In this document: positions 1 to 64,000 of the stretch, in pieces | Numbering within the stretch: position 1 is the first letter of the stretch | Layout: each line of letters starts with the position of its first letter | Assembly: GCA_964570325.1 (NCBI GenBank) | Contig: CAZMXS010000001.1 | Coordinates: 96,987 to 160,986, forward strand | Reading direction: 5' to 3' | Length of the DNA: 64,000 nucleotides | Origin: an uncultured Verrucomicrobiota bacterium | GTDB lineage: Bacteria > Verrucomicrobiota > Kiritimatiellia > CAIQIC01 > CAZMXS01 | Made by a program: the position numbers and the translations under genes | Notes under the pieces: model-generated | Databases searched by the model: none | What the model was told of the DNA's origin: nothing | The model's input: only the letters and a program-made list of their open reading frames with translations

Positions 1-2
1 TC

Positions 3-899
3 TTGGTCGCGGGACCGTGGTTGCTGATCCTATGGGTTCGTTTCCGCTCATTCGCTCCGCCGACCGGCACCGGCAAACTGCTGGTCTTTCTGCCGGACGT
101 CTTCGGGTTCACCTATGACGAGTTCAAGGCCATGGGCTTCGCAGCCCGCCTCGGACTGTTCGTCCGCGCGCTGCGCAACATGGCCTGGGAACTGAACTGG
201 TATTCGTCACGCGTGGTGACGCTATTGATCGCGTTGGCCGCGCCCGGCCTGGCCTATGGTCTGTTCCGGCTCAAGGACTCGCGGCCGGCCTGGATCTTCC
301 TGGCGGGCTATGCCGGCATGCTGATCCTGCTCTACGGCTTCCTCTTTCCGCTGGTGAAGGCGCGCTACCTGGTGGCCGCGCATGTTGCCGCGGCCATCAT
401 CGTTCCCGCCGTGACCGCCCGGCTGCCCGACGGGGCGCGTCTGAAACGGCCGGCGGGCGCGCTGCTTCTGCTGTTGCTCGCGGTCAGCGCGGGCCGCTAC
501 CGCGATTACTATGCGCGCGGTGTCGCGCACTGGCAGGCAGCCGCCGACCTCGGCCGCTGGCTGGCCGCGCACAGCCCCACCCAGGCGGTCGTGGCGCTGG
601 AACCGATCGGCGCCATCGGTTTTTATTCCCAACGCCGGATTCTCGACCTCGGCGGCCTGACCGATTACAGTGTCTGGCCGTATATCCGCCGCGGTGTCTT
701 GAGCACGGCGGACCTGCCCGGGCTGTTCGCGCAGCGCGGGGTGAACTACATGGTGGATTACGACAACAACCCGTGGTTGACCGAACTGGTCGCGCGAGAT
801 CCCGGCCGCTATGTCTTCGTCAAATCATTCCGCTACCGCCATGACTGGCGGGGCAGCAACGCGACCGCGGCGGTGTGGTCGCTGTACGAACTGAAATGA
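3..899 (+). CDS. membrane protein, C-terminal part (5' partial; possibly GT-C/ArnT-PMT-like glycosyltransferase)
   Basis: ORF is open from the window start. Several hydrophobic helices (LLILWV, LLIALAAPGLAYGLF, WIFLAGYAGMLILLYGFLF, ALLLLLLAVSAG) are followed by a soluble C-terminal domain. The stop TGA at 897-899 overlaps the ATG of the next gene (ATGA). Confidence 0.45.
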   Translation: MVAGPWLLILWVRFRSFAPPTGTGKLLVFLPDVFGFTYDEFKAMGFAARLGLFVRALRNMAWELNWYSSRVVTLLIALAAPGLAYGLFRLKDSRPAWIFLAGYAGMLILLYGFLFPLVKARYLVAAHVAAAIIVPAVTARLPDGARLKRPAGALLLLLLAVSAGRYRDYYARGVAHWQAAADLGRWLAAHSPTQAVVALEPIGAIGFYSQRRILDLGGLTDYSVWPYIRRGVLSTADLPGLFAQRGVNYMVDYDNNPWLTELVARDPGRYVFVKSFRYRHDWRGSNATAAVWSLYELK

Positions 900-2071
900 A
901 CGTCGCCTTGATAGAGCCGTTCTATCCGCCGGCCCGGCGGGAAGGCGGCATCGCGCATTACACCCAATGCCTGGCCCGCGCGCTGGCCACGGCGGGACAC
1001 CCGGTGCGAGTGCTCACCAGCGATGAACATTTGAGCGAGCCGCGCGCCGACGCGCCGCCCGCCGGTGTTGCCGTTGAAGTCTTTCCGCACCCGTGGACCC
1101 GCGCAACCGCGCGGAAGATGGCCGCCCACCTTCGCCAATCCGGCGCGGAGTTCGTGCTGCTGCAATACTCCCCCGCCTCCTACTCGACCGCTTTCAAACT
1201 GGCCTGGCCGTTGATTCGCGGTCCGTTCAAAAAAGCGGTCAGTTTCCACACGCTCTGGGGCGGCAAGCGGATCAACCAGCTCATCGCGCTTCTGCTCCTG
1301 CATGGCTCCGACTTCACCATCGCCACCAATTCGGAAATCGTTTTCCTTTTGCACAAATATCTGCCGCGCGGCCTCAAACAAAATTACCATATCCCCATCG
1401 GCCCCAACATCGAACCCGCGCCGGTTGCGGCCGCCACCATAGCGGCTTTGCGACAACGGCTGGGGCTGCGGGACAACGCCATCTTTTTCGCCTATTTTGG
1501 TATGGTTTATGCGGGGAAAGGACTTCGACTGCTTATCGAAACCGCCCAGGTCGCGGCGCAGCAAGCCAGTCCGGACTTTCAACTGTTGCTGATTGGCGGC
1601 GGGATTTCCGACGACCCGCAAGCACAAAGCGAACTGGAGCAATGGATCGCCCAGGCGAAGCTGGACTGGCATGTCATCCGAACGGGGCAACTGCCGGCCG
1701 CGGAAGTGTCGGCCCTCTTACAATTGAGCGCGGCCGTTATCTTGCCCTTTGAATCCGGCGTTAGCGACCGGCGCGGCAGCCTGATGGCCGCGCTGGCCCA
1801 CGGCAAAGCCATTGTGACCACGCCGCCCTGCGTGCCGATCCCATTTTTTATCAACGGCGGCAACATGGTCTGGCCGGAAAAGCCAACACCGGAAGCGCTG
1901 GCAGAACTGCTCCGAAAAATCTGCGCCGATCCTGCCCGGCGGCGCGCGCTGGAAGCCGGGGCGGCCCGCCTCGCGCGGTCATTCGCCTGGCCGCGAATCG
2001 CGGCGGATCATGTCACCGTCTTTGAAGCGATCGGCAGGATGACGCGATGTTCCATAAACTCGAACAACTGA
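896..2071 (+). CDS. glycosyltransferase family 1 (GT4-type, GT-B fold)
   Basis: N-terminal IEPFYPPARREGGIAHY motif and overall GT4 architecture. ATGA start/stop overlap with the upstream gene suggests translational coupling. Confidence 0.75.
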   Translation: MNVALIEPFYPPARREGGIAHYTQCLARALATAGHPVRVLTSDEHLSEPRADAPPAGVAVEVFPHPWTRATARKMAAHLRQSGAEFVLLQYSPASYSTAFKLAWPLIRGPFKKAVSFHTLWGGKRINQLIALLLLHGSDFTIATNSEIVFLLHKYLPRGLKQNYHIPIGPNIEPAPVAAATIAALRQRLGLRDNAIFFAYFGMVYAGKGLRLLIETAQVAAQQASPDFQLLLIGGGISDDPQAQSELEQWIAQAKLDWHVIRTGQLPAAEVSALLQLSAAVILPFESGVSDRRGSLMAALAHGKAIVTTPPCVPIPFFINGGNMVWPEKPTPEALAELLRKICADPARRRALEAGAARLARSFAWPRIAADHVTVFEAIGRMTRCSINSNN

Positions 2072-3183
2072 TCAAGGCCCGGCGCAACCGGCCGTGGCTT
2101 GCCGCGGCGACCGCTGCCGGCCGGCCGCCGGGAGTTTTTCCGCCCAGCCTCGATAATCGGCGCGTACTGGTGATTCAATGGAACGCGCTGGGCGACTCCC
2201 TGATGACGACCCCGCTGCTGCGGCAATTGCGGACGCGCTTTCCGCAGGCGCGGATTGACGTACATTGCAAACCGGCTTCCGTCGCCATTTTCCAGGCGCA
2301 ACCCGGCCTGCGCGAAATCATCGGCCGGAACCCGCGCGCGACGGCCGGCGCGCTATGCCCGGAAGTGGCCGCGCGTCACTACGATGTAATCATTGACTGC
2401 TCCGCCGACCTGCGCAGCGCGTGCCTGACCCGGGCCGGCGCACCCGCTTACAGCGTGGGGCTGGCCCGCCCGGTTCCGGCCGGATGGCGGAGGATCAACA
2501 CCGGTGCGTTCTACGACCGCTGCGTGCCCTACGATGAGGAGACCAACATCATTGACCTGCTCCTCCGGCTCGGTGAACCCTGGCTGGGGGTTACCCGCGA
2601 CCGGCGGCTGTCCTTTGAAATCAGCCCAGCGGCAAGGCAGGCGGCCGACGCCTGGCTGACGCGGGCGGGATTGGCCGGGCTGGCGTATGCCGTGCTGCAT
2701 CCCGGCGGCAAGTGGGCGCCCAAGCGCTGGCCGGAGTCATCCTGGGCCGCGCTGATCCCGCTGCTCATTGAGCGGAAACTGGAACTGGTGGTCGTCGGCC
2801 ACACCGAAGACAAGGGCTTGGTCGAGCGGCTGCGCGATGGCGCCCCGGATCATGTGCGCCCGCTGCTCAATGCGGAACCCGGCCTGCTGGCGGGCGTGAT
2901 CGCGCGCAGTCGCGGGGTGATCTGCAACGATTCGTTTGTCATGCACCTGGCCGGCGCGCTGGCGACGCCGACCGTCGCGCTATTCGGCCCCGTCCGTCCG
3001 GAGCGCGTCGCGGGGCCGCCGGATGACCGGCGCCGCGCCTTGTATGGCGGCCTGTTCTGCAGCCCGTGCGAACTCTACTTCACGGCCGATCGCTGCCGGC
3101 GCGGCCTGAACTTCTGCCTGCGCGCCATTACCCCGGAGTGGGTGGCCCGGGAATATGCATCACTCGATCTTGAAATGAATTGA
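2047..3183 (+). CDS. glycosyltransferase family 9 (ADP-heptose:LPS heptosyltransferase-like)
   Basis: Motifs VLVIQWNALGDSLMTTPLL and GVICNDSFVMHLAGALATPTVALFGP are typical of GT9. Overlaps the upstream GT gene by 25 nt. Confidence 0.75.
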   Translation: MFHKLEQLIKARRNRPWLAAATAAGRPPGVFPPSLDNRRVLVIQWNALGDSLMTTPLLRQLRTRFPQARIDVHCKPASVAIFQAQPGLREIIGRNPRATAGALCPEVAARHYDVIIDCSADLRSACLTRAGAPAYSVGLARPVPAGWRRINTGAFYDRCVPYDEETNIIDLLLRLGEPWLGVTRDRRLSFEISPAARQAADAWLTRAGLAGLAYAVLHPGGKWAPKRWPESSWAALIPLLIERKLELVVVGHTEDKGLVERLRDGAPDHVRPLLNAEPGLLAGVIARSRGVICNDSFVMHLAGALATPTVALFGPVRPERVAGPPDDRRRALYGGLFCSPCELYFTADRCRRGLNFCLRAITPEWVAREYASLDLEMN

Positions 3184-3277
3184 CTTCAATGATCCATTCC
3201 CCTCACTAAAGTTGCATGCAGCGGGAAAGTCAGAAGCGTCTGGCGGATGAAGCGGTCAAACGGCCGGGCGATGCGCC

Positions 3278-4411
3278 TTGAGTTCGATGATCTGCCGGAT
3301 TCTATATCTGCACCACCAACCCAAGCTGGGTGGCGCGGAGCGCAGTTTGCTGAATTTGTTCGCGGGGCTTGACCGAAAACGGTTCGCGCCGATGCTCGCC
3401 GGGCCGGCCGCCGGGCCGTTCCCGGATGCGGCGCGCGCGCTCGGCGTGCCGGTTCGGCCGCTGGAGTTCCAATCGTTGAAAAATCTGCCGGCGCTTTTTT
3501 CCAATGCTTGGAAAATCGCGCGGTTCGCCCGCGCCGCGGGCGTGGGCATCCTCCACGGCCAGACACCACGCACCAACCTGCCGGCCGCGCTGGCGGGCCG
3601 GCTGGCCGGAATCCCGGCCGTCTGGCACGCGCGCGTTCTGCTGGAAGCCGGCCTGTCGGACTGGGATCGCCGTTTTGCCTGCCTGCCGCGCGCGATCATC
3701 TGCAACTCTGACGCGATTCGCGCGCGGTTCGCCGGCATACCCCATTTTGCGGAGAAAACAGTCACCATCCGAAACGGCGTGGACACCGCATGGTTTGCCC
3801 CCGACGCCGTGGATCGCGGCGCGGCCCGGCGGCCGTTCGGCATTTCCGCCAACTGTTTTGTCTATGGCTGTTTCGACCGGCTGGACCCGGTGAAAAATCA
3901 TGAAGTGATTCTGCGCGCTTTCCGGACTGTCCACGCCGCGCATCCGGGAACCTGCTTGCTGATTGTCGGCGCGGCTTTCATCAACCCGGACGGCCGGCGC
4001 GCGGAACTGGAGCATCTGGCCGCGGATCTGGGCCTGGGGACCGACGCGCGCTTCGCCGGTTTTATGGATGACGTGCGCGCGGGGATGGCCGCGTGCGACG
4101 CCATCGTGCAAGCCTCGCGCTCCGAAGGCTGCAGCCGGGCCATCTGCGAAGCGCTGGCAATGGGGCGGCCGGTCATCGCCGCGCGCGTGGGCGGCAACCC
4201 CGAACTGGTCACGGACGGAGAAAACGGCCTGTTGTTCCCGGACAATGACGCGGCGGCGCTGGCGGCGGCGCTGGACCGATTGCTGACCGAACCGGGCCTG
4301 GCGGCGCGCCTGGGAGCGGCGGCGCGGGAACGGGCGCTGAAGGAGCTTTCGCTGGCGGAATATGTGCGCAAAACGGAAGCCGTGTATACGGACTGCCGGG
4401 ACTCGTATTGA
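3278..4411 (+). CDS. glycosyltransferase family 1 (GT4-type)
   Basis: N-terminal LYLHHQPKLGGAERS and a C-terminal GT-B region (RSEGCSRAICEALAMGRPVIAARVGGNPELV) with the typical GT4 E-x7-E-like motif. Confidence 0.75.
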   Translation: MSSMICRILYLHHQPKLGGAERSLLNLFAGLDRKRFAPMLAGPAAGPFPDAARALGVPVRPLEFQSLKNLPALFSNAWKIARFARAAGVGILHGQTPRTNLPAALAGRLAGIPAVWHARVLLEAGLSDWDRRFACLPRAIICNSDAIRARFAGIPHFAEKTVTIRNGVDTAWFAPDAVDRGAARRPFGISANCFVYGCFDRLDPVKNHEVILRAFRTVHAAHPGTCLLIVGAAFINPDGRRAELEHLAADLGLGTDARFAGFMDDVRAGMAACDAIVQASRSEGCSRAICEALAMGRPVIAARVGGNPELVTDGENGLLFPDNDAAALAAALDRLLTEPGLAARLGAAARERALKELSLAEYVRKTEAVYTDCRDSY

Positions 4412-4480
4412 GCGGTAAGGGTTCCCGACAGCGGTAGACACGCTCCGGATATAGTTATGGGGTTGAGGCGCCCCCTCGGA

Positions 4481-5614
4481 TCACCGGCAAGGCGCGGTTG
4501 AATTCCGGACTATCAGTTGGGCGGGCAGAATGGTCATCGTGACGGGCTCGCGGTCCTTGAAATGGCCCCATACCCGGCGGACCGCCAGGCGGCCCATCTG
4601 ATCCAGATCCATATGCACGGTGGTTAGCGGCGGCTGGGAAGCGGCCGCCCACGGTGTGTCATCAAAACCCGTAACCGACACATCGCGCGGCACATTCAAC
4701 GAAGCCTGATCGGCCAGGAATTGAATCGCGCCCACAGCCATTTCATCGCTGAAAGCGCAAATGGCGGTGGGCTTAAAACCGCTCTTGAGCGCAGAGGCGG
4801 TCAAGCGCTGGGCGTTTTCGCGGCGTCCGTCACACACCATCACCGTCACACTATCATGCGGCAAGCCGGCGCGCTCAAGGGCATCATGAACGCCCGCCAG
4901 ACGATCTTGCGTGGAGCGCAAAGCATCGCGGCCCGTGACGACCATGATGTTCCGGTGGCCGAGCCCGAGCAGATGATTCATCACCAAAGCTCCTCCGCCC
5001 CGATTATCCAGCGTGATGGCGCTGGCTGGGATGCCTGGATTCGCGCAATCCGCCAGGATGGCCGGCGGCCCCTGTTCAATGAGCCGGCGCATCAGGGAAG
5101 AATCCGGCATGCCCAGGTAAATCATCGCATCCAGTTGCGCGCGGGCCAGCCGGCTTAATACCCGAACCTCGGGCTCGCCAGCGCGTAACGGGATCATGAC
5201 CAGGCTTCCCTGCAAGCGCGCAAGCTCATCGCGAATACCCTGGATGATTTCCACATGCGAGGGTTCCGCGTCTTTTGATTCCGGCGTAATCAAACCCACG
5301 GTCAAAGGACGCCGCTGCAAACTAAACGTCGTCAGCGGCCGGTTTTCCGCCACATACGTTCCCTGCGCGGGCACGGAATAAATAAGGCCCGCCGCATACA
5401 ATTGAGCCAGACCCCGGCGAACCGTGATCTTGTTCAACGCGTATGTCCGGGCCAGATCGTCCATGGACGGCAGGCGATCTCCAGGTTTCAATTTTCCGCT
5501 TTTGATCTGATCGCGCACAATATCCGCCAACTGGCAATACAAAAACGGGCGCCCGTCTCGGTCACGCTTCAACGGTTGCGGCGGCCGCCCCGGACGTTTG
5601 GCCTTGTTCTTCAT
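4481..5614 (-). CDS. transcriptional regulator, GntR-type winged HTH fused to LacI/periplasmic-binding-protein-type sugar-binding domain
   Basis: N-terminal HTH (LPSMDDLARTYALNKITVRRGLAQL) followed by a LacI-type effector domain (TVGLITP...NIMVVTG...VTGFDD). Divergent from the secreted CBM/GH genes. Confidence 0.8.
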   Translation of the reverse strand: MKNKAKRPGRPPQPLKRDRDGRPFLYCQLADIVRDQIKSGKLKPGDRLPSMDDLARTYALNKITVRRGLAQLYAAGLIYSVPAQGTYVAENRPLTTFSLQRRPLTVGLITPESKDAEPSHVEIIQGIRDELARLQGSLVMIPLRAGEPEVRVLSRLARAQLDAMIYLGMPDSSLMRRLIEQGPPAILADCANPGIPASAITLDNRGGGALVMNHLLGLGHRNIMVVTGRDALRSTQDRLAGVHDALERAGLPHDSVTVMVCDGRRENAQRLTASALKSGFKPTAICAFSDEMAVGAIQFLADQASLNVPRDVSVTGFDDTPWAAASQPPLTTVHMDLDQMGRLAVRRVWGHFKDREPVTMTILPAQLIVRNSTAPCR

Positions 5615-5616
5615 TT

Positions 5617-5807
5617 AACCCTCGCTTGTCAAAATATATGTATTCTAGATGTATACCGCAATAAACATTGTTACATTTCACAAATGTTTATATCACACGC
5701 TGATACACAAGCAAGTAAAAATCTGATCAATCAAATAAATTATTTGATAACCATCCTAGTATTATACCATTCTGCATACAACAAAAACCGGGTTATATGA
5801 CGAAAGG
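5617..5807. promoter_or_regulatory. AT-rich divergent intergenic region with two perfect palindromes (candidate operators)
   Basis: Strongly AT-rich in a high-GC genome. A 9-bp inverted repeat, ATAAACATT (5661-5669) and AATGTTTAT (5683-5691), has a 13-bp spacer. A 17-bp palindrome TCAAATAAaTTATTTGA lies at 5731-5747. The region sits between the regulator (minus strand) and the CBM/GH genes (plus strand). Confidence 0.5.
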
Positions 5808-7298
5808 ATGCGACCCATGACGACGAGTACACCGGCAAATAGCTGGCGCAAGTTGGTGATCGGCAGTTGGCTGGCGGTCCAATTGGCGGGGGCGGCCCGC
5901 GGCAATCTCCTGAATAATGGCGGATTTGAAGTCGGCTCAACGGGCGATAACTTTGCGGCCATTCAAGGATGGCCTATTTATTGGGGCGGCGAATGGGGCG
6001 GCGTTTTAGCGGATGGCAGCGCGCAAGCGCCATATTCTGGGTTGCATTGCCTAAAGCTCAACGCTTACGGCGGCGCGTCCGGCACGTGGGAGAAGGGGCT
6101 CGGGCAGGGATTCCCCGCGGTTCCCGGCCAGATCTACAGCTTTACCGGCGCAATGGTTTCACCAGCCGGGCCAAATCGGTTTGCGCCGTCGAACGGGGTC
6201 TGTGTCCTGCGTTTGGAGTTCTTCAATCAAATCGGCGTCTCATTGGGCGGCGAAAATGCCACTCCTCTTTTCGGCCAGAATGGTCCCACGGATTGGACCG
6301 TCTTCGCCTCTGGCCCAATCCTGGCGCCGGCGGGAACGGTGACGGGCCGTTGTTTCATCCTGCATTGGCCGGGCGGTGATCGAACCGAGGATCAGTTCGT
6401 CTATGTGGATGACGTAGCGGTCAACACGACCGCTGTGGAACGGTCGGGGGCCATCGCCAATCCCGGGTTCGAGATTCGCACAGGGGCGCCATTGACATTG
6501 TCCGGCATTCCGTTCTGGACGGCTTTCGGGGATGGCGGCGCGGTCACGACGGAACGCGCGCGTTCGGGACAGCGTTCGCTGTTATTCTGGTATCCCGGCA
6601 GCTTGGTGGGACAGTCGTGGACCGTGTCGCCGGGCCTGGAATACGCCGCCGGCGCTTATCTGTCTTCGACCAACTTCACTTCAACCAACGCCTTCGGCAT
6701 CGTCATTATGCAATACTTGGACAACACCGGCACCAACATCGTGGGGGAATGCCTTAGCCCACGGTTCGATGCGAACACCGGCTCAACGGATTGGCGATAT
6801 TACGGCACCTCCGGCATCGCGCCCACGAATGCCGTTACCGCGCGCATGCTGGTGGGGATCGTCGGCACGGAAACGGACTACGGCTCATCCGTCATGTACG
6901 CGGACGACGCGCTCCAAGTGGGCCCGCTGTCCACCTGGGCCGCCTGGCAGTGGCGCTATTTCACCGCCACGAGCGGTGAGGCGGTTGCGGAGTCCGGTGA
7001 TTTTGACGGCGACGGCTTCGCGAACTGGAGCGAGTTCATCGCGGGTACGGATCCCACCCAGCGTTCGTCCTGCCTCGCCCTGCAACCCGCCGGAGCGCAG
7101 GGAGCCGGCGCCGTCATTCGCTGGCCCAGCGTCAGCGGCCGCATTTACCGCGTGGAACGCACGACCCAGTTGGTTCAGCGGGGATTTGAAGTGCTGAGTT
7201 CCGGCGTACCGGCCACGCCGCCGGCGAATGTCTACACCGACGCGGCGCCGCCGGCGATCTGCTTCTACCGGCTGCACGTTATCACTAATCAACCATAA
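5808..7298 (+). CDS. secreted protein with two CBM4/9-like carbohydrate-binding modules and a C-terminal Ca-binding (TSP3-like) motif plus beta-sandwich domain
   Basis: Signal-peptide-like N-terminus. Two domains begin with NNGGFE and NPGFE, typical of CBM_4_9-type modules. D-x-D-x-D-G motif (GDFDGDGFANWSEF). C-terminal ~80 aa resemble the C-terminus of the giant protein at 20452..28521. Confidence 0.65.
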   Translation: MRPMTTSTPANSWRKLVIGSWLAVQLAGAARGNLLNNGGFEVGSTGDNFAAIQGWPIYWGGEWGGVLADGSAQAPYSGLHCLKLNAYGGASGTWEKGLGQGFPAVPGQIYSFTGAMVSPAGPNRFAPSNGVCVLRLEFFNQIGVSLGGENATPLFGQNGPTDWTVFASGPILAPAGTVTGRCFILHWPGGDRTEDQFVYVDDVAVNTTAVERSGAIANPGFEIRTGAPLTLSGIPFWTAFGDGGAVTTERARSGQRSLLFWYPGSLVGQSWTVSPGLEYAAGAYLSSTNFTSTNAFGIVIMQYLDNTGTNIVGECLSPRFDANTGSTDWRYYGTSGIAPTNAVTARMLVGIVGTETDYGSSVMYADDALQVGPLSTWAAWQWRYFTATSGEAVAESGDFDGDGFANWSEFIAGTDPTQRSSCLALQPAGAQGAGAVIRWPSVSGRIYRVERTTQLVQRGFEVLSSGVPATPPANVYTDAAPPAICFYRLHVITNQP

Positions 7299-7309
7299 GG
7301 AGCGCAACC

Positions 7310-9271
7310 GTGCATACTCGACTCTATTTGAGCCTGACGCTCGCCCTGTTGTCCGGCTGGAATGTTGCGGGATTCCCCCTGCACGACCCCGGCGCCGAGG
7401 ATATCATTGATTACGAGAAATACGGCCGATTCGTCACAGACGAAAAAGGAAGCGTGTCATACGTGCTGGTGGATCAGGCGGGCCTTGCGCGAGCCTCCGG
7501 CGAAGGCATTGATCCCAGCCTGAGCATTGCCGACGATCCGGCTTATCAGGCGGCCAAATCCAAGAAACGCTGGCGGCCAGGCGACCACTGGCAGCATGTC
7601 GGGTCATCCGATCCGCAGCTCGATTTCTTTGTCTGGAACGACGCGCCAGAGGAACCGGGAGTGCGTTTGTTGTTCGTCGGGCGCGCACTGGAGAAAGGCG
7701 GCCAATTGCTGCACGCCTTGAAGGCCTATCGCGCCGTGATGGTATTGTATCCCGATTCCGCCACATGGAGCGCCGGCGGCGAGTTCCAATGGAGCGCGGC
7801 GGAGGCGGCCTGGCACAGCATGCAAAATCTCCTGCGGAAACACCCGGAGTTAAATCTTCGGCTGGTGGATGCCGATGTAACCACGCGCGCGGAGTTCGCG
7901 GGTTTGAGAATTCACGTTCGACCGGGCCGGCTTGAATCCATCCAGGGAAAAGCAGATGCGCCGTCGGCAGCCGCCCGAGAGCCGCTTGATCGAAGCCGCA
8001 TCCAGGTCGCGCGCGGAACCGGCGAAGTTCACTTGGTTCAGTATGCCAATGGCGATTGGGAAATGCTTGTCGGCAACGCGCCGTATTTCATCCGCGGTAT
8101 GACCTATATGCCGACCAAGATCGGCGTTGTCCCCTGGGAATGGAACTGGCTATGGGCAGACGAAAACCGGAACGGCCTCGTGGATATGTTCGAGGTTTGG
8201 GCCGATCGTAACGCCAATAACATTCAAGATCCGGACGAGCCGACAACCTCGGACTTTGCGCTGATGCGGGACATGGGCGTCAACACCATCCGCCTCTTCA
8301 TCACCGACCCGGAACTGGTTTCATTCAACCTATTGGCTATGCGACAGATGTACCACGAATTCGGCATCCGTGTTCTGGTCGGCAATTTTCTCGGCGCGTA
8401 CTGCAACGGCTCGGGCGCGCGGTGGGAACAGGGCACGGATTATACCAATCGCAAACAGCGCGACAACATGAAGGCGTCGGTGAGCAACATGGTTATGAAA
8501 CTCAAGGATGAGCCCTGGGTGCTGGCCTGGCTGCTCGGCAATGAGAACAATATGGAAAAGAACGAGGAAGTCAACGCCACCCGGACCAACGCGTCGGAAT
8601 ATCCGGAAACTTACGCGCGGTTCCTGAACGAGGTGTGCCGAATGGTCCACGAGCTGGACCCCCACCACCCGGTGGGTGTCGGCAATTTACTGGTTGGCTT
8701 GGTCGAACATTATGGCCGCCTGGCGCCCGAATTGGATTTCATCGGCATCAATAGCTACATCGGCGGCGAAGGGTTCGGCGCAACTTGGCAGAAGATCAGC
8801 CAGACCATGAACCGGCCAGTAGTCATCACGGAATTTGGATGCGACTCCTATTGGAGCGATCGCGGGCCCGACGAGGACGCGCAGACCGCCTACCTGCTGG
8901 GTAACTGGGAGGATATCGAGTTCAACCGGGCTGGGGGCTCCGGTGTCGGCAACTCGATCGGCGGATTCGTCTTCGAGTGGCTGGACGAATGGTGGAAAGA
9001 CACGCACACGGGATCGGCTGCGGATGTCGCGCGCCATAATTCTCGCGCCGTGTTTCCGATGCCTTTTCCGGATGGTTTCGCGCAGGAGGAATGGTTTGGC
9101 CTGATGGGTCAGGGCGCGGGAACCGCCAGCCCTTTCCAGCGGGTGCCGAAAAAGGCGTACCACGTTTTGCGGGACGTTTGGAACCCCGAACTCATAACCA
9201 GAAAGGAGGCGCCAGCGGCAAATACTGATGTGAACGTCAAAATGGATGCTCAATGTTCGAGCCATTTATAA
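7310..9271 (+). CDS. secreted glycoside hydrolase, clan GH-A TIM barrel (GH5-like)
   Basis: GTG start with RBS TAAGGAG at 7295-7301. Signal peptide LSLTLALLSGWNVAG. Catalytic-type motifs WLLGNENN (acid/base Glu) and VVITEFGCDSYW (nucleophile Glu). Confidence 0.65.
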   Translation: MHTRLYLSLTLALLSGWNVAGFPLHDPGAEDIIDYEKYGRFVTDEKGSVSYVLVDQAGLARASGEGIDPSLSIADDPAYQAAKSKKRWRPGDHWQHVGSSDPQLDFFVWNDAPEEPGVRLLFVGRALEKGGQLLHALKAYRAVMVLYPDSATWSAGGEFQWSAAEAAWHSMQNLLRKHPELNLRLVDADVTTRAEFAGLRIHVRPGRLESIQGKADAPSAAAREPLDRSRIQVARGTGEVHLVQYANGDWEMLVGNAPYFIRGMTYMPTKIGVVPWEWNWLWADENRNGLVDMFEVWADRNANNIQDPDEPTTSDFALMRDMGVNTIRLFITDPELVSFNLLAMRQMYHEFGIRVLVGNFLGAYCNGSGARWEQGTDYTNRKQRDNMKASVSNMVMKLKDEPWVLAWLLGNENNMEKNEEVNATRTNASEYPETYARFLNEVCRMVHELDPHHPVGVGNLLVGLVEHYGRLAPELDFIGINSYIGGEGFGATWQKISQTMNRPVVITEFGCDSYWSDRGPDEDAQTAYLLGNWEDIEFNRAGGSGVGNSIGGFVFEWLDEWWKDTHTGSAADVARHNSRAVFPMPFPDGFAQEEWFGLMGQGAGTASPFQRVPKKAYHVLRDVWNPELITRKEAPAANTDVNVKMDAQCSSHL

Positions 9272-9316
9272 ATGCAGTGCAAGATCAAGCGGTATATTCA
9301 GATAAGGAGCACACAA

Positions 9317-9958
9317 ATGTTCGGAAGTACAGGTTGGATGACTTTGTTGTTAGTTGCGGCGCTGGCCCGTGCGGTTCAATGTGCGGTGGCGGAAGATCCC
9401 GCTTCGCCGGTCGCCCCGGCAAGCGGCCCGGCCGCCCCCAAAGGAGAAACCGTCAAGATTCCATGCGTCGTCTATTCCGATTTCGATGCGGAAGGAGAGA
9501 CGCCTTTCATCGCTTCCGGTTGGATGGGCGCGACCGAGGCTATCGAAATGGACGATGCCTGGCGCGAGAATGTCCAAAGCGGAAGCTCTTGCATCAAGGT
9601 TTCGTTCAACGAGCCCAAGGGTTGGGGTGGCGTGGTCTGGCAAAACCCGGCCAACAATTGGGGGGATGACGAAGGCGGCGTGGACTTGTCCGGCGCCCAG
9701 AAGCTGAGTTTCTGGGCCCGCGGTGAAAACGGAGGCGAAGTGGTGGAATTCAAGATGGGCCTGATCGCCAAGAACAAGCCTTTTTATGACACCGGCAAGG
9801 CCTCGTTAGGCAAAGTCAAGCTGACCAAGGAATGGAAACAATACACGCTGCCGTTGACGGGCAAAGATCTGGGACGGATTGTAACCGGCTTCTGCTGGGT
9901 CGTGGCCGGACGGAAAGATCCGACAACATTCTATCTCGATAATATCGTGTACGAGTAA
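9317..9958 (+). CDS. secreted protein of unknown function (possible carbohydrate-binding domain)
   Basis: RBS AAGGAG 9 nt upstream of ATG 9317. Signal peptide MFGSTGWMTLLLVAALARAVQCA. Beta-rich sequence. The ORF-track start at 9272 is probably too early. Confidence 0.5.
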   Translation: MFGSTGWMTLLLVAALARAVQCAVAEDPASPVAPASGPAAPKGETVKIPCVVYSDFDAEGETPFIASGWMGATEAIEMDDAWRENVQSGSSCIKVSFNEPKGWGGVVWQNPANNWGDDEGGVDLSGAQKLSFWARGENGGEVVEFKMGLIAKNKPFYDTGKASLGKVKLTKEWKQYTLPLTGKDLGRIVTGFCWVVAGRKDPTTFYLDNIVYE

Positions 9959-9977
9959 TCCCAAACAAGCAAAAGTC

Positions 9978-10013
9978 GAACCGGACACCCCCGCCGGACG
10001 GGGTGTCCGGTTC
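9978..10013. terminator. intrinsic terminator hairpin between convergent genes
   Basis: Perfect 14-bp stem GAACCGGACACCCC / GGGGTGTCCGGTTC with an 8-nt loop CGCCGGAC. The minus-strand side is followed by the T-rich tract GACTTTTGCTTGTTT. Confidence 0.6.
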
Positions 10014-10023
10014 GGCATTTGGG

Positions 10024-13000
10024 TCAGGCGTCCCACTCGATCATGAACGTGTTGATCGCTCCAGGGAGCACCTCATGCTGCCATTGGCCGGAAAAGACCT
10101 TCGGGCCCTCCATGCGGCAGGTCAAGTGGCCGGTGAAGTTGGTATAAGATACGGGTTCACCTGTGACCCATGCCGGCTGGCCGTTTCTCACTTCCAAGCC
10201 CAACCAGAACCAGCATCCTCCTTTGAAGAAGGATTCCACAAACATATTCTCCCGCAAACTATGAATGGTGAGCAGATGCCCGCCCAAATCGGCGCAGAAC
10301 CGCTGTGCATCCATCCAGGACAACATGCGGGGAATGTGTAGATAACGATGATTGTTGAATTCGACGGACAAGGCTTTCAATTTAGCCCAATCACGCGCCC
10401 GCAAGGCAAGCAGCACGGAGACCTCGCGAGCCTGCGTCTGGTAGCGAAAATCGCGGCTCCATTTCTCTCTCGCGGCCTGATATTCGCGGGTGGGAATGGA
10501 GTCGCAATCAAAGCGGAAATCTTCCGGCGGATGACGAAGAAACGGGGCCAGGCTGGTGAGCGGATTCCGTCCGCAGGACAAGGCCGCCAGTCGCATCTCT
10601 TTCAGGGGAAGAAGATCCCGGATCCGGTTGCGGTGGCAGGTCAGCACGACCAATGGCCTGCCGCGCAGCGGCTCGAGCGATTCGATTTCGTTTTCACTGC
10701 AATGCAGGACGGTCAGTTTCATGCCGCGCAGGGGGTCGAGACTCCGGATTTGACAGCCGCTGCAGTTGAGCGTGGTCAATGGCATCCCGCGCAGGGGCGC
10801 CAAATCAACCACCGGGTTATTATGAAAGATGAAGGAATTGAGCGGCATACCCGAAAGCGGTTCAAGCGAACAGACCCGGTTGGAAAAACAACAAAGGAAG
10901 TTGAGTTTCATGCCGCGAAGGGCGTCGAGGTCCGCCACCATATTGTGGGCTAAATTAAGCGAATGCAACGGCATGCCGCGCAGCGGTTCCAGATCGTGGA
11001 TCGCACAAGCCTCGCAATGGAGAAACTGAAGCGGCATGCCGCGCAGCGGTTCCAAGCTGGAAATCGGATTACCCGCGCATTTAAGCGTGGCCAGCGGCAT
11101 GCCGCGCAGCGGTTCCAAGTCGGCGATTCGGTTGCCGAAGCAGGCCAACGACCGGATCGGCATGCCGCGCAAGGGCGTCAAATCCGCTATATCCGCCTCG
11201 GATATATCCACGCTTAATCCGTCGTTTTCAAGGCAGACCCGGATGCGCCGGCCGGGCCAGGCGCGCGCGAGTTGGGTCTGCCACTCGGGCAGTTGCCGGC
11301 GAAGCTCTTCGTCGCGGCGCGCCCGATCGAGCCCCCGGATGGCCCGCTCCTTCCGATCCGCACGAAGGGAAGAGCGCAGCGTTTCTGCAAAGAGCGATCG
11401 CGCGGCCTCAATCTGCCCGTTCTGCAATTGGCGCTCGGCCAAATCCAACACATCGGCGCGCCAGGGCGGCGTGCGACGGTAGACTCGGATCCGGCGGAAG
11501 CGATAATCCGCGCCCCAGCCCAAAAATCCCAATGCGCCGCGGTTGTCCCCATGCAGCGGATCCGGGTCGGTCACGCGGATTACTTCACGTCCATTAACCA
11601 CCATTCTCAAACAAGCGCCGATCCGTTCGGCCGTAACCTGGTACGTCTGGCCCGGTGCCAGCGGAACCGCCGCTTCACTCCACAATCGCCGGTCCGCGCG
11701 CGAGACAAGGTTGATCGAATTGTCGAACGCGCCATACTCCATTTTATAGCCGCTGGACGGAATCTCCAGAATATGACCGGCACGGATCGCGCTGATGAAT
11801 ACGCCGAGTCCGTTCACACAACCGCCGACCTGCCGCGCCGTGAACTCGATACGCGCATCGCCGAACACATCCTGTTTCAGTAAGAGCACCTGGGGTTCAC
11901 CATGGCTTAAGCGCAATTCGTCTCCGGTCATTTCCAGATCGCCGCCCGCCGCTACCCAGTCGTCAAGGGCGGCGGCGGTTCCAAAGTCGGAAACGACCAC
12001 ATTTTCCCACGCCAACCCGTTTAGATAATCTTCGATGTCGCGCTGCAATTCGCCCACCGACGAATAACGGTTCGCCGGCTCCGGGGCGAGGGCTTTCATC
12101 GCGATATCAGCCAGCGGCCATGGGGCTTGGCGATCCGGGCAGTGATCCAGCGCGTAGTCATTCTCCAGCCGGGTTGTGAGCGGAGTGATCTGGCCGGAAC
12201 ATACTCGTCGCAGATAGTCCGGCAGTTCCTTCTCCTCCACCGGCAGGCGCAACGTAACCAACAAGTAGAGAATGACCCCGAGCGCGAATATGTCGGCCGG
12301 CGGCCCAACCTGGTCCGGCGGCCCGCCAATCTGTTCCGGCGCCATGAACCCGGGCGTCCCTAACAGAACTCCACTGGAAAGCGCGCCATCGAGATGGCGA
12401 GGGAAACGAGGGGGCGCATCGGCAACCGTCTCGACGCCCGAATACCATTCTTTCGCCAGGCCCCAGTCAGTCACCAATACCTCGCCGAAACTTCCTATAA
12501 GAATGTTGTCCGGTTTCAAATCGCGATGAATGATCCCTTTGGAATGCGCAAACGCGACGCCGTCGCAAACCTTCAGCAGGATATGCAGCAACCGTTCCAG
12601 CGGGTAGGTTTCGATCGTGGGGCGATCGCCGGACCGGAGGCGATTGATCACCGCCGTGAGGGTTTCTCCCTCCACCAGTTTCATGACATAGAAAAGGCGT
12701 TGTTGTGAATCGCAGCCCATTTCATAAAGAGGCATGATATGCGCATGGCCAAGCCGGGCGGTGAGTCGGGCTTCCCGAATAAAACGCGCCAAGGTCTGCT
12801 CCGGGGCGTTTGGGTTATGCGGGAGAAATTTGATCGCAACCTTCCGCTCGCACCGTTTATCCCAAGCTTCAAAAACCGTTCCCATACCGCCCTGCGCGAT
12901 CCGGCGAATAAGCTGAAAGCGCCCGCCCCCGGCCACGGCGATTACCCGCGATTCCCGCTTGCACACCGCCACCTGCCGCGGGGCAACAAAACCGGCCTCC

Positions 13001-13107
13001 CGAACCAAACAGGCCAGTTTCCGACTTGGAGCAGGAGGAATCAACCGTATCGGCCAAGATGGGCACGTGGGTTCAGTGGAGTGAATCTGATCTTTTTTTC
13101 TTTTCAA
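10024..13107 (-). CDS. Ser/Thr protein kinase fused to LamG/DUF1080-like domain, ~12 leucine-rich repeats and a C-terminal C-type lectin-like domain
   Basis: Kinase motifs GGMGTVFEA, VAIK, HRDLKPDNIL, DWGLAKE. About 22-aa repeats with consensus LEPLRGMPL. The C-terminus (WMDAQRFCADLGGHLLTIHS...WFWLGL...WVTGEP...FMIEWDA) follows the CTLD pattern. Confidence 0.85.
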   Translation of the reverse strand: MKRKKDQIHSTEPTCPSWPIRLIPPAPSRKLACLVREAGFVAPRQVAVCKRESRVIAVAGGGRFQLIRRIAQGGMGTVFEAWDKRCERKVAIKFLPHNPNAPEQTLARFIREARLTARLGHAHIMPLYEMGCDSQQRLFYVMKLVEGETLTAVINRLRSGDRPTIETYPLERLLHILLKVCDGVAFAHSKGIIHRDLKPDNILIGSFGEVLVTDWGLAKEWYSGVETVADAPPRFPRHLDGALSSGVLLGTPGFMAPEQIGGPPDQVGPPADIFALGVILYLLVTLRLPVEEKELPDYLRRVCSGQITPLTTRLENDYALDHCPDRQAPWPLADIAMKALAPEPANRYSSVGELQRDIEDYLNGLAWENVVVSDFGTAAALDDWVAAGGDLEMTGDELRLSHGEPQVLLLKQDVFGDARIEFTARQVGGCVNGLGVFISAIRAGHILEIPSSGYKMEYGAFDNSINLVSRADRRLWSEAAVPLAPGQTYQVTAERIGACLRMVVNGREVIRVTDPDPLHGDNRGALGFLGWGADYRFRRIRVYRRTPPWRADVLDLAERQLQNGQIEAARSLFAETLRSSLRADRKERAIRGLDRARRDEELRRQLPEWQTQLARAWPGRRIRVCLENDGLSVDISEADIADLTPLRGMPIRSLACFGNRIADLEPLRGMPLATLKCAGNPISSLEPLRGMPLQFLHCEACAIHDLEPLRGMPLHSLNLAHNMVADLDALRGMKLNFLCCFSNRVCSLEPLSGMPLNSFIFHNNPVVDLAPLRGMPLTTLNCSGCQIRSLDPLRGMKLTVLHCSENEIESLEPLRGRPLVVLTCHRNRIRDLLPLKEMRLAALSCGRNPLTSLAPFLRHPPEDFRFDCDSIPTREYQAAREKWSRDFRYQTQAREVSVLLALRARDWAKLKALSVEFNNHRYLHIPRMLSWMDAQRFCADLGGHLLTIHSLRENMFVESFFKGGCWFWLGLEVRNGQPAWVTGEPVSYTNFTGHLTCRMEGPKVFSGQWQHEVLPGAINTFMIEWDA
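10420..11220 (-). repeat. ~66-bp tandem DNA repeats encoding the LRR units
   Basis: Recurring CGGCATGCCGCGCAGCGGTTCCA-like cores about every 66 nt (for example near 10970, 11035, 11100, 11165). They appear as repeated MPRSGS strings in the off-frame ORF track. Confidence 0.6.
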
Positions 13108-13246
13108 TCACGAATCCCAAGCCAGGCGACGAGTATGGGCGCGGGGCCGAACAGGTCAAGCGATAATGCTGACACTGCAACAAGACGGATCACGCTCTTC
13201 ATCGGCGCTTATCCGGATTCCCCGGCCGGACCAACTCGAGCGGCAA

Positions 13247-14620
13247 TCAGTCCGCCTCCGGCAAGCCTTCCGCCTCAAGCCGCGCGCAATACGGGATCAG
13301 GAGCACCAGGCCGGCCAGCATCCAGAACGGCTCCGCGATACGGACGATGATGAAGCTGTTGGTAAACAGGGCATGGGTCATCATTGCCACAATACCCGCA
13401 AAAAATCCCAAGGCCGTCCCTTTCAGGAAGCCATCCTCGGCCGGGCAGGTTGCATAGGCCTGTAACGTGCCGTTGAGCAGCCGCAGGAAAATCATCAGGA
13501 ACGCCGCCAGGCCGATAATGCCGGTCTCGGCCAGCAGGCGCCAGTATTGCCCGTCAATGAAATACGTCCCGGTCACGCCGTGGCCGAAGAGCGGCTTTTT
13601 CAGCCAGGTTTGCACCGCCTCGTCATAAGAGATCACGCGCGCCGAGGCGCTGGGGTCCAGGTCCACGCCGGCCACCTGCACGTGGTACTGCGTGCCCTTC
13701 TCAAACGTGCCGGTGACCCGCCGTTCGACCTTCTCCGGGATCGCGATCAGGCCGACACCGATGGCGGCCGCCACGCCGGCGGTGGCGATCGCGACGCCGA
13801 CCCGCCGCTTGCTGATCACCATGAAGGTGACCAAGCCGGCCAGCAATGCGATATAAGAACTTCGGGAAAGGGTAAACAGGAACGGCGGGAAGGCGAACAG
13901 CGCAAGCGCCGTCAGCAAGCTGCGAACGCGCAGGCGGGGATCGTAAAGAATGATCCCGCCCAGCACACAAAAGACCAGAACCATGTAGCCGCCGAACGTG
14001 TTGGGCTCGGTATCGAACGGAGCGGTGACCCGGATGCCCTGGACAATTTGCAGATAACCGTAGGCGGCGGCGCACAAGAAGACCGCAATCGTGGTCCCGA
14101 CCAGCCGGCGAATCATCTGCGTGCTGCGCACATGGGCCAGGATCATCAAGAACAAGAAGAAGTATTCAAAGTATTTTGCGTTGTGGAACAGGCCGACATC
14201 CAGTTTCACGGTCCGATCCAGCACCCCCAGGAGCGTCGCGATGACGGAAACGGCCATGTAGATGCCGATCGCGCCCAGCACGGGCGTGCGCACGATCCCG
14301 AAACGGCTGCGCAGATAGGCGGAACGTAAGATCCAGCCCAGGCCCACGGCCACGAGCACGACGTCCTCGAGCCGGATCACCACACCGGCGGCGCCCTCGC
14401 CGGTGCCCTTGCCGGTGGCCAGGCCGGAGCCGATTTCCGGACTGAAGAGCGTCGCGATGATCACGATATAGAGCGCCTCGGTGCCGCGCAGGAAAGCAAC
14501 GCCCAGCATGAAGGCAAAGAACAGAATCCCCGCGAGGAACGGCAGGTCTACACGCGACACGTACTGGCTGAGCGCAACCGCCGCGAGGACCGCCAGCAGG
14601 ATTATGAGAATGAAACGCAT
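13247..14620 (-). CDS. O-antigen ligase/polymerase family membrane protein (Wzy/WaaL-like)
   Basis: About 10-12 predicted TM helices with a larger loop. Adjacent to Wzc/Wza homologs. Confidence 0.55.
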   Translation of the reverse strand: MRFILIILLAVLAAVALSQYVSRVDLPFLAGILFFAFMLGVAFLRGTEALYIVIIATLFSPEIGSGLATGKGTGEGAAGVVIRLEDVVLVAVGLGWILRSAYLRSRFGIVRTPVLGAIGIYMAVSVIATLLGVLDRTVKLDVGLFHNAKYFEYFFLFLMILAHVRSTQMIRRLVGTTIAVFLCAAAYGYLQIVQGIRVTAPFDTEPNTFGGYMVLVFCVLGGIILYDPRLRVRSLLTALALFAFPPFLFTLSRSSYIALLAGLVTFMVISKRRVGVAIATAGVAAAIGVGLIAIPEKVERRVTGTFEKGTQYHVQVAGVDLDPSASARVISYDEAVQTWLKKPLFGHGVTGTYFIDGQYWRLLAETGIIGLAAFLMIFLRLLNGTLQAYATCPAEDGFLKGTALGFFAGIVAMMTHALFTNSFIIVRIAEPFWMLAGLVLLIPYCARLEAEGLPEAD

Positions 14621-14711
14621 GGATTTGCCGCCCGCCCCCTAATCCCTGACTCCTGACAACTGATAACTGGCTGCCGATCAGTGCCCACTGATTACCGCCC
14701 ATCGGCCCCGG

Positions 14712-16757
14712 TCATTTCCGTCCCGGCCGGCCGTAGTAGCCGCGGTAATGCTGCAGGTTGGCGTCTTCCGCCCAGGAGGAACGGATATCGTTGAGCACGA
14801 TCCCCATGACGTTCGCGCCGCTCGTATGCAAGAGGCTGAGCGCGCGGCGCATGGATTCGCGGGCCGCCACGCCGACCTGGTACACAACGATCACGGCATC
14901 CACGACCTTTGAGATGATGACGCTATCCGGCACCGGGAGCAACGGCGGAGCATCAATCAGGATCACGTCGAACTGCTCCTTCCATTCCTTGAGCAGGGCC
15001 TCGAACTCCGGCAGGGAAAGCCATTCGGCCGGCTGGTTCGTGCGCCCGCCGGTGCTGATGAAAAACAGGTTGTCCATGCCCGGGGCGGAGGCCAGCCCCT
15101 CGCCCGCCCGCTCGCCCAGCGCGACATCGCGAAAATCCTTGAGCGCCTCGCGCCAGGTGATTTCGCCGGCGAGGATGTTGGCCAGGCCCCGCTCGCGTTC
15201 GAGGCCGAAGATCCGGTCCATTTTCGGGCGGCGCATGTTGGCGCCAACCAGCAACGTCTTCTTGCCCGCCTGCGCGAAGACCACGGCGGTGTTGGTAATC
15301 GTCGTGCTCTTACCCTCGCCCGGTCCGGCGCTGGTCACCAGGAACGTCTTCGCGCCCGACTTGTTCATCGCCAGCAGCAGATTGGTCCGGAGCATCCGGT
15401 AGGCCTCGGTCGCCGGCGCGCGCGGGCCGAACGGCACGATCAGCTCGGGCAGACGCTGGCCGGCCCGGCGGGAGCGGCGGGCAAACAGCCCGAAGAGCGC
15501 CTTCCAGACCATCGCCATCGTGGTGACGATTCGCGAATAGCGGATCCGGTCCACCCAGCCTTCGGGATGCAGGGGCACATCAATCGCGTCCGGCGAGAAA
15601 TGCGGCACTACGGTCAAAACCGGCAGGCCGAACGCGGCCTCAATATCCATCAGCGTGCGCAGGGAAGTGTCCAGGCTGTCGGCGACGAACGCCAGGACCA
15701 GGCCCAGCATCAAGCCCAGCAGGGCGCCGGCCAGCAGCGTGCGGGTGCGCGATTGCTGAATGGGGCGGCCATCGGCGCCGGGTTCAATCACCTGCACCGT
15801 CTCGCTGCGTTTCTGCGCGGCGATCTTGGCCTCCTCCAGCCGCCGGGTGAAGAACAGCCCCATCTCCTCGGAAATGGCCTTGTAGTTCTCGTAATCCTTG
15901 AGCGATGTCTGGCGCGCGAGCTCCGATTCCATGATCCGGTCAATCCGCCCGCTGATCTCGGCCATCTGGGCCTTGATACTCTTGATTTCCGGATATTCCT
16001 CGGTGTAGTTGCCGGTCGCGCGCAGATCCTGAAGGCGTATTTCGAGGGCAATCAGCCGCTCCTTGAGCAAAGTCATCTCGCCGGCCGAGTCGCCGGTGAT
16101 CATACGCGCGCCATACTTCTTCCAGAGCGCCTCTTCCTGCTCCTTCAATCCGTTCATCAGCGTGTCGCGCGAATTCTTGATGGTGTCGTACACCTCCTGC
16201 GCGTTCTCGGTCAGCGACTGGTCGTGGTGGCGGATGAAAGCGGCCACCACCGCCTGGACGCGCTGGAGGGCGGCCGCCGGCGAATTTCCGACCGCGAAAA
16301 TGTCAATCAGGTCGGTGTGCTCGACCTTGGTGGCGCGAACGGATGCCTGCAGGTTCGCGACCTCGGCGGGCGTCGCCGCCGACGGGTTCCGCAGCGCGGC
16401 CGCGGCATTGCTGATAACCACATAGCTGGTGATCTCGTACAAGTAATTCTCGATCGGGTCGCCGCTGGAGACCAGCAACTCATCAAACAGCCCGGCGACG
16501 GTGACGAGACGCTGGATCTTGATGCGCGTCCGGCTCTCGAAAACCGGCTGTTCCCGGCCCGAGTAGTAATGCGTGAAGCCCAGCGTGATCAGGGTCGTCA
16601 GGATGACGTACCACTTGTGCCGAAGCACCACCCGCAAATAGTCGCTCAACACCAATTCGTCGCGCGCCATGTCAACCTTTCCAAACCGCGCCGGCGTCCG
16701 CCACCGGGCTTGTTCAATCGCTGCGCCCCGACAGCCGGTCGTACACCCAGATGCCAT
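14712..16757 (-). CDS. polysaccharide co-polymerase / BY-tyrosine autokinase (Wzc-like)
   Basis: N-terminal TM helix plus Wzz-like coiled-coil domain, a second TM helix, a C-terminal P-loop GPGEGKST, and a Tyr-rich tail HYRGYYGRPG. Confidence 0.85.
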   Translation of the reverse strand: MASGCTTGCRGAAIEQARWRTPARFGKVDMARDELVLSDYLRVVLRHKWYVILTTLITLGFTHYYSGREQPVFESRTRIKIQRLVTVAGLFDELLVSSGDPIENYLYEITSYVVISNAAAALRNPSAATPAEVANLQASVRATKVEHTDLIDIFAVGNSPAAALQRVQAVVAAFIRHHDQSLTENAQEVYDTIKNSRDTLMNGLKEQEEALWKKYGARMITGDSAGEMTLLKERLIALEIRLQDLRATGNYTEEYPEIKSIKAQMAEISGRIDRIMESELARQTSLKDYENYKAISEEMGLFFTRRLEEAKIAAQKRSETVQVIEPGADGRPIQQSRTRTLLAGALLGLMLGLVLAFVADSLDTSLRTLMDIEAAFGLPVLTVVPHFSPDAIDVPLHPEGWVDRIRYSRIVTTMAMVWKALFGLFARRSRRAGQRLPELIVPFGPRAPATEAYRMLRTNLLLAMNKSGAKTFLVTSAGPGEGKSTTITNTAVVFAQAGKKTLLVGANMRRPKMDRIFGLERERGLANILAGEITWREALKDFRDVALGERAGEGLASAPGMDNLFFISTGGRTNQPAEWLSLPEFEALLKEWKEQFDVILIDAPPLLPVPDSVIISKVVDAVIVVYQVGVAARESMRRALSLLHTSGANVMGIVLNDIRSSWAEDANLQHYRGYYGRPGRK

Positions 16758-17541
16758 CGCGGATTGACACCACTGGAGTCAGCAGCGTCGTGATGAAATC
16801 AGCAAGAGAGTAAACCAACCGGGTATCCACAAACAGGGCATCCCGCGGCTCGAGCAGCAAATTTTTGCTCATGTCCCGGCCGGTAAAAATGTCCATCATC
16901 TGGATCCGCAACACCTGGGGCTGCCCGCTGTCGCCGCGCACAAGGAACACATTGGGCTGCGCGCCACGCGCCAGCCCGCCGGCCAGGGTGACGGCATCGC
17001 GCACGCGCATCCCGCCGGAGAGCGGGAACAGCCCCGGATTGGATACGCGGCCCATAACCAGCACATGCTTGCCGAGTTCGACGGAGGCCTGCCCCGCAAA
17101 GCCCTCAACCCGCGCGCGCTCCAGGTTAATCACCACGCTGGCCTCGCTGAGAATCTTGGACAAGGCGGCCTGTAATTCTGCAGTCAACTGCGGAGGGGTT
17201 TTATTCACGATTGCCCAATTGCCGAGGTTGGGCAGGAAAATCGAGCCTGACTCTGGAATGGTGGTCTTGAATGGATAACCGGACAACTGGCTCATCCGGT
17301 CGCGCAACCAGACTTCAATCGTGATCTTGTCGCCGGCATGAATCGCCAGATCCTGCCCCGGCGTAACCGGGACGCCGCCTTCCGGCGCCGACTCCTTCAG
17401 GATCGTCTGCCCCTGCTGCGCGATCAACTCCGCATCGGCGGCGCGATCGGCGGGCGCAACGGCTTTCGGCTTCGGCGCGGCGCAACCGACCGCCAGGCAC
17501 AGCACCCCCAACCATCCCGCGTATGTCCGAAAGTGCTTCAT
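16714..17541 (-). CDS. polysaccharide export outer-membrane lipoprotein (Wza-like, Poly_export + SLBB)
   Basis: Lipoprotein signal with lipobox LAVGC. PGDKITIEVW-type Poly_export motif. Overlaps the Wzc gene by 44 nt. Confidence 0.75.
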   Translation of the reverse strand: MKHFRTYAGWLGVLCLAVGCAAPKPKAVAPADRAADAELIAQQGQTILKESAPEGGVPVTPGQDLAIHAGDKITIEVWLRDRMSQLSGYPFKTTIPESGSIFLPNLGNWAIVNKTPPQLTAELQAALSKILSEASVVINLERARVEGFAGQASVELGKHVLVMGRVSNPGLFPLSGGMRVRDAVTLAGGLARGAQPNVFLVRGDSGQPQVLRIQMMDIFTGRDMSKNLLLEPRDALFVDTRLVYSLADFITTLLTPVVSIRDGIWVYDRLSGRSD

Positions 17542-17570
17542 GGAATCCGTATTGATTGGAACCGCCCGCG

Positions 17571-18716
17571 TCAGGAAACCTTCCGGACCACGGACAGCAC
17601 CACTTCCTCCTTCAAATCAATCAGTTTGGCGATGTCCGGGTGATTGCCCGAACCATCCACCACCACCTTCAGCACCGGCCGCAACGGCAGACCCGCGTTT
17701 TGCTGAACCACCTCGCAAATCGCGTGGTTGTTCAGCTCAACAATCGTACCCACCGGATAGAAACCGCTGAACGAGATGACCCGCTTGAGCAGGTCATAGT
17801 CAAACGCCTTCCGGTACTCCGCGAGGATGTCAAGCAGGTCGCGTGCCTTCTCCCGGCCGGCATCCGCCTTGGATCGGGGGGATTCGAGAAACAGCGAAAC
17901 CGCCAGCAGGTTGGCCACCCCCAGCAACTGGCTCCAGCGCGGGAACTGCTTGCCGGCGATCGCGCCGGGAAACCCCTTGCCGTCCAACCGCTCGTGATGC
18001 TGGGCGATCATCTCAACCACCGGCGCCGGGGCGCCGATCTTGCGGGCGAGCTCGACCCCCTTCATAATATGCTCCGCCAGCGCCGGATTGGCCTCATCGC
18101 GCACCCGGGCCAAGCCATCCTTCATCAACATGAAACCCATATCGTGCAGCAGGCCGGCCGCCCCGAGATCATGCACGGGGAATGGCAACCCTCGCTCGTC
18201 GGCCGCCAAGTCCATCGCCAGCAAAGCCGTATTGATGCTGTGCGCCACCAGGTACTGCAAAGGGTCATCCTCCATTGTACCGGGCCTGATCTCGAAGTTG
18301 ATCACCGCGGCCGAGGTCAGTTGCTGGGCATCGCCGGCAATATGCTTGGCCATCTCCCACAATCCATATTGGTCAGCCGACGGATCGCGGATCTTGTTGA
18401 AAAGGAAGGTCAGCTTGGCCTTCACCTGCTCGGGGGTGATCGCCACCTCGGGCGGCAGCTCAATCCCCAACTCCAACGCCGCCTTGTAAATCGCGGACAT
18501 CCGCTCGCCTTTGTCGGGCGTCACATCCGACACCCAGTTTTTGGGAGCAGCGGCCTCCGGCGTGGACGCAGGGGGCGCCTCAACAGGCGAGGCGACCCCC
18601 GGTGTGGAGCCGGTGGCAGTCGGCGGCGGCACCGAAGCGCCGTTGCGGCCCTTCCCCGATGTTCCCGCATCCTTGATCCAATCGCTCAACCTCATAGGAG
18701 ACGACCTCCCACACAT
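17571..18716 (-). CDS. HD-GYP domain protein (putative c-di-GMP phosphodiesterase)
   Basis: HD motif LLHDMGF and HHERLDGKGFP (matches HHExxDGxGYP). Confidence 0.75.
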   Translation of the reverse strand: MCGRSSPMRLSDWIKDAGTSGKGRNGASVPPPTATGSTPGVASPVEAPPASTPEAAAPKNWVSDVTPDKGERMSAIYKAALELGIELPPEVAITPEQVKAKLTFLFNKIRDPSADQYGLWEMAKHIAGDAQQLTSAAVINFEIRPGTMEDDPLQYLVAHSINTALLAMDLAADERGLPFPVHDLGAAGLLHDMGFMLMKDGLARVRDEANPALAEHIMKGVELARKIGAPAPVVEMIAQHHERLDGKGFPGAIAGKQFPRWSQLLGVANLLAVSLFLESPRSKADAGREKARDLLDILAEYRKAFDYDLLKRVISFSGFYPVGTIVELNNHAICEVVQQNAGLPLRPVLKVVVDGSGNHPDIAKLIDLKEEVVLSVVRKVS

Positions 18717-18750
18717 GCTATCTGGAAATGAAATAGGCGGGGGCTCATGG

Positions 18751-19122
18751 TCAGGCTGACAGTAACCGCTGAATGCTCGCCGTGCTGAAATCCGCCTTGT
18801 TCAGAATGGACTTGGCGCGCTGCAGCAGTTTGAGCTCCTCATCCTCCGAAAGCTTGGCGCCGGTAATAATCACGACATCGGCCTTGGCGTGCAGCGGATA
18901 ATTGCGGATCATATCCAGCAAATCCCACCCGGTGATGTCGGCCATGACCAGGTCCACCAACAAGACATCAAACGGCTCCTGGGCCTCCTTCAGTTTGGCA
19001 ATCGCTTCCTGTCCGCTGCGGGCAAACACCGGGATACTGCCGAACCGTTCCACGATCCGGCTGATGACGGTGCCCACCATCGGCTCGTCGTCAACAATCA
19101 GAACTCTTTTTTTCTGTGCCAT
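18751..19122 (-). CDS. stand-alone response regulator receiver domain (CheY-like)
   Basis: VLIVDDEP, phospho-acceptor context DVLLVDLVM, and a conserved Lys context. Confidence 0.85.
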   Translation of the reverse strand: MAQKKRVLIVDDEPMVGTVISRIVERFGSIPVFARSGQEAIAKLKEAQEPFDVLLVDLVMADITGWDLLDMIRNYPLHAKADVVIITGAKLSEDEELKLLQRAKSILNKADFSTASIQRLLSA

Positions 19123-19238
19123 GGGTCACGCTCAAACCATTTACAATTTGCGATTTGCATTCTGCGATCGAATGTCATAGCCAAACGTCAATTGCCAAAT
19201 AGGGGGCAAAATTCCAAGATATTTTCAGCATCCGTCTT

Positions 19239-19298
19239 TTCCAAGCGAACCTGCGTCATTCGCGCGGCTCCGCGGAGACGCGCCGGTTCGCCTTGGAA
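19239..19298. other. extended imperfect hairpin in the 242-bp intergenic region between the ATPase and receiver genes
   Basis: Outer arms TTCCAAGCGAACC / GGTTCGCCTTGGAA enclose the inner stem GCGTC...GACGC and a CCGCGG palindrome. No adjacent U-tract on the transcribed (minus) strand. Confidence 0.4.
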
Positions 19299-19364
19299 AG
19301 CACAGGTTCCGTTTCCAGTTTCAGGTTTCAACTTTCACCATGCCGCCTTCGCTTATCCTCTCGC

Positions 19365-20165
19365 TCATAACATCCGTTCGGCCATGGCCTCGGCGACGTC
19401 ATTGGCGCTGATGACTGCCTGGGTTTTCAAATAACCGGCCAACAGGCACAAGTCCGCGATGGCGTTAATTTCCCGCGGATTACCCTTGCTCAACCGCGCC
19501 ACCTCCACCACGGCGCCGGGTTCAAAAATATCAATGCGGCCGCCGGCCTTCTCCAGCCGGAAGCGCATGTAGTCCTGCACCTCGTCCACCGCCAGCGGCG
19601 GCACATGGAAGCGAAAACCAATACGCTGAACCATTTGTGGAATCGCGCGCAGGCGCTCGTTCACTTCGGTCTGCCCGCTTAAAATCAAGGTCATCAGGTA
19701 ATGGCCCTGCGGATGAAAATTAAGCAGCAGCCGCAATTCCTCCAGCACGGACGCATCCGGGATCAACTGGGCCTCGTCCACCAACATGGCCACATGCCGT
19801 CCGGAAGCGGCGTGGCGCTGAATGGCGTTCTGGAAGGCGTGCAGGACATCGTACTTCGAGCGCGAGTTGATCTCGTCGCCGAGTTGGAAGGACAGCTCCC
19901 GGATCAAATCTATGGCATCCATTCGCGGGTTGGTGACGCTGACCACCTTGTAGCTGGCGGGCGGCAGGCGGCTGAGCGCGGTTTGGCACAGCAAAGTCTT
20001 GCCGGAACCATAATCGCCGGTTAACAGGGTGATCGCCTTGCGGGTTTCGATCGCCATCAACAGGCGCGCGATGCCTTCGCGGTGTCCACGCGACTCGTAG
20101 AAGAAGCGAACATCCGGGGCGTTCTCAAACGGCAACTCGGAAAAATTCCAATACGCGTTGTACAT
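19365..20165 (-). CDS. ExeA/GspA-like AAA ATPase (AAA_22)
   Basis: Walker A GDYGSGKT and Walker B MLVDEAQ. This family is encoded in T2SS-assembly and PEP-CTERM/EPS loci. Confidence 0.7.
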   Translation of the reverse strand: MYNAYWNFSELPFENAPDVRFFYESRGHREGIARLLMAIETRKAITLLTGDYGSGKTLLCQTALSRLPPASYKVVSVTNPRMDAIDLIRELSFQLGDEINSRSKYDVLHAFQNAIQRHAASGRHVAMLVDEAQLIPDASVLEELRLLLNFHPQGHYLMTLILSGQTEVNERLRAIPQMVQRIGFRFHVPPLAVDEVQDYMRFRLEKAGGRIDIFEPGAVVEVARLSKGNPREINAIADLCLLAGYLKTQAVISANDVAEAMAERML

Positions 20166-20451
20166 AATAGACGCTCAATACTTGCCAGCGCCCCGCCGCA
20201 AACCGTGATCCTTGCCGCAAAGCCAGCCGTCACAATGGCTCAACCGGTTCCAGCCGTCACCCCAATTTACAACCTCACACCGCATATAATACGTTGATGG
20301 TTGATTTTTTTCAAACGCTTTACACAACGAATTTTTTATCATTCCAGCCCCGCCCAATATGGGGCATGCCTTGACACATCCTATTGAGCAGGGGTATCTG
20401 TTATTAAAATAATGGCCTGACATACGTCACGCCGGACGTCAAGGTATTTAT
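20166..20451. promoter_or_regulatory. divergent promoter region with short direct repeats
   Basis: AT-rich. GCCGCAAA occurs at 20195 and 20214. CCAGCCGTCAC occurs at 20224 and 20250. ACGTCA occurs at 20425 and 20436. A TTGACA hexamer lies at 20371-20376. Confidence 0.4.
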
Positions 20452-23400
20452 ATGTTTCAGCCTTGGCTCCCGGGAGGGTTTGTTATGCGAACAATGCACT
20501 TTGGAAGCAAGCGGTCACGCGACGGAAGGCAGATCATCAGCGGCATGGGATTATCCATCCTGCTCATTGCCGGTCCGGCTTTTGGCACGGGCTGGATTTC
20601 GCCCAATGCCAATAACAACCCCACCCGTTGGGATAATGAGACTTTGGCGCGCGATAGCAACGTGATCACTTATGCCAGTTGCACACCGAGTAAAACCGGC
20701 TGGGGCCAGGCACTAGAACTTTACTGTGACCCCATCAAGTGCCGGCGCATCCGCGTGAACGCTGATTATCAGCCGGGTGTCAGCTCGGTTCGCCTGGAAA
20801 TCAGGCTGTATCCCAGCGGCACCTGGCAAAACATTTATGAGGGCTCATTCAGCAACCAGGACTGGCAGATCGTCACTTTCAACACCACGAACATCAGCGG
20901 GGCGCGCTGGACCTGGAATTTCACGGACACCATCACTTTCTGGCTCTATGAGCTGGAGTTTTTCGAGGAGGGCGCGACGATCACCGTGCCCGCCTGCGAA
21001 ACGCTGGACGCCAGCTCGGTCGAGGGAACCACGGTCATCCTGCACGGCAACCTGACCGATGATGGCGGCGACCTGTGCCAGTGGCGCATGCAATACGGCC
21101 TGACTTCGAGCTACTCCACCAACACGGAGTGGGTTGGCAACGAGGTGGCGCCAACCCATTTCAGCAAGCTGCTGGTGGATCTGCCGACCAACACCACCTA
21201 CCATTTTCGCGCCCAGGTGCAAAACAGCGCGGGCATCGCCAGCGGCGAGGACAAGGAGTTCACCACCGGCCCGCCGGCCACCGGCTGGATTTCGCCGTCC
21301 GGCTCCAGCAACGACACCGGCAACTGGGAATACCGGGAACGGGCTTACGACGACAACGTGGCAACGGTAGCCCGTTGCCGGCATCCCATGGGCAACCCGG
21401 TCTGGTCGCCCTACATCTACCTGACCCATTCGATTATGATCTGCGACGGAATCGAGTTCTACGCGCGCCGCACCGCGGAGTTCGACATGGGTGAGGTCGG
21501 CGTTCTGCGCAACGGCGCCTGGACCAACGTGTTCAGCGCCAACTTCACCAACCATGTCTGGACCGAGGCCTGGTTCCCGAAAGGCACGGTCACTCAGGCC
21601 CGCGCGCGCTTCCGGCTGACGTCCACCAGCTACGGCCTGGACTACGAACTCAATGAATTCAAGTTCCACCGGCTCGTGGACACGATCATCTCCGGCCGCT
21701 TCAACGGCAATACGCCCGTTACGCTCGTCATCAACGGCGTGACCAACAACACGTTCACGAATTTCACCACCAACGTGTTCAGCTTCGCCGTGTCGGTCGG
21801 CGCCGGCAGCAAGATCTTGATCTTCTACAACGACAACAATCCGGCCACGAACAACGGCGCCGTGGTGACGCTCGCCACCGGCTACAACATGACCGACCTG
21901 GACCTGACGGACGGCGAGCTCATCGTCCGCAACGACTACGGGAGCGGCCTGAGCAACGCGGACCTGATTCAGGCCACCACCGGCGATGCGGATATTCCCT
22001 ACAGCTACAGCGGAACATCCATCATCGTCTCCAATGCCGCCCTCAACGTGCCGGCCGGCCACACCTATGCGCCCGGCACCAACTCGCTCACGCTCTACAG
22101 CAATCTGGTCTACAACGGCACGCTCAACAATACATCCGGCACGGTGACTTTCGCCGGGAACACCCGCATCACCGGCAAGGCCGACGCGTCCTTCTACAAC
22201 GTGACGGTCGCCGGCACGCTTTACGCGCCGACGGGAACGATGTCCGTCGCCGGCAACTGGGTCAATAACGGCTCGTTCTCCAACAACAGCGGCACGGTGA
22301 ACTTCAACGGCAACACCACCATCTCCGGCACGCGGACATCCCTCTTCCACAACGTCACCATCTCCGGCAACCTGGGTGCGCCGGCCGTGATGGGCGTCGC
22401 CGGCAACTGGGTCAATAACGGCGCGTTCTCCAACAACCTCGGCCAGGTAATCTTCAACGGCAACACCACCATCAGCGGGTCCAGCGACACCACCTTCGAC
22501 GACCTGACGATCGCCGCCGGGGCGACGCTGACCGGCCCATCCGGCACGCTGACCGTCAACGGCAACTGGAACAATGCGGGCGGCGCCTATAACCACAATA
22601 ACGGCACGGTCGTCATCGGCGGCACAACCGCCAGCACCAACTCGGGCAACACCACCTTCTACAACCTCGCCTGCACCACCCCGGGCCGGGCGATCTATTT
22701 CACCCCGGGTTCCACCCAGACGGTCGCCGGCACGTTCACGATGGCCGGCGACAGCACCTCCCAGATCCTGCTGCGTTCGACGGTGGCGGGCAGCAAATGG
22801 AAGCTGGACCTGCCCAATACCGACCAGTCCGTGACCTATGTCAATGTGCGCGACTCGGACGCTTTGAACCACACGGTCACCGTCTCCGGTGGCACGGACA
22901 GCGGCAACAACAACGCCAACTGGATTTTCGCCTCGAGCCGCTACTGGGTCGGCGGGACCGGCAATTGGTCGGATACCAACCACTGGTCGCTGACTTCCGG
23001 CGGCCCCGGCGGCGCGTCCGTCCCGACCACCAACCAGCTCGCTATCTTCAACTCCGCCTCGGGCACCGGCACGGCCACGATCAACGTCCCCGCGAACATC
23101 AAGGGCTTGAGCATTCTCGCCGGCACGACGATGACCATCGCCGAAGGGACAAACTTGTTCACAGTCGGCACGGCCGGCTGGGAACAGAAGGGCGGCACCT
23201 ACACCGGCGGCAGCGGCACGCTGACCGTCAACGGCACGTTCCTGCTGACCAACGGCACGTTCACGGCGCCGTCCGGCCTCTTCTCCCTGAGCGGCAACTT
23301 CACCCGCCGGGGCGGCACCTATAACCCCAATGGCGGTACGATCGCGTTCGACGGCTCGACGCTGATCACCCAGACCGTCACCAACAGTTTCGCAAACGTG

Positions 23401-26400
23401 ATCATCAACGGTGAATTGACCGCCCCGGCCTACCTGATCATCAACAGCAATTTTGTCAACAACGGCACATTCAACGCCGGCGCCGGCATCGTGCGCTTCG
23501 CCAGCAACACCGTCGTCAGCGGCGCCAGCACGAGCGTGTTCAACAACCTGCTGATCACCGGGCAATTCACGTCCCATAGCAACTGGCTCAGCATTGCCAA
23601 CAGTCTGACCAACAACGGCACGTTCAACGCCAATGGCGGGACGGTCGCGTTCACCGGCTGGACCATGCTCGGCGGCAACAGCACCTCGCAGTTCAACAAC
23701 GTGGTGATCAACGGCTGGCTGACGCCCGGCGCGACGCGACCGATAATGGTCGCGGGGGACTGGATCAACAACGGCAACTTCTACCACAACGACGGGTCCG
23801 TGATCTTCAACGGGGCCAGCGCCATCAGCGGCACGAACGTCACGGTCTTCAATAATTTCACCATCGCGGGCGCGGTCACCGCGCCCGCCGGCGAGATGCG
23901 CGTCGCCGGCAACTGGGTCAACAACGGAGCGTTCAACGCGAACGGCGGCATGGTCACGTTCAACGGCCAGACCACGATCAGCGGCGCCAGTTCCAACCAG
24001 TTCAACCACGTCACCCTGTGGGGCAACCTGACGGCCCCGACCGGAACGATCTATGTCGCGGGCAACTGGATCAACGACGGATCGTTCACCCATAATAATG
24101 GCACGGTCTTCTTCAACGGGACCAGCCTGATCGGCGGTGGCGTGGTCACAACGTTTAAAAACGTGATCATCGGCGCGGACGCCGCCGTGACCGGCCCCGC
24201 CTCCACCCTGAACGTCGCCGGCAACTGGAACGGCAGCGCCGGCTATTATTACAACAACGGCGGCCGCGTGATCCTGCCCGGCACGACCACACAATGGGTC
24301 TCCACCGGCGGCGCCTGGCTCAACGGCACCAACAACTGGAAGAACAACTGGGGCACCCTGATCGTATCCAACGGCTCCGCCGGCGGCGTCTATTTCACCG
24401 ACGGCTTCAAGGCGAACTACTTCATTGACACCGTGCCCGGCTCAACCCTCTATTTCCGAACGCAGGAGGAAGTCACCAACGTCTATGAGTTCGGCGCCGT
24501 CGGCGGGTTGACCTTGCAGGGTTCGTCATCCCAGCGGATCATCCTGCGCCGCTACGGCGGCTCCGGCACAAACCAGTGGGAATTGACGCCCACCGCCGCG
24601 AGCTTTAACTGGACAGTCAATTATGTGGACGTTCAGAACTCGGTCAACTCGGGATCCAGCGCCATTTACCCGACCAATTCGCTGGACTCCGGCAATACGG
24701 AGAATTGGTTCGTGCCCACGCTCGTCGAGTTCGGCTGGCTCTACGCCATCGGCCGCGACGGCGCGGTTACCGTGCGCTGGAAGACGGAGTCCGAGGTCAA
24801 CAACGCCGGCTTCAACGTGTACCGGGCGCCGGCCGCCGACGGGCCGTACGCGCGACTCAACCCGACGCTGATCCGCGGGCTGGGCAACTCGGTCATGGGC
24901 GGGGAATACAAGTTCGAGGACGGCGCAGCGACCAACGGCGCGACCTATTATTATCTGGTCGAAAGCGTCGAGTATGATGGCCGCGCGCAATTGTTCGGGC
25001 CGTCCGCGGCGCAGCCCGGACGCGACAGCGACGGCGACGGCATGACCGACGACTGGGAGGATTTCTACGGGCTGGACAAGGGGCTGGACGACGCGGGCGG
25101 CAACCCCGACGGCGACGGCTGGACCAACCTCCAGGAGTTCCAGCGCGACACCAACCCGTACCAGGATGAAGGCGAAACGGGCGCAGGCGGGGGCGGCGGC
25201 CCGCCGACCGCCGGCGGGGCGGACCTCTACAAGCTGACGGTTGACGCGGACGGCATCTACCGGCTCGACGCTGCGTACCTCTCGACCTATACCACCAACC
25301 TCGCCGCTTGGGTCGTCAGCAATATCCACATTTTCTGCCAGGGGGCGGCCATCCCACTGCTTTATCACGACGAGGACGACGCCGCCTTCGGCACTAATGA
25401 CTATGTTGAGTTTTTTGGCCGCGGCCTGAACACGCGCTTCTCCGGCGATAATATCTACTGGCTCTGCCCGTGGACCAATGCCGGCCCCATCATGCCCGCT
25501 GTCGGCAACGGCAGCGGAACCCTGCAAACGACCGCGCCGTTCACCGAACACTTCGAAGAAAACGCGTACTACGAACCGGAATTGCCGGACGAATATCCGG
25601 ATGACGACCACTGGTTCTTCTACGACAGCCTCTGGGTCATCGGCCCGGAAACCAATACGCTCGACTTCTTCCCGACGTTGTCCGGCGTCGCCGGCGGCAG
25701 TGCCACCGGGCTGTTGACGGTGGCCTTGCGCGGCCTGAACGAGGGGACCAATACCGTCCGAGTATGGCTGAATGGCGCGGCTTGCCCCGACGCGGTCTGG
25801 ACCGGTCTGCACCAGTATGCCTATGCGGCGCCGATCAGCCAGGCCGGCCTGCTCGAAGGCACAAACACGGTGACGCTTTCGCTGATCGGCGACGAGGAAA
25901 CATTCAGCCGCGATGTGCTGATCAACTGGTTTGAAATCGCCTACACGCGCGACCTCACGGCGGCAAACGGCGCCCTGCTCTTCACCAATCGGGCCGGCGG
26001 CGCGGCGGCCTGGCAGGTCGGCGGCTTCGCCGCCGCCGACGTACGGGTACTGCGCGTGGGCGACACCGGCGATGTCGCCGTCGCGGTGGTGACCAACGTC
26101 ACCGTCAGCGGCGCGGGCCCCTACGCGGCGGTTTTCGCCGACAACGCGCCGGCGGGCGCGGCTTATGCCTTGGCCGCCGCCAACGCCCTTCGCCGCCCGG
26201 CCGCCTGCGTTGCAGAAGAATCGTCGAACCTGCGCAGCGCAACCAACCAGGCCGACTACCTCATCATCGCCTACGAGCCGTTCCGCGAGACACTCGCCCC
26301 GTTGATTGCCGACCGTGCCGCGCGCGGCCTGAACGTCAAAGTCGTCGGCTTGACCGATGTGTACGACGATTTCAACTTCGGGATTCGGAGTCCGTACGCC

Positions 26401-28521
26401 ATCCGCGATTTCCTGGACTACGCCCGACAGTATTGGCGGAAACCGGCCCCCATGTACGTCCTGTTCGCCGGCGACACCTCCTATGATTACCGCGACTATG
26501 AGGACGTTGGCGCGGTTGATTACCTGCCCACGAAGATGATCCACGATGTCTTCGGCGAGGTTCCGTCCGACAACTGGTTTGTTTCGCTGGTCGCAACCAA
26601 CACCGGCTCGGAAGACATGTTTGTCGGGCGTTTCCCCGCGCGCTCCACCAACGACCTGGCGCGTATGATCCAGAAAACGCTCGATTATGAAGCCGCGGAT
26701 CCCGAGGCGCCCTGGGCGCGGCGCGCGGCGTTCGTGGCCGATAATGGGGATCCCGAATATGAGCGCATCTGCGCGGCCACGGCCGGCTGGCTGCCAACCC
26801 ACTACGTCGCCACCAACATCTGGGTCCGGACCTACGCGCAGCCCACCGACTGCCGGCCGGAGATCCTGGCCGCGTTCAACAGCGGCGCGCTGCTGATCGA
26901 GTACGCCGGACATGGCTCCTACAGCAAGTGGGCGCACGAGGGCATCTTCCGCAACGAGGACATTGCCGCCCTCACCAACGCCGCGACCACGCCGCTGGTC
27001 GTTACGCCCACCTGCATGAACGGTTACTTCGTCACCCCGGCTCACTACAACCGCGAGTGCATGGCCGAACAGCTCATACGAACGAACCGCGTCGGCGCCG
27101 CCGCCTGCCTCTCGCCATCCGGCTGGTCGGCGCCGCCTGAACAGCGCGTGCTGGCCGAGGGGCTCTTCCAGGCGATTTTCGCGGAGGGCGCCTTCGAAGC
27201 CGGCCCGGCGGTCGCGCGCGCGAAGCAGCTCCTGCTTGAACAGCACGGCACCAACGGCCTGATGGTGGCCAATACTTACGTTCTCTTCGGCGACCCGGCC
27301 CTGCGCCTGCGCCGGTGGTCCGGCTATGTGTACGACACGAACGCGCCGGCCGTCACCGCCGTCAACCCGACTAACGGCTCGATCGCCGCCGATCCGGCCG
27401 GCGCCATCCGCGTGACCTTCAGCAAGCCAATGAACGACATCGCCACGCGCACGGCATTTGCCCTCGATCCGCCAGCCGCCGGCGCGTTCCAGTGGGACGG
27501 GAACACCCTCGTGTTCCAACCGGAAGCGGCCCTGACGCCGTTCGTCACCTACACCGTCACGCTTCACGACACCGCCTGCGACCGCACCGGCCACCGGCTG
27601 GCGGCGGACTATACCTTCGCCTTCACGCCCACGCGCTGGACGGCCGCCGGCACAATCGCCTACGCCGGGTTGCAGTCCGGTTTGATCTACATCTTCGGCG
27701 TCGCAACGGAGGACGACTGGCGTCCCGGCGCCACGCCCGCCCTGATTTCACAGCCGGGCGCCTACACGCTTGACCGGCCGGGCAATACGCCGATGTGGCT
27801 GCGCGCGTTCCGCGACACCAACGGCAACGGCCTCCTGGACCCCATGGAGGCCCGCGGGGAATATATCGGGAATCCGGTGATGCTGACCCATGACTTGAAT
27901 GTGGACATTACCCTCGTGGACCCCGACGCGGACAGCGACGGCCTGCCCGACTGGGTCGAGGACAACGGCGGCATTTACTACGGCGCCACGCGCACCGGCA
28001 GCAACCCAAACAACGCCGACACCGATGGCGACGGCATCCCCGACGCCACCGAGGTAAATGTTTACAACAGCAATCCCGCCAATGCGGACACGGATAAGGA
28101 CGGGCTGGACGACAGCGCCGAGCTGCTGGCGGGCACCAACCTGCGCAACTGGGACACCGACGGCGATCTGGTCGGCGACTATCAGGAACTGTTTGTTTAC
28201 GGGACCGACCCCCTGAAAGCCGACACCGACGCCGACCACATCTGGGACGGCGACGAATTGATTGCCGGCACCAGCCCGACCAACGGTCTGGACTTCCTCC
28301 ACGTCACGCAATATGAAACGGCAGACGGCGCCGAATTCACTTTCACCTGGGAGACGCGGAGCAACCGCTGGTATGACCTCCAGGGCGCGCCGGACATCTT
28401 CGATTCCGCGACCTGGACCACACTCGAAACACGGCTGGGCGACGGCGCGACCGTTACCGCCACCAACACGCCGGCCCCCGATCTGCGCTTTTTCTGGATT
28501 AACGTGCGGCCGGCGGAGTAG
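20452..28521 (+). CDS. giant (2689 aa) secreted/cell-surface protein with PATR-like beta-strand repeats, Ca-binding TSP3-like repeats and a peptidase C25 (gingipain)-like domain
   Basis: Signal peptide. Dozens of ~35-40-aa repeats (GNWVNNGxFSNNxGTVxFNGNTTISG). D-x-D-x-D-G clusters. His and Cys dyad-like motifs EYAGHGSYSKW and VTPTCMNGYF at about 26.9-27.0 kb. Confidence 0.85.
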   Translation: MFQPWLPGGFVMRTMHFGSKRSRDGRQIISGMGLSILLIAGPAFGTGWISPNANNNPTRWDNETLARDSNVITYASCTPSKTGWGQALELYCDPIKCRRIRVNADYQPGVSSVRLEIRLYPSGTWQNIYEGSFSNQDWQIVTFNTTNISGARWTWNFTDTITFWLYELEFFEEGATITVPACETLDASSVEGTTVILHGNLTDDGGDLCQWRMQYGLTSSYSTNTEWVGNEVAPTHFSKLLVDLPTNTTYHFRAQVQNSAGIASGEDKEFTTGPPATGWISPSGSSNDTGNWEYRERAYDDNVATVARCRHPMGNPVWSPYIYLTHSIMICDGIEFYARRTAEFDMGEVGVLRNGAWTNVFSANFTNHVWTEAWFPKGTVTQARARFRLTSTSYGLDYELNEFKFHRLVDTIISGRFNGNTPVTLVINGVTNNTFTNFTTNVFSFAVSVGAGSKILIFYNDNNPATNNGAVVTLATGYNMTDLDLTDGELIVRNDYGSGLSNADLIQATTGDADIPYSYSGTSIIVSNAALNVPAGHTYAPGTNSLTLYSNLVYNGTLNNTSGTVTFAGNTRITGKADASFYNVTVAGTLYAPTGTMSVAGNWVNNGSFSNNSGTVNFNGNTTISGTRTSLFHNVTISGNLGAPAVMGVAGNWVNNGAFSNNLGQVIFNGNTTISGSSDTTFDDLTIAAGATLTGPSGTLTVNGNWNNAGGAYNHNNGTVVIGGTTASTNSGNTTFYNLACTTPGRAIYFTPGSTQTVAGTFTMAGDSTSQILLRSTVAGSKWKLDLPNTDQSVTYVNVRDSDALNHTVTVSGGTDSGNNNANWIFASSRYWVGGTGNWSDTNHWSLTSGGPGGASVPTTNQLAIFNSASGTGTATINVPANIKGLSILAGTTMTIAEGTNLFTVGTAGWEQKGGTYTGGSGTLTVNGTFLLTNGTFTAPSGLFSLSGNFTRRGGTYNPNGGTIAFDGSTLITQTVTNSFANVIINGELTAPAYLIINSNFVNNGTFNAGAGIVRFASNTVVSGASTSVFNNLLITGQFTSHSNWLSIANSLTNNGTFNANGGTVAFTGWTMLGGNSTSQFNNVVINGWLTPGATRPIMVAGDWINNGNFYHNDGSVIFNGASAISGTNVTVFNNFTIAGAVTAPAGEMRVAGNWVNNGAFNANGGMVTFNGQTTISGASSNQFNHVTLWGNLTAPTGTIYVAGNWINDGSFTHNNGTVFFNGTSLIGGGVVTTFKNVIIGADAAVTGPASTLNVAGNWNGSAGYYYNNGGRVILPGTTTQWVSTGGAWLNGTNNWKNNWGTLIVSNGSAGGVYFTDGFKANYFIDTVPGSTLYFRTQEEVTNVYEFGAVGGLTLQGSSSQRIILRRYGGSGTNQWELTPTAASFNWTVNYVDVQNSVNSGSSAIYPTNSLDSGNTENWFVPTLVEFGWLYAIGRDGAVTVRWKTESEVNNAGFNVYRAPAADGPYARLNPTLIRGLGNSVMGGEYKFEDGAATNGATYYYLVESVEYDGRAQLFGPSAAQPGRDSDGDGMTDDWEDFYGLDKGLDDAGGNPDGDGWTNLQEFQRDTNPYQDEGETGAGGGGGPPTAGGADLYKLTVDADGIYRLDAAYLSTYTTNLAAWVVSNIHIFCQGAAIPLLYHDEDDAAFGTNDYVEFFGRGLNTRFSGDNIYWLCPWTNAGPIMPAVGNGSGTLQTTAPFTEHFEENAYYEPELPDEYPDDDHWFFYDSLWVIGPETNTLDFFPTLSGVAGGSATGLLTVALRGLNEGTNTVRVWLNGAACPDAVWTGLHQYAYAAPISQAGLLEGTNTVTLSLIGDEETFSRDVLINWFEIAYTRDLTAANGALLFTNRAGGAAAWQVGGFAAADVRVLRVGDTGDVAVAVVTNVTVSGAGPYAAVFADNAPAGAAYALAAANALRRPAACVAEESSNLRSATNQADYLIIAYEPFRETLAPLIADRAARGLNVKVVGLTDVYDDFNFGIRSPYAIRDFLDYARQYWRKPAPMYVLFAGDTSYDYRDYEDVGAVDYLPTKMIHDVFGEVPSDNWFVSLVATNTGSEDMFVGRFPARSTNDLARMIQKTLDYEAADPEAPWARRAAFVADNGDPEYERICAATAGWLPTHYVATNIWVRTYAQPTDCRPEILAAFNSGALLIEYAGHGSYSKWAHEGIFRNEDIAALTNAATTPLVVTPTCMNGYFVTPAHYNRECMAEQLIRTNRVGAAACLSPSGWSAPPEQRVLAEGLFQAIFAEGAFEAGPAVARAKQLLLEQHGTNGLMVANTYVLFGDPALRLRRWSGYVYDTNAPAVTAVNPTNGSIAADPAGAIRVTFSKPMNDIATRTAFALDPPAAGAFQWDGNTLVFQPEAALTPFVTYTVTLHDTACDRTGHRLAADYTFAFTPTRWTAAGTIAYAGLQSGLIYIFGVATEDDWRPGATPALISQPGAYTLDRPGNTPMWLRAFRDTNGNGLLDPMEARGEYIGNPVMLTHDLNVDITLVDPDADSDGLPDWVEDNGGIYYGATRTGSNPNNADTDGDGIPDATEVNVYNSNPANADTDKDGLDDSAELLAGTNLRNWDTDGDLVGDYQELFVYGTDPLKADTDADHIWDGDELIAGTSPTNGLDFLHVTQYETADGAEFTFTWETRSNRWYDLQGAPDIFDSATWTTLETRLGDGATVTATNTPAPDLRFFWINVRPAE

Positions 28522-28531
28522 CGGGCAATCC

Positions 28532-29365
28532 ATGCCGGAGTCCGCATCCAAACCGATTCAGGAGCTGCCGACCCGGCTGGCCGGGTTCCCTTTCACGTTA
28601 CAATTTTATGATCCTGCGCTGAAATCACAGGCGGCCCGGCAGGTGCCCTTGGCGCGGCACGCCGGCGCGCGCGATTCAGTCACGCTGATGGTGCTTCCCC
28701 CAACGCGCGGCGCCGCGCGGGCACGGCGCCGGAGCATGACGGTTCGACTGGATGGCGTCGGAGGTTATTCCGGCGAGTTTGATCCGGTTACCCGCCGCGG
28801 TTGGATCCGCGTAGCGGAAGATCACCCGCTGGAGGCCCTCCTGAACGCCCTGCGCCGCATCGTGACCCTGCTCGTTTACCGGGAAGGCGGCGCCGTCATC
28901 CACGGCGCGGGTGTGCAGCGCGGGCGGCGGCTTTTCATCTTCTTCGGGCCCAGCGGCGCAGGCAAAACCACGGTCTGCGAGCTGTCGCCGGAAGCCAAGA
29001 TTCTCAACGACGATCTGATGGCTGTGCGCCGGGTGAACGGCCGAGCGCGGGTGTGGCCCATGCCCTGCCGCCGCCCGGCCCCGGCCCGACCGCCCGCGGG
29101 CGACGATGGCCGGGAGCCCGCGCTCCTGATTGAATTGCGGCAAGCCCGCAAGACCTACCTGCAACGCCTGCCGCCCGCGCTCGCGCTGGCGCGGGTGCTG
29201 GCCCTGCCGGCCGAACCGAGCAACCCGCAAGCGACGCTGGAGATTCTGGAGCGCCTGGTCCGCCAAACCCCCTGTTACCGGCTGTATTTTACCCGGACTC
29301 CGGATTTCTGGGGCCCGATCGAGTCCTTGTTGGCCAACCCACGGAGACAAGCCGATGTCCGGTGA
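28532..29365 (+). CDS. HPr kinase/phosphorylase-related P-loop kinase
   Basis: IHGAGVQRGRRLFIFFGPSGAGKTT...ILNDDLMAV resembles the HprK C-terminal domain (P-loop followed by an LVADD-like motif). Starts 10 nt after the giant gene stop. Confidence 0.65.
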   Translation: MPESASKPIQELPTRLAGFPFTLQFYDPALKSQAARQVPLARHAGARDSVTLMVLPPTRGAARARRRSMTVRLDGVGGYSGEFDPVTRRGWIRVAEDHPLEALLNALRRIVTLLVYREGGAVIHGAGVQRGRRLFIFFGPSGAGKTTVCELSPEAKILNDDLMAVRRVNGRARVWPMPCRRPAPARPPAGDDGREPALLIELRQARKTYLQRLPPALALARVLALPAEPSNPQATLEILERLVRQTPCYRLYFTRTPDFWGPIESLLANPRRQADVR

Positions 29366-29645
29366 GATTTTCCAGCGATCCCCGCGCGCCGTGCATCGGG
29401 TTGTTGACGGCGAGGCCGTCATTGTCGAACCGGCGATCGGCATGGTCACCATCTTGAACGATGTCGGCGCGCGAGTCTGGGAATCGCTGGACGGGCGGCA
29501 GTCCGCGGCAGAAATCGCCGCCGCCATCGCGGAGGAATACGCGGTGCCCCCCGCCGAGGCCGCGGCCGACGTGACCGCTTTTCTGGCGGAGTTGATGGAA
29601 AAGGGATTGATCAATCGGCATGACGACCGCGGTAATAAAAACTGA
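29355..29645 (+). CDS. PqqD-family protein (RiPP recognition element-like)
   Basis: VVDGEAVIVEP...ILNDVGARVWESLDGRQSAAEIAAAIAEEY follows the PqqD pattern. Overlaps the kinase gene by 11 nt. Confidence 0.7.
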   Translation: MSGEIFQRSPRAVHRVVDGEAVIVEPAIGMVTILNDVGARVWESLDGRQSAAEIAAAIAEEYAVPPAEAAADVTAFLAELMEKGLINRHDDRGNKN

Positions 29646-30663
29646 TGCGGATCCCTATCAGGCGATCCTGCGCAAAACCTTTGAACGGCGCATCCCGTTC
29701 ACGGCGCATTGGGAACTCACCTACCGCTGCAATTTCAAATGCCTGCATTGTTTTAACCGAAATCATCCGGCGGAAGGCGAACTGACCCAGACCGAAATCG
29801 AGCGGGTGCTCGATGAATTGGCCGCGGCCGGCACGCTCTACTTGACCTTCACCGGTGGCGAGATCCTGTTGCGTCCGGATTTTCTGCCCATACTGCGCGC
29901 GGCCCGCCGGCGCAATTTCGCGCTGCGCCTGCTGACCAATGGCGCGCTCCTCACCCCGACCCTCGCGGATGAAATCGCGGCGCTGGGCGTCGCCGGCGTG
30001 GACATCAGCCTGCACACACTCGATCCGAGAATCCATGACCATTTGACCGGCGCGCCCGGAACGCATCCGGCCGTCCTTGCGGCGATCGCGGCCTGCCGCG
30101 CGCGCGGCATTCCGCTTAACATCAAGTTCATCTTGACCCGCCACAATCAAGGGGAGTATGACCGGGTTGCGGAATACGCCGCCGCCTGCGGGGCGCGCGT
30201 GGTGATGGATTACGTCCTGGTGCCCGCCGACGACGGCGCACCGGTCATGGCGCGCCATGGGTTGAACGAAGCGGAAATTAGCGCCTTCATCGCCGCGCAC
30301 GCCGCCCGACCGCCCGTCGCCTTGAGTTTGCCGAACGGCAACGACCCCATCTGCGGCGCGGGCGCCAACGCATGCTGCATCAATCCATACGGCGAAGTGT
30401 TTCCCTGCCTGGCCCTGCGGCGCAGTGTCGGCAACCTGCGCAATCGGTCATTTATGAACATCTGGCATGGGCCCGCCCTTGACAGCATACGGAATACGAC
30501 CTATTCTAGTTTCGTCGAGTGCAACGGTTGCCGGGACGCCGTTTTTTGTATGCGGTGCCCTGGAGTGGCGTTGGCGGAAACCGGGCAGACCACCGGGCGG
30601 GCGCCGACAATCTGCCAGGCCGCCCGGGCCGCGCACGCAGCCGCCGAGCAAATACAGCAATGA
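29620..30663 (+). CDS. radical SAM / SPASM-domain peptide-maturase-like enzyme
   Basis: CNFKCLHC (CxxxCxxC). SPASM Cys clusters CGAGANACCINPYGEVFPC and CNGCRDAVFCMRCPG. Overlaps the PqqD gene by 26 nt. Confidence 0.85.
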   Translation: MTTAVIKTDADPYQAILRKTFERRIPFTAHWELTYRCNFKCLHCFNRNHPAEGELTQTEIERVLDELAAAGTLYLTFTGGEILLRPDFLPILRAARRRNFALRLLTNGALLTPTLADEIAALGVAGVDISLHTLDPRIHDHLTGAPGTHPAVLAAIAACRARGIPLNIKFILTRHNQGEYDRVAEYAAACGARVVMDYVLVPADDGAPVMARHGLNEAEISAFIAAHAARPPVALSLPNGNDPICGAGANACCINPYGEVFPCLALRRSVGNLRNRSFMNIWHGPALDSIRNTTYSSFVECNGCRDAVFCMRCPGVALAETGQTTGRAPTICQAARAAHAAAEQIQQ

Positions 30664-30824
30664 AAAACATGAACACCGGCAAAGAAAAGAAAAAGTACCG
30701 GAAACCCAGGATCATCTACCGGGAAAAGGCTGAAGTTTTGACCGCCGTCTGCGATTCCGCTTGGATGCCGGGCCGTTCCTGCATGCTGGTTGGCAATCCC
30801 AACTGCCAGAAGACGCGCTTCTAG
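30660..30824 (+). CDS. candidate RiPP precursor peptide (54 aa, Lys-rich leader, Cys-containing C-terminal core)
   Basis: ATG at 30660 overlaps the TGA of the rSAM gene (ATGA). Sequence: MKNMNTGKEKKKYRKPRIIYREKAEVLTAVCDSAWMPGRSCMLVGNPNCQKTRF. The ORF track has it only as the tail of a longer spurious ORF. Confidence 0.5.
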   Translation: MKNMNTGKEKKKYRKPRIIYREKAEVLTAVCDSAWMPGRSCMLVGNPNCQKTRF

Positions 30825-30844
30825 CCCGGCGCGCGGGCCGCGCC

Positions 30845-31972
30845 ATGGGGGCCATGAACGACCCGCCGTCAGTCTCCATCCAGGCATTCCAACTTTCCCT
30901 TCCTGGAAACGCCTGCTCCACAACTGCGTTCCCACCCGCGCTGATCCGCGCGGCTGAAGTCGAGGGCCTGGCGGAATTAATCGCGCATGAACGGCGCGAC
31001 ACGGCGCCCGACCGATTCAAGGAAATCTATACCGCGACGCTGGCGCGTAATGTCCTTTTCCTGGATATTCTCAAACAGATTCGCGGCCGGCTGGCCGGCA
31101 TGGAATATATCGCACTCAAAGGGGCGTATCTGGCAGAGCGCGTCTATCCCGACATCGGCCTGCGCCGGTTTTCCGATATTGACCTGCTGGTCCGCCCCCG
31201 CGACGTGCCCGAAGCCGTGCGCCGATTGAGCGCCTTGGATTATCAGCCCACCGATGGCGCGGCCGTAACCACAGCCCAGCCGCCCGTCTCCTATTTTCTC
31301 AACAGCATCCAATTGCGGGGACCGGCCCACACCCCGGCCGTCCATTTGCACTGGCACCTGTTCAATTCCATCCTGCCGCGACACCCATTCGCGCCTCCAG
31401 ACATCGCCCCGGTCTGGGCCGCCGCCACGCGCGATCCGGCCGGCCAACTGGAAATGTCAAGCGAGCACCTGCTGATCCATCTGGCCGATCATGCCCTGCG
31501 GCATTCCTACGCCCGCTTGAGCCTGCTACGCGACATCGCCGAGGTGTTCATCCGGCGCGCGGCGCAAATCAACCGGGAACGGCTGGCGGCAGCGGCGCGC
31601 GCGCTGCGGCTGGAACGCCCCCTGTATTTCAGCCTGGCCTGGCTGCATTATTTCGCGCCCGGTTTGTTCGACGCCCGTTGCCTGGATCAGGTGCGGCCCG
31701 CGCGCGCCGGCGCGGCCGAACGGCTGTTCCTGCGCCTGCTGCTGGCGGACCGACGGTCGGCGGAACTGTGCCTGCTGGCCTATTATGCGGAAGCCGATTC
31801 GCTGGCGGCCAAGGCCCGATTCGCGAGCCGGCTGCTTTTCCCGCCGCGCGCGGTAATGGGACAAGCCTTTGCGAAACCGGCGGACGATATTACGATCAGT
31901 GATTACGCGTGGCGGCTGGGACGCGGACTGCGGCATGTGGCGCTGGCGTGCCGGCGCGGAATCTGGAAGTGA
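30845..31972 (+). CDS. nucleotidyltransferase-like protein (NTP_transf_5-like)
   Basis: IALKGAYLAERVYPDIGLRRFSDIDLLV motif. Start is uncertain (30761, 30845 or 30854). Confidence 0.55.
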   Translation: MGAMNDPPSVSIQAFQLSLPGNACSTTAFPPALIRAAEVEGLAELIAHERRDTAPDRFKEIYTATLARNVLFLDILKQIRGRLAGMEYIALKGAYLAERVYPDIGLRRFSDIDLLVRPRDVPEAVRRLSALDYQPTDGAAVTTAQPPVSYFLNSIQLRGPAHTPAVHLHWHLFNSILPRHPFAPPDIAPVWAAATRDPAGQLEMSSEHLLIHLADHALRHSYARLSLLRDIAEVFIRRAAQINRERLAAAARALRLERPLYFSLAWLHYFAPGLFDARCLDQVRPARAGAAERLFLRLLLADRRSAELCLLAYYAEADSLAAKARFASRLLFPPRAVMGQAFAKPADDITISDYAWRLGRGLRHVALACRRGIWK

Positions 31973-32076
31973 ATGATTGAAAACCAGTCCGGATTTCATT
32001 TACTCATTCTCCCCTCCGCGGGGTGTCGAGGACAAAGAAGAGTCGAAGGACGAACAAGTGAAAGAGTGAGAGCGGT

Positions 32077-32988
32077 ATGATTAACACTCCACCACCCCTT
32101 CGCTTGCGCATGAATAACCTGCGCCCGCCGCCGCGCGCCGTGCCGCTGGGCGTAGCGCTGACCAATCTGTTCGGCGGTTTCGAGAACTTTATGGGGTGGT
32201 TCTTTTTCGGCTTCGGGATGATCTTCGCCTGGTTCGCCGGATATCGGGCCGATTACTCGTTCATCACCTTCACCGGCGCCAAGGGTCTGGCGGACGGACG
32301 GGTCGTCGCCATTCGCGAGACCAATGCCTCAGTCGGCGGCGGCAAGCACTCGCAGGGCACGCCCGTCTATGAATACCGCTTTACCTACACCGTGAACGGC
32401 GCGGAGTTCGAAGGTCTTTCATACCGAACCGGAACATCATTTGGAGAAGGTGATCGCGTCCAGGTCGAATACCTGCTCCGCGATCCCAGCCGCGCCCGAA
32501 TCGAGGGTATGCGCCGAAATTACTTCGATCCCTGGATTCTCTTTGTGTTGATTTTCCCGGCTGTCGGCATCGGCTTCATCCAAGCCGGATTCCGCCGGGG
32601 ACTCCGGGCCAACCGCCTGCTGGCCTGGGGACGAATCACCCACGGCCGCTTTGTCTCCATGGAAGCGACTGGCGGGAAGATTAACAACCAGGTCATTTAC
32701 AAATTATTCTTCGACTTCACCGCGGCCGACGGCCGCCGCCACACCGCCATCGCCCGGACACACCTCGTCGAACGCCTACAGGACGAGGAACAGGAACCGT
32801 TGCTCTATGACCCGCGCGCGCCGGAGCGCGCGGTGCTGGTGGATGAACTGCCCGGCGCGCCGGGAATTGACGCCCGCGGCCAACTGGTCACCGCCAGCTA
32901 CTGGAACTTACTCAAAGCGCTGGCGCTCCCGGCAGCCACCCTGTTCGGCCACGGGCTCACAGCGGCCTGCCTCTGGCTACCGCGCTAA
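32077..32988 (+). CDS. membrane protein with two DUF3592-like repeats
   Basis: Two TM helices each followed by a similar beta-rich segment. Confidence 0.45.
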   Translation: MINTPPPLRLRMNNLRPPPRAVPLGVALTNLFGGFENFMGWFFFGFGMIFAWFAGYRADYSFITFTGAKGLADGRVVAIRETNASVGGGKHSQGTPVYEYRFTYTVNGAEFEGLSYRTGTSFGEGDRVQVEYLLRDPSRARIEGMRRNYFDPWILFVLIFPAVGIGFIQAGFRRGLRANRLLAWGRITHGRFVSMEATGGKINNQVIYKLFFDFTAADGRRHTAIARTHLVERLQDEEQEPLLYDPRAPERAVLVDELPGAPGIDARGQLVTASYWNLLKALALPAATLFGHGLTAACLWLPR

Positions 32989-33026
32989 CCCATACGGCGA
33001 ACAATGGTAACGCGCCACATCCGGCC

Positions 33027-33884
33027 TTACTTGCTTTTTTCCGTCGGCTCTTTCTTGTCACCGCCCAACCCCAGCAGGCCGCCGACGCCCTTGATCACTT
33101 CGCCCGCGCCATCGCCCACCGCGCTTGCCGCCGAGCCAGCCGCATCCGCCGCTGCGCCGGCGGCACTTGCCGCGCCGCTGCCGACAGCCGCCGCGCCCTT
33201 GCCCAGCAGCTTGAGGGCGCCAGTCGCCACATCCGTCACGCTGCCGGCAATCGCGCCGAAAATCCGGGTCGCGACTTCGAGCGGCGTCGCGCCCTGCTTG
33301 CCCTCCTCGCGGCCAATGCCGGTTAAATGAATGGCGGGCAGCGGGATCGGCGCGGCGGCGCCCATGGCCGCGGTCGTGCTCAATTTCACCTTGCCGTTCT
33401 CGATCAGGAAATCGTCAATCACCACTTTCTTCCCCTCCCCCTTGGCGGCGGCGGGTTTGTCCGCTGGCGCCTTTGCCTCCGCCTGCTGCTCTTTGCCGGC
33501 CATCTGTTTCATGATCCGGCCGATGTTGCTTTCCCCAAGCCCAACCTCGTAGGTGATTTCCGGCGCATTGACATACACCCGGCTGATCTCGATCGTATCG
33601 CTCAATAACGATCGCATCGCCAGATCCACCGTGATTTCACCGACGCGGATGGCGTTGTCTGTCTTGTAGCCCTCCGGATTCCCCAGCTCAAAACCCTTGA
33701 GTTGCACATACCCGCGCAGGAGACGGAACTGAACCTTTTCCAATTTGATCGGCACCCCAACCAGCGCCGATCCGCCCTTCTCCACAGTCAGTTTCACGAT
33801 CGAGCCAAGGTAAATACTCAGAATGACCACCAAGACCACCAACAGGATCAGCAGACCGCCCCCGATCCGCAGCAACCATTTCAT
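33027..33884 (-). CDS. membrane-anchored protein of unknown function with Ala/Gly-rich tail
   Basis: N-terminal TM helix (LLILLVVLVVILSIYL) and a low-complexity Ala/Gly/Lys C-terminus. Confidence 0.5.
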   Translation of the reverse strand: MKWLLRIGGGLLILLVVLVVILSIYLGSIVKLTVEKGGSALVGVPIKLEKVQFRLLRGYVQLKGFELGNPEGYKTDNAIRVGEITVDLAMRSLLSDTIEISRVYVNAPEITYEVGLGESNIGRIMKQMAGKEQQAEAKAPADKPAAAKGEGKKVVIDDFLIENGKVKLSTTAAMGAAAPIPLPAIHLTGIGREEGKQGATPLEVATRIFGAIAGSVTDVATGALKLLGKGAAAVGSGAASAAGAAADAAGSAASAVGDGAGEVIKGVGGLLGLGGDKKEPTEKSK

Positions 33885-33901
33885 TTATGCCTCCTTGGTA
33901 T

Positions 33902-34732
33902 TCACGCTGCTTTCTCCGCCACGGCCTTGAAAAACGTGTAGCAAAACGTGCCGTCGGCCGCGGCGGCGCGATATAAACCGCGGATGCCGCGATCCCAGGC
34001 CGCCGCGTCCACCAAACCCTGCGCAAGCGCGGGCTCGCGCACGCCTTCCACCATGGCGGTGAAAGTCAGCCTGGTGAACCCTTCCACCCATTCCGGCCGG
34101 CTGGCATCCACATAGACCATGCGCGGGGATACCGCCACGTTCCGAAAACCACCCGCAACGAGCAGCGGATAAAGCTGGCGCCCAATCAGCGCGTTGCCGC
34201 CGGCCCGCGCCTGTAATTCAATCAGGCACTGGATCGCGCGCCGGGCGTCCGCATCGTCGGGATAAAAATAGGCCGAACCATGGTCGCCCTCAATCACCGT
34301 GATCGTCCCGCCCGGCTTCAACACCCTTTTCAACGCCGCCAGCGCCCGCGCCGGTTCGGCCAGGTGTTCCAGCACAAAGCAGACAAATACATGATCGAAC
34401 GCCGCGGCCGGATACGTCAGGTTGAAGATGTCACCCTGCTGAAACTCGACATTCGTGAAGCCGCGCTCCGCAACCTTGCGACGCGCCTCGGCCAGCGAAA
34501 CTTCCGAAATATCCACGGAGACAATGGCGCAGCCCGGATTGTTCCGTGCCAGGTGGACCGTCTGCGCCCCCACGCCGCAACCCGCCTCGAGAATCCGGCT
34601 ACCGGCGGGGAAGATTGAGTCATGATGCAGCAACCGGGCCAGCGTGTTGGCCTGATCCGCCAGCCGCTCTGCCTCCCGCTCCGAATAGCCATGAACGTAG
34701 TCGTGCATCTGCGACGCGCGGACGTTAATCAT
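33902..34732 (-). CDS. class I SAM-dependent methyltransferase
   Basis: ILEAGCGVGAQT (motif I) and LKPGGTITVIE. Start reassigned to MINVRAS. The 530-aa ORF in the track is a chimera with the antisense of the ABC permease gene. Confidence 0.8.
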   Translation of the reverse strand: MINVRASQMHDYVHGYSEREAERLADQANTLARLLHHDSIFPAGSRILEAGCGVGAQTVHLARNNPGCAIVSVDISEVSLAEARRKVAERGFTNVEFQQGDIFNLTYPAAAFDHVFVCFVLEHLAEPARALAALKRVLKPGGTITVIEGDHGSAYFYPDDADARRAIQCLIELQARAGGNALIGRQLYPLLVAGGFRNVAVSPRMVYVDASRPEWVEGFTRLTFTAMVEGVREPALAQGLVDAAAWDRGIRGLYRAAAADGTFCYTFFKAVAEKAA

Positions 34733-34785
34733 TGCGCGGCGCGATTGCAAACCAACTTTGCCGCGGCGCATTGGAGCAACGACGC

Positions 34786-35598
34786 TTAATAGTGCCCCAG
34801 ACTGCCGCTTCGCCGCGCGCGCCGCAGCGCGCGCGCCAACACCAGCGTGGCCACCGGCGCCAACACAACCGCAAACACCGCCAACCCGAGCACATCGCGC
34901 GCATACGCCGCACCGCTCCAACCCGCGATCAAAGCGGCGCGGAAGGCATCGGTGGCATAGGGCAGTGGCAGCAGTCGCGCCAGCCATTGCAGCGGCGCCG
35001 GCATGACATCCAGCGGAAACAAGACGCCGCCGAGCAGTAAAAACAGGCTGCTCAACAGCCAGTTCACCGGGTCGCCGCGCTTGAACACCAGGATGAAGGA
35101 AGCCGAGATGATCCCCAGGCTGAAAAAAACCACCGTCGCCAGGCACCACGGCAGCAGCAGCGCCAGCCAGCGCGCGGCAGTCAACCGCGCCCCAAGGAGC
35201 CAGCCGCCCACCACAAAGAAACCACCCAATTGCAGCAGCGCGAGCGCGAAGTCGAACGCGCACCAGCCGCACAGCAGGGTCGGCAGCGAGGTCGGCGTAA
35301 GGCACAATGCCTCCAGACAACCGGAGGTCTGCTCCTGACGCAGGCGGGCGGGCAGCATGCCCAAGCAGGTCGTCAGATAGGAATAGAACGCCAGACCGAC
35401 CAGCGCATAGGTAAAATAGTCTGCGCCCCACCCCGCCGGCGCCGCCGGCCGGCCGCGCGCGATAAACCGTCCCAGGAAAAAGAGCAGGAGGCAATAGAAC
35501 ACCAGCGTGGCGATCTGCAACGCGATCGCCAGCCGGTAGCTGCGCTCAATCCGATAGTCCCGCAGGCAGAAGGCGGCCACTTTGCGCCAGGCAATCAT
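34786..35598 (-). CDS. ABC-2 type transporter permease
   Basis: Six TM helices with an ABC-2 pattern. ATGA overlap with the downstream ATPase gene. Confidence 0.75.
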   Translation of the reverse strand: MIAWRKVAAFCLRDYRIERSYRLAIALQIATLVFYCLLLFFLGRFIARGRPAAPAGWGADYFTYALVGLAFYSYLTTCLGMLPARLRQEQTSGCLEALCLTPTSLPTLLCGWCAFDFALALLQLGGFFVVGGWLLGARLTAARWLALLLPWCLATVVFFSLGIISASFILVFKRGDPVNWLLSSLFLLLGGVLFPLDVMPAPLQWLARLLPLPYATDAFRAALIAGWSGAAYARDVLGLAVFAVVLAPVATLVLARALRRARRSGSLGHY

Positions 35599-36257
35599 CC
35601 ATCCGCCTCCAGCCGGCCGGCGCGGATCGTCCAGCGCCGCGCGGGCGCCAAGGGCAATTCTCCCGGCGTATGTGTCGCCATAAGGACCGCCAGACCGCGC
35701 TCACGGTTCAAGCGGCCGACGAGTTCAAAAGCCAGGCGCCGGGCCGCGGAGTCCAGGCTCCGCTCCGGCTCGTCAAGCAACAGCACCTGCGGCTGGTGCA
35801 ATACGGCGCGCAACAGGCCGAACCGGCGCTGCACGCCGGTCGAACATTGCGCGAACGGGATGTCCAACCACTCCATCAAACCCAGCGCGTCGCTCAGCTC
35901 ACCTATCCGTTCCGCCAACGCCGCGCGGGGAATATCGAAGAGCGCTCCAAAGAATTCCAGGTTCGCACGGCCGGTCAGCCGCCAGTAAAAACCGCGACTA
36001 TCCTCCGCGAACAAGCCCAGTTGCCGCCGTGCCGCCAGCGCCTCCCGCGCGGCGTCCCGTCCGACCACGCGCACGGTGCCGGCATCCGGCGCGTACAGGC
36101 CGGCCGCCAGCTTCATCAATGTGGTTTTCCCGCTGCCGTTGGCCCCCAGGAGCAACGCCCGTTCGGCCGGCGCCAAGGTCATGGAGACGTGGTCCAAAAC
36201 CCGGATCGGCGGCCGGAACGACTTGGAAACATCGGCCAATTCAAGCGCGGGAGTCAT
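35595..36257 (-). CDS. ABC transporter ATP-binding protein
   Basis: Walker A GANGSGKTT, Q-loop, signature CSTGVQRR and Walker B LLLDEP. Confidence 0.85.
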   Translation of the reverse strand: MTPALELADVSKSFRPPIRVLDHVSMTLAPAERALLLGANGSGKTTLMKLAAGLYAPDAGTVRVVGRDAAREALAARRQLGLFAEDSRGFYWRLTGRANLEFFGALFDIPRAALAERIGELSDALGLMEWLDIPFAQCSTGVQRRFGLLRAVLHQPQVLLLDEPERSLDSAARRLAFELVGRLNRERGLAVLMATHTPGELPLAPARRWTIRAGRLEADG

Positions 36258-36403
36258 GGGCGAAAAGGATCAAGCAGCAGGCTGATTGCCAATTGGAATA
36301 CCGAGAGACGGGAAAGCATCCGGGAGTGTCTGTGATGGGTGGAAAGGCACTGTGGCATAGGCGGGCAACCCCAATTCGGATTTCCAATTTCAAGTTCCAG
36401 GTT

Positions 36404-37567
36404 TCATCCTTCCTTTTTCCCGGCCGCGATGCGCTTTTCGCCCAAGACTTCCAACAGGGCCACCACAAGGTAAATGCAGATGGCGGAGACGATCAAGGCA
36501 ACGCCGCCATAGGTGCGCGCCTCCAGCAGGGTAACCGACCCCAGCCCCACCGCCATGTTCAGGAAGCAGATCGTGACCACTACCTGGCCGCGCGTGAGTC
36601 CCAGACCTTCCAGCCGATGGTGCAGGTGGTCGCGGCCGACATACTCCAGCCAGCTCCGCACCGAGTTCACATCACCACGCCGAATCCGGGCGACGGTGAT
36701 AAAGATCATGTCGTAAATCGGCACGGACAGGATCAGCACCGGAATGAAAAAAGAAACCAGCGGATCGCTCTTCGACCACTCCCCCATAATGCTCAGCGTG
36801 GCGATGAAAAAACCAATCAGGTTGCTGCCGCTGTCACCCAGGAAAATACGCGCGGGCTTGATGTTGAAGCCGAGGAAGCCCACCGCCGCGCCAACCAGCG
36901 CGATGGCGCAGTAAGCCATCATCACTTCGCCCAGCAGGATCGAAAGAATATAGAAAATCAGACCCGTGCCGATCGCCAGGCCGGTGACCAGACCATCCAT
37001 GCCGTCAAGAAAGTTGATCGCATTGGTGATACCGACGATCCAAATTACCGTAATGATCCACTCGCCGGCCATGCCCCACCAGGTGTCCGGCAGGAAGGTC
37101 ACGTGCAGGCCATCCGCGATCAGGATGGCGCAGGCGGCAAGTTGACAGAATAACTTGACGGCCGCATTTACGCTCATCAGATCGTCAAGGAGGCCGACAT
37201 ACATGATAATGGAACTGGCGATGAGCATCGCCTTCAGATTCGGCATATAGTGCATGCTGGTGACCAGCAGGGCCGTAACCACGCCGGCCCAGAGCGCCAC
37301 GCCGCCCCAGCGGGGCGTGGGGTGCACATGAATGCGTCGGCCGCCGGGCATATCCACCGCCCCCAGTCGGACCGCGAGCCGGATCACGGGCGGCGTCAGC
37401 AGAGCGGCGACATAAACGGCCACCAGTTGGATAATAGCCAGCCGTTGGATAATGGCGTCGGTACCGCCCAACCAGGCAAGCAGGAAAAGCCCCAAGCTGA
37501 ACGCCAGCGCCGCGGCGGTGAACAATCGGCCGCCCTTCAAGATTGCAAGGGGTGGACTTGAATTCAT
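36404..37567 (-). CDS. polyprenyl-phosphate sugar-1-phosphate transferase (WecA/MraY family)
   Basis: NAINFLDGMDGL and GDSGSN motifs with 10-11 TM helices. Start taken at MNSSPPL. Confidence 0.8.
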   Translation of the reverse strand: MNSSPPLAILKGGRLFTAAALAFSLGLFLLAWLGGTDAIIQRLAIIQLVAVYVAALLTPPVIRLAVRLGAVDMPGGRRIHVHPTPRWGGVALWAGVVTALLVTSMHYMPNLKAMLIASSIIMYVGLLDDLMSVNAAVKLFCQLAACAILIADGLHVTFLPDTWWGMAGEWIITVIWIVGITNAINFLDGMDGLVTGLAIGTGLIFYILSILLGEVMMAYCAIALVGAAVGFLGFNIKPARIFLGDSGSNLIGFFIATLSIMGEWSKSDPLVSFFIPVLILSVPIYDMIFITVARIRRGDVNSVRSWLEYVGRDHLHHRLEGLGLTRGQVVVTICFLNMAVGLGSVTLLEARTYGGVALIVSAICIYLVVALLEVLGEKRIAAGKKEG

Positions 37568-37717
37568 CGGTTTGGTTCTTTTTACCAGAAAACAATGAAG
37601 CGAATAAAGACCCATTCCGGCCATGCAGTCGTTATCCTTCGTCGCGTCATGCGCCTGATTCAGCTTGCTGGACGGCTCCGCGGGAATGCATGGCCTAACC
37701 ATTGGGGCTGCGTTTTT

Positions 37718-38752
37718 TCACTTCATAATATCCGGCAACGTGTTGCAGATTTGCGCCACCTCCGCATCGCTCAATCCAGGATAGAGCGGGACGGAAACCA
37801 GCCGGTCCTCCAACGCCGTTGTGCGGGGGCAGGCGCCGCCCAGGGCGCGGTGCAGGCCGCGCCAAACCGGCCGGCGACAGGCAATGCCGGCGGCCTGCGC
37901 GCGAGCCAGGCGCGTCTCAACATCGCCGGGCGTAAGCACCAGGTAGCGGAAGCAGACCCCTTGGGGCCGCGGCGAATGCGCGCGGAATGCCAACGATCCG
38001 AATGCCTGGTCATAGATACCGGCCAGACGCCGACGCTCGGCAACCGTCTCGGCCAGGCGCGCCAGGCGCGCGCGCACCAGCGCGGCGCTGATATCCGTCA
38101 TCTTCAAATTGAAGGCGCGCGGGTCCGGTTCCTGCTCATCACACTGGCGCAACCGTCGCACGGTTGCCTGCCAATCCGGCCGGTCGGTAACGCACGCGCC
38201 ACCCTCCCCGCCTGGCAACAGTTTGGTGCCATAGAAAGATAATACGGTAACCGCACCCTTGGAACCGAGCGGACTGCCGTCCGGATAGCGGCCGCCAATC
38301 GCCTGGGCACAATCCTCAATCACCGGCACGCCCACCCCGCGCAGATCCTCAATATCAGCCGTGAAACCGCAGGTGTGCGGCGCAATCACCGCATCGGTCT
38401 CGGCATCCACGAGCGGCGCGACGGTCCGGCGCGAGATGAGCACCGTTTCTTCCTCAACATCCGCGCACACCGGCGTCGCGCCGGCGTGGATGACGGCAGC
38501 GTACAGGCTGTTGCAGGTATAGGCGGGAATAATCACCTTGTGGCCGGGTCGCACCCCGATCGCGCGCAGCCCCAGACAAAGCGCCGCTGTGCCGGACGCT
38601 ACCCCCACGGCCTGCGCGGGCTTGAAGAGGTCGGAAAGTTCCTGCTCCAACGCAAAAACCTCCTCGCCCTGGGAAAGCCGGCCGCGCCGCAGGGCCGTCA
38701 CAACGGCTTCGATTTCCGCTTCGGCGGGTTGCGGTCTGGAGTGGGGAATCAT
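37718..38752 (-). CDS. DegT/DnrJ/EryC1/StrS family PLP-dependent aminotransferase
   Basis: Family-typical sequence, including the conserved Lys region (SFYGTK). Confidence 0.85.
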   Translation of the reverse strand: MIPHSRPQPAEAEIEAVVTALRRGRLSQGEEVFALEQELSDLFKPAQAVGVASGTAALCLGLRAIGVRPGHKVIIPAYTCNSLYAAVIHAGATPVCADVEEETVLISRRTVAPLVDAETDAVIAPHTCGFTADIEDLRGVGVPVIEDCAQAIGGRYPDGSPLGSKGAVTVLSFYGTKLLPGGEGGACVTDRPDWQATVRRLRQCDEQEPDPRAFNLKMTDISAALVRARLARLAETVAERRRLAGIYDQAFGSLAFRAHSPRPQGVCFRYLVLTPGDVETRLARAQAAGIACRRPVWRGLHRALGGACPRTTALEDRLVSVPLYPGLSDAEVAQICNTLPDIMK

Positions 38753-38840
38753 GGGAAGCCGCGATGGCCAATGACCAATGGCCATTGGCCCTCGGTTATT
38801 TGTGATCGGGAATTAAAATGGAGCCAAGCGCCGGGCATGT

Positions 38841-39458
38841 TCAACACACCTTCATCAAGTACCGCAGGGGCTTGTAACCTTCCGCATATTTGACCTTGGC
38901 CATGAACCCGTAATAGGCCGCAAGCGCGGTCACGCTTTCCAGCATGTCGAGGCCGGTCGGGTAATTCTTCGTGACCTGCGAGTCATGGCAAGCCAGCAGG
39001 CGCTTCTTGTCCTCCAGCACGTTGCCGATATCGGCGAACGTATCCGGCACAAAGTTCAGGGAGGTGTAATCGTGGTAGAACAGCACGCGCGGAATATAGC
39101 GGCTGGCGGTGACGACGGCCCGGGCCAGGGCAACGTGGTCCTGATGCGCGTCATCCGGGGCATTGACCAGAACCATGTCGGGGTTGGCCTCACCGAAGCG
39201 CTGTTCCACCGCGACAATCAGCGGCCGGCCGGCGACCAACTCCGTATCCTTGAATCCGCCCCAGTATAACGCCTTCGCGCCGATTATTTCCGCCGCCCGC
39301 TCCTGCTCGCGGCGGCGCACCGCGGCGGCCGACCCGTGCGCGCCATCCGTCAGGACATGCAGATAAATCTCATGTCCGGCGCGCGCGGCTTGCAGCAAGA
39401 GCCCGCCGCAGCCGTATTCAATATCGTCCGGATGCGAGCCCAAAGCCATGATCTTCAT
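38841..39458 (-). CDS. PIG-L/LmbE family deacetylase
   Basis: N-terminal AHPDDIE-like motif (GSHPDDIEYGCGG) and HQDH. Confidence 0.75.
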   Translation of the reverse strand: MKIMALGSHPDDIEYGCGGLLLQAARAGHEIYLHVLTDGAHGSAAAVRRREQERAAEIIGAKALYWGGFKDTELVAGRPLIVAVEQRFGEANPDMVLVNAPDDAHQDHVALARAVVTASRYIPRVLFYHDYTSLNFVPDTFADIGNVLEDKKRLLACHDSQVTKNYPTGLDMLESVTALAAYYGFMAKVKYAEGYKPLRYLMKVC

Positions 39459-39635
39459 TGTCGTTCCTCCCGGCCGAAATGGGATTGGGTAAAAAACCAC
39501 ACACGGAGGAGCCGCCCCCGCAAGCTAAACTGAATTAACCCCATCGCAGTTTTCCACCACCGCTAACGGATCGCCACTCACGTACTGCTTACCGATTACG
39601 AATGACTAATCACCGACCACCCATTCGCGGCCCAC

Positions 39636-40337
39636 TCACTCCAATCCCAAGGCCCGCCGCCCAGCCGCGCCGCCGCCACAATTCAACAAGCCGTCCAATG
39701 CCGACAAATAGGGGATAAAATCCGGTTCGTCGCCGCGGAGTTTGTGCTGCGGATAAACCGGCGGCGCGAAGGCCTGGTATTCCAGCCGCAATCCGGCGCG
39801 CGCGAATTGCGCTTCGTCCAGATAGCCTTTGCCGCCGGCGCCGGACAAGTAGGTATCGGCGCCGACATGGCGGCAAATTTCGATCAGGCGGCCGGTCGGA
39901 TCCGAACTGAACGGCGGCATGGCGGAAGCCACGCGCAAATCCCGATGCAATTCAAAAACATCCAGCAACCAGCGCACGGTCGCCTCGTTGATGTCCGCCA
40001 GGCTATCCCACGCGCGGTCCACCAGGGCAAACAACGGCGGGGCATAGCGGTCATAAAACGGAGCTTTGCGATAGTTCATCTCCACGGTGTGGCGCAGTTT
40101 GCGGCGCCAGGGCACATCCGCCGCAACGCGCGCCTGCCGGATGGTGTCGCCGAACCGAAAACTAACCGGCACGGTGACCCACTGCGCCGCGCCGCCCACC
40201 CGCAACTTGTTGCGGTTCTGGAACTCATTCTTCTTGTATTGAACATTGTCGAGAAAAACGAAAACGTCCGCCGCGCCGATTTTATGCAGGTAGCCCGCCC
40301 ACGGCAGAAACTGTGGCTGATGAATGGCGCATTTCAT
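39636..40337 (-). CDS. WbqC-like family protein
   Basis: N-terminal MKCAIHQPQFLPWAGYLHKI is characteristic of WbqC-family proteins from O-antigen loci. Confidence 0.65.
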   Translation of the reverse strand: MKCAIHQPQFLPWAGYLHKIGAADVFVFLDNVQYKKNEFQNRNKLRVGGAAQWVTVPVSFRFGDTIRQARVAADVPWRRKLRHTVEMNYRKAPFYDRYAPPLFALVDRAWDSLADINEATVRWLLDVFELHRDLRVASAMPPFSSDPTGRLIEICRHVGADTYLSGAGGKGYLDEAQFARAGLRLEYQAFAPPVYPQHKLRGDEPDFIPYLSALDGLLNCGGGAAGRRALGLE

Positions 40338-40530
40338 CGGGTTGCGGCTGATAATGATAACGACCGCGAACCGAAAAGCAATCGGTAAGCGCTGGCGCAG
40401 CGGCCTGCGCAACAGCCGGCACGATAGGGCGGCCGGCGTCCCGCCTGCTTCTGGCTTTACGCTGGCGGAGGGGCCCAGTACGCTGCAACCGGTCAATCCA
40501 ATTCCAAGCGACGGAGGCGGCGCGCGGCGC

Positions 40531-41727
40531 ATGATGTGGGCACTCTGGTTGTCACTAGCCGGTTCAACCGGCTTGTGGCTGTTGGTCCTGGTCCGGATGC
40601 GTTTTTTGGAACAAATGTTCCCCGCCCTGGACGCCGCGACGCCGTTGGAGGAACCCTACGGCGAATGGCCCTTCGTCTCCGTCATCGTGCCGGCCCGCAA
40701 CGAGGAGCGTGACGTGGTCGCCTGCCTGGATTCGCTGGCCCGGCAGGATTACCCGGCCTACGAGTTAATCTTCGTTGACGACGAGTCCACCGATCGGACC
40801 GCCGTGCTTGCGGAGCGCGCGCTGAAAGCGTGCGCCGGCGCGCGAATCATCCGCGGCCGGCCGCGGCCATCCGCCGCCTGGGTTGGGAAAAGCTGGGCGC
40901 TGACACAAGGAAGCGCGGAAGCCCGCGGCACGTGGCTGCTGTTCATTGACGCGGACGTGGTCCATCATCCGCTGGCTATCCGGCAAGCAGTCGCCATGGC
41001 CATCCAGGTCCATGCCGACGCCCTGAGCATCCTGCCCGCGATTGAGTGCCGCTCTTTCTGGGAAAAGACGGTCATGCCGCTGTTCGCCCTCTTGAGCGCA
41101 CTGGTTGCGCCGATGGACCGCGCCAACCACCCGGAGAAGCGGAGCTCGCGCCTGTCCGGCGCCTTCATTCTGATTCGGCGCGCGGTATACGAGTCCACCG
41201 GCGGCCACCGCGCGGTCGCCGACCAAGTTCTGGAAGACATGGCGCTGGCCCAGGTTCTGAAACGGGCGCAACGCCAGGTGTGGCTGACCTACACGCATGA
41301 CCTGGCGCACACCCGCATGTATGATCGCTTTCGCGATCTTTGGGCGGGCCTGATCCGCTTGAGTTTCCCCATCATGAATTACTCGCTCGGACTGCTGCTC
41401 TGCGCCTACCTGGCCGCGTTTGTCGGCGCCCTGACCCCCTGGCTGGCGCTCGCCGTGGGCGCCTGGGGGATCATCCAGGGGATGCCTGGCGGCTGGCCCA
41501 TGTTCGGGCTCGGCCTGACCCTTTGCGCCGGCAGTCCGCTGGTCCTAAAAAAGATATTTGTCGTTCTCAAAGTGCCGCGCGCCTATGCTTGGTGTTTTCC
41601 GCTGGCCGCCGCAATCTACTGCCTGGCCGGCACGGTGTCGGCCTGGCGCCACTTCACCGGCCGCGGCTTGGACTGGAAGCAACGCCTGTACCGGCCGGGC
41701 GCCGCTTCCGCACCGCCGGCAACCTGA
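40531..41727 (+). CDS. glycosyltransferase family 2, membrane-bound
   Basis: VSVIVPARNEE, FVDDESTD and LLFIDAD (DxD) motifs. N- and C-terminal TM helices. Start taken at MMWALW. Confidence 0.75.
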   Translation: MMWALWLSLAGSTGLWLLVLVRMRFLEQMFPALDAATPLEEPYGEWPFVSVIVPARNEERDVVACLDSLARQDYPAYELIFVDDESTDRTAVLAERALKACAGARIIRGRPRPSAAWVGKSWALTQGSAEARGTWLLFIDADVVHHPLAIRQAVAMAIQVHADALSILPAIECRSFWEKTVMPLFALLSALVAPMDRANHPEKRSSRLSGAFILIRRAVYESTGGHRAVADQVLEDMALAQVLKRAQRQVWLTYTHDLAHTRMYDRFRDLWAGLIRLSFPIMNYSLGLLLCAYLAAFVGALTPWLALAVGAWGIIQGMPGGWPMFGLGLTLCAGSPLVLKKIFVVLKVPRAYAWCFPLAAAIYCLAGTVSAWRHFTGRGLDWKQRLYRPGAASAPPAT

Positions 41728-41999
41728 CACCCACGGCCGCGCGGCACCCAACAAATCGAAGCAGCGCCCCGGCCAGTTTTTTGCACAACGCTTCGGGATC
41801 CAGGCCGGGCGGCGGGCGCCAGCCCCTCCGCGCCAATCGCCCCGGCCGCAGCCACTTTCAACCCGACCGCCAAGTTTTGGTCGCGCGCAAGCTCAATGCG
41901 TTGCATCGCGAACTTGAGCAGTTGGATCCCTGCGGTCTCGCAGAAGTCAACCACCGGGACGGGATTGGCGAGCGCTTTGAACTTGCGCCGGAGTCGGCG

Positions 42000-42395
42000 C
42001 TATTTCTGCAGCGCCCTGGCCAGCAACCCCATTATCTCCTGGCCGCCCTTGGCCTTGACAAATTCCAGCACGATCGGGATGAACTTTGCCACCATCCCGC
42101 TGTCGAGCTTGAGTTGCGAGAACCCGCCGGCGAGGTCGGCCAGACCGGCCAAGCCCTGGGCCTTGCCGCCGCCGACCGCGCCCAGCAGTCCGCCAACCAA
42201 CTGGGCCGCGCCGCCGGCTTTCGGCGCCGCCGCAATCAGCGATGAAGCCTCCGGTAACACGGCGGCCACCTTCGAGAAATCGCCGCCCAGCTTCTCCTGC
42301 GCCAGCTTAAAGAGCAGCCCCGCGCCGCCTTTGGCCTGCCCCTCCTGCACATTCAATGTGGACATCAGTTTGCTAATCAACTCGCTCATGGCCAA
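42000..42395 (-). CDS. small Gly/Ala-rich protein of unknown function (DUF2780-like?)
   Basis: 131-aa ORF with an amphipathic, Gly-rich composition. The family call is tentative. Confidence 0.4.
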   Translation of the reverse strand: MAMSELISKLMSTLNVQEGQAKGGAGLLFKLAQEKLGGDFSKVAAVLPEASSLIAAAPKAGGAAQLVGGLLGAVGGGKAQGLAGLADLAGGFSQLKLDSGMVAKFIPIVLEFVKAKGGQEIMGLLARALQK

Positions 42396-42624
42396 TTCTC
42401 CTCATGAGTTGCGGACAATGACACCTTCCCCGGGCAACGTCGCGGCCGATGGTTAAAGACACCTGCCAGCTTGATTATGATCGCCATAAAACGTCCGCCG
42501 CTCAAGCCATAAACCTCAACATCGGCCGCGCCGAGCAACCGCCATGACGCGTGGACAATTGAGGTGGCCCCGTTTTAACGGACACGGGCAGCGAAGCGTA
42601 GAAGTGTGGTAGGAGGAGAAGACA

Positions 42625-43191
42625 ATGCCTGGCCCGTACAAGAAGCCATATGACAAGCAGTTCAAAGGGACGCCGTGGATTTACTGATGAGCTGCGGCAA
42701 GCCGCTGAATGTGCTCGCCCGTGAACTTGGGGTCAGTGACATCACCGACAACCCCACAATGGAAGAATGGCTGTGCCTGGCGGCCTTCATGGACTTGAAG
42801 CGCCGCAAGATCAAGGTCTGGACGATCCGGGATCATATGCGCACCGAGTTGGTCGAGACGGCGACTCGTCAGGCGCTCTACCGGGAAGGCCCCATCAGCG
42901 GTCTCATCGCCCATTCGGGTCGCGGATCCCAATAGCCAACCGGGAGTTCCGACGCTTGCGGGAGTAACATCATGTCCCCAGTAGCAAATCCGCCAAGGGC
43001 AACTGCTACGACAATGCGGTTATGGAGTCCTGCTGGGCCACGTGAAATCCGAGTTGGAAATCAAGAAACTGTTTACAAAAAAGAAAGCAGCCAGATTGGG
43101 CTGCATCGCAATGTACTCCAACCGGCGCCGCATCCATAGCGCCACCGGCGACCTGTCGCCGCTTGACCATGAACTGAAACTTGTCGCATGA
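42625..43191 (+). pseudogene. IS3-family transposase remnant (frameshifted orfA start, internally deleted orfB)
   Basis: RBS AGGAGGAG precedes ATG 42625. A +1 frameshift leads into FKRDAVDLLMSCGKPLNVLARELGVSD (orfA HTH). HSGRGSQ and a C-terminal NCYDNAVMESCWATVKSE...RRRIHSATGDLSPLDHE match orfB. Only about 0.57 kb remain of an element that is about 1.2 kb when intact. Confidence 0.6.
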
Positions 43192-43335
43192 ATCCCAGAA
43201 CAAATTGCGCTCCATGTGTCCGAAATATCGAGGCAGGATCATTCCATCATCATCGTCACAATCATGTCAGCTACACGGAGCCGCATTGCCTTGCAAAGAA
43301 GAACGCTTTTGGACAGTATGCCGCCAAGAGACGGT

Positions 43336-43412
43336 GTCCCGGTAGCTCAGTTGGACAGAGCGCTGGATTCCTAATCCGGAGGTCGCGAGTTCAATTCTCG
43401 CCCGGGATGCCA
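43336..43412 (+). tRNA. tRNA-Arg (anticodon CCT)
   Basis: Manual cloverleaf fold. Acceptor stem GUCCCGG/CCGGGAU (G1-U72). D stem GCUC/GAGC. Anticodon stem CUGGA/UCCGG with loop UUCCUAA. T stem GCGAG/CUCGC with loop UUCAAUU. Discriminator G and encoded CCA. Confidence 0.8.
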
Positions 43413-43561
43413 ACCGCGTTCGTTCATTCAGCGGTTGGGGAATCGCGTTGCGCGCGGAGTTGTATTATCGCGTCCGATCTGACAAAAAATCTCAACGAGT
43501 TGACAAACTCACACGCCGAAGCCGGGTTGCAGGGGCGCTGAATGGCAGTTTCAGAGGTGGT

Positions 43562-45217
43562 TCAAGCCTGGTTCAGGCGCAATAACTCGATCAGGTCTTG
43601 GGGGGCCAGGTGCTGGGGTGACCCGATCGTCAGGGTGGTCAGCCCGCTGAATGCCTGGATCGCAATCTGCTGCACCGGGCCGGTGAACTGAAGGCCGGGG
43701 GTGGTAATGGCCAGCCGGCGCTGGTTGGCCGCCAGAAAGACCGCCTCTTCATCCACGATCGATATCGTTCCGTCATACCCGTTTGCGTTCTGCGCATCAT
43801 AGATCTGCCGGGCAAGACCGGATGGGGCGCTCTCCAGCGTATCGGTTGTGTCAGGATATGAGTTGGTCAGGGTGTTAAATATGGCGCCAGGGGCCGGCGG
43901 CTGGTATGGGTTGGCGCGACGCACCGCCCCGAGCATTATCGTGCAGGTGTGGCTCTTGAGATCGCTGAGGGTTGGGGGGACTACCGCCGTCCATTCAGAC
44001 TTGAGGGTCACTTCCAGCAGGGATAGGTCGGCGTTTACCCAGTTTTTCTGATCCGGAACCTGCATCCAGCCAGCCCATTCCCGCTTGTTGGCCAGCAGCC
44101 AGTGATCATTCGGGTTGCCGGAGAAGGTCGTGGACCCGTTATTGCTGCGAATTGACGCCGATACAGAGAAGAAGGTGCAATATGGGCAGCCCGAGATGGG
44201 CGACATGAAACTACCCGATGGAGTTGAAACGACATTGATCGGGATGCCGGCAATCAACATTGCCAGCCCGAGTTGGCCATATACTGGAACTCCGCTGATG
44301 GTGGTGGACGTCGTATACGCCGGCCACTTGCTGAAGTCGGATGTGAATGAATGCCGATAGATGGTCTCATGCTTCGATCCGCTCAACAGCATGGTCTTCC
44401 GGACCGTCTTCAGCTCTGTACCCGGCGCCGAGGCCGGGTATTTGTCGGCGCTGACGTATTCGTAGGATGTGACATCACGCTCGGTCGGGGATGTCCCGCC
44501 GGCCTGCTCGATATACCGCCGCACATAGGCGCGCTCATATTCCAGCATCACGGCCGGGATCAGCAGGTCGTCCCGCTTGGTCAACTCGCAGGACTGCACA
44601 TTGCTGCCCGTGTCCGCGACCGAATAGGTTGCCAATGATGACGAGCCGGGCTGGTAGACGTTGATGGTCGGCTTGCTGCCTGAGTAATCCCACGCAACGA
44701 CCGCGCCGGGCACCCACCGCAGGATCGTCTTCAGGGCATCGGCGATCGTTGTATCACGCAGTTCCTGCTGGGGGATAAACACCACCGGCAGATCAATGGT
44801 CCCAACCGTTATGTGGCCGGACGCCTGGACCTGGTTGACCAGGGCGATGACGGTATCGCGGATGTTGGCCGGACCAAGCGTCCACCGGGTCGTCCAATGA
44901 GCGCCGTCCTCGTATGTGTTCGACTGCCGAAAGATTTCGTTTTCCAGATACCACCAGCCGCCGACCACGGTAACAACCAGCCCTTCTGACCCGGACGCTC
45001 CGGTCCGCCTGATCCGATCCAGGCGCCCCTTGAAAACCTGACTGCCGTCCGTTGTAATCGTCATCGTCTGTCCGTAAGCCAGGCTAAACGGCGTGTTGTC
45101 AAAGTTGGACGTCAGAATCAGGTCGCACTCGTCCACCGCCTGGTTGAAAAACCGGAAACCGATGTTGGAACAGTAGAAATCAGCCGCCAAGGTGTTGTTT
45201 ATGCGCCACGTCGACAT
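43562..45217 (-). CDS. phage tail protein (distal tail / host-specificity-like)
   Basis: 551-aa beta-rich protein encoded 3 nt downstream of the tape-measure-like gene. Composition is phage-like. Confidence 0.5.
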   Translation of the reverse strand: MSTWRINNTLAADFYCSNIGFRFFNQAVDECDLILTSNFDNTPFSLAYGQTMTITTDGSQVFKGRLDRIRRTGASGSEGLVVTVVGGWWYLENEIFRQSNTYEDGAHWTTRWTLGPANIRDTVIALVNQVQASGHITVGTIDLPVVFIPQQELRDTTIADALKTILRWVPGAVVAWDYSGSKPTINVYQPGSSSLATYSVADTGSNVQSCELTKRDDLLIPAVMLEYERAYVRRYIEQAGGTSPTERDVTSYEYVSADKYPASAPGTELKTVRKTMLLSGSKHETIYRHSFTSDFSKWPAYTTSTTISGVPVYGQLGLAMLIAGIPINVVSTPSGSFMSPISGCPYCTFFSVSASIRSNNGSTTFSGNPNDHWLLANKREWAGWMQVPDQKNWVNADLSLLEVTLKSEWTAVVPPTLSDLKSHTCTIMLGAVRRANPYQPPAPGAIFNTLTNSYPDTTDTLESAPSGLARQIYDAQNANGYDGTISIVDEEAVFLAANQRRLAITTPGLQFTGPVQQIAIQAFSGLTTLTIGSPQHLAPQDLIELLRLNQA

Positions 45218-45219
45218 GG

Positions 45220-47031
45220 TTACCTCGCGTTTTTCACCTGGGACGCCACGATGGAAATGTCATTCGCATTCCGGGCGGTCTGCTGCATGGTGAAGTCCAG
45301 ATCGGCCCGCAGTACCGCAAACTCCGCCGATATTCTGGCCGTCACTTGCGCCGCGAAATCGCGAACGGTCGAGGCCATGCCGTCGATGGCGGTGGTGACC
45401 GCACCGGTGGCATCGGTTGCCGATCTGACGAATACATCCTGCCCGGCCGTAATCCCGGCTTGAACCTCATCGGACTTCTTCTTGATTGTTTCCCCGGATT
45501 TCTTGGCCGTTTCGTCTAGCTTGGTTGCCGATTCGTCTGATGCTGTCGCAACGGTGACCGATACAGCTTTAATCGCCACACCGAGCTTTTCACCAGCAGC
45601 GTCCATATCTGCTGATATTTTGTTGTAAAGAGTCTTCAGTGACTCCTGCTTTTCAATTTCCTGCTGAAGGCGTGATTCCGCTCCAAGCCGCGTATCCGTT
45701 CCACTCGGGGCTGCATTTACAGCTGCACGCGCTCCAGATATGCGTTCGTTCTGCTCTTTAATTTCATCAGAGATCTGTTTCAGCAAGTCCTTCTGCTCTT
45801 TCATCAGATCGAGCTGCGGCCCCCTTGCCGCTTCTTGAGCTGCTGCAAGATTCTTTTCCGCTTCGATGATGGATTGTCTCAGCGGCCCATCGATCGACGC
45901 CTTCAGTTCCCCAATCTTGGCTTCCGTCTTCTGGCGGGCGGCATCGTATTTATTGGTGTCGTCTACAAATGCCTGTGTCAAACGGGGTAATTGCTGGAGA
46001 GCATCGAGAAGCTGCTGCTGTTTTCCCAACTCGGACTTTGTTTCAGATATCGGCTTGTTCCAGAGGGATGCGTCTCCCACATCGGAGCGGGCCTGTGTGT
46101 TCTCATATCCAGACAGTGTTCCCTGCAACGATTCAATGCGCCGCCGGGCCGCTTCCAGCGCCTTGTTATATTCATCGACATTTCTTATCAGAGTGCTTTG
46201 TTCAAGCCCTGAATCGCTGACGATTTTGGAGACCTTCCGATATTCTTCTCCGAGAGGTTTAAGTTCAGATTGTACTTTCTCCAGCTCCCTGGATTTGATG
46301 GTCAAATCAGCTTCGGCCTTTGCGCTTCGCCCGCGCGCATTTGCCAATTCTTCATTAGCTGCGTTGAGAATATCTTCCTCCTTTGCAGACGCCGTTTCGG
46401 TCTTTGCTTTATACTGTGCCGCCATGATCTTTGCTGGATCATCTCCGGCTTCAAGCAGCGCCGCCTTCTGCGCGTTTTCATTCTTGGTCTTCTGGATCTT
46501 CGCCTGCAGGTCATTCATCCGCTCAATGTGCGCAAAGACGGCGTCAGCCTCTGTCGAGAACTTGGCGAAAGCGGCCTGTGCTTCATCCAGGCCGCTCAAG
46601 GCATTTGAGAAATCAAGGCGGATATCATTCAGCTTCGTCACATGGCTCGCGGCCTGGTCGATGGTCTCCCCGAATTGAGTCAGCTCGACCGCATTGACGG
46701 CGCGAATATCTTCAATGATTTTCCACGTGATCGTTGCGATTGCGCCCAAGCCAAGCGCGAGCGGACCGAGTGCCCCTGACAGGCCGGCAATCCCTTTGAG
46801 CGCGCTCAACAGGCCCATGGCGCCATCGGCGCTGATGCCTTCACTCGCGGCCCGCCCGAGGCCGCTGATGATCTGCGAGGCGTCGCCGGCGCTTTGTTTC
46901 ATCTCATGGAACGAGTGCTTGAGGTTATCCGTCGATTTCACCCCGTTGTCAGCCGCGCCCTGCAGTAGTCCGAGATTCTTCAGGATGTCATCGAAGCCGC
47001 CTCCGGACTGCCCATCGCCGCCTTTGCTCAT
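45220..47031 (-). CDS. phage tail tape-measure-like protein (possibly N-terminally truncated)
   Basis: Long coiled-coil Ala/Glu/Lys/Gln-rich sequence with a Gly-rich hydrophobic segment (GLGRAASEGISADGAMGLLSALKGIAGLSGALGPLALGLGAIATI). Confidence 0.6.
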   Translation of the reverse strand: MSKGGDGQSGGGFDDILKNLGLLQGAADNGVKSTDNLKHSFHEMKQSAGDASQIISGLGRAASEGISADGAMGLLSALKGIAGLSGALGPLALGLGAIATITWKIIEDIRAVNAVELTQFGETIDQAASHVTKLNDIRLDFSNALSGLDEAQAAFAKFSTEADAVFAHIERMNDLQAKIQKTKNENAQKAALLEAGDDPAKIMAAQYKAKTETASAKEEDILNAANEELANARGRSAKAEADLTIKSRELEKVQSELKPLGEEYRKVSKIVSDSGLEQSTLIRNVDEYNKALEAARRRIESLQGTLSGYENTQARSDVGDASLWNKPISETKSELGKQQQLLDALQQLPRLTQAFVDDTNKYDAARQKTEAKIGELKASIDGPLRQSIIEAEKNLAAAQEAARGPQLDLMKEQKDLLKQISDEIKEQNERISGARAAVNAAPSGTDTRLGAESRLQQEIEKQESLKTLYNKISADMDAAGEKLGVAIKAVSVTVATASDESATKLDETAKKSGETIKKKSDEVQAGITAGQDVFVRSATDATGAVTTAIDGMASTVRDFAAQVTARISAEFAVLRADLDFTMQQTARNANDISIVASQVKNAR

Positions 47032-47066
47032 GTCGCTGACGGATTTACCGGCTTCGCGGGCGCGCC

Positions 47067-48227
47067 CTATCGCGGTGGGTAGGGTTGGACCGCTGAATCA
47101 AGCATCAGCGGCAGACGCACGCGAAAGACCGTGCCATCCGGTCCGGTGGTGAACATGGCGCGGCCCAGCAGGTAACGCTCCGTCAGCAGTTTGATGCCGT
47201 ATGTGCCCAGTCCCCGGCCGGCGCCTTTGGTGGAGAATGAACGCTGAAAAACCTGCAACTGCACTTCGCGCGGCATCTCGCCCGGGTTATGCACCCAGAA
47301 CTCGACCGCGTCGGCCAGGCGCGCGCAACCGGCGGTGACCATCTCGCCCGGCTGACTGGCCTCGACGGCGTTCTTGATCATATTGCTGACCACCCGCTGC
47401 AGCAGCGCCCGGTCGGTCCTCAATTCAACCGCCGCCGTATCCGCGGCCAGGCGCACCCGGCGGCCTTGGGCGACATCATGATGGGCATACAGCGTCACCA
47501 GATTTTGGAGCAATTCCTGCGCCTGCACCGGACCCGGCGCAACCGTCAGCTCATTGTTTTCCGCCGCGGTCAGCGTGCGCTGGCTGTTGATCTCCTCCAC
47601 GATCATGCGCGCCAGGGCGAAGATCACTTCCTTGTACTGGCCGGCCTCCTCCGCGTCGGCATCCTGCAACAACTCCGCCAAACCGCGGAGGCCGCTGGCG
47701 GTGTTGAGTATGTCGTGGAAAAAAATTCGCTCCAAGGCCTTCCGCCGCTTTTCGTCGCTGATATCCAGCATGGCAAAAATGGTCAGCTTCAGCTCCGCGA
47801 AGCAGCATGGCGTGGCGCGGACGCGCAAATCCAACGCCTCGCCGTTGGCGCGGCTGACCCGGCATTCCTGGACGTCCGGCGCGCCGCTCTGGCTGGCCAG
47901 AATCGCCTTGACGGCGCCGCACGTCCGGCAGAACTCGCTCGTGCCACACCCCGCCGGTCCCGTCTGGGCATGCGCGCAATGCAAGGCTTCGCCCGGCCGC
48001 AGACCCAATACCGGCTTCACATCCGAAACTTGCATCATGGCCAACGCCCGCTGGTTGGCCAGCACGATCTGGCGCTGCCGGTTCAGGATCAGGATACCGT
48101 CATGGACCGAGTCCAGCAATCGGGCCACCAGCGGCACAGCCGCAACCTGGGCAACCATCGTGGTGATCTCGGCGCCCGGCGCGCGTTCAGGCGGCGCAAA
48201 CATCGTGGTCAATTGACTCGCGGACAT
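47067..48227 (-). CDS. sensor histidine kinase (PAS-like + HisKA + HATPase_c)
   Basis: H-box FHDILNTASGL, N-box MIKNAVEAS, and G-boxes GAGRGLGTYG. Confidence 0.85.
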   Translation of the reverse strand: MSASQLTTMFAPPERAPGAEITTMVAQVAAVPLVARLLDSVHDGILILNRQRQIVLANQRALAMMQVSDVKPVLGLRPGEALHCAHAQTGPAGCGTSEFCRTCGAVKAILASQSGAPDVQECRVSRANGEALDLRVRATPCCFAELKLTIFAMLDISDEKRRKALERIFFHDILNTASGLRGLAELLQDADAEEAGQYKEVIFALARMIVEEINSQRTLTAAENNELTVAPGPVQAQELLQNLVTLYAHHDVAQGRRVRLAADTAAVELRTDRALLQRVVSNMIKNAVEASQPGEMVTAGCARLADAVEFWVHNPGEMPREVQLQVFQRSFSTKGAGRGLGTYGIKLLTERYLLGRAMFTTGPDGTVFRVRLPLMLDSAVQPYPPR

Positions 48228-48423
48228 GATGCGTTTTCCTCCGCCGCACGATTATACCCCGGATGGCGCTGTGTGAATATGCAAAAAAAAACGGGCCGCC
48301 GGTACCGCTGACCGGCGGAACCATGCCGGCGGGTCGCTTCGCTGCTCGCACCTTGGAAGCCTATCGCGCCCGCTTGCATTTATGCGGCAAGCGCTTACAA
48401 TTTCATTTGGAGGGGATTCAATC

Positions 48424-48807
48424 ATGAACGATGCGCGCCCGCGGGTGCTGGTGGCCGATGATGAGCAAGTCATGCGCCTGCTCATCACTTCCATTCTGAC
48501 CAAGATGAATTGCGAGGTGGTTGGGCAAGCGGTCAACGGCGAAGAGGCTGTCCGTCTTTTCCGGGAACAACGGCCCGACCTGCTGCTGATGGACATCAAC
48601 ATGCCGTTAAAAACCGGCGAAGAGGCGCTACAGGAACTGCGCGCCGAGTTTCCGAAAGCGTTGGTTGTCATGCTGACCTCGGTCATCGAATCCGCCACGG
48701 TCGAGAAATGCATTGCGCTGGGCGCGGCCGGTTATATTCGCAAGGACAGCTCCGTGGACGAGATCAAGGGCATCATCCGCGAGGCACTGCAAACGAAAGG
48801 GGAATGA
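48424..48807 (+). CDS. response regulator receiver domain protein
   Basis: VLVADDEQ, DLLLMDINMP and a Lys context. Divergent from the histidine kinase gene. Confidence 0.85.
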   Translation: MNDARPRVLVADDEQVMRLLITSILTKMNCEVVGQAVNGEEAVRLFREQRPDLLLMDINMPLKTGEEALQELRAEFPKALVVMLTSVIESATVEKCIALGAAGYIRKDSSVDEIKGIIREALQTKGE

Positions 48808-48809
48808 TC

Positions 48810-48980
48810 ATGGCGGAACGATACGATCTGGCGCGCCTGCGGCGCGAAATCGCCGTGGAACAGGAATTTCAACCCGCGCAAAACCGGCCCCTGACCCAGG
48901 AGGAAATCAAACGCCTGCTCGCCGAGCGCAAGAAAGCGGCCAAAGCCACCCCGGCCGCAGTGGACACGCCAAAACCATAA
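48810..48980 (+). CDS. small hypothetical protein (56 aa)
   Basis: ATG lies 3 nt after the receiver gene stop, with AAAGGGGA upstream. Charged helical composition. Confidence 0.35.
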   Translation: MAERYDLARLRREIAVEQEFQPAQNRPLTQEEIKRLLAERKKAAKATPAAVDTPKP

Positions 48981-49005
48981 TGCGCGACTTCCCCAACCGG
49001 CTTGC

Positions 49006-49488
49006 ATGCAATCCATCCACCCATTCGAACATTGCCGACGCCCACCCGCTCCGCTCCTGTCCCTGCGCAACGACTCCGGGCTGACGCTGCTGGAGGTGCT
49101 TTTCGCCACCGCGCTGGTCGTGGCGGCCGGCGCCATGTTGTATTCCGTGCTGCTGTTGTCCGGTTCCATGATTGCCGCCAACCGGCAAAAGCTGGAGGCG
49201 GAAGCCCTGGCGATGGACCGGATCCTGGAAATTTTCAACACCCACAATTTCACGGGAACCGTGTTGGCGGTCAGCCTGCCGGCGCGCGCGCCGCCGGCCG
49301 GAAGCCTGTTGCCCCCGAACACGGAAATCCGAGCGCTGGTCATCCCCAACACCGGCGCCGCCGCGCCCCATAAATGGGATGTGGAAGTCCGCGTCAAGCG
49401 CGACCGCCTTTGGCTGGGCGGGAAAAAGATCACGCTGACCAACGATACCGTGTACCGTGTCACCCGTTACAACATTGAGCGCAACTGA
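49006..49488 (+). CDS. type II secretion / type IV pilus pseudopilin
   Basis: Prepilin-type N-terminal motif G/LTLLEVLFATALVVAAGAML. Confidence 0.65.
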   Translation: MQSIHPFEHCRRPPAPLLSLRNDSGLTLLEVLFATALVVAAGAMLYSVLLLSGSMIAANRQKLEAEALAMDRILEIFNTHNFTGTVLAVSLPARAPPAGSLLPPNTEIRALVIPNTGAAAPHKWDVEVRVKRDRLWLGGKKITLTNDTVYRVTRYNIERN

Positions 49489-49985
49489 TGGACCGGCCGC
49501 TTCATAAAACCGCGGCATTCAGCCTGACTGAAGTGCTGGTCGCCGCGACCTTGAGCGGACTGGTTATGGCCATGATCCTGACGCTGTTGATTAAGAACCT
49601 GGGCTTCTGGCGCGAAGGCGTGGCGCGCCTGCGACTCAGCGAGAGCAGCCGCAATGTGCGGGAAACCATCCTGCACGGGATCAACGGGACGGCGGGTCTG
49701 CGCCAGGCCCGCCGTTCCCGGCTCACCTGGACCAGCGATTCAATCAATCTGCAGGATGTCGCGTCCAGCAATTGGCTGACCCTGCTTTGGGTTTCCAACC
49801 GGCCGCCCGTCTGGGTGGACCAGGCCGGGACGCACCCACTCAGCCGGTATGGTGTTTTCGTGGACCGAATCGCCATCGGCGCAACCGGCAATATGCTGAG
49901 CATCCATCTGACCCTCGCGCTGACCAACGGCAATCAAAAATTGGCCCAGACCCAGGAAATTCGGGTGTATCTGCTCAATGAATAA
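49488..49985 (+). CDS. pseudopilin (minor pilin-like)
   Basis: Prepilin-type motif A/FSLTEVLVAATLSGLVMAMIL. ATGA overlap with the upstream pseudopilin gene. Confidence 0.65.
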   Translation: MDRPLHKTAAFSLTEVLVAATLSGLVMAMILTLLIKNLGFWREGVARLRLSESSRNVRETILHGINGTAGLRQARRSRLTWTSDSINLQDVASSNWLTLLWVSNRPPVWVDQAGTHPLSRYGVFVDRIAIGATGNMLSIHLTLALTNGNQKLAQTQEIRVYLLNE

Positions 49986-51711
49986 TCAACCGCCCATTCT
50001 CCGCACCAGCCTCGCCGCCGGTTTCGTGCTGTACGTGGCGCTCGTTCTGGTGTTGGTGGTGGGCGCGGTCAGCGCCTTTTTCCTGCATGCCGCATTCCGC
50101 CACGGCCAAAGCGTGCGCCGCTGGCACGAGTACGACCAGTGCCTGCTGGACGCCCAGTCCGCGCTGGAGCAGGTGAAATATGAACTGGTTGGGGCGTATC
50201 GCGCCAGTCCGGCGGGCGCGGCCGGCGCGCTGGACTGGTTCCAGACCTGGAGCCTGCACAGCGTCGGGCGCGACCCGGCCTACACGATCCCCGCGCTGGC
50301 CCCGATCAACGGCAGCGCGGTGGCGGTGACCATCGCGAATGTGAAGATCGCCACCAACGACGGCGTCGTCAACGTGGAACTGATCGGCGCCGCCACCCGC
50401 CCGGCGCCCCATACCGTCAGCCGCATAATCCACGAGACACTGCAAATCACCGCCAGCCCAGGCGGCGCCATCCAGCCGTTCGAATACGGCTACCTGCGCG
50501 GCAACCCCGGGCGGCTGCGGGATAACATGGTTATCAATGGCGATCTCCGCGTCAACGGCGACTTCCGTTTGAACCCCAAGTCGGTGATCAACGGCAACCG
50601 CTACGCCTCCGGCCAGCTCACCGCGAACTCCCCCGCCTGGTCAGTGACAGATTACTGGAAACCCGCCAATACCACCCCGGCCGCCCGACCGACCGACCCC
50701 ACCAGTTCCGACAACATTCCCTGGCCAATGGGATATGTGCCCAGCAAGGTCAAGAACGCCTTTCTGCCGCAGTTTGAGCTCCCGTCAGTCGCGGATCCGG
50801 ACCGCTTGGCCGCGCTCGCTAACGGCCAGATCAGCCGGAATGGCGTCACGCTGGTCGCGAACATCTACGCCGGGCCCGGCCCCGACAACATCGCCGGCAC
50901 GGCCGATGACGGCTGCCTGGTGTTGGATGGCACGGCGCAGCCGCTGGTGATCGCGGGCACCGTAGTCATCCCGGGCGACGTCATTATCCGCGGCCGGATC
51001 ACCGGACAGGGGCGCATCCTCGCCGGCCGCAATGTGCACATTGTCGGCAATCTGGTCTACGTGAACCCGCCAGCCTGGCCCAAGCCCGACCCGAACCCGA
51101 TCGCCACGGCGGCCACCAACGCGACCCGCGACCTGCTGATCCTGGCGGGCCGGGGCAATGTGGTGATCGGCAACTACACCACCGCAACGTGGTCCAACCG
51201 CGTCTGGGGCATCCTCACCGATCCCACGCTCGTGCAACCGCACAATGTCAGCGCGTCGGATGCCGCAATCGGATATGACAGCGACAATAATCCGGCCAAT
51301 GGCTACCGGTTTGACGGTCGTTACTATGAACGCGAAGCGAACAACGGCCGGCGCCTGAGCGGCAGCGGCACCAACACCGTGCCGCGGCGGTATTACGAGT
51401 CCTCGCTGGCCGACAGCGTCTTCAGCGCGCTGTGCGACGCCAACAACGTGCCGGCCATCCACGCCGCGCTGTTTGCCAACCACGGCATTCTGGGCGACCT
51501 GGGTTCCAGCGCGGCCGGCGGCAACGCGACGCTTAACGGCGCCCTGGCCGCGCAGGATGAATTGCTAAATTTCTATGGTTTGTTTACCTTGAACTGGGAT
51601 ATACGATTGAGCGCCGCCAGTCGGGAACAACCCCGCCTGAATTTCGCTTTTGGGAGCACCGGGCGGGTGGCGGTGGCGGCCGCAACCATCAACTGGCGCG
51701 AGGTAAACTGA
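49978..51711 (+). CDS. GspK-like membrane-anchored pseudopilin-associated protein with Gly/Asn-rich extracellular domain
   Basis: N-terminal TM helix without a prepilin cleavage motif. Position between the pseudopilin genes and the ATPase gene, with 8-nt and 1-nt gene junctions. Confidence 0.45.
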   Translation: MNNQPPILRTSLAAGFVLYVALVLVLVVGAVSAFFLHAAFRHGQSVRRWHEYDQCLLDAQSALEQVKYELVGAYRASPAGAAGALDWFQTWSLHSVGRDPAYTIPALAPINGSAVAVTIANVKIATNDGVVNVELIGAATRPAPHTVSRIIHETLQITASPGGAIQPFEYGYLRGNPGRLRDNMVINGDLRVNGDFRLNPKSVINGNRYASGQLTANSPAWSVTDYWKPANTTPAARPTDPTSSDNIPWPMGYVPSKVKNAFLPQFELPSVADPDRLAALANGQISRNGVTLVANIYAGPGPDNIAGTADDGCLVLDGTAQPLVIAGTVVIPGDVIIRGRITGQGRILAGRNVHIVGNLVYVNPPAWPKPDPNPIATAATNATRDLLILAGRGNVVIGNYTTATWSNRVWGILTDPTLVQPHNVSASDAAIGYDSDNNPANGYRFDGRYYEREANNGRRLSGSGTNTVPRRYYESSLADSVFSALCDANNVPAIHAALFANHGILGDLGSSAAGGNATLNGALAAQDELLNFYGLFTLNWDIRLSAASREQPRLNFAFGSTGRVAVAAATINWREVN

Positions 51712-51712
51712 T

Positions 51713-53773
51713 ATGCCGCTTATAGCCTTCATTGCCGGCGTTCTGCTGGGCCTGACCATGCCGTTGGCGCGCGGCCAGGCGCCGGATGAGACCGATGCAC
51801 AATTGGAAAGGCAGCGCGCGGCCGTCGCGGCGGCGCGCGAGGCGATCAATCGGCCGTTGGACTCCGCCCCAGCCGAGGAAGCCGCTCCGCCGGCGCCGGA
51901 CGCGCCCCAGTCCACGTCGCACCGCGCATCACACCTGTCGCTGGCGCTGGGCATCCTGCTGCTCGCCGCGGCCGGCGCGCTATATTACTTTTTTTACCAC
52001 CGGCCGCGGCCGGCCGCCGCCCCGCCCGCCGGCGCGGCCGAACCCGGCCAGGCCGCGTCACCCCAACGCGCCCCAATCGCCAACACCAACGCCAACAACC
52101 CGCGGTTTCTGGAATTGGCCGTCGCGAATCAATTGTTCACGGAAATGGAAAGCACCGCCCTCGTCGAACGCTTCCAAAGCAACGTCTACGCGCTCATGCT
52201 ATTCCTGGTGGAGCAGCGTCCCCGGGCCCAGGCGCTGATCGGCAAGCTATGGGGCGATTCCATTGGCCTGGCCTACGTGGATCCCACCAAAACCGTATTG
52301 CAGCACGACATCCTGAGCCGGCTGCCCAAAGGTTTCGCCGAGGAGCATAATGTCATTCCTCTCTATGCCATCGAGAACGTGATCACGGTGGCCATGGCCG
52401 ATCCGCACAACACGGCCCTGCAGCGCCGACTGGAAAGCCTGATGGATGCGCTGGTGAGCCCGGTTTTCTCGTTGCCGGGCCAGATCCAGGCCGCCCTGGA
52501 AATCGCGCAAATCTCGGTGCGGACGCTGACGGACCAGTTATCGTCGCGGCTGGCGGGCGCCGCCCACGAGGGCGCGAAAATCGGCCGGCTCGCCGAGGAG
52601 GAATCCTGGTCGGAATTCGCGCGCGGCCTGTTCCTGCTGGCTTACAAGCAACACGCCAGCGACATCCACATTGAACCGCATGAGAACAACGTCCTGATTC
52701 GCCTGCGTATTGACGGCGCCCTGCAGGAATATCTCAACCTACCCCTGCGCCTTTTCCCGGCGCTGTCCAACGTGATCAAGATCATGGCGGGATTGGACAT
52801 CGGCGAACGGCGCCGGCCGCAGGATGGCCGCATCACCCTCAAACTACCGGACCGCGCCCTGGAGTTCCGGGCATCGTGCGTGCCTACGATCTACGGCGAG
52901 AAGATCGTCCTGCGCCTGCTGGGCCAAAACGAGTTCATGGCCGTGCCCGGATTGGAAAACTTGAGTTTCTCCAAGCCGATCCTGGATGGCATCCGGCAGA
53001 TTATCCACTCGCCCAACGGCGTTTTCTTTGTCACCGGCCCGACCGGCTCCGGCAAGACCACCACGCTGTACGCAGCGCTCAAGGCGCTGAACCGCAAGGA
53101 CAAGAACATCATGACGATCGAGGATCCGGTCGAATACCGGCTGCCCGGCGTCAACCAGGTGCAGGTCAATCCGCTGGCGGGAGTTACGTTCGCCGTAGCC
53201 CTGCGCGCGTTTCTGCGCCAGGATCCGGACGTGATCCTGGTGGGGGAAATCCGTGACCTGGAAACCGCAACCATCGCCTCGCAAGCGGCCCTGACCGGCC
53301 ATCTGGTGCTTACGACGATGCACACCAATAACGCCCTCCAGGCGGTGACCCGCCTGATCCAGATCGGCGTGGAGCCTTTCCTCGTCGCCCCCTCCATCAT
53401 CGGCGTGATGGCCCAGCGGCTGGTCCGGCGGCTGTGCGAGCACTGCAAGGAAAAATACGAACTCTCGCGCGCGGAGATCGAGGAATTCTTCATCTGGGAC
53501 GGCCAGCCGGTCTTCTTCCACCGGGCGAAAGGTTGCGAGCGCTGCAACTTCACCGGCTTTTCCGGCCGAATCGCCATTCACGAGCTGTTCATCATAGACG
53601 AGGCCACGCGCCAGCATATTGCGCGCAATGCGTCCATCCTCGACATCCAGAAGTACGCGCGAGACGCCGGATTCACCACCATGCGCTACGACGGTTTCAA
53701 AAAAGTGCTGATGGGCCTGACCACGGTGGACGAAATCAACCAGGTCACCGTGAGCATGGACGCCGATGATTAG
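51713..53773 (+). CDS. GspE/PilB family secretion ATPase with unusual N-terminal extension
   Basis: T2SSE_N-like domain. Walker A GPTGSGKTT, Asp box, Walker B ILVGEIRD, His box, and tetracysteine CEHC...CERC. The first ~145 aa contain two hydrophobic segments. Confidence 0.85.
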   Translation: MPLIAFIAGVLLGLTMPLARGQAPDETDAQLERQRAAVAAAREAINRPLDSAPAEEAAPPAPDAPQSTSHRASHLSLALGILLLAAAGALYYFFYHRPRPAAAPPAGAAEPGQAASPQRAPIANTNANNPRFLELAVANQLFTEMESTALVERFQSNVYALMLFLVEQRPRAQALIGKLWGDSIGLAYVDPTKTVLQHDILSRLPKGFAEEHNVIPLYAIENVITVAMADPHNTALQRRLESLMDALVSPVFSLPGQIQAALEIAQISVRTLTDQLSSRLAGAAHEGAKIGRLAEEESWSEFARGLFLLAYKQHASDIHIEPHENNVLIRLRIDGALQEYLNLPLRLFPALSNVIKIMAGLDIGERRRPQDGRITLKLPDRALEFRASCVPTIYGEKIVLRLLGQNEFMAVPGLENLSFSKPILDGIRQIIHSPNGVFFVTGPTGSGKTTTLYAALKALNRKDKNIMTIEDPVEYRLPGVNQVQVNPLAGVTFAVALRAFLRQDPDVILVGEIRDLETATIASQAALTGHLVLTTMHTNNALQAVTRLIQIGVEPFLVAPSIIGVMAQRLVRRLCEHCKEKYELSRAEIEEFFIWDGQPVFFHRAKGCERCNFTGFSGRIAIHELFIIDEATRQHIARNASILDIQKYARDAGFTTMRYDGFKKVLMGLTTVDEINQVTVSMDADD

Positions 53774-53858
53774 GCGTTCCGCCCGCCGCCGCCAGCGACG
53801 CCGCTCCAATGGCGGCGCGTATCATCCAATGGACTGGCTTCAGCGCAAGGGCAGCCGA

Positions 53859-54734
53859 TCAGGGCTGGTTCGTGGGGGAGACCCCTTCAAGGCGTAGCGG
53901 CACACGATTCACCCACGGATCCCGCTGTCGCGCTTCCTGGCGGCGGCGTTCATCCCGGATTTCTTCGACTTTGTCTTCAATCTCATCCAGCTTGGCCTGC
54001 GCATGAGTCCTCAACGCGCTCTTGGGAAACTGGGCGATGAACAACTGGATTTCTTTGAACCCCTCCTCGGGCGAAGTCTCCGCCAGTTTGACCACGCGCG
54101 CATATTCCACCACATCCAGCTTGCTCAACCGTTCATTCTCGGCAACCAGCCGGGCATTGTCCGCCTTGATCCGCTCCAAATCCGCGACTGCCTGTTCTTT
54201 CTCCGACTTAAATGTCGTATTTTCTTTTTTCAAGCCGGCCACCTGGTCTTCCAAATCCTTGATGGCCTTGCGGGACTCCGCCGCTGTCAGCTTCAATTCC
54301 TCGTTTTCCTTCTCCAGCGTTTCCACTTTGACTTTGAAACCCTTCAACAGATCCAGGGGATTGATCTGTGTCGCCACGGCTTCCCCCGTACTGCCTGTGG
54401 CGCTGGCTATATCGTCAGTCGTCGCCCTGCCCGCATCGGGTTCGTCTGACGTGCCGGCGGCCGGCGCGCCAGATGTTGCATCTTGATCAACCGGGGACAG
54501 ATCCGCGGCGGCTATGGTGGCCGAATTAGTGGGCAGCATATCGGCAACCGCCGGTTCCGGTTCGGGCGCCGGCGCCGGGACCGCCGCAGTCTCCGTCACG
54601 TCGGTCGCGGCCGCCATCGCGACCGCATTGGTGTCGCCGGCTCCACCCGTTTTTTTCTGACAGCCGATCCCGAACAGGAGGCCCGCGAGCAGCAACCCCC
54701 ACCAACCGCCCAGGCCAAGATGTCTCATTTTCAT
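53859..54734 (-). CDS. coiled-coil lipoprotein
   Basis: RBS GAAGAGGTGA precedes the start. Lipobox LFGIGC. A Thr/Ala/Pro-rich linker is followed by coiled-coil heptads. Confidence 0.6.
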   Translation of the reverse strand: MKMRHLGLGGWWGLLLAGLLFGIGCQKKTGGAGDTNAVAMAAATDVTETAAVPAPAPEPEPAVADMLPTNSATIAAADLSPVDQDATSGAPAAGTSDEPDAGRATTDDIASATGSTGEAVATQINPLDLLKGFKVKVETLEKENEELKLTAAESRKAIKDLEDQVAGLKKENTTFKSEKEQAVADLERIKADNARLVAENERLSKLDVVEYARVVKLAETSPEEGFKEIQLFIAQFPKSALRTHAQAKLDEIEDKVEEIRDERRRQEARQRDPWVNRVPLRLEGVSPTNQP

Positions 54735-54747
54735 CCGCGTCACCTCT

Positions 54748-55080
54748 TCAGCGATTATCCCCATCGCCATGCAGTTTCCCGGTCACTTGCCGTTGCGCCA
54801 ATTTATCCAGATTCTTCTCCGCCACCGTTTGCAGATCAAGCCCGAGTTCGGTGCAAAGCGCGGCGACATACCAAAGGACGTCGCCCAGTTCTTTGGCCAG
54901 CAGGCTCAACCGCTCCGGACTGATCCGGCTGCCATCATCGCGAATGGCCTTCTTCAGCTTCTCGCAAATCTCCCCGGTTTCCCCCGCCAGCCCAAGCGCC
55001 GGATAGGTCCAGTTGCCCGTTCCGCGGCCGGGATAGACCGCCGTCCTCATCGCGCCCCGCTGATATTCTTGGAAATCCAT
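54748..55080 (-). CDS. MazG-like nucleotide pyrophosphohydrolase
   Basis: ETGEICEKLKKAIRD and ELGDVLWYVAALCTELGLDL match the MazG core. Confidence 0.7.
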   Translation of the reverse strand: MDFQEYQRGAMRTAVYPGRGTGNWTYPALGLAGETGEICEKLKKAIRDDGSRISPERLSLLAKELGDVLWYVAALCTELGLDLQTVAEKNLDKLAQRQVTGKLHGDGDNR

Positions 55081-55111
55081 AGTCCATCCTTCGTCAAATG
55101 CACCCTTCCAT

Positions 55112-58204
<3,093 letters not shown>

Positions 58205-58536
58205 GGCCCCTCCGCGGAGGAATGCCGGAGGCAAACCCAACCCGGGCCGCAACCGGCCAGTCGAACCGCCGAACCGTAATCGTACTCGCATTCATGCTCG
58301 TACCAGCACTCGGGGCATGCCGCTAAAATAGACGGCCGCCGCCCGCGCGAAAAGCCTAATGTGCAATCGGGCGCTTGTCCGCCTGTCCTCGCATTACACA
58401 TGTTCACGCGCGCTCGATCCGGTTTCGGTCTGTAGGTCAGCAACGCGGGATGGGATCTCCGCACTACCGGGATGCAGAATGACCGACTGGCAACGAGGCT
58501 GACGGGCATAAGCAAGCCAGACCTCGGCGAGCGCCT

Positions 58537-58782
58537 TCAAGCGTCCAGCGTCAGGCGCAGAAACTCGGCCGCCCAGCGCCCGGCAAGCGCGGTGTTGCCG
58601 AGCGCGGCATAAGCCAACCCCAGGTCATTGCTGGTCTCCGCCATGCCGGCTGTGTCGCCCGCCGCCAAAGCTTCCGCATATTGGCGCTGGACCAGCCTCA
58701 AATAAGCGGCCAATTCCACATACTCGCTCAAGATGGCATTCATCATCCCCTGAATCGGCCGGCTGGCGGCGCAGTTAAGCAT
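58537..58782 (-). CDS. hypothetical small helical protein
   Basis: 81-aa ORF in an otherwise non-coding gap. Weak support only. Confidence 0.25.
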   Translation of the reverse strand: MLNCAASRPIQGMMNAILSEYVELAAYLRLVQRQYAEALAAGDTAGMAETSNDLGLAYAALGNTALAGRWAAEFLRLTLDA

Positions 58783-58855
58783 TTTTGAGAAAAAAGATTA
58801 TACTTCCCCCGCGTTCATCTGCTAATCTGCGGCCGAACGCAGGTACATAAGGCAA

Positions 58856-59710
58856 ATGGACGGACCACCGACCAAACCAGCGTCGCCCGCGGCTGGCAGC
58901 GCGCCAGCCGGCGCCGCCAAACCGCGCGGCTCGCTCCCCCGGGAGATCGCGGCGGCCTTCCAAACCTTGATGGAAGTTGAGCGTCCGCTGATGAGCGGGC
59001 ACTGCAAACGGGTTGCCCGCTGGGCTCGCGAGCTGGGCATTCTCAGCGCGCTGTCCGATGCCGAACTGGATGAGTTGGAAGCCGCCGCCCTGCTGCACGA
59101 CGTCGGGTTTCTTTCCAACTCGCTGGTGGGCGTGCGGCAGCAACTGGCCATGGACAAGAACATGGACGAAAAAACCAAGCGGCACCCGCTGCTGGGCTTT
59201 TCCATTCTCTCCACCATCAGCGGGTTCAATCGGATCGCCGAGGGCGTGCTGCATCACCATGAAAGATTCGACGGCACCGGTTTTCCACAGCGAAAGCGGG
59301 GCGAAGCCATCCCGCTCTTCGCCCGGATCATCGCCGTGGCCGATATGTTTGACCTTGAATCCAATCCCGGCACCGCCAATGTCCCCGACCCGGAAATGGT
59401 CCGGAAGGTGATCCTGCGCGAGCGCAATCGCGCGCTGGACCCCGACCTGGCCAACCGGTTCCTGTTCGTGATCACAACCTCGGACGAGCTGCATCGGCAC
59501 GACAAAAAGACGCTGGAACTGCCGTTCAGCGCGCTCAAGGCCGGCATGGTGCTCGCGCGCGACCTGAAATCCATAGACGGCGCCGTCCTGCTCAAGGCCG
59601 GCGTCGCGTTGAACGACGCGGTGCTGAACAAGGCCTTCTCTTCAGACAACCTCGAATGGCTTCTGACCACCGCCTACGTGGACGCCGCATCCGTCAAGGA
59701 AGGCGCCTGA
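58856..59710 (+). CDS. HD-GYP domain protein (second copy in window)
   Basis: LLHDVGF and HHERFDGTGFP motifs. Confidence 0.8.
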   Translation: MDGPPTKPASPAAGSAPAGAAKPRGSLPREIAAAFQTLMEVERPLMSGHCKRVARWARELGILSALSDAELDELEAAALLHDVGFLSNSLVGVRQQLAMDKNMDEKTKRHPLLGFSILSTISGFNRIAEGVLHHHERFDGTGFPQRKRGEAIPLFARIIAVADMFDLESNPGTANVPDPEMVRKVILRERNRALDPDLANRFLFVITTSDELHRHDKKTLELPFSALKAGMVLARDLKSIDGAVLLKAGVALNDAVLNKAFSSDNLEWLLTTAYVDAASVKEGA

Positions 59711-59846
59711 CCCGGGGCTCTCTTGCTCGTGCTTTTTTTGGCGCGTACGCCTGCCGCTTACTTCCACACGAAGCGTGCATCCGCCTGGTCCGAATCGCGC
59801 GCATCCGCTGTGCGGCGCGCCGGCTGCGGTCTTCACTGGCTCCGGT

Positions 59847-61115
59847 TCAATCAGGTTTTCGCTCAAACGCCGCAGCAAAAAAACAGTCTGTCCCATGCGT
59901 GGCGGTATCGAGCCGCAGAAAGGATCCCATCTCCAATGGTATCCCCTGCTCCTTCAGGATCGCGCCGCAATCGAGCGTTTGAAATTCCGGGCATTGCCGG
60001 AGAAAAGCGGCAACGACCTCCTCGTTCTCGGCGCGCAGGACACTGCAGGTCGCGTAGACCAGCCGACCGCCCGGCCGGACGAGGCGCGCGGCGCTCGCCA
60101 TAATCCGCCGCTGCTTCTCCGCCAGTTCGCGCACATCGTCCGGCGTCAGCCGCCACTTGACCAGCGGGTTGCGCCGCAGCGTGCCGGTGCCGCTGCAGGG
60201 GGCATCCACCAGGACACGGTCCGCCTGGCCGCGCAGCCGCTTGAGGATCGGATCGGCTTCGTCGCGCAGCGCGCGCGGATGAACATTGCTTAGCCCGGAG
60301 CGGCGCAACCGCGGCTTGAACTGCTCCAGGCGCGCCGCCGACACATCGAAGGCGTGGAGTCGTCCCCGGGATTGCATCAGCATCCCCAACAGCAGGGTCT
60401 TGCCGCCGGCGCCGGCGCAGAAATCCACCACCATCTCGGACGGACGCGGCGCGACCAGCCAGCCCAGCAACTGGCTGCCTTCATCTTGAACCTCGATCCG
60501 ACCCTGCAAGAACAACGGATGTCGGTACAGCGCCACGCGCCCGTCGAGCCGCAGGCCAAGCGGCGAATACGGGGTCATGGCAGCCTTGATTCCATCCCGC
60601 GCCAACTGCGCCTGCACCTGCCCGCGGTCGGTCAACAGGGCGTTGACGCGCAGATCCAACGGCGCAGGCCGGGCGGCGGCCGCGCCAAACGCCTGGACGG
60701 CCGCGTCATCCTGCTGCGCGCGCAGCCGTTCGATCAACCAATCCGGCAAATTGACCCGCGCCGCGGCGGGCATGTCGCGGGTCGGCATCCGCAGCAGGCG
60801 GCGGACCCACTCCTCCTCGCCGGCCAGCAAGAGCCGTTCCAGCGCGTCTCCGCGCACGTCCCGCTGATGGACCAGCCAGGCCAGCAGCAGACGGCGCGGC
60901 TGATCGGCGCCCGCCAGCCATTGCAGCGCGCGCCAGTTGCGCAGCACGGCAAACACGGCTTCGGCAATGAACGCCCGATCACCGCGGCCCAACTTCGGGT
61001 TGCCGCGAAAATAGCCGTTCAGTGTCACATCCGCCGGGCGCTTATCCTTCAGGATGACCGCCAGCGCCTCCGCCGCATGTCGAATCTGCAGGGGATAAAT
61101 CCGAATCGAGCGCAT
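59847..61115 (-). CDS. RsmB/NOL1/NOP2/Sun family RNA (cytosine-C5) methyltransferase
   Basis: VDFCAGAGGKT, DAPCSGTG and ATCS motifs. Confidence 0.8.
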   Translation of the reverse strand: MRSIRIYPLQIRHAAEALAVILKDKRPADVTLNGYFRGNPKLGRGDRAFIAEAVFAVLRNWRALQWLAGADQPRRLLLAWLVHQRDVRGDALERLLLAGEEEWVRRLLRMPTRDMPAAARVNLPDWLIERLRAQQDDAAVQAFGAAAARPAPLDLRVNALLTDRGQVQAQLARDGIKAAMTPYSPLGLRLDGRVALYRHPLFLQGRIEVQDEGSQLLGWLVAPRPSEMVVDFCAGAGGKTLLLGMLMQSRGRLHAFDVSAARLEQFKPRLRRSGLSNVHPRALRDEADPILKRLRGQADRVLVDAPCSGTGTLRRNPLVKWRLTPDDVRELAEKQRRIMASAARLVRPGGRLVYATCSVLRAENEEVVAAFLRQCPEFQTLDCGAILKEQGIPLEMGSFLRLDTATHGTDCFFAAAFERKPD

Positions 61116-61260
61116 GGCCGGAGCATAAACTGATCATAAATGGAAACACGCTCTAAATTTGCGCCTTTAAGCGGACGGCGTTTCCGGGTAACCCGCGCTC
61201 AGCCGGATTTCACAGGAGGATCAGTGAGCCGCGGACAGCGGGTGTTTTCCTGTTCACGGA

Positions 61261-62544
61261 TTACGGGTTACCGCCCGCCGGCCAACGCGCGCAGTTGCGT
61301 TCACCGACGATGACCAGCCGGGCGCCGACGCGGCGCAGACAAAGAGCCGGGCTGGAATCCTGATCGAAGCGCCAGTTGACGATCAGCAAACCGCCGGGAG
61401 TCAGCGAGAGGCCCAAGTTGGAAAGCAGCTTTTCCTGCAATTCGCGATTCAAATGGCGATGCACATTGGCCAACAGGGCGACATCATATTCACGCGGCAG
61501 CGGACGCCGCACGGGGTCGGCGCCATACAACGCCGCGCCGCAGGCGCGCAGCATTCGCCGCGCCAACTCGCGCGACGGCGGCACCACATCCACGCCGTGA
61601 ATTTCGGAGCATAACCCGCCGGGCCGGAGAATTTGCGCCGCCGCGGCCACCGCCGGGGCGCCGGCGGCAACGGCGCAGCCGACATCCACATACGCGCATC
61701 CGGCGGTGTGTTCCCGCTCGAGCAATTCGCGAATCCAGCGCAACGGCGGGATCACGCGGGTGACATCGGTCGTGGAATTATAGGTCAATCCCGCGTCCAC
61801 CACGCGATAGATCCGTTTGAGGTAACGGCGCCGCCATTGCGGGTTGGCGGATAGCAATCGGTCCAGCAGCAGCACTTCAATGGTTTTAAGGGCCGCCGCC
61901 TTTTCCGGCTGCGGGTCAGCGGCGGATGGCAGGAACGCCAGCAAGGGCAACGGCATCTGCAGCGCCAACTGGTTCAACATTCGATCCGCGAGCGGGCGTG
62001 AGATGCCCGTGACCATGCCGCGCGCGAGGCGGCCAACCCGTTCAAGCAGTTCGCGCTCATCCGAAGCCGGCCCCTGCCGCAGTACCTGAGCGCCCCACTC
62101 ATAGAGCCGGGCGGCGCCTTCCACAATCCGCGCGCGACTTTCGTCCGCCGTGCTCGGCATGTTTCGCAGTCGGCGCAATCGGGCGTCGCATTGTTCGACC
62201 GTCAACGGCGTGGCCGGCTCGCTAAAAACCGACCCGGACTGGAAAAGGGGATGTTCCCACAAACCGTCCGGCAAGCGCAGCGCCACGCGCGCCCGAATCT
62301 GAGCCGTCGCAATCATAGCCGTTTTCAAGCAGGCGGGATGCCGCGACGACCGGAAATCAGGCAGCAATGGGGTAGTTAAGCAGGCAGCCAGCCCGCACTC
62401 CATAATACGGGCATTCAGCGGGCTTTCCATCAATTCTCGCGCAGGCCGGAATCGGCTTTTTTCCTTAATTTTCAGCATGCATAGCGCCTGCAAATCATGT
62501 ATCATCCTCGCTCGAAGCAACTTGTGATGCCCGCCGCGATGCAT
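61261..62544 (-). CDS. SAM-dependent methyltransferase domain protein
   Basis: The C-terminal half has VDVGCAVAAG (motif I-like) and PGGLLIV. The N-terminal half is unassigned and the start is uncertain. Confidence 0.5.
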   Translation of the reverse strand: MHRGGHHKLLRARMIHDLQALCMLKIKEKSRFRPARELMESPLNARIMECGLAACLTTPLLPDFRSSRHPACLKTAMIATAQIRARVALRLPDGLWEHPLFQSGSVFSEPATPLTVEQCDARLRRLRNMPSTADESRARIVEGAARLYEWGAQVLRQGPASDERELLERVGRLARGMVTGISRPLADRMLNQLALQMPLPLLAFLPSAADPQPEKAAALKTIEVLLLDRLLSANPQWRRRYLKRIYRVVDAGLTYNSTTDVTRVIPPLRWIRELLEREHTAGCAYVDVGCAVAAGAPAVAAAAQILRPGGLCSEIHGVDVVPPSRELARRMLRACGAALYGADPVRRPLPREYDVALLANVHRHLNRELQEKLLSNLGLSLTPGGLLIVNWRFDQDSSPALCLRRVGARLVIVGERNCARWPAGGNP

Positions 62545-62723
62545 GCCAAGGCCGTTGCGCGGCGGGCGGCAAATTTTGCCGTCGGTGGCATGCCCGGTGC
62601 TAACATTGGACCGAAATGGGCGGATTGGATGGGGTTGTGAGCAATGTCCGCGGGAATTGACGAGGACGAAGTCTGCCCGGAATCGGCGGTCAACGCATGT
62701 CGGCCCGTATAGCCAACCAGACC

Positions 62724-64000
62724 ATGCCGGGATCGTTATTTGAACTCAACCTGGCCGCTTTGCGCCGTTGGCGGCCGGAGCTCGCGGCGCGGCTGGACAC
62801 CTTCACGGCGCGCGACCGGGTCCGCATTCTCAAGGCGCGCGACGGCAGCTTCGTCTATGGCTTCATCCAAGGCGAGCAGTTGGTTCTGCTGACTGACCCC
62901 AATGCGCCGGCCGCGCGGATGCAGGCACAACTGGATCAGCAGGCGGCCGCCCTCGCGGACTTCACTCGCCCGGTGCTGATCATCGGCCTGTACCCCGGCC
63001 ATGAGCTGCTCGCGGTCTTCGACCACAGCGAGAATATCACCACGCCCCACTGTCCGCAGCCGATCCATGTGTGCCTCGATTCCATCATCGGCCTCTACGC
63101 CTATCTCCAATGCTGGGATGCCCGGCGCGTGATCGCTTCGCGCCGCGTCCACTTCTTCTGGCACGAGGATGCCGGCCGCTTTGCCGAGCATCTGCGCGCC
63201 CACCCCGAACAACCGCATGTCTTCAGCCTGCTGACGCTCGCGCCGGACCGAACGGTCGCCGCCGTGCTGGAGCCGCTGGGCCGGCTGGTCACGGAACGTA
63301 ACGCCGCGCTGCCGGAGATCATGCGCGCCAACGACGCGTATTACGATGCCCTGGGCGACGCCGAACTCGCGCGCATCATCGCCGGCCGCGGCGGTCGGCC
63401 GCCGCGCCTGCTGTTGCCGACCTGCTCCTGGTCCACATTCATCCAGCACAGCGCGCGGGACACCGCCGCCGCGTTTGAACAAGCCGGCTGGCAAACCCGC
63501 CTGCTGAACGCGGATGCCATGCTTACCCCCTACCATCTGGCCCGCCAGATCAATGAGTTCAAACCGGACGTCTTCCTGTTCATTGATCACCTCCGCCACG
63601 AAGCGGAGGAGGTCTATCCCCGCAACCTGTTGTTCGTGACCTGGGTCCAGGACGATATGCCGAACATCCAGTCCGCCGCGGCCGGCGCCCGGTTCGCGGA
63701 ATATGCCGCGCGCCGCCGCCGCGACTTCGTCATTGGCCACGTGGACCGCCTCGCGGAAACCCACGGCTATCCGGCCGACCGTCTGTTCAAGCTGCAGATT
63801 CCCGCCGATCCGCGTGTCTTTCACCCGGTCGCGCTGACGCGCGAGGAGCAGCGCGCTTATGCGTGTGATGTGGCTTTCATGAGCAATGTCAGCTTGAGCA
63901 GCGAGCGCGTCGTGACGGAGGTGCTGGTCCCGGCGCTGGCGCCGGTCGGCTTTTCGGCGACGGTCATCCAAGCCATTCACGACCATCTTTGGACGGCCTA
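62724..64000 (+). CDS. Maf/DUF115-like protein (3' partial, runs off window end)
   Basis: Manual translation from ATG 62724 shows no stop to the window end. The N-terminus MPGSLFELNLAALRRWRPELAARL resembles the DUF115/Maf start (F-x-x-NL-x-AL...PEL). The ORF is absent from the track, probably because it has no stop. Confidence 0.55.
   Translation, partial: MPGSLFELNLAALRRWRPELAARLDTFTARDRVRILKARDGSFVYGFIQGEQLVLLTDPNAPAARMQAQLDQQAAALADFTRPVLIIGLYPGHELLAVFDHSENITTPHCPQPIHVCLDSIIGLYAYLQCWDARRVIASRRVHFFWHEDAGRFAEHLRAHPEQPHVFSLLTLAPDRTVAAVLEPLGRLVTERNAALPEIMRANDAYYDALGDAELARIIAGRGGRPPRLLLPTCSWSTFIQHSARDTAAAFEQAGWQTRLLNADAMLTPYHLARQINEFKPDVFLFIDHLRHEAEEVYPRNLLFVTWVQDDMPNIQSAAAGARFAEYAARRRRDFVIGHVDRLAETHGYPADRLFKLQIPADPRVFHPVALTREEQRAYACDVAFMSNVSLSSERVVTEVLVPALAPVGFSATVIQAIHDHLWTA

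Follow-up and report, generated by a model that had tools for sequence, protein, structure and literature searches.

The operon on the + strand at positions 28532-31972 of the window, i.e., of the complete stretch of 64,000 nucleotides analyzed here, is likely to tailor a small Cys-containing peptide by means of a radical SAM enzyme, an HPr-kinase-like enzyme and a nucleotidyltransferase, although this is inferred. That the operon represents RiPP-type ribosomal peptide maturation, taken as a whole pathway including a C25 peptidase-like partner, is inferred as well and is held with moderate confidence only. The operon itself is genuine and densely packed. Its five + strand genes encode a ScmC-like P-loop protein with a PEPCK/HprK-type kinase fold (28532..29365, 277 aa), a PqqD-family protein (29355..29645, 96 aa; 11-nt overlap with the kinase-like gene), a radical SAM/SPASM enzyme (29620..30663, 347 aa; 26-nt overlap with the PqqD gene), a precursor peptide (30660..30824, 54 aa), the ATGA start of which at 30660-30663 overlaps the radical SAM stop codon, and an NTP_transf_5 (PF14907) nucleotidyltransferase-fold protein (30845..31972, 375 aa). 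Directly 5' of the kinase-like gene, and separated from it by 10 nt after the stop codon, lies the gene of a giant C25 protein (20452..28521, + strand, 2689 aa).

The first-pass annotation, made from sequence alone, had given the coordinates 28532-31972, the 11-nt, 26-nt and ATGA overlaps and the sequence motifs, all of which held. Its five-gene unit held in part: the five genes were confirmed, but only around half of the related loci have the nucleotidyltransferase, and the unit is wider, as it is inferred to take in the upstream PorU-like C25 giant protein, an S26-like peptidase present in relatives only, and an ABC-2 exporter. A description of this cassette was found neither in the literature nor in the curated libraries searched, and no curated NCBIfam equivalog was met.

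Genes of the cassette and their conservation

The synteny of the ScmC-like, PqqD, radical SAM and peptide genes recurs in dozens of loci, which belong to more than 10 phyla. Among 86 non-redundant loci the ScmC-like protein was found in 60, PqqD in 72, the peptide, at the equivalent position, in 46, the S26-like peptidase in 44, C25 in 30 and NTP_transf_5 in 27. Restricting the set to loci that have ScmC, PqqD and no less than 8 kb of flanking DNA at either end (n=24) leaves NTP_transf_5 in only 12/24 and C25 in 15/24, which counts against the pathway proposed below. Distant ScmC relatives are likewise found in ScmC-PqqD-radical SAM triads.

The small ORF is a true gene with protein-level conservation across phyla. 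The 54-aa peptide, MKNMNTGKEKKKYRKPRIIYREKAEVLTAVCDSAWMPGRSCMLVGNPNCQKTRF, has a K-rich leader bearing Y13-x-K-P16-x-I18, with the Tyr exactly 18 residues ahead of Cys31, a leader/core boundary predicted around T28/A29, and a core with Cys31, Cys41 and Cys49, five residues past the last of which it terminates in Phe, not Ser (K-T-R-F tail). Neither Pfam nor NCBIfam yielded a match to it. In the peptide family, Y-x-[KR]-P-x-[IV] is placed 18 residues ahead of the first Cys in 43/45 members, the cores hold 2-4 Cys, exactly five residues follow the last Cys in 30/45 and a C-terminal Ser is present in 31/45. Positions -3/-1 ahead of the predicted core are [AVTS]/A, and a conserved C-[DN]-[ST] motif includes Ser33 of the window peptide. 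Different codons are used at 19 of the 34 residues identical between the window peptide and its L005 homologue, and since conserved residues show synonymous codon changes the ORF is under protein-level selection. Translational coupling of peptide and radical SAM enzyme is seen in many phyla.

The radical SAM enzyme is assigned by Pfam Radical_SAM (94.4 bits, cutoff 29.5) and SPASM (44.6 bits, cutoff 21.5). The cluster motif C37-x3-C41-x2-C44 (CNFKCLHC) and the SPASM cysteines C245, C263, C301, C304, C310 and C313 are present, and both CxxxCxxC and the full SPASM set are invariant or near-invariant in 20 homologues. PDB sequence matches comprise 8wm2 ("Fe-S radical SAM"), PqqE and SkfB with E of ~1e-11 to 1e-12. 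No NCBIfam equivalog was met: the top scores, NirJ2 (143, cutoff 500), MftC (129, cutoff 265) and AhbD (123, cutoff 500), are far below cutoff, and PqqE (99/381), StsB (85/625) and AlbA (71/850) miss theirs as well. The NirJ2 and AhbD matches are limited to the N-terminal radical SAM core, and MftC is the best near-full-length match (residues 25-310, 128.7 bits). As an observation in its own right, the highest HMM scores go to the cofactor enzymes NirJ2, MftC and AhbD, which counts against a peptide reading despite the sub-cutoff values.

The kinase-like protein, the sequence of which includes FIFFGPSGAGKTTVCELSPEAKILNDDLMAV, has a PEPCK/HprK-type fold with the HprK-like layout H...GxSGxGKT...DD. 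Precomputed Pfam data place it in PF27840 ScmC, and ScmC is also its top NCBIfam match (18.5 bits, cutoff 125). The HprK_rel_A and HprK_rel_B models do not match the window protein at E <0.01; a Chloroflexota homologue matches HprK_rel_B at 1.6e-9 and HprK_rel_A at 6.7e-5. Because the ScmC-like protein shows no significant sequence match to HprK, kinase activity is only inferred from fold and motifs. The PqqD protein scores 74.7 bits with Pfam PqqD (cutoff 23.4), and its best NCBIfam matches, ScmD (41.3 bits, cutoff 100) and lasso_PqqD_Bac (39.9, cutoff 80), are both below cutoff, as is TIGR04353, the HPr-rel-A PqqD model (29.8 bits, cutoff 35). PqqD-family proteins bind peptide leaders, and the window protein is presumed to be a leader-binding RiPP recognition element (RRE).

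The NTP_transf_5 protein scores 128 bits with Pfam (cutoff 31.2). The residues G93, R107, D111, D113, H169, H216 and D230 do not vary among 16 homologues and cover the G...D-x-D signature (LKGAYL...SDIDLLV); no PDB relatives were found, profile search included. Unlike in the closest relatives, no S26-like peptidase precedes it or is fused to it in the window. Most relatives encode such a soluble S26/SipW-like peptidase without TM or signal segment, which passes TIGR02228 (56.1 and 60.2 bits, cutoff 51.85) and is fused to NTP_transf_5 in L001, L003, L005 and L015. Considering only loci whose DNA spans the interval from the peptide to NTP_transf_5, the PVC-clade loci lacking it (the window and L014) are those with deviant -1/-3 peptide residues.

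The C25 protein and neighboring genes

The giant protein starts with an N-terminal signal-like segment and contains regions that resemble repeats or adhesins as well as a beta-sandwich-like domain of ~95 aa (aa 1427-1524). A cysteine peptidase domain of the C25 (gingipain/PorU-like) type occupies aa 1936-2286 (Pfam Peptidase_C25, 252.7 bits), and Big_5 and TSP3 repeats come after it. The best NCBIfam match of the protein is the T9SS sortase PorU (NF033707), which at 188.6 bits does not reach its cutoff of 420. When the domain is aligned to gingipain R (4ief/1cvr), its GHGS and TCMNG lie opposite GHGS and ACVNG, the gingipain motifs with the catalytic residues His211 and Cys244; this His and Cys are kept in 40/40 aligned domains. 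A C25 ORF lies within 11 kb of the radical SAM gene in the 30/86 non-redundant loci mentioned above, and the C25 genes adjoin, at times overlap, cassette genes across phyla including Kiritimatiellota, Omnitrophota, Chloroflexota and Acidobacteriota, with differing order and the same gene content. The Kiritimatiellia locus L005/L017 has the cassette with no C25 gene in ~7 kb upstream. The link between peptide and C25 protein is an inference resting solely on gene neighborhood.

Downstream of the cassette follow, on the - strand, an ABC-2 permease (34786-35598, Pfam ABC2_membrane) and an ABC ATPase (35595-36257, Pfam ABC_tran). This convergent pair directly after the cassette is also found in L008, L009 and L060, further ABC-2 permease matches occur in L018 and L020, and an ABC ATPase cluster in 23 loci. 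The pair is a candidate exporter, and its membership in the system is inferred. Upstream, also on the - strand, Pfam/NCBIfam assign a Wzy-like polymerase (13247-14620), a Wzc-like tyrosine autokinase (14712-16757), a Wza-like exporter (16714-17541) and an HD-domain protein (17571-18716), and a PEP-CTERM-locus-type ExeA-like ATPase (19365-20165, - strand) matches TIGR03015 (E 1.7e-54, below cutoff). Wza, Wzc and Wzy lie beside the cassette in L009, L015, L018 and L060, Wza and Wzc in L008, and the HD gene in L009 and L015. Generally, the cassette often has an ABC-2 exporter and genes for polysaccharide export as neighbors.

Proposed pathway and rival explanations

The data show what the genes encode, the folds and motifs of the products, and their conservation and synteny. 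RiPP function as such is inferred, as are every chemical step and the step order; all chemistry is assigned by analogy and no modification was observed. In the proposed pathway, the discrete PqqD protein would bind the 54-aa precursor via the Y-x-K-P-x-I leader motif and hand it to the radical SAM/SPASM enzyme, which would modify the Cys-containing core, most likely by forming a Cys-derived thioether or other radical cross-link. The ScmC-like enzyme would then phosphorylate a Ser/Thr hydroxyl of the precursor, i.e., the conserved C-terminal Ser in most family members and possibly Thr52 (K-T-R-F tail) or Ser33 (C-[DN]-[ST]) in the window, and NTP_transf_5 might add a glycosyl or nucleotidyl group to the phosphate as in phosphoglycosylated lasso peptides. 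In most relatives the S26/SipW-like Ser-His peptidase is predicted to remove the leader by cutting at a site resembling A-x-A, two residues ahead of the first Cys. The absence of this gene from the window and the terminal Phe of the window peptide speak against the explanation; the local pathway differs or has partly decayed. The product would be exported, probably through the neighboring ABC-2 transporter, and may act extracellularly, in concert with the secreted PorU-like C25 protein (a cysteine peptidase or transpeptidase) encoded alongside, at a surface that would receive its polysaccharide coat from the surrounding Wza/Wzc/Wzy locus; export and C25 link are likewise inferred. The first-pass annotation had proposed a RiPP-like reading that would be refuted by a radical SAM enzyme of a non-peptide family, a kinase-like protein without the HprK fold, or homologs that are never syntenic. 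When run, none of these was met, i.e., the best radical SAM NCBIfam scores are far below cutoff, the PEPCK/HprK-type fold is present and synteny is strongly conserved, which supports the reading.

The product might instead be a RiPP that is secreted and acts on its own as a diffusible peptide, for example a bacteriocin or a signal; the C25 and polysaccharide genes would then be frequent neighbors without functional tie. The usual grammar of leader peptide, RRE, radical SAM, tailoring enzymes, peptidase and ABC transporter is present, the L005/L017 cassette has no C25 gene in ~7 kb upstream, and C25 occurs in only 15/24 fully flanked loci. However, this is unlikely: no immunity gene is evident, and C25 adjoins or overlaps the cassette in distant phyla with varying order and the same content, suggesting selection for co-inheritance because such adjacency is hard to explain otherwise. 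Still less credible is a peptide-derived small cofactor resembling PQQ or mycofactocin, for which a few residues (Cys and the C-terminal residue) would be excised after cross-linking and then phosphorylated or glycosylated. MftC as best near-full-length match, the PqqE score, the discrete PqqD-type partner known from Mft and Pqq systems and a core conserved only in its cysteines, its last residue and the distance of these from the C-terminus speak for it. However, MftC and PqqE both score far under cutoff, the neighborhoods examined contain no dehydrogenase/oxidoreductase client and no MftD/E/F- or PqqB/C-like gene, and the neighbors are secreted surface proteins and exporters.

It is also very improbable that the enzymes target the giant C25 protein or the polysaccharide, with the small ORF as regulatory or structural accessory. 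The giant gene heads the operon only 10 nt upstream, radical SAM/SPASM enzymes such as anSME modify proteins, and HprK-like and NTase folds could in principle work on sugars. However, PqqD-family proteins bind the leaders of peptides, a leader motif of the lasso type occurs in the peptide with fixed spacing, peptide and radical SAM gene are translationally coupled in many phyla, and the L005 cassette has no detectable adjacent C25 gene. Similarly remote is lanthionine-like chemistry, in which the kinase, alone or with the NTase, would activate the conserved Ser/Thr for elimination to dehydroalanine/dehydrobutyrine and the nearby conserved Cys (C-x4-S) would add on, the radical SAM enzyme making a different modification. 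The C-terminal C-x4-[S/T] spacing is fixed in 30/45 peptides, and class III/IV lanthipeptide synthetases phosphorylate and then eliminate. However, no lyase or cyclase domain was found with Pfam/NCBIfam, the window peptide terminates in Phe, and the lasso precedents retain the phosphate.

Relation to known systems

Among the known systems close to the cassette is SynChlorMet (NCBIfam TIGR04248-TIGR04251: ScmD, ScmC, ScmE, ScmF), which is catalogued and for which no paper was found in the literature searched. Both share a core triad, in which a ScmC-type PEPCK/HprK-fold protein is joined by a discrete PqqD and by radical SAM/SPASM enzyme(s). However, all scores are far under cutoff (ScmC 18.5/125, ScmD 41.3/100, ScmE 88.4/400, ScmF 66.6/400), SynChlorMet lists two radical SAM enzymes instead of one, and in the window system a precursor peptide can be recognized, next to NTP_transf_5, a PorU-like C25 partner and, in relatives only, an S26-like peptidase. 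HPr-rel-A (TIGR04352 HprK-related kinase A, TIGR04353 PqqD, TIGR04355 HprK-related kinase B) is similarly a catalogued orphan kinase-PqqD pairing, which is not known to include a radical SAM enzyme. The first-pass statement on such orphan entries was right insofar as "HPr-rel-A system PqqD family peptide chaperone" and "HprK-related kinase A/B" exist in NCBIfam; it has to be corrected in that ScmC/ScmD (SynChlorMet), not HPr-rel-A, score best for kinase and PqqD.

With phosphorylated or phosphoglycosylated lasso systems (paeninodin, pseudomycoidin, Bradymonas Bsf) the cassette shares the YxxPx[L/I] leader motif, the discrete PqqD-type RRE, an HPr-kinase-fold enzyme, a nucleotidyltransferase and, in relatives, NTase-protease fusions. 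Lasso leaders carry YxxPxL at -17 to -12 (PMC10368454); HPr-kinase homologues phosphorylate the C-terminal Ser of the precursor or Ser3, and a nucleotidyltransferase, sometimes fused to the leader protease, adds hexoses onto that phosphate (PMC8498205). This review confirms the earlier claim that both enzymes tailor lasso peptides, and the claimed absence of a lasso cyclase (Asn-synthetase-like) and a transglutaminase-type B2 protease held among the scanned window ORFs >=150 aa. In contrast to lasso systems, a radical SAM/SPASM enzyme, a Cys-bearing core and an S26-type peptidase are found instead, and lasso_PqqD is below cutoff (39.9/80). The sactipeptide (AlbA, StsB, SkfB), ranthipeptide and MftC/PqqE maturases resemble the window system in the radical SAM core with full SPASM, a short Cys-containing core and RRE-mediated leader recognition, with full-length matches to StsB, AlbA and MftC; it differs from thioether-forming maturases in its separate RRE protein and unmet equivalog cutoffs, and its cross-link type is inferred only.

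Like PorU and the gingipains, the giant protein and the equivalent proteins of other phyla carry a C25 domain. No report tying a C25 protein to a RiPP-like cassette was found in the literature searched, and T9SS is not known from the phyla that host these proteins (PVC, Chloroflexota, Acidobacteriota and others). The proteins differ from PorU in sub-cutoff scores (window 188.6/420; best 345/420, L009), and from PorU and gingipains in their huge adhesin-like N-terminal regions and the linkage to a RiPP-like cassette. PorU or PorU2 is the best named match of the C25 proteins in every case tested.

Gene organization and domain content of the cassette

The first-pass annotation had described five ORFs at 28532-31972, coupled by 11-nt, 26-nt and ATGA overlaps, as an uncharacterised RiPP-like unit, and this organization held. 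The kinase-like (ScmC-like) gene (28532-29365, +; TGA stop at 29363-29365) overlaps by 11 nt with the PqqD gene (29355-29645, +), which in turn shares 26 nt with the rSAM gene (29620-30663, +). The ATG of the peptide ORF of 54 codons (30660-30824, +) lies within the ATGA junction at 30660-30663, and the gene encoding the NTP_transf_5 protein (PF14907; 30845-31972, +) starts 20 nt past the peptide stop. The motifs reported for these proteins, i.e., FFGPSGAGKTT...NDDLMAV, CNFKCLHC and two SPASM Cys groups, were each confirmed, and profile searches, as the annotation had proposed, gave Pfam matches above the gathering scores for PqqD, Radical_SAM, SPASM and NTP_transf_5. A scan of the 19-34 kb interval for promoters and terminators showed no excess over the shuffled expectation and was thus uninformative, so that the operon boundaries were judged from gene spacing only. 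A sigma-70-like sequence, TTGACA-17-TATTCT, occurs at 30479-30507, within the 3′-terminal part of the rSAM gene and ahead of the peptide start; such sequences are no more numerous in this region than expected from shuffling.

The PqqD protein is a member of its family (PF05402, 74.7 bits, gathering score 23.4, covering profile positions 1-67 of 67), and the rSAM protein meets Radical SAM/SPASM membership (PF04055, 94.4 bits; PF13186, 44.6 bits). In 20 homologues the rSAM residues C37, C41, C44, C245, C263 and C313 are invariant and C301, C304 and C310 are conserved to at least 90%, i.e., the protein carries the CxxxCxxC motif and a complete SPASM Cys set, as expected for two auxiliary clusters. 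No NCBIfam equivalog is met, the top scores being obtained for NirJ2 (143, cutoff 500), MftC (129, cutoff 265) and AhbD (123, cutoff 500); the matches to NirJ2 and AhbD are limited to the N-terminal core, and full-length alignments were obtained for MftC, StsB and AlbA. The NTP_transf_5 protein fulfils family membership with 128 bits to PF14907 (gathering score 31.2), and the nucleotidyltransferase signature G93...D111-x-D113 is invariant in 16 homologues. A relative in the PDB was not found for it, neither with the single sequence nor with a 16-sequence profile, and its single-sequence AlphaFold model (pLDDT 36.4) was left out of the fold search.

For the kinase-like protein and the peptide no Pfam match was obtained with the local library. 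The kinase-like protein matches the NCBIfam model ScmC only weakly (E 1e-3, 18.5 bits, cutoff 125). As the HprK profile in Pfam gave no match and phmmer against the PDB sequences returned generic P-loop matches only, none of them significant to HprK, membership in the HPr kinase/phosphorylase family is not met. However, a 13-sequence alignment revealed an invariant His124, G139-x-S-G-x-G-K145-T and D160, and the order of His, Walker A and Asp-Asp is the HprK-like one. The AlphaFold model derived from this alignment is confident (pLDDT 86.5, pTM 0.85). Model and motifs together place the protein in the PEPCK-like/HprK C-domain fold superfamily. The earlier reading as HprK C-domain-like therefore holds for the fold, supported by the conserved motif order and the confident model, but fails for sequence membership in HprK proper.

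Proposed precursor peptides and partner genes

A word-index homologue search with the 54-aa peptide retrieved the peptide itself alone, and its relatives were therefore taken from six-frame ORFs using purpose-built HMMs and regular expressions. In related loci of other genomes, found via rSAM homologues, small homologous ORFs fill the same slot 3′ of the rSAM gene, and the stop/start overlap is often kept. About half of the codons at residues identical to the window peptide differ (e.g., 19 of 34 in comparison with the relative at locus L005), indicating that selection acts on the peptide as a protein. The locus HMMs were trained and iterated on the same set of loci in which they were counted, so that weak peptide matches (E ~1e-5) are less certain than the core of the family.

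Among 45 distinct family peptides the leader is rich in Lys/Arg and contains a Y-x-[KR]-P-x-[IV] motif, the Tyr and Pro of which occur in every peptide. It is followed by a conserved E-[AVTS]-x-A, and the distance from the Tyr to the first Cys amounts to exactly 18 residues in 43/45 peptides. The core is variable apart from two to four Cys; exactly five residues come after the last Cys in 30 of the 45 peptides, and the C-terminal residue is Ser in 31, Thr in five and Phe in four. Peptides of the clade to which the window belongs (Kiritimatiellia/Lentisphaerota-like) have three Cys, tails of the type K-T-R-[F/L/T] and a conserved C-[DN]-[ST]-x-W after the first Cys, with x mostly Ala.

The five-gene extent originally proposed for the unit proved incomplete, since an S26/SipW-like peptidase and a C25 protein have to be added as two further components. 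The S26-like peptidase of relatives passes TIGR02228 (56.1 bits in L009 and 60.2 bits in L039, cutoff 51.85), carries the S-M-x-P, H-R and G-D boxes and has no hydrophobic or transmembrane segment. Its gene is positioned after the peptide gene, between it and NTP_transf_5 (L094, 12276-12749; L009, 9190-9660), or peptidase and NTP_transf_5 are one fusion protein with the peptidase part N-terminal (L001, L003, L015 and L005, 9320-10861). A role in the membrane, as a signal peptidase acting on the secreted C25 protein, was considered and is unlikely, because the enzyme lacks a transmembrane or signal segment and is fused in several loci to a presumably cytoplasmic nucleotidyltransferase. Type I signal peptidases follow a -3/-1 rule. 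The [AVTS]-x-A located two residues before the first Cys would fit this rule, an inference that rests on sequence alone.

An S24/S26-like ORF was not found anywhere in the 64-kb window, and the interval 30824-30845 is empty of one, suggesting that the gene was either lost or never acquired in this cassette. Locus L014 also lacks it, and L094, the closest relative of the window, has one. Among the PVC-clade loci covering the interval those without the peptidase deviate at -3/-1: the window has V-L-T, and L014 has R-A-A together with a changed spacing; the predicted -1 residue of the window peptide is thus Thr compared with the near-universal Ala. The window copy is atypical on two counts, namely the absent peptidase and the Phe terminus of its peptide.

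The C25 gene of the window (20452..28521, +) encodes a protein of 2689 aa, stops 10 nt before the kinase-like gene and matches Peptidase_C25 with 252.7 bits. Equivalent genes come before the cassette in L001, L003, L009, L060 and L094; in Chloroflexota the C25 gene lies within the cassette or directly after it, and in L039 it overlaps at its 5′ end with an upstream ORF of 539 aa and at its 3′ end with the S26-like gene. The best match of every C25 protein tested is the type IX secretion sortase PorU, with scores below the cutoff, so PorU membership (NF033707) is not met (window 188.6 bits, relatives 169-345 bits, cutoff 420). All 40 aligned C25 domains keep the His and the Cys aligned to the GHGS and ACVNG motifs of gingipain R, which we take to contain the catalytic His211 and Cys244. 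The giant protein of the window also harbors, at residues 1427-1524 (window ~24730-25023), a domain of ~95 aa (VTVRWKTESEVNNAGFNVYRA...YYYLVESVEYDG) without Pfam match. Its homologues (E 1e-14 to 1e-21) are small Chloroflexota proteins carrying a signal or a lipobox, whose genes are immediately 5′ of the ScmC-like gene (L039, 6244-6603; L063, 4917-5363; L059, 8386-8940; and others) and some of which end in a hydrophobic segment and a basic tail. Just 5′ of the Chloroflexota cassette L039 a gene for a DsbA-like thioredoxin-fold protein is present (5351-6235), which could possibly relate to the conserved Cys of the peptide or of the C25 protein.

In the window, the opposite strand upstream of the cassette encodes an ExeA-like ATPase and an HD protein together with Wza-like (exporter), Wzc-like (tyrosine autokinase) and Wzy-like (polymerase) proteins. 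Downstream there are genes for DUF3592, AsmA-like, methyltransferase, WecA-like, DegT, PIG-L, WbqC and glycosyltransferase proteins and an ABC-2 permease/ATPase pair. Wza, Wzc and Wzy also accompany the cassette in L009, L015, L018 and L060, and Wza and Wzc in L008; the HD gene recurs in L009 and L015, and the ABC-2 permease in L008, L009, L018 and L060. The ExeA-like AAA ATPase (19365-20165, -) has its best match to the XrtA/PEP-CTERM-associated ATPase TIGR03015 (E 1.7e-54, below cutoff); an exosortase was not found among the window ORFs scanned. Two large proteins, encoded at 10024-13107 (-) and 55112-58291 (-), share one domain architecture, in which leucine-rich repeats and a C-type lectin domain accompany a Ser/Thr protein kinase domain; one of them is also matched by 3-keto-disaccharide hydrolase.

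Relation to known systems and a proposed pathway

Several known systems share parts of this inventory. A lasso peptide cluster would agree with the leader: the reported lasso motif YxxPxL at -17 to -12 (PMC10368454) corresponds to the cassette peptides in both the Y-x-x-P-x-[L/I] pattern and its distance to the core, and the cassette motif occurs in 45/45 peptides at this lasso-like spacing; its recognition by PqqD is presumed from the motif, and the lasso PqqD models score below cutoff. The scan of window ORFs (>=150 aa) revealed neither an Asn-synthetase-like cyclase nor a transglutaminase-type B/B2 protease, in accordance with the absence already noted by the first-pass annotation, so this assignment was rejected. 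An Asn synthase near L001/L003 was considered as lasso cyclase and behaves as a true AsnB instead, the L003 protein passing the AsnB model (324.8, cutoff 267) and failing the lasso cyclase model (195.7, cutoff 525). For the sactipeptide/ranthipeptide models AlbA, StsB and SkfB the rSAM protein remains below each cutoff; the core has two to four conserved Cys. Mycofactocin is not met either, with 128.7 for MftC compared with a cutoff of 265, a window peptide ending in KTRF whereas MftA ends in GVY, and no MftD/E/F-like neighbours found.

In architecture the cassette most resembles SynChlorMet, which is catalogued but uncharacterised, HPr-rel-A and the tailoring enzymes that accompany phosphorylated lasso peptides, and all curated cutoffs are missed. 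The SynChlorMet equivalogs reach 18.5 of 125 (ScmC), 41.3 of 100 (ScmD), 88.4 of 400 (ScmE) and 66.6 of 400 (ScmF); for HPr-rel-A the window PqqD protein scores 29.8 (TIGR04353, cutoff 35), and the kinase-like protein matches neither TIGR04352 nor TIGR04355 at E <=0.01. We infer that the cassette is an rSAM/PqqD RiPP-type system, all of its chemistry being inferred as well. Unreported features are the identifiable precursor family, the kinase/nucleotidyltransferase tailoring pair outside lasso peptides, the S26-type leader peptidase and the PorU-like C25 partner. No description of the cassette was found in the literature searched; most subscription papers were outside the reach of this search and an earlier description is not excluded.

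In the pathway that we propose, the Y-x-K-P-x-I leader would be bound by PqqD, as inferred from the established role of RRE proteins and from the motif, and the rSAM/SPASM enzyme would modify the core at or with the conserved Cys, most likely by thioether formation in analogy to SPASM peptide maturases. The ScmC-like protein may then phosphorylate a hydroxyl group of the precursor, which is inferred from its fold, its motifs and lasso precedents, in which HPr-kinase homologues phosphorylate the linear precursor at the C-terminal Ser, or at Ser3 in BsfA (PMC8498205; PMC10368454). The C-terminal Ser of most family members would be a suitable acceptor, and candidates in the window peptide are Thr52 or Ser33. 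The phosphate may be decorated by NTP_transf_5, as inferred from pseudomycoidin, to which one or two hexoses are added by the nucleotidyltransferase (PMC8498205). The leader would be cut off by the S26-like peptidase in relatives, a step without assigned enzyme in the window, and export would follow, possibly via the ABC-2 pair. The partnership with the PorU-like protein is the least understood part; processing of the peptide, regulation by the peptide or use of the peptide in a transpeptidation are all conceivable.

A bolder reading, which is unlikely and yet not excluded, sees the cassette and the PorU-like C25 protein as an unrecognised system for cell-surface attachment outside type IX secretion, a pathway that to our knowledge is not known from the host phyla of these partners. 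In this reading the matured peptide would have its N-terminus freed by leader removal, its core cross-linked through Cys and its C-terminal Ser/Thr phospho-glycosylated. It would be acceptor, linker or activating partner of a PorU-type transpeptidase and would fasten giant adhesin-like proteins to the envelope or polysaccharide that the Wza/Wzc/Wzy locus produces. Returning to the RiPP-type reading, this would, if right, be a widespread pathway uniting radical SAM chemistry with the kinase and nucleotidyltransferase tailoring so far known from lasso peptides. The orphan ScmC/PqqD/rSAM cassette type would gain its missing precursor with clear recognition, cleavage and acceptor motifs, and because this precursor is now identifiable, the cassette chemistry becomes directly testable by co-expression and mass spectrometry. 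Moreover, the recurring partnership with His/Cys-intact PorU-like C25 proteins hints at a function of the modified peptide in surface-protein processing or anchoring, which would, if true, be a new role for RiPP machinery.

Extent of the cassette family

The proposal that syntenic homologues should be sought across genomes was followed, and the word-index search returned 45 rSAM homologues, with the same gene order in the contexts inspected. The window proteins were found exactly on JGI metagenome contigs of <=192 kb, and the nearest named genomes are Kiritimatiellia and Lentisphaerota MAGs. A pattern scan of species representatives, one genome per species, gave 572 rSAM relatives confirmed by tblastn, from which 80 loci were kept. 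They originate from Kiritimatiellia, Lentisphaerota, Nitrospirota, Thermodesulfobacteriota, Elusimicrobiota, Omnitrophota, Chloroflexota (the most numerous group), Acidobacteriota, Clostridia, Methanophagales and several others.

Loci were mapped with HMMs built from the first loci, and neighbours were counted within about 10 kb of the rSAM gene. Across all 86 non-redundant loci the ScmC-like gene was present in 60, PqqD in 72, the peptide in 46, the S24/S26-like gene in 44, NTP_transf_5 in 27 and C25 in 30. Since some loci are truncated, absences are partly artefactual. In the 24 loci with ScmC and PqqD (24 each) and flanks of 8 kb or more on both sides, the peptide was detected in 15, the S24/S26-like gene in 19, NTP_transf_5 in 12 and C25 in 15, i.e., each of the latter two is limited to roughly half to two-thirds of the loci with sufficient flank. 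When the ORFs around rSAM were clustered without bias, the groups rSAM/PqqD, ScmC-like and S24/NTP5 were recovered. Large secreted proteins formed one further cluster, represented in 41 loci, and ABC ATPases another with 23 loci; Wzc, Wza, ABC-2 permease, HD-domain and LuxR-type genes made up smaller ones.

Distant ScmC relatives likewise reside in ScmC-PqqD-rSAM triads, and the ScmC profile collects 2,588 clusters of 50% identity at E <=1e-30 and 22,242 at E <=1e-10, suggesting a large and essentially unstudied cassette superfamily. Loci with rSAM alone, mostly from Armatimonadota (e.g., L022-L024, L026 and L028), seem to form a separate subfamily without cassette and were set aside. A variant cassette is found in the Rokubacteria-type loci L006/L007 (8001-9041), in which several Cys of the SPASM region are missing from the rSAM protein and a peptide ORF was not detected after the rSAM gene; PqqD and the S26-like gene are found ~5.5 kb upstream, with genes for a beta-propeller protein and a methyltransferase beside them. 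The distant ScmC-PqqD-rSAM locus L095 carries, a few kb upstream, a second PqqD gene followed by a Transglut_core3 gene (2668-3502), a lasso B1/B2-like pair adjoining a Wzy_C gene.

Follow-up and report, generated by a model that had tools for sequence, protein, structure and literature searches.

A small gene coupled to a radical SAM/SPASM gene in a Kiritimatiellia bacterium probably encodes the precursor of an RRE-dependent RiPP pathway

The short open reading frame at positions 30660..30824 (forward strand) of the window, by which we mean the whole analyzed 64-kb stretch of DNA from an uncultured Verrucomicrobiota bacterium, is a genuine conserved gene under purifying selection, and it probably encodes the precursor of an RRE-dependent RiPP pathway in which the products of the neighboring genes would modify it. 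These genes form a tightly packed string in the order ScmC-like protein, PqqD, radical SAM (rSAM)/SPASM enzyme, peptide and NTP_transf_5 protein, and all five are intact, with preserved catalytic motifs and tight overlaps. The original prediction had described a candidate precursor with a thioether or crosslink core; its first part is now supported by homologues, by the spacing of the cysteines, by a leader motif and by a conserved PqqD pocket, whereas the nature of the core chemistry is still something that we infer. It had not seen that the peptide is part of a larger pathway, which also comprises an HprK-related kinase-like protein and an NTP_transf_5 protein and whose closest described relative makes phosphorylated peptides.

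The precursor gene encodes 54 amino acids and a stop codon, its translation being MKNMNTGKEKKKYRKPRIIYREKAEVLTAVCDSAWMPGRSCMLVGNPNCQKTRF followed by the stop, and its start codon, at 30660, forms an ATGA overlap with the TGA that ends the rSAM/SPASM gene (29620..30663). Cysteines are found at residues 31, 41 and 49, and Lys or Arg account for 10 of the first 30 residues. The overlap, the length, the cysteine positions and the Lys/Arg-rich N-terminal 30 residues had all been described before, and a re-reading of the sequence agrees with them in full, as it does with the remark that the six-frame ORF list contains this frame only as the in-frame tail of 30519..30824 (GTG start, 101 aa). The expectation that a gene caller would probably miss the ORF is contradicted by 11 public contigs (JGI, NCBI and Logan) on which the exact 54-aa product has been called as a gene and labeled “hypothetical protein”. 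By itself, the size of the ORF has no significance in this G+C-rich DNA, as positions 24000..38000 are overlapped by 111 ORFs with 40 aa or more. What lifts it above chance are in-frame tblastn matches directly 3' of homologous rSAM genes (E = 1e-10 in locus L009, 4e-8 in L011 and 2e-5 in L010), the presence of family members in 114 of 160 loci, the substitution pattern and the third codon positions. In the closest loci, pN of the peptide ORF is 0.22-0.38 versus a pS of 0.57-1.0, at which synonymous differences are saturated; the eight near-identical copies L001-L008 have zero substitutions in the ORF and are therefore uninformative on selection. GC3 of the ORF is 0.75 and that of its neighbors 0.75-0.78, with GC1 and GC2 of the ORF at 0.40 and 0.42. 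It is true that random ORFs are abundant in such DNA and that the ATG at 30660 has no obvious Shine-Dalgarno sequence ahead of it, but the probability that the frame is open by chance where the rSAM gene ends and remains untranslated is next to nil: homologues exist in the thousands, pN lies well below pS, GC3 carries a coding signature, the same ATGA overlap is found at L174 and L169/L170, and homologues without an overlap (L175, L009 and L171) have Shine-Dalgarno-like sequences. For practical purposes, these comparative data already refute such a reading.

A tblastn search for similar short ORFs 3' of homologous rSAM/SPASM genes, as had been proposed, finds them immediately 3' of the closest homologues, with a spacing from a 44-nt overlap to a 107-nt gap. 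The C-x9-C-x7-C spacing, likewise put forward for checking, is kept in all seven members of the clade to which the window peptide belongs, as is the more extended core pattern C-[DNT]-S-x-W-x5-C-x3-G-x3-C-x-K-T-[RK]-[FLT]. A search with the 54-aa peptide alone recovered only identical copies, and its relatives surfaced only via tblastn and jackhmmer on loci that were fetched through the rSAM gene. The 114 of 160 ScmC-like/PqqD/rSAM loci with a family member in the jackhmmer analysis thus were mostly selected from the enzyme side, and co-occurrence from the peptide side is represented by three loci, two of which show the order peptide, S24-like peptidase, ScmC, PqqD, rSAM. In profile searches, at least 6,847 clusters at 90% identity and 745 representatives at 50% identity match the peptide profile, and the named members among the matches listed are all called “hypothetical protein”. 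NCBIfam and Pfam scans of the window peptide and six relatives returned no family at E ≤ 10 beyond noise. The peptide family is very large and unnamed, and it has no Pfam or NCBIfam model. Most of the fetched loci belong to Acidobacteriota, and others are from Kiritimatiellia, Omnitrophota, Chloroflexota (Anaerolineae, Dehalococcoidales) and further lineages.

Across the whole family, the cysteines are the only conserved core positions. The C-terminal residue is a serine in 110 of 115 members (96%); the window peptide ends in Phe instead, and the C-terminus K-T-[RK]-[FLT] is common to all seven members of its clade. In the Acidobacterial clade, the core residues A15, L16, C18 and K20 are invariant, G19 is conserved to 94%, and 82 of 83 members have the C-terminal Ser. 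On either side of their variable stretches, these Acidobacteriota cores have anchor residues with an unusually high degree of conservation. Extra or orphan copies of the peptide gene also occur in related loci.

Residues M1-V26 (30660..30737) are the predicted leader, and the boundary to the core is placed after V26 on the basis of an alignment to the “FET|” cleavage site of the linear polyphosphorylated peptides (LPP), whose leader is removed after T-1 (PMC13381572), and to the ..ET that all members of the Acidobacterial clade share. The leader contains the putative recognition motif Y13-R-K-P16-R-I18 (30696..30713) of the form [Y/W]xxPx[L/V/I/F/A], as defined and supported by mutagenesis of Y and P in the LPP study (PMC13381572), and Y13 and P16 are invariant throughout the family, in the peptide alignments A2, A3 and A5. 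The corresponding recognition element (RRE) is encoded as a discrete PqqD-family protein of 96 aa (29355..29645, forward strand; Pfam PqqD 7.6e-21), whose best PDB matches are TbiB1, LppB (9x8z), PbaB1 and TfuB1, the structures of which all include a [Y/W]xxP leader. LppB is the second-best of these, and BLASTP of the window PqqD gives 1e-12 for LppB and 4.5e-16 for an Acidobacterial “other RRE”. Nine of the 13 residues by which LppB contacts its leader are identical in the window protein, namely T30, L32, N33, V35, I56, Y60, D70, F74 and L83, which correspond to T32, L34, N35, V37, I58, Y62, D72, F76 and L85. The predicted leader thus carries the type of motif to which the recognition proteins of lasso peptides and LPP bind, and the residues of the putative PqqD pocket are conserved. 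In the pathway as we propose it, the discrete PqqD would bind the leader via Y13-x-x-P16-x-I18 and hand the peptide to the enzymes.

The presumed core modifier is the rSAM/SPASM enzyme of 347 aa (29620..30663, forward strand), which has both Pfam domains, Radical_SAM and SPASM. Its motif C37-x3-C41-x2-C44 is invariant in the alignment of homologues, and so is the full set of SPASM cysteines, C245, C263, C301, C304, C310 and C313. The nearest solved relatives are SkfB (1e-31), PqqE (3e-24) and CteB (4e-21), with SuiB and anSME also near, and SkfB, PqqE, CteB and SuiB all act on peptides; the best NCBIfam models are NirJ2 with 143 bits (cut-off 500) and MftC with 129 bits (cut-off 265; 2.8e-37), and the scores remain below every cut-off. 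The predicted core L27-F54 (30738..30821) offers as clade-conserved residues C31 (30750-52), S33, W35, C41 (30780-82), G45, C49 (30804-06), K51 and T52 (30813-15). We think that the enzyme most likely acts on this Cys-bearing core at C31, C41 and C49, where it would form thioethers or other radical crosslinks.

The first gene of the string encodes a ScmC-like, HprK-related P-loop kinase-like protein of 277 aa (28532..29365, forward strand). Among eight aligned members of its family, NCBIfam ScmC matches all eight (best 1.2e-11), HprK_rel_A all eight (best 4.5e-6) and HprK_rel_B seven (best 9.4e-8), all with scores under the cut-offs, and the window protein alone gives only weak matches with E-values of 0.001 and 0.023, the latter to the HprK-related model. 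A search of PDB sequences with the family profile returned P-loop/PEPCK matches only, in the PEPCK P-loop region, and no HprK chain was matched; a single-sequence structure model (pLDDT 35, pTM 0.22) was discarded. H124, K145 and D160 are invariant in the family alignment, which is consistent with the His-Lys-Asp-Asp motif of lasso-tailoring kinases. The HprK-related protein may phosphorylate a conserved hydroxyl group, which in 96% of the family could be provided by the C-terminal Ser; in the clade of the window peptide, the conserved T52 or S33 are the candidates. The phosphate may then be decorated further by the nucleotidyltransferase-like NTP_transf_5 protein of 375 aa (30845..31972, forward strand; Pfam PF14907, 6.1e-37). 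In its closest relatives (L171, L172, L174 and L175), such a protein is part of a fusion of 513-557 aa with a signal-peptidase domain at the N-terminus; the window protein lacks this domain and aligns to the fused proteins of L171, L172 and L174 from their residues 165-209 on. A signal-peptidase-like (SpI/S24-like) gene was not found in a search across the whole 64-kb window. An archaeal-type signal peptidase is present in 121 of 173 related loci, and the peptidases of the relatives match TIGR02228 with 56 bits (cut-off 51.85) and LppS at 1e-12 to 1e-16.

The gene set is embedded in a polysaccharide locus, with nearby genes for Poly_export/SLBB, chain-length/AAA_31, Glycos_transf_4, Glycos_transf_2, DegT and PIG-L proteins and an ABC-2 transporter. 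An MsbA-type exporter was sought in the window and not found, as the ABC-2 type pair (34786..36257, reverse strand) matches MsbA only through its ATPase domain; an MsbA-like gene is near 28 of 173 related loci. Upstream of the ScmC-like gene, and ending only 11 nt ahead of it, a giant secreted-type protein of 2689 aa is encoded (20452..28521, forward strand; Pfam Peptidase_C25 9e-75, Big_5 2.3e-15), which possibly is a functional partner of the system. A C25-domain protein adjoins the system in 10 related loci from several phyla. Such C25-domain giants recur beside the system across four phyla.

The closest described relatives are the LPP (lppA-K-B-S-D-N), an experimentally validated family (Popov et al., Nat Commun 2026; PMC13381572). 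In that pathway, a kinase polyphosphorylates the precursor, which was shown to be a substrate, and a peptidase removes the leader (PMC13381572). Both systems share a short precursor with an N-terminal KK-x-Y-x-x-P-x-hydrophobic leader (and, in most of the present family, ...FET), a discrete PqqD RRE of the lasso/LPP type, an NTP_transf_5 protein, the family which the LPP paper counts as “putative NTP transferase” (PF14907; PMC13381572), and a location inside polysaccharide biosynthesis loci; an HprK-like kinase may be shared as well, to judge from the weak matches of the ScmC-like protein, and the archaeal-type signal peptidase I (TIGR02228) is shared by the relatives of the window system. LPP are described as restricted to Bacillota, and the data of the same study list SpI homologues of Acidobacteriota and Chloroflexota with “other RREs” (SSN cluster 3), which were not analyzed there (PMC13381572). 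A radical SAM enzyme is not mentioned in the main text of that paper or in the part of its supplementary text covered here (PMC13381572), and the window group differs from the LPP clusters as presented there by having one. The window also lacks the peptidase and the MsbA-type exporter. Y and ET are closer together by two residues in the present family, which moreover conserves no residue equivalent to S3, the phosphorylated position of LPP, but a C-terminal Ser instead, or K-T-R-x in the window clade. The LPP consensus YxxPxVLxHQxIxFETxxS, with cleavage after T-1 and S3 as acceptor, is not matched by the window sequence ...AEV|LTAV, which has no conserved Ser at +3; in the Acidobacterial clade, FET is retained, and +2 and +3 are occupied by A-L. 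Similarity between the precursors is confined to the short leader motif. As HMM cross-scores between LPP precursors and the present family (4-11 bits) are only marginally above those of shuffled sequences (8.1 bits for the best of 2,600), we do not claim homology of the precursors, but only the shared motif and gene set. Since this gene set matches that of LPP, a family described so far from Bacillota alone and with no rSAM enzyme, the window system appears to be an rSAM-bearing sister group of the LPP family, and the presence of the rSAM enzyme argues against a simply linear product. A literature search for a RiPP family combining rSAM, HprK and SpI returned nothing beyond the LPP paper (PMC13381572).

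The phosphorylated lasso peptides (paeninodin with PadeK/ThcoK, pseudomycoidin with PsmK/PsmN) are likewise similar in their YxxPx-hydrophobic leader and discrete PqqD-like B1 protein. Their HprK-like kinase phosphorylates a conserved C-terminal Ser of the precursor, and the C-terminal Ser in 110 of 115 members of the present family parallels this target of PadeK, ThcoK and PsmK; a nucleotidyltransferase-like enzyme then adds hexose to the phosphate. In contrast, no lasso cyclase (Asn-synthase homologue) was found in the window, which has an rSAM enzyme instead, and such a gene is near only four of 173 related loci. There is also no B2 among the genes characterized around the locus. The core LTAVCDSAW... 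begins with Leu and has its Asp at position 6, whereas a macrolactam would need an Asp or Glu at position 7-9. For want of a cyclase and of a suitable core, a lasso peptide was rejected. A Sec-secreted small protein was rejected as well, because the N-terminus is highly charged and no hydrophobic segment is present.

The SynChlorMet (SCM) cassette (NCBIfam TIGR04248-04251) resembles the window in its ScmC-type P-loop protein, PqqD-like ScmD and rSAM/SPASM proteins ScmE/ScmF. ScmC and ScmD are indeed the best-scoring NCBIfam models for the two window proteins, and Pfam ScmC (PF27840) is found in the precomputed annotation of relatives, but the scores are far under the curated cut-offs (ScmC 18.5/125, ScmD 41/100, ScmE 88/400, ScmF 67/400) and the window has one rSAM gene, SCM two. 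To our knowledge, the SCM cassette still has no assigned precursor. A literature search on “ScmC” returned only unrelated acronyms. With the sactipeptide and ranthipeptide systems (SkfB/SkfA, CteB/CteA, AlbA/SboA), the window shares an rSAM enzyme with a SPASM or twitch auxiliary-cluster domain, leader recognition via an RRE and a core containing Cys; the rSAM motif, the SPASM cysteines and an adjacent Cys-bearing precursor with an RRE are all found here, and SkfB is the nearest solved relative. The differences are that the RRE of the window is a separate protein and not fused to the rSAM N-terminus, that the rSAM protein falls in no curated maturase family and the peptide matches no precursor model, and that a kinase-like protein and NTP_transf_5 are added.

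There is some chance, though we would rate it below that of Cys crosslinks, that the peptide is a precursor whose cysteines form a disulfide or bind a metal, with the rSAM enzyme catalyzing an epimerization, a C-C or C-O crosslinking or an MftC-like C-terminal modification. Some Bacillota LPP precursors carry two Cys without any rSAM enzyme (for example ...FETKPSKPHPCDNGGHTGSPNCK), MftC and PqqE, which do not make thioethers, are among the best NCBIfam matches, the nearest solved relatives include PqqE, SuiB and anSME, and the C-terminus is, besides the cysteines, the most conserved feature of the core. Against this, the nearest solved relative of all, SkfB, forms thioethers, CteB is the third, and conservation of the core is limited to the cysteines when the whole family is considered.

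We consider it improbable that the window system is a decaying or rewired remnant in which the ancestral maturation of the peptide has been lost. The missing SpI/S24-like sequence, the NTP_transf_5 protein of 375 aa in place of the fused forms and the replacement of the usual C-terminal Ser by Phe would all fit with such a decay, but the five genes are intact and tightly overlapping with their catalytic motifs kept, the peptide is under purifying selection, and the peptidase gene could lie outside the window. The K-T-[RK]-[FLT] end is also found in those clade members that keep the peptidase, so that it is a feature of the clade and not a lesion. Still less credible is an accessory role of the small protein, as a conserved subunit that, for example, regulates, scaffolds or confers immunity and is not itself the substrate. 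This idea draws on the core conservation of the Acidobacterial clade, which is unusual for a RiPP, and it is opposed by the exact leader motif that such RREs bind together with the conserved pocket residues, by the absence of a signal peptide or hydrophobic segment, by the extra and orphan copies that are typical of precursor genes, and by the LPP counterpart, which is a demonstrated substrate.

A precursor beside rSAM and PqqD genes is the expected reading, and the surprise lies in the scale of the family and in its composition. The enzyme set joins rSAM/SPASM modification with the HprK-kinase/NTP_transf_5/SpI-peptidase toolkit of LPP and paeninodin, which have so far been described separately. 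It may be speculated, although we regard this as rather unlikely, that the family makes a physiological molecule, crosslinked, phosphorylated and decorated with sugar or nucleotide, and not an antibiotic-type compound; it could act as primer, anchor or signal in the envelope or exopolysaccharide, and in the window clade it could be coupled to the giant Peptidase_C25 surface protein. The conserved anchors of the Acidobacteriota cores, the polysaccharide loci of both LPP and the window and the recurrent C25 giants would fit with such a role. If the window peptide is indeed the precursor of this pathway, the LPP-type pathway would extend to Gram-negative phyla, a new class of rSAM-RiPPs would be defined, whose recognition motif is clear and could serve genome mining, and relatives of the long-orphan ScmC/ScmD/ScmE-type cassettes would gain candidate substrates.

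The open reading frame at 30660..30824 (+) starts with an ATG at 30660, ends with a TAG stop at 30822-30824 and encodes the 54-aa product MKNMNTGKEKKKYRKPRIIYREKAEVLTAVCDSAWMPGRSCMLVGNPNCQKTRF. As described in the original prediction, the ATG overlaps the TGA of the radical SAM (rSAM)/SPASM gene (29620..30663, +) in an ATGA coupling overlap, and cysteines at residues 31, 41 and 49 give the spacing C-x9-C-x7-C. Lys and Arg together make up 10 of the N-terminal 30 residues. The mechanical ORF list indeed contains only the longer GTG-started frame, 30519..30824, but the expectation that gene callers would miss the ORF was not borne out, as the exact 54-aa product is already called as a "hypothetical protein" on 11 public contigs (JGI, NCBI, Logan). 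The gene is part of a plus-strand string of overlapping or near-abutting genes, in which a ScmC-like protein of 277 aa (28532..29365, +), a PqqD-family protein of 96 aa (29355..29645, +; Pfam 7.6e-21) and the rSAM/SPASM enzyme precede it, and an NTP_transf_5 protein of 375 aa (30845..31972, +; PF14907, 6.1e-37) starts 20 nt past its stop. A DUF3592 membrane protein (32077..32988) comes after NTP_transf_5, a placement seen only in this organism's own copies. A sigma-70-like promoter match (30479..30507, +; TTGACA, 17 nt, TATTCT; 10/12 consensus) sits within the rSAM gene near its 3' end and precedes the peptide ATG by about 150 nt, and as a consensus match it could provide the precursor with its own transcript; six such sites were found in the region versus 2.9 expected.

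The length of the ORF alone is unremarkable, as one 14-kb stretch is overlapped by 111 ORFs that reach 40 aa or more. A search with the peptide sequence alone returned identical copies and nothing else, so related loci (labelled L) were fetched via the rSAM enzyme, comprising 80 loci from species genomes, 80 from metagenomes and 10 around the closest homologues (37-51% identity). In the closest loci, the tblastn check proposed with the original prediction recovered in-frame ORFs directly 3' of the rSAM gene, with E values of 1e-10 for L009 (Kiritimatiellia), 4e-8 for L011 and 2e-5 for L010. Across the seven members of the window clade, the ORF lies between a 44 nt overlap with the rSAM stop and 107 nt beyond it; the ATGA overlap recurs in L174 and L169/L170, and Shine-Dalgarno-like sequences are present in L175, L009 and L171. 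The peptides of this clade give a gap-free alignment from the Y-x-K-P motif through the C-terminal end and share the pattern C-[DNT]-S-x-W-x5-C-x3-G-x3-C-x-K-T-[RK]-[FLT], and thus the spacing C-x9-C-x7-C is kept in 7/7 members. Non-synonymous differences amount to 0.22-0.38 per site among the closest loci, whereas synonymous differences are saturated (0.57-1.0), and the GC3 of 0.75 equals that of the neighbouring genes, with low GC1 and GC2. Given the in-frame relatives, this pattern of substitution and the GC3, the ORF is a protein-coding gene under purifying selection, and a chance ORF is rejected.

The best solved relatives of the window PqqD protein are TbiB1, LppB (9x8z), PbaB1 (9x90) and TfuB1, all crystallised with [Y/W]xxP leaders. 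LppB acts as RiPP recognition element (RRE) for the linear polyphosphorylated peptides (LPPs), and when its contact residues (PMC13381572) were mapped onto the alignment of the window PqqD, 9/13 were identical (T32, L34, N35, V37, I58, Y62, D72, F76 and L85), among them the Asp forming a hydrogen bond with the leader Tyr, and the Asn, Val and Phe by which the Pro is held. That leader motif is present in the 54-aa peptide (Y13, P16 and I18), and its Y and P do not vary within the family. The motif, the matching contact residues and the conserved homologues support the proposal that the peptide is a RiPP precursor and a probable substrate of the neighbouring enzymes.

Among these, the rSAM enzyme contains the CxxxCxxC motif and a complete SPASM Cys set; it scores far under every cut-off of the curated NCBIfam rSAM families, and its nearest solved relatives are the peptide-modifying SkfB (1e-31), PqqE (3e-24) and CteB (4e-21), then SuiB and anSME. 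In a family of eight ScmC-like proteins, the NCBIfam models ScmC (8/8), HprK-related kinase A (8/8) and kinase B (7/8), and for most members the PEPCK P-loop region, were matched with scores under the cut-offs, and the window protein taken singly gives weak scores. H124, K145 and D160 are invariant in this family and fit the His-Lys-Asp-Asp motif reported for HprK-like kinases that tailor lasso peptides. A single-sequence AlphaFold model of the ScmC-like protein was unusable (pLDDT 35). Membership in the SynChlorMet cassette was rejected, as all four models scored far under their cut-offs and there is a single rSAM gene. A small S24/S26-type peptidase is encoded in 121/173 related loci, with TIGR02228 (archaeal-type signal peptidase I) as best model (56 bits, cut-off 51.85). 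In the closest relatives (L171, L172, L174 and L175) this domain is fused N-terminally to NTP_transf_5 (513-557 aa), and in L178 and L071 the two are separate; the window NTP_transf_5 has no peptidase domain, and no such peptidase was found within the whole 64 kb.

The closest known system is that of the LPPs, defined in Bacillota by Popov et al. (Nat Commun 2026; PMC13381572), whose clusters sit within capsular polysaccharide loci and encode a signal peptidase I (SpI)-like peptidase (TIGR02228), a discrete RRE (PqqD), an HprK-like kinase, NTP_transf_5 and an MsbA-like pump. Their precursors follow YxxPxVLxHQxIxFETxxS, and heterologous expression showed polyphosphorylation of core Ser3 by the kinase and cleavage after T-1 by the peptidase, with the NTP transferase inactive. 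LPPs are described there as Bacillota-restricted, and the main text and the supplementary text covered make no mention of a radical SAM enzyme. In SSN cluster 3, Supplementary Data 1 of that study lists Acidobacteriota, Chloroflexota, Myxococcota and candidate phyla as sources of SpI homologues, whose co-localised "other RREs" were left unanalysed. The window PqqD is closer to such a cluster-3 RRE (4.5e-16) than to LppB (1e-12), followed by paeninodin-type B1 (9e-7), and for the peptidases in related loci, matches to cluster-3 SpIs and LppS lie at 1e-12 to 1e-17, with housekeeping SipW only at about 1e-6. Judged from these matches, the system is a sister of LPP with an acquired or retained rSAM/SPASM enzyme. 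The peptides themselves resemble LppA in the leader motif only, at a level barely above shuffled controls.

An iterative profile search of six-frame translations found a family member in 114/160 fetched loci; many loci without a member are truncated on the flank expected to hold it. Most of the loci analysed were chosen through the rSAM gene. The main clade is mostly Acidobacteriota (Terriglobia), with the consensus KKPYxKPxFRxExVFETxALxCGK...C...S, in which Y, P, E, T, A, L, C and K never vary, the second Cys is 86% conserved and the intervening stretches are variable. Exactly two Cys occur in 101/115 family peptides and a C-terminal Ser in 110/115. A profile of 49 members, run against 5.8 billion proteins, matched 6,847 clusters (90% identity; E<=1e-3); the listed ones measure 52-80 aa, none has a Pfam domain and every named one is a "hypothetical protein". 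Among 1.84 billion representatives at 50% identity, an exhaustive HMMER pass matched 745 at E<=1e-3, of which 290 reached E<=1e-10, and these peptides are covered by no NCBIfam or Pfam model. Two of three peptide-selected loci show the order peptide, S24-like peptidase, ScmC, PqqD, rSAM/SPASM; the third holds an orphan copy (L180, 7001..7177), far from any rSAM gene and near an integrase (rve-family) gene. Two precursor copies occur in L154 (1506..1670 and 1731..1931), L033, L089 and L156, and such duplicate and orphan copies are typical of RiPP precursor genes. Directly upstream of the Acidobacterial precursor genes lies a protein of about 560-680 aa without Pfam domain (L071, 2051..4096; L179, 5045..6958; L181, 5331..7004), which has tblastn relatives in 52/173 loci and may belong to the system as another conserved component.

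The following outline of the pathway is proposed, each chemical step by inference or analogy. PqqD would bind the leader, given the residues conserved on both partners, and the rSAM/SPASM enzyme would modify the core, with the conserved Cys as the most likely sites, as suggested by their conservation and by its relatives SkfB and CteB. By analogy with LPP and pseudomycoidin, the HprK-related protein may phosphorylate a hydroxyl group that NTP_transf_5 then decorates, and in the relatives a SpI-like peptidase would cut the leader after ...E-[T/V]. However, some rSAM-less LPP precursors likewise carry Cys pairs, so the conserved Cys may just form a disulfide. The C-terminal Ser of the family parallels the C-terminal Ser phosphorylated by PadeK, ThcoK and PsmK, kinases of lasso peptides, onto which PsmN puts a hexose once it is phosphorylated. 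The window clade ends in K-T-R-[FLT] and not in Ser, and its acceptor would be T52 or S33. A lasso peptide as such was rejected, as the window has no Asn-synthase-type cyclase, one lies near only 4/173 related loci, and the core is unsuitable.

The wider region of the window is a polysaccharide biosynthesis and export locus, with exopolysaccharide-type genes on both flanks of the system (14712..20165, -, and 33027..41727), namely Poly_export/SLBB, an AAA_31 chain-length-type protein, an HD-domain (HD_5) protein, an AAA_22 ATPase, AsmA/DUF748, a methyltransferase, an ABC-2 transporter, Glycos_transf_4, DegT, PIG-L and Glycos_transf_2. A giant Peptidase_C25 and Big_5 protein of 2689 aa (20452..28521, +) stops 11 nt short of the ScmC-like gene on its upstream side. 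C25-domain giants also adjoin the ScmC/PqqD/rSAM/peptide genes in L011, L040, L043, L090, L169-L171, L175, L177 and L178, which are assigned to Omnitrophota, Anaerolineae and Blastocatellia or are unassigned metagenome contigs with the rSAM closest to that of the window; among the related loci examined, the main Acidobacterial clade lacks them. This recurring adjacency suggests a functional link to the peptide system.

In the Acidobacterial members, the predicted core is nearly as conserved as the leader, bar two variable stretches, with A-L-x-C-G-K, the second Cys and ...[KR]-x-S at the C-terminus as conserved features. As this is unusual for antibiotic-type RiPPs, it hints at a conserved physiological role. 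The general logic, a short precursor beside its enzymes, is standard, but the same cannot be said of the family size, the hybrid enzyme set and the tie to giant C25 proteins and polysaccharide loci. At the level of sequence, the finding is a sister of the LPP family that lies outside Bacillota and carries an rSAM enzyme, with a very large, unannotated family of predicted precursors.
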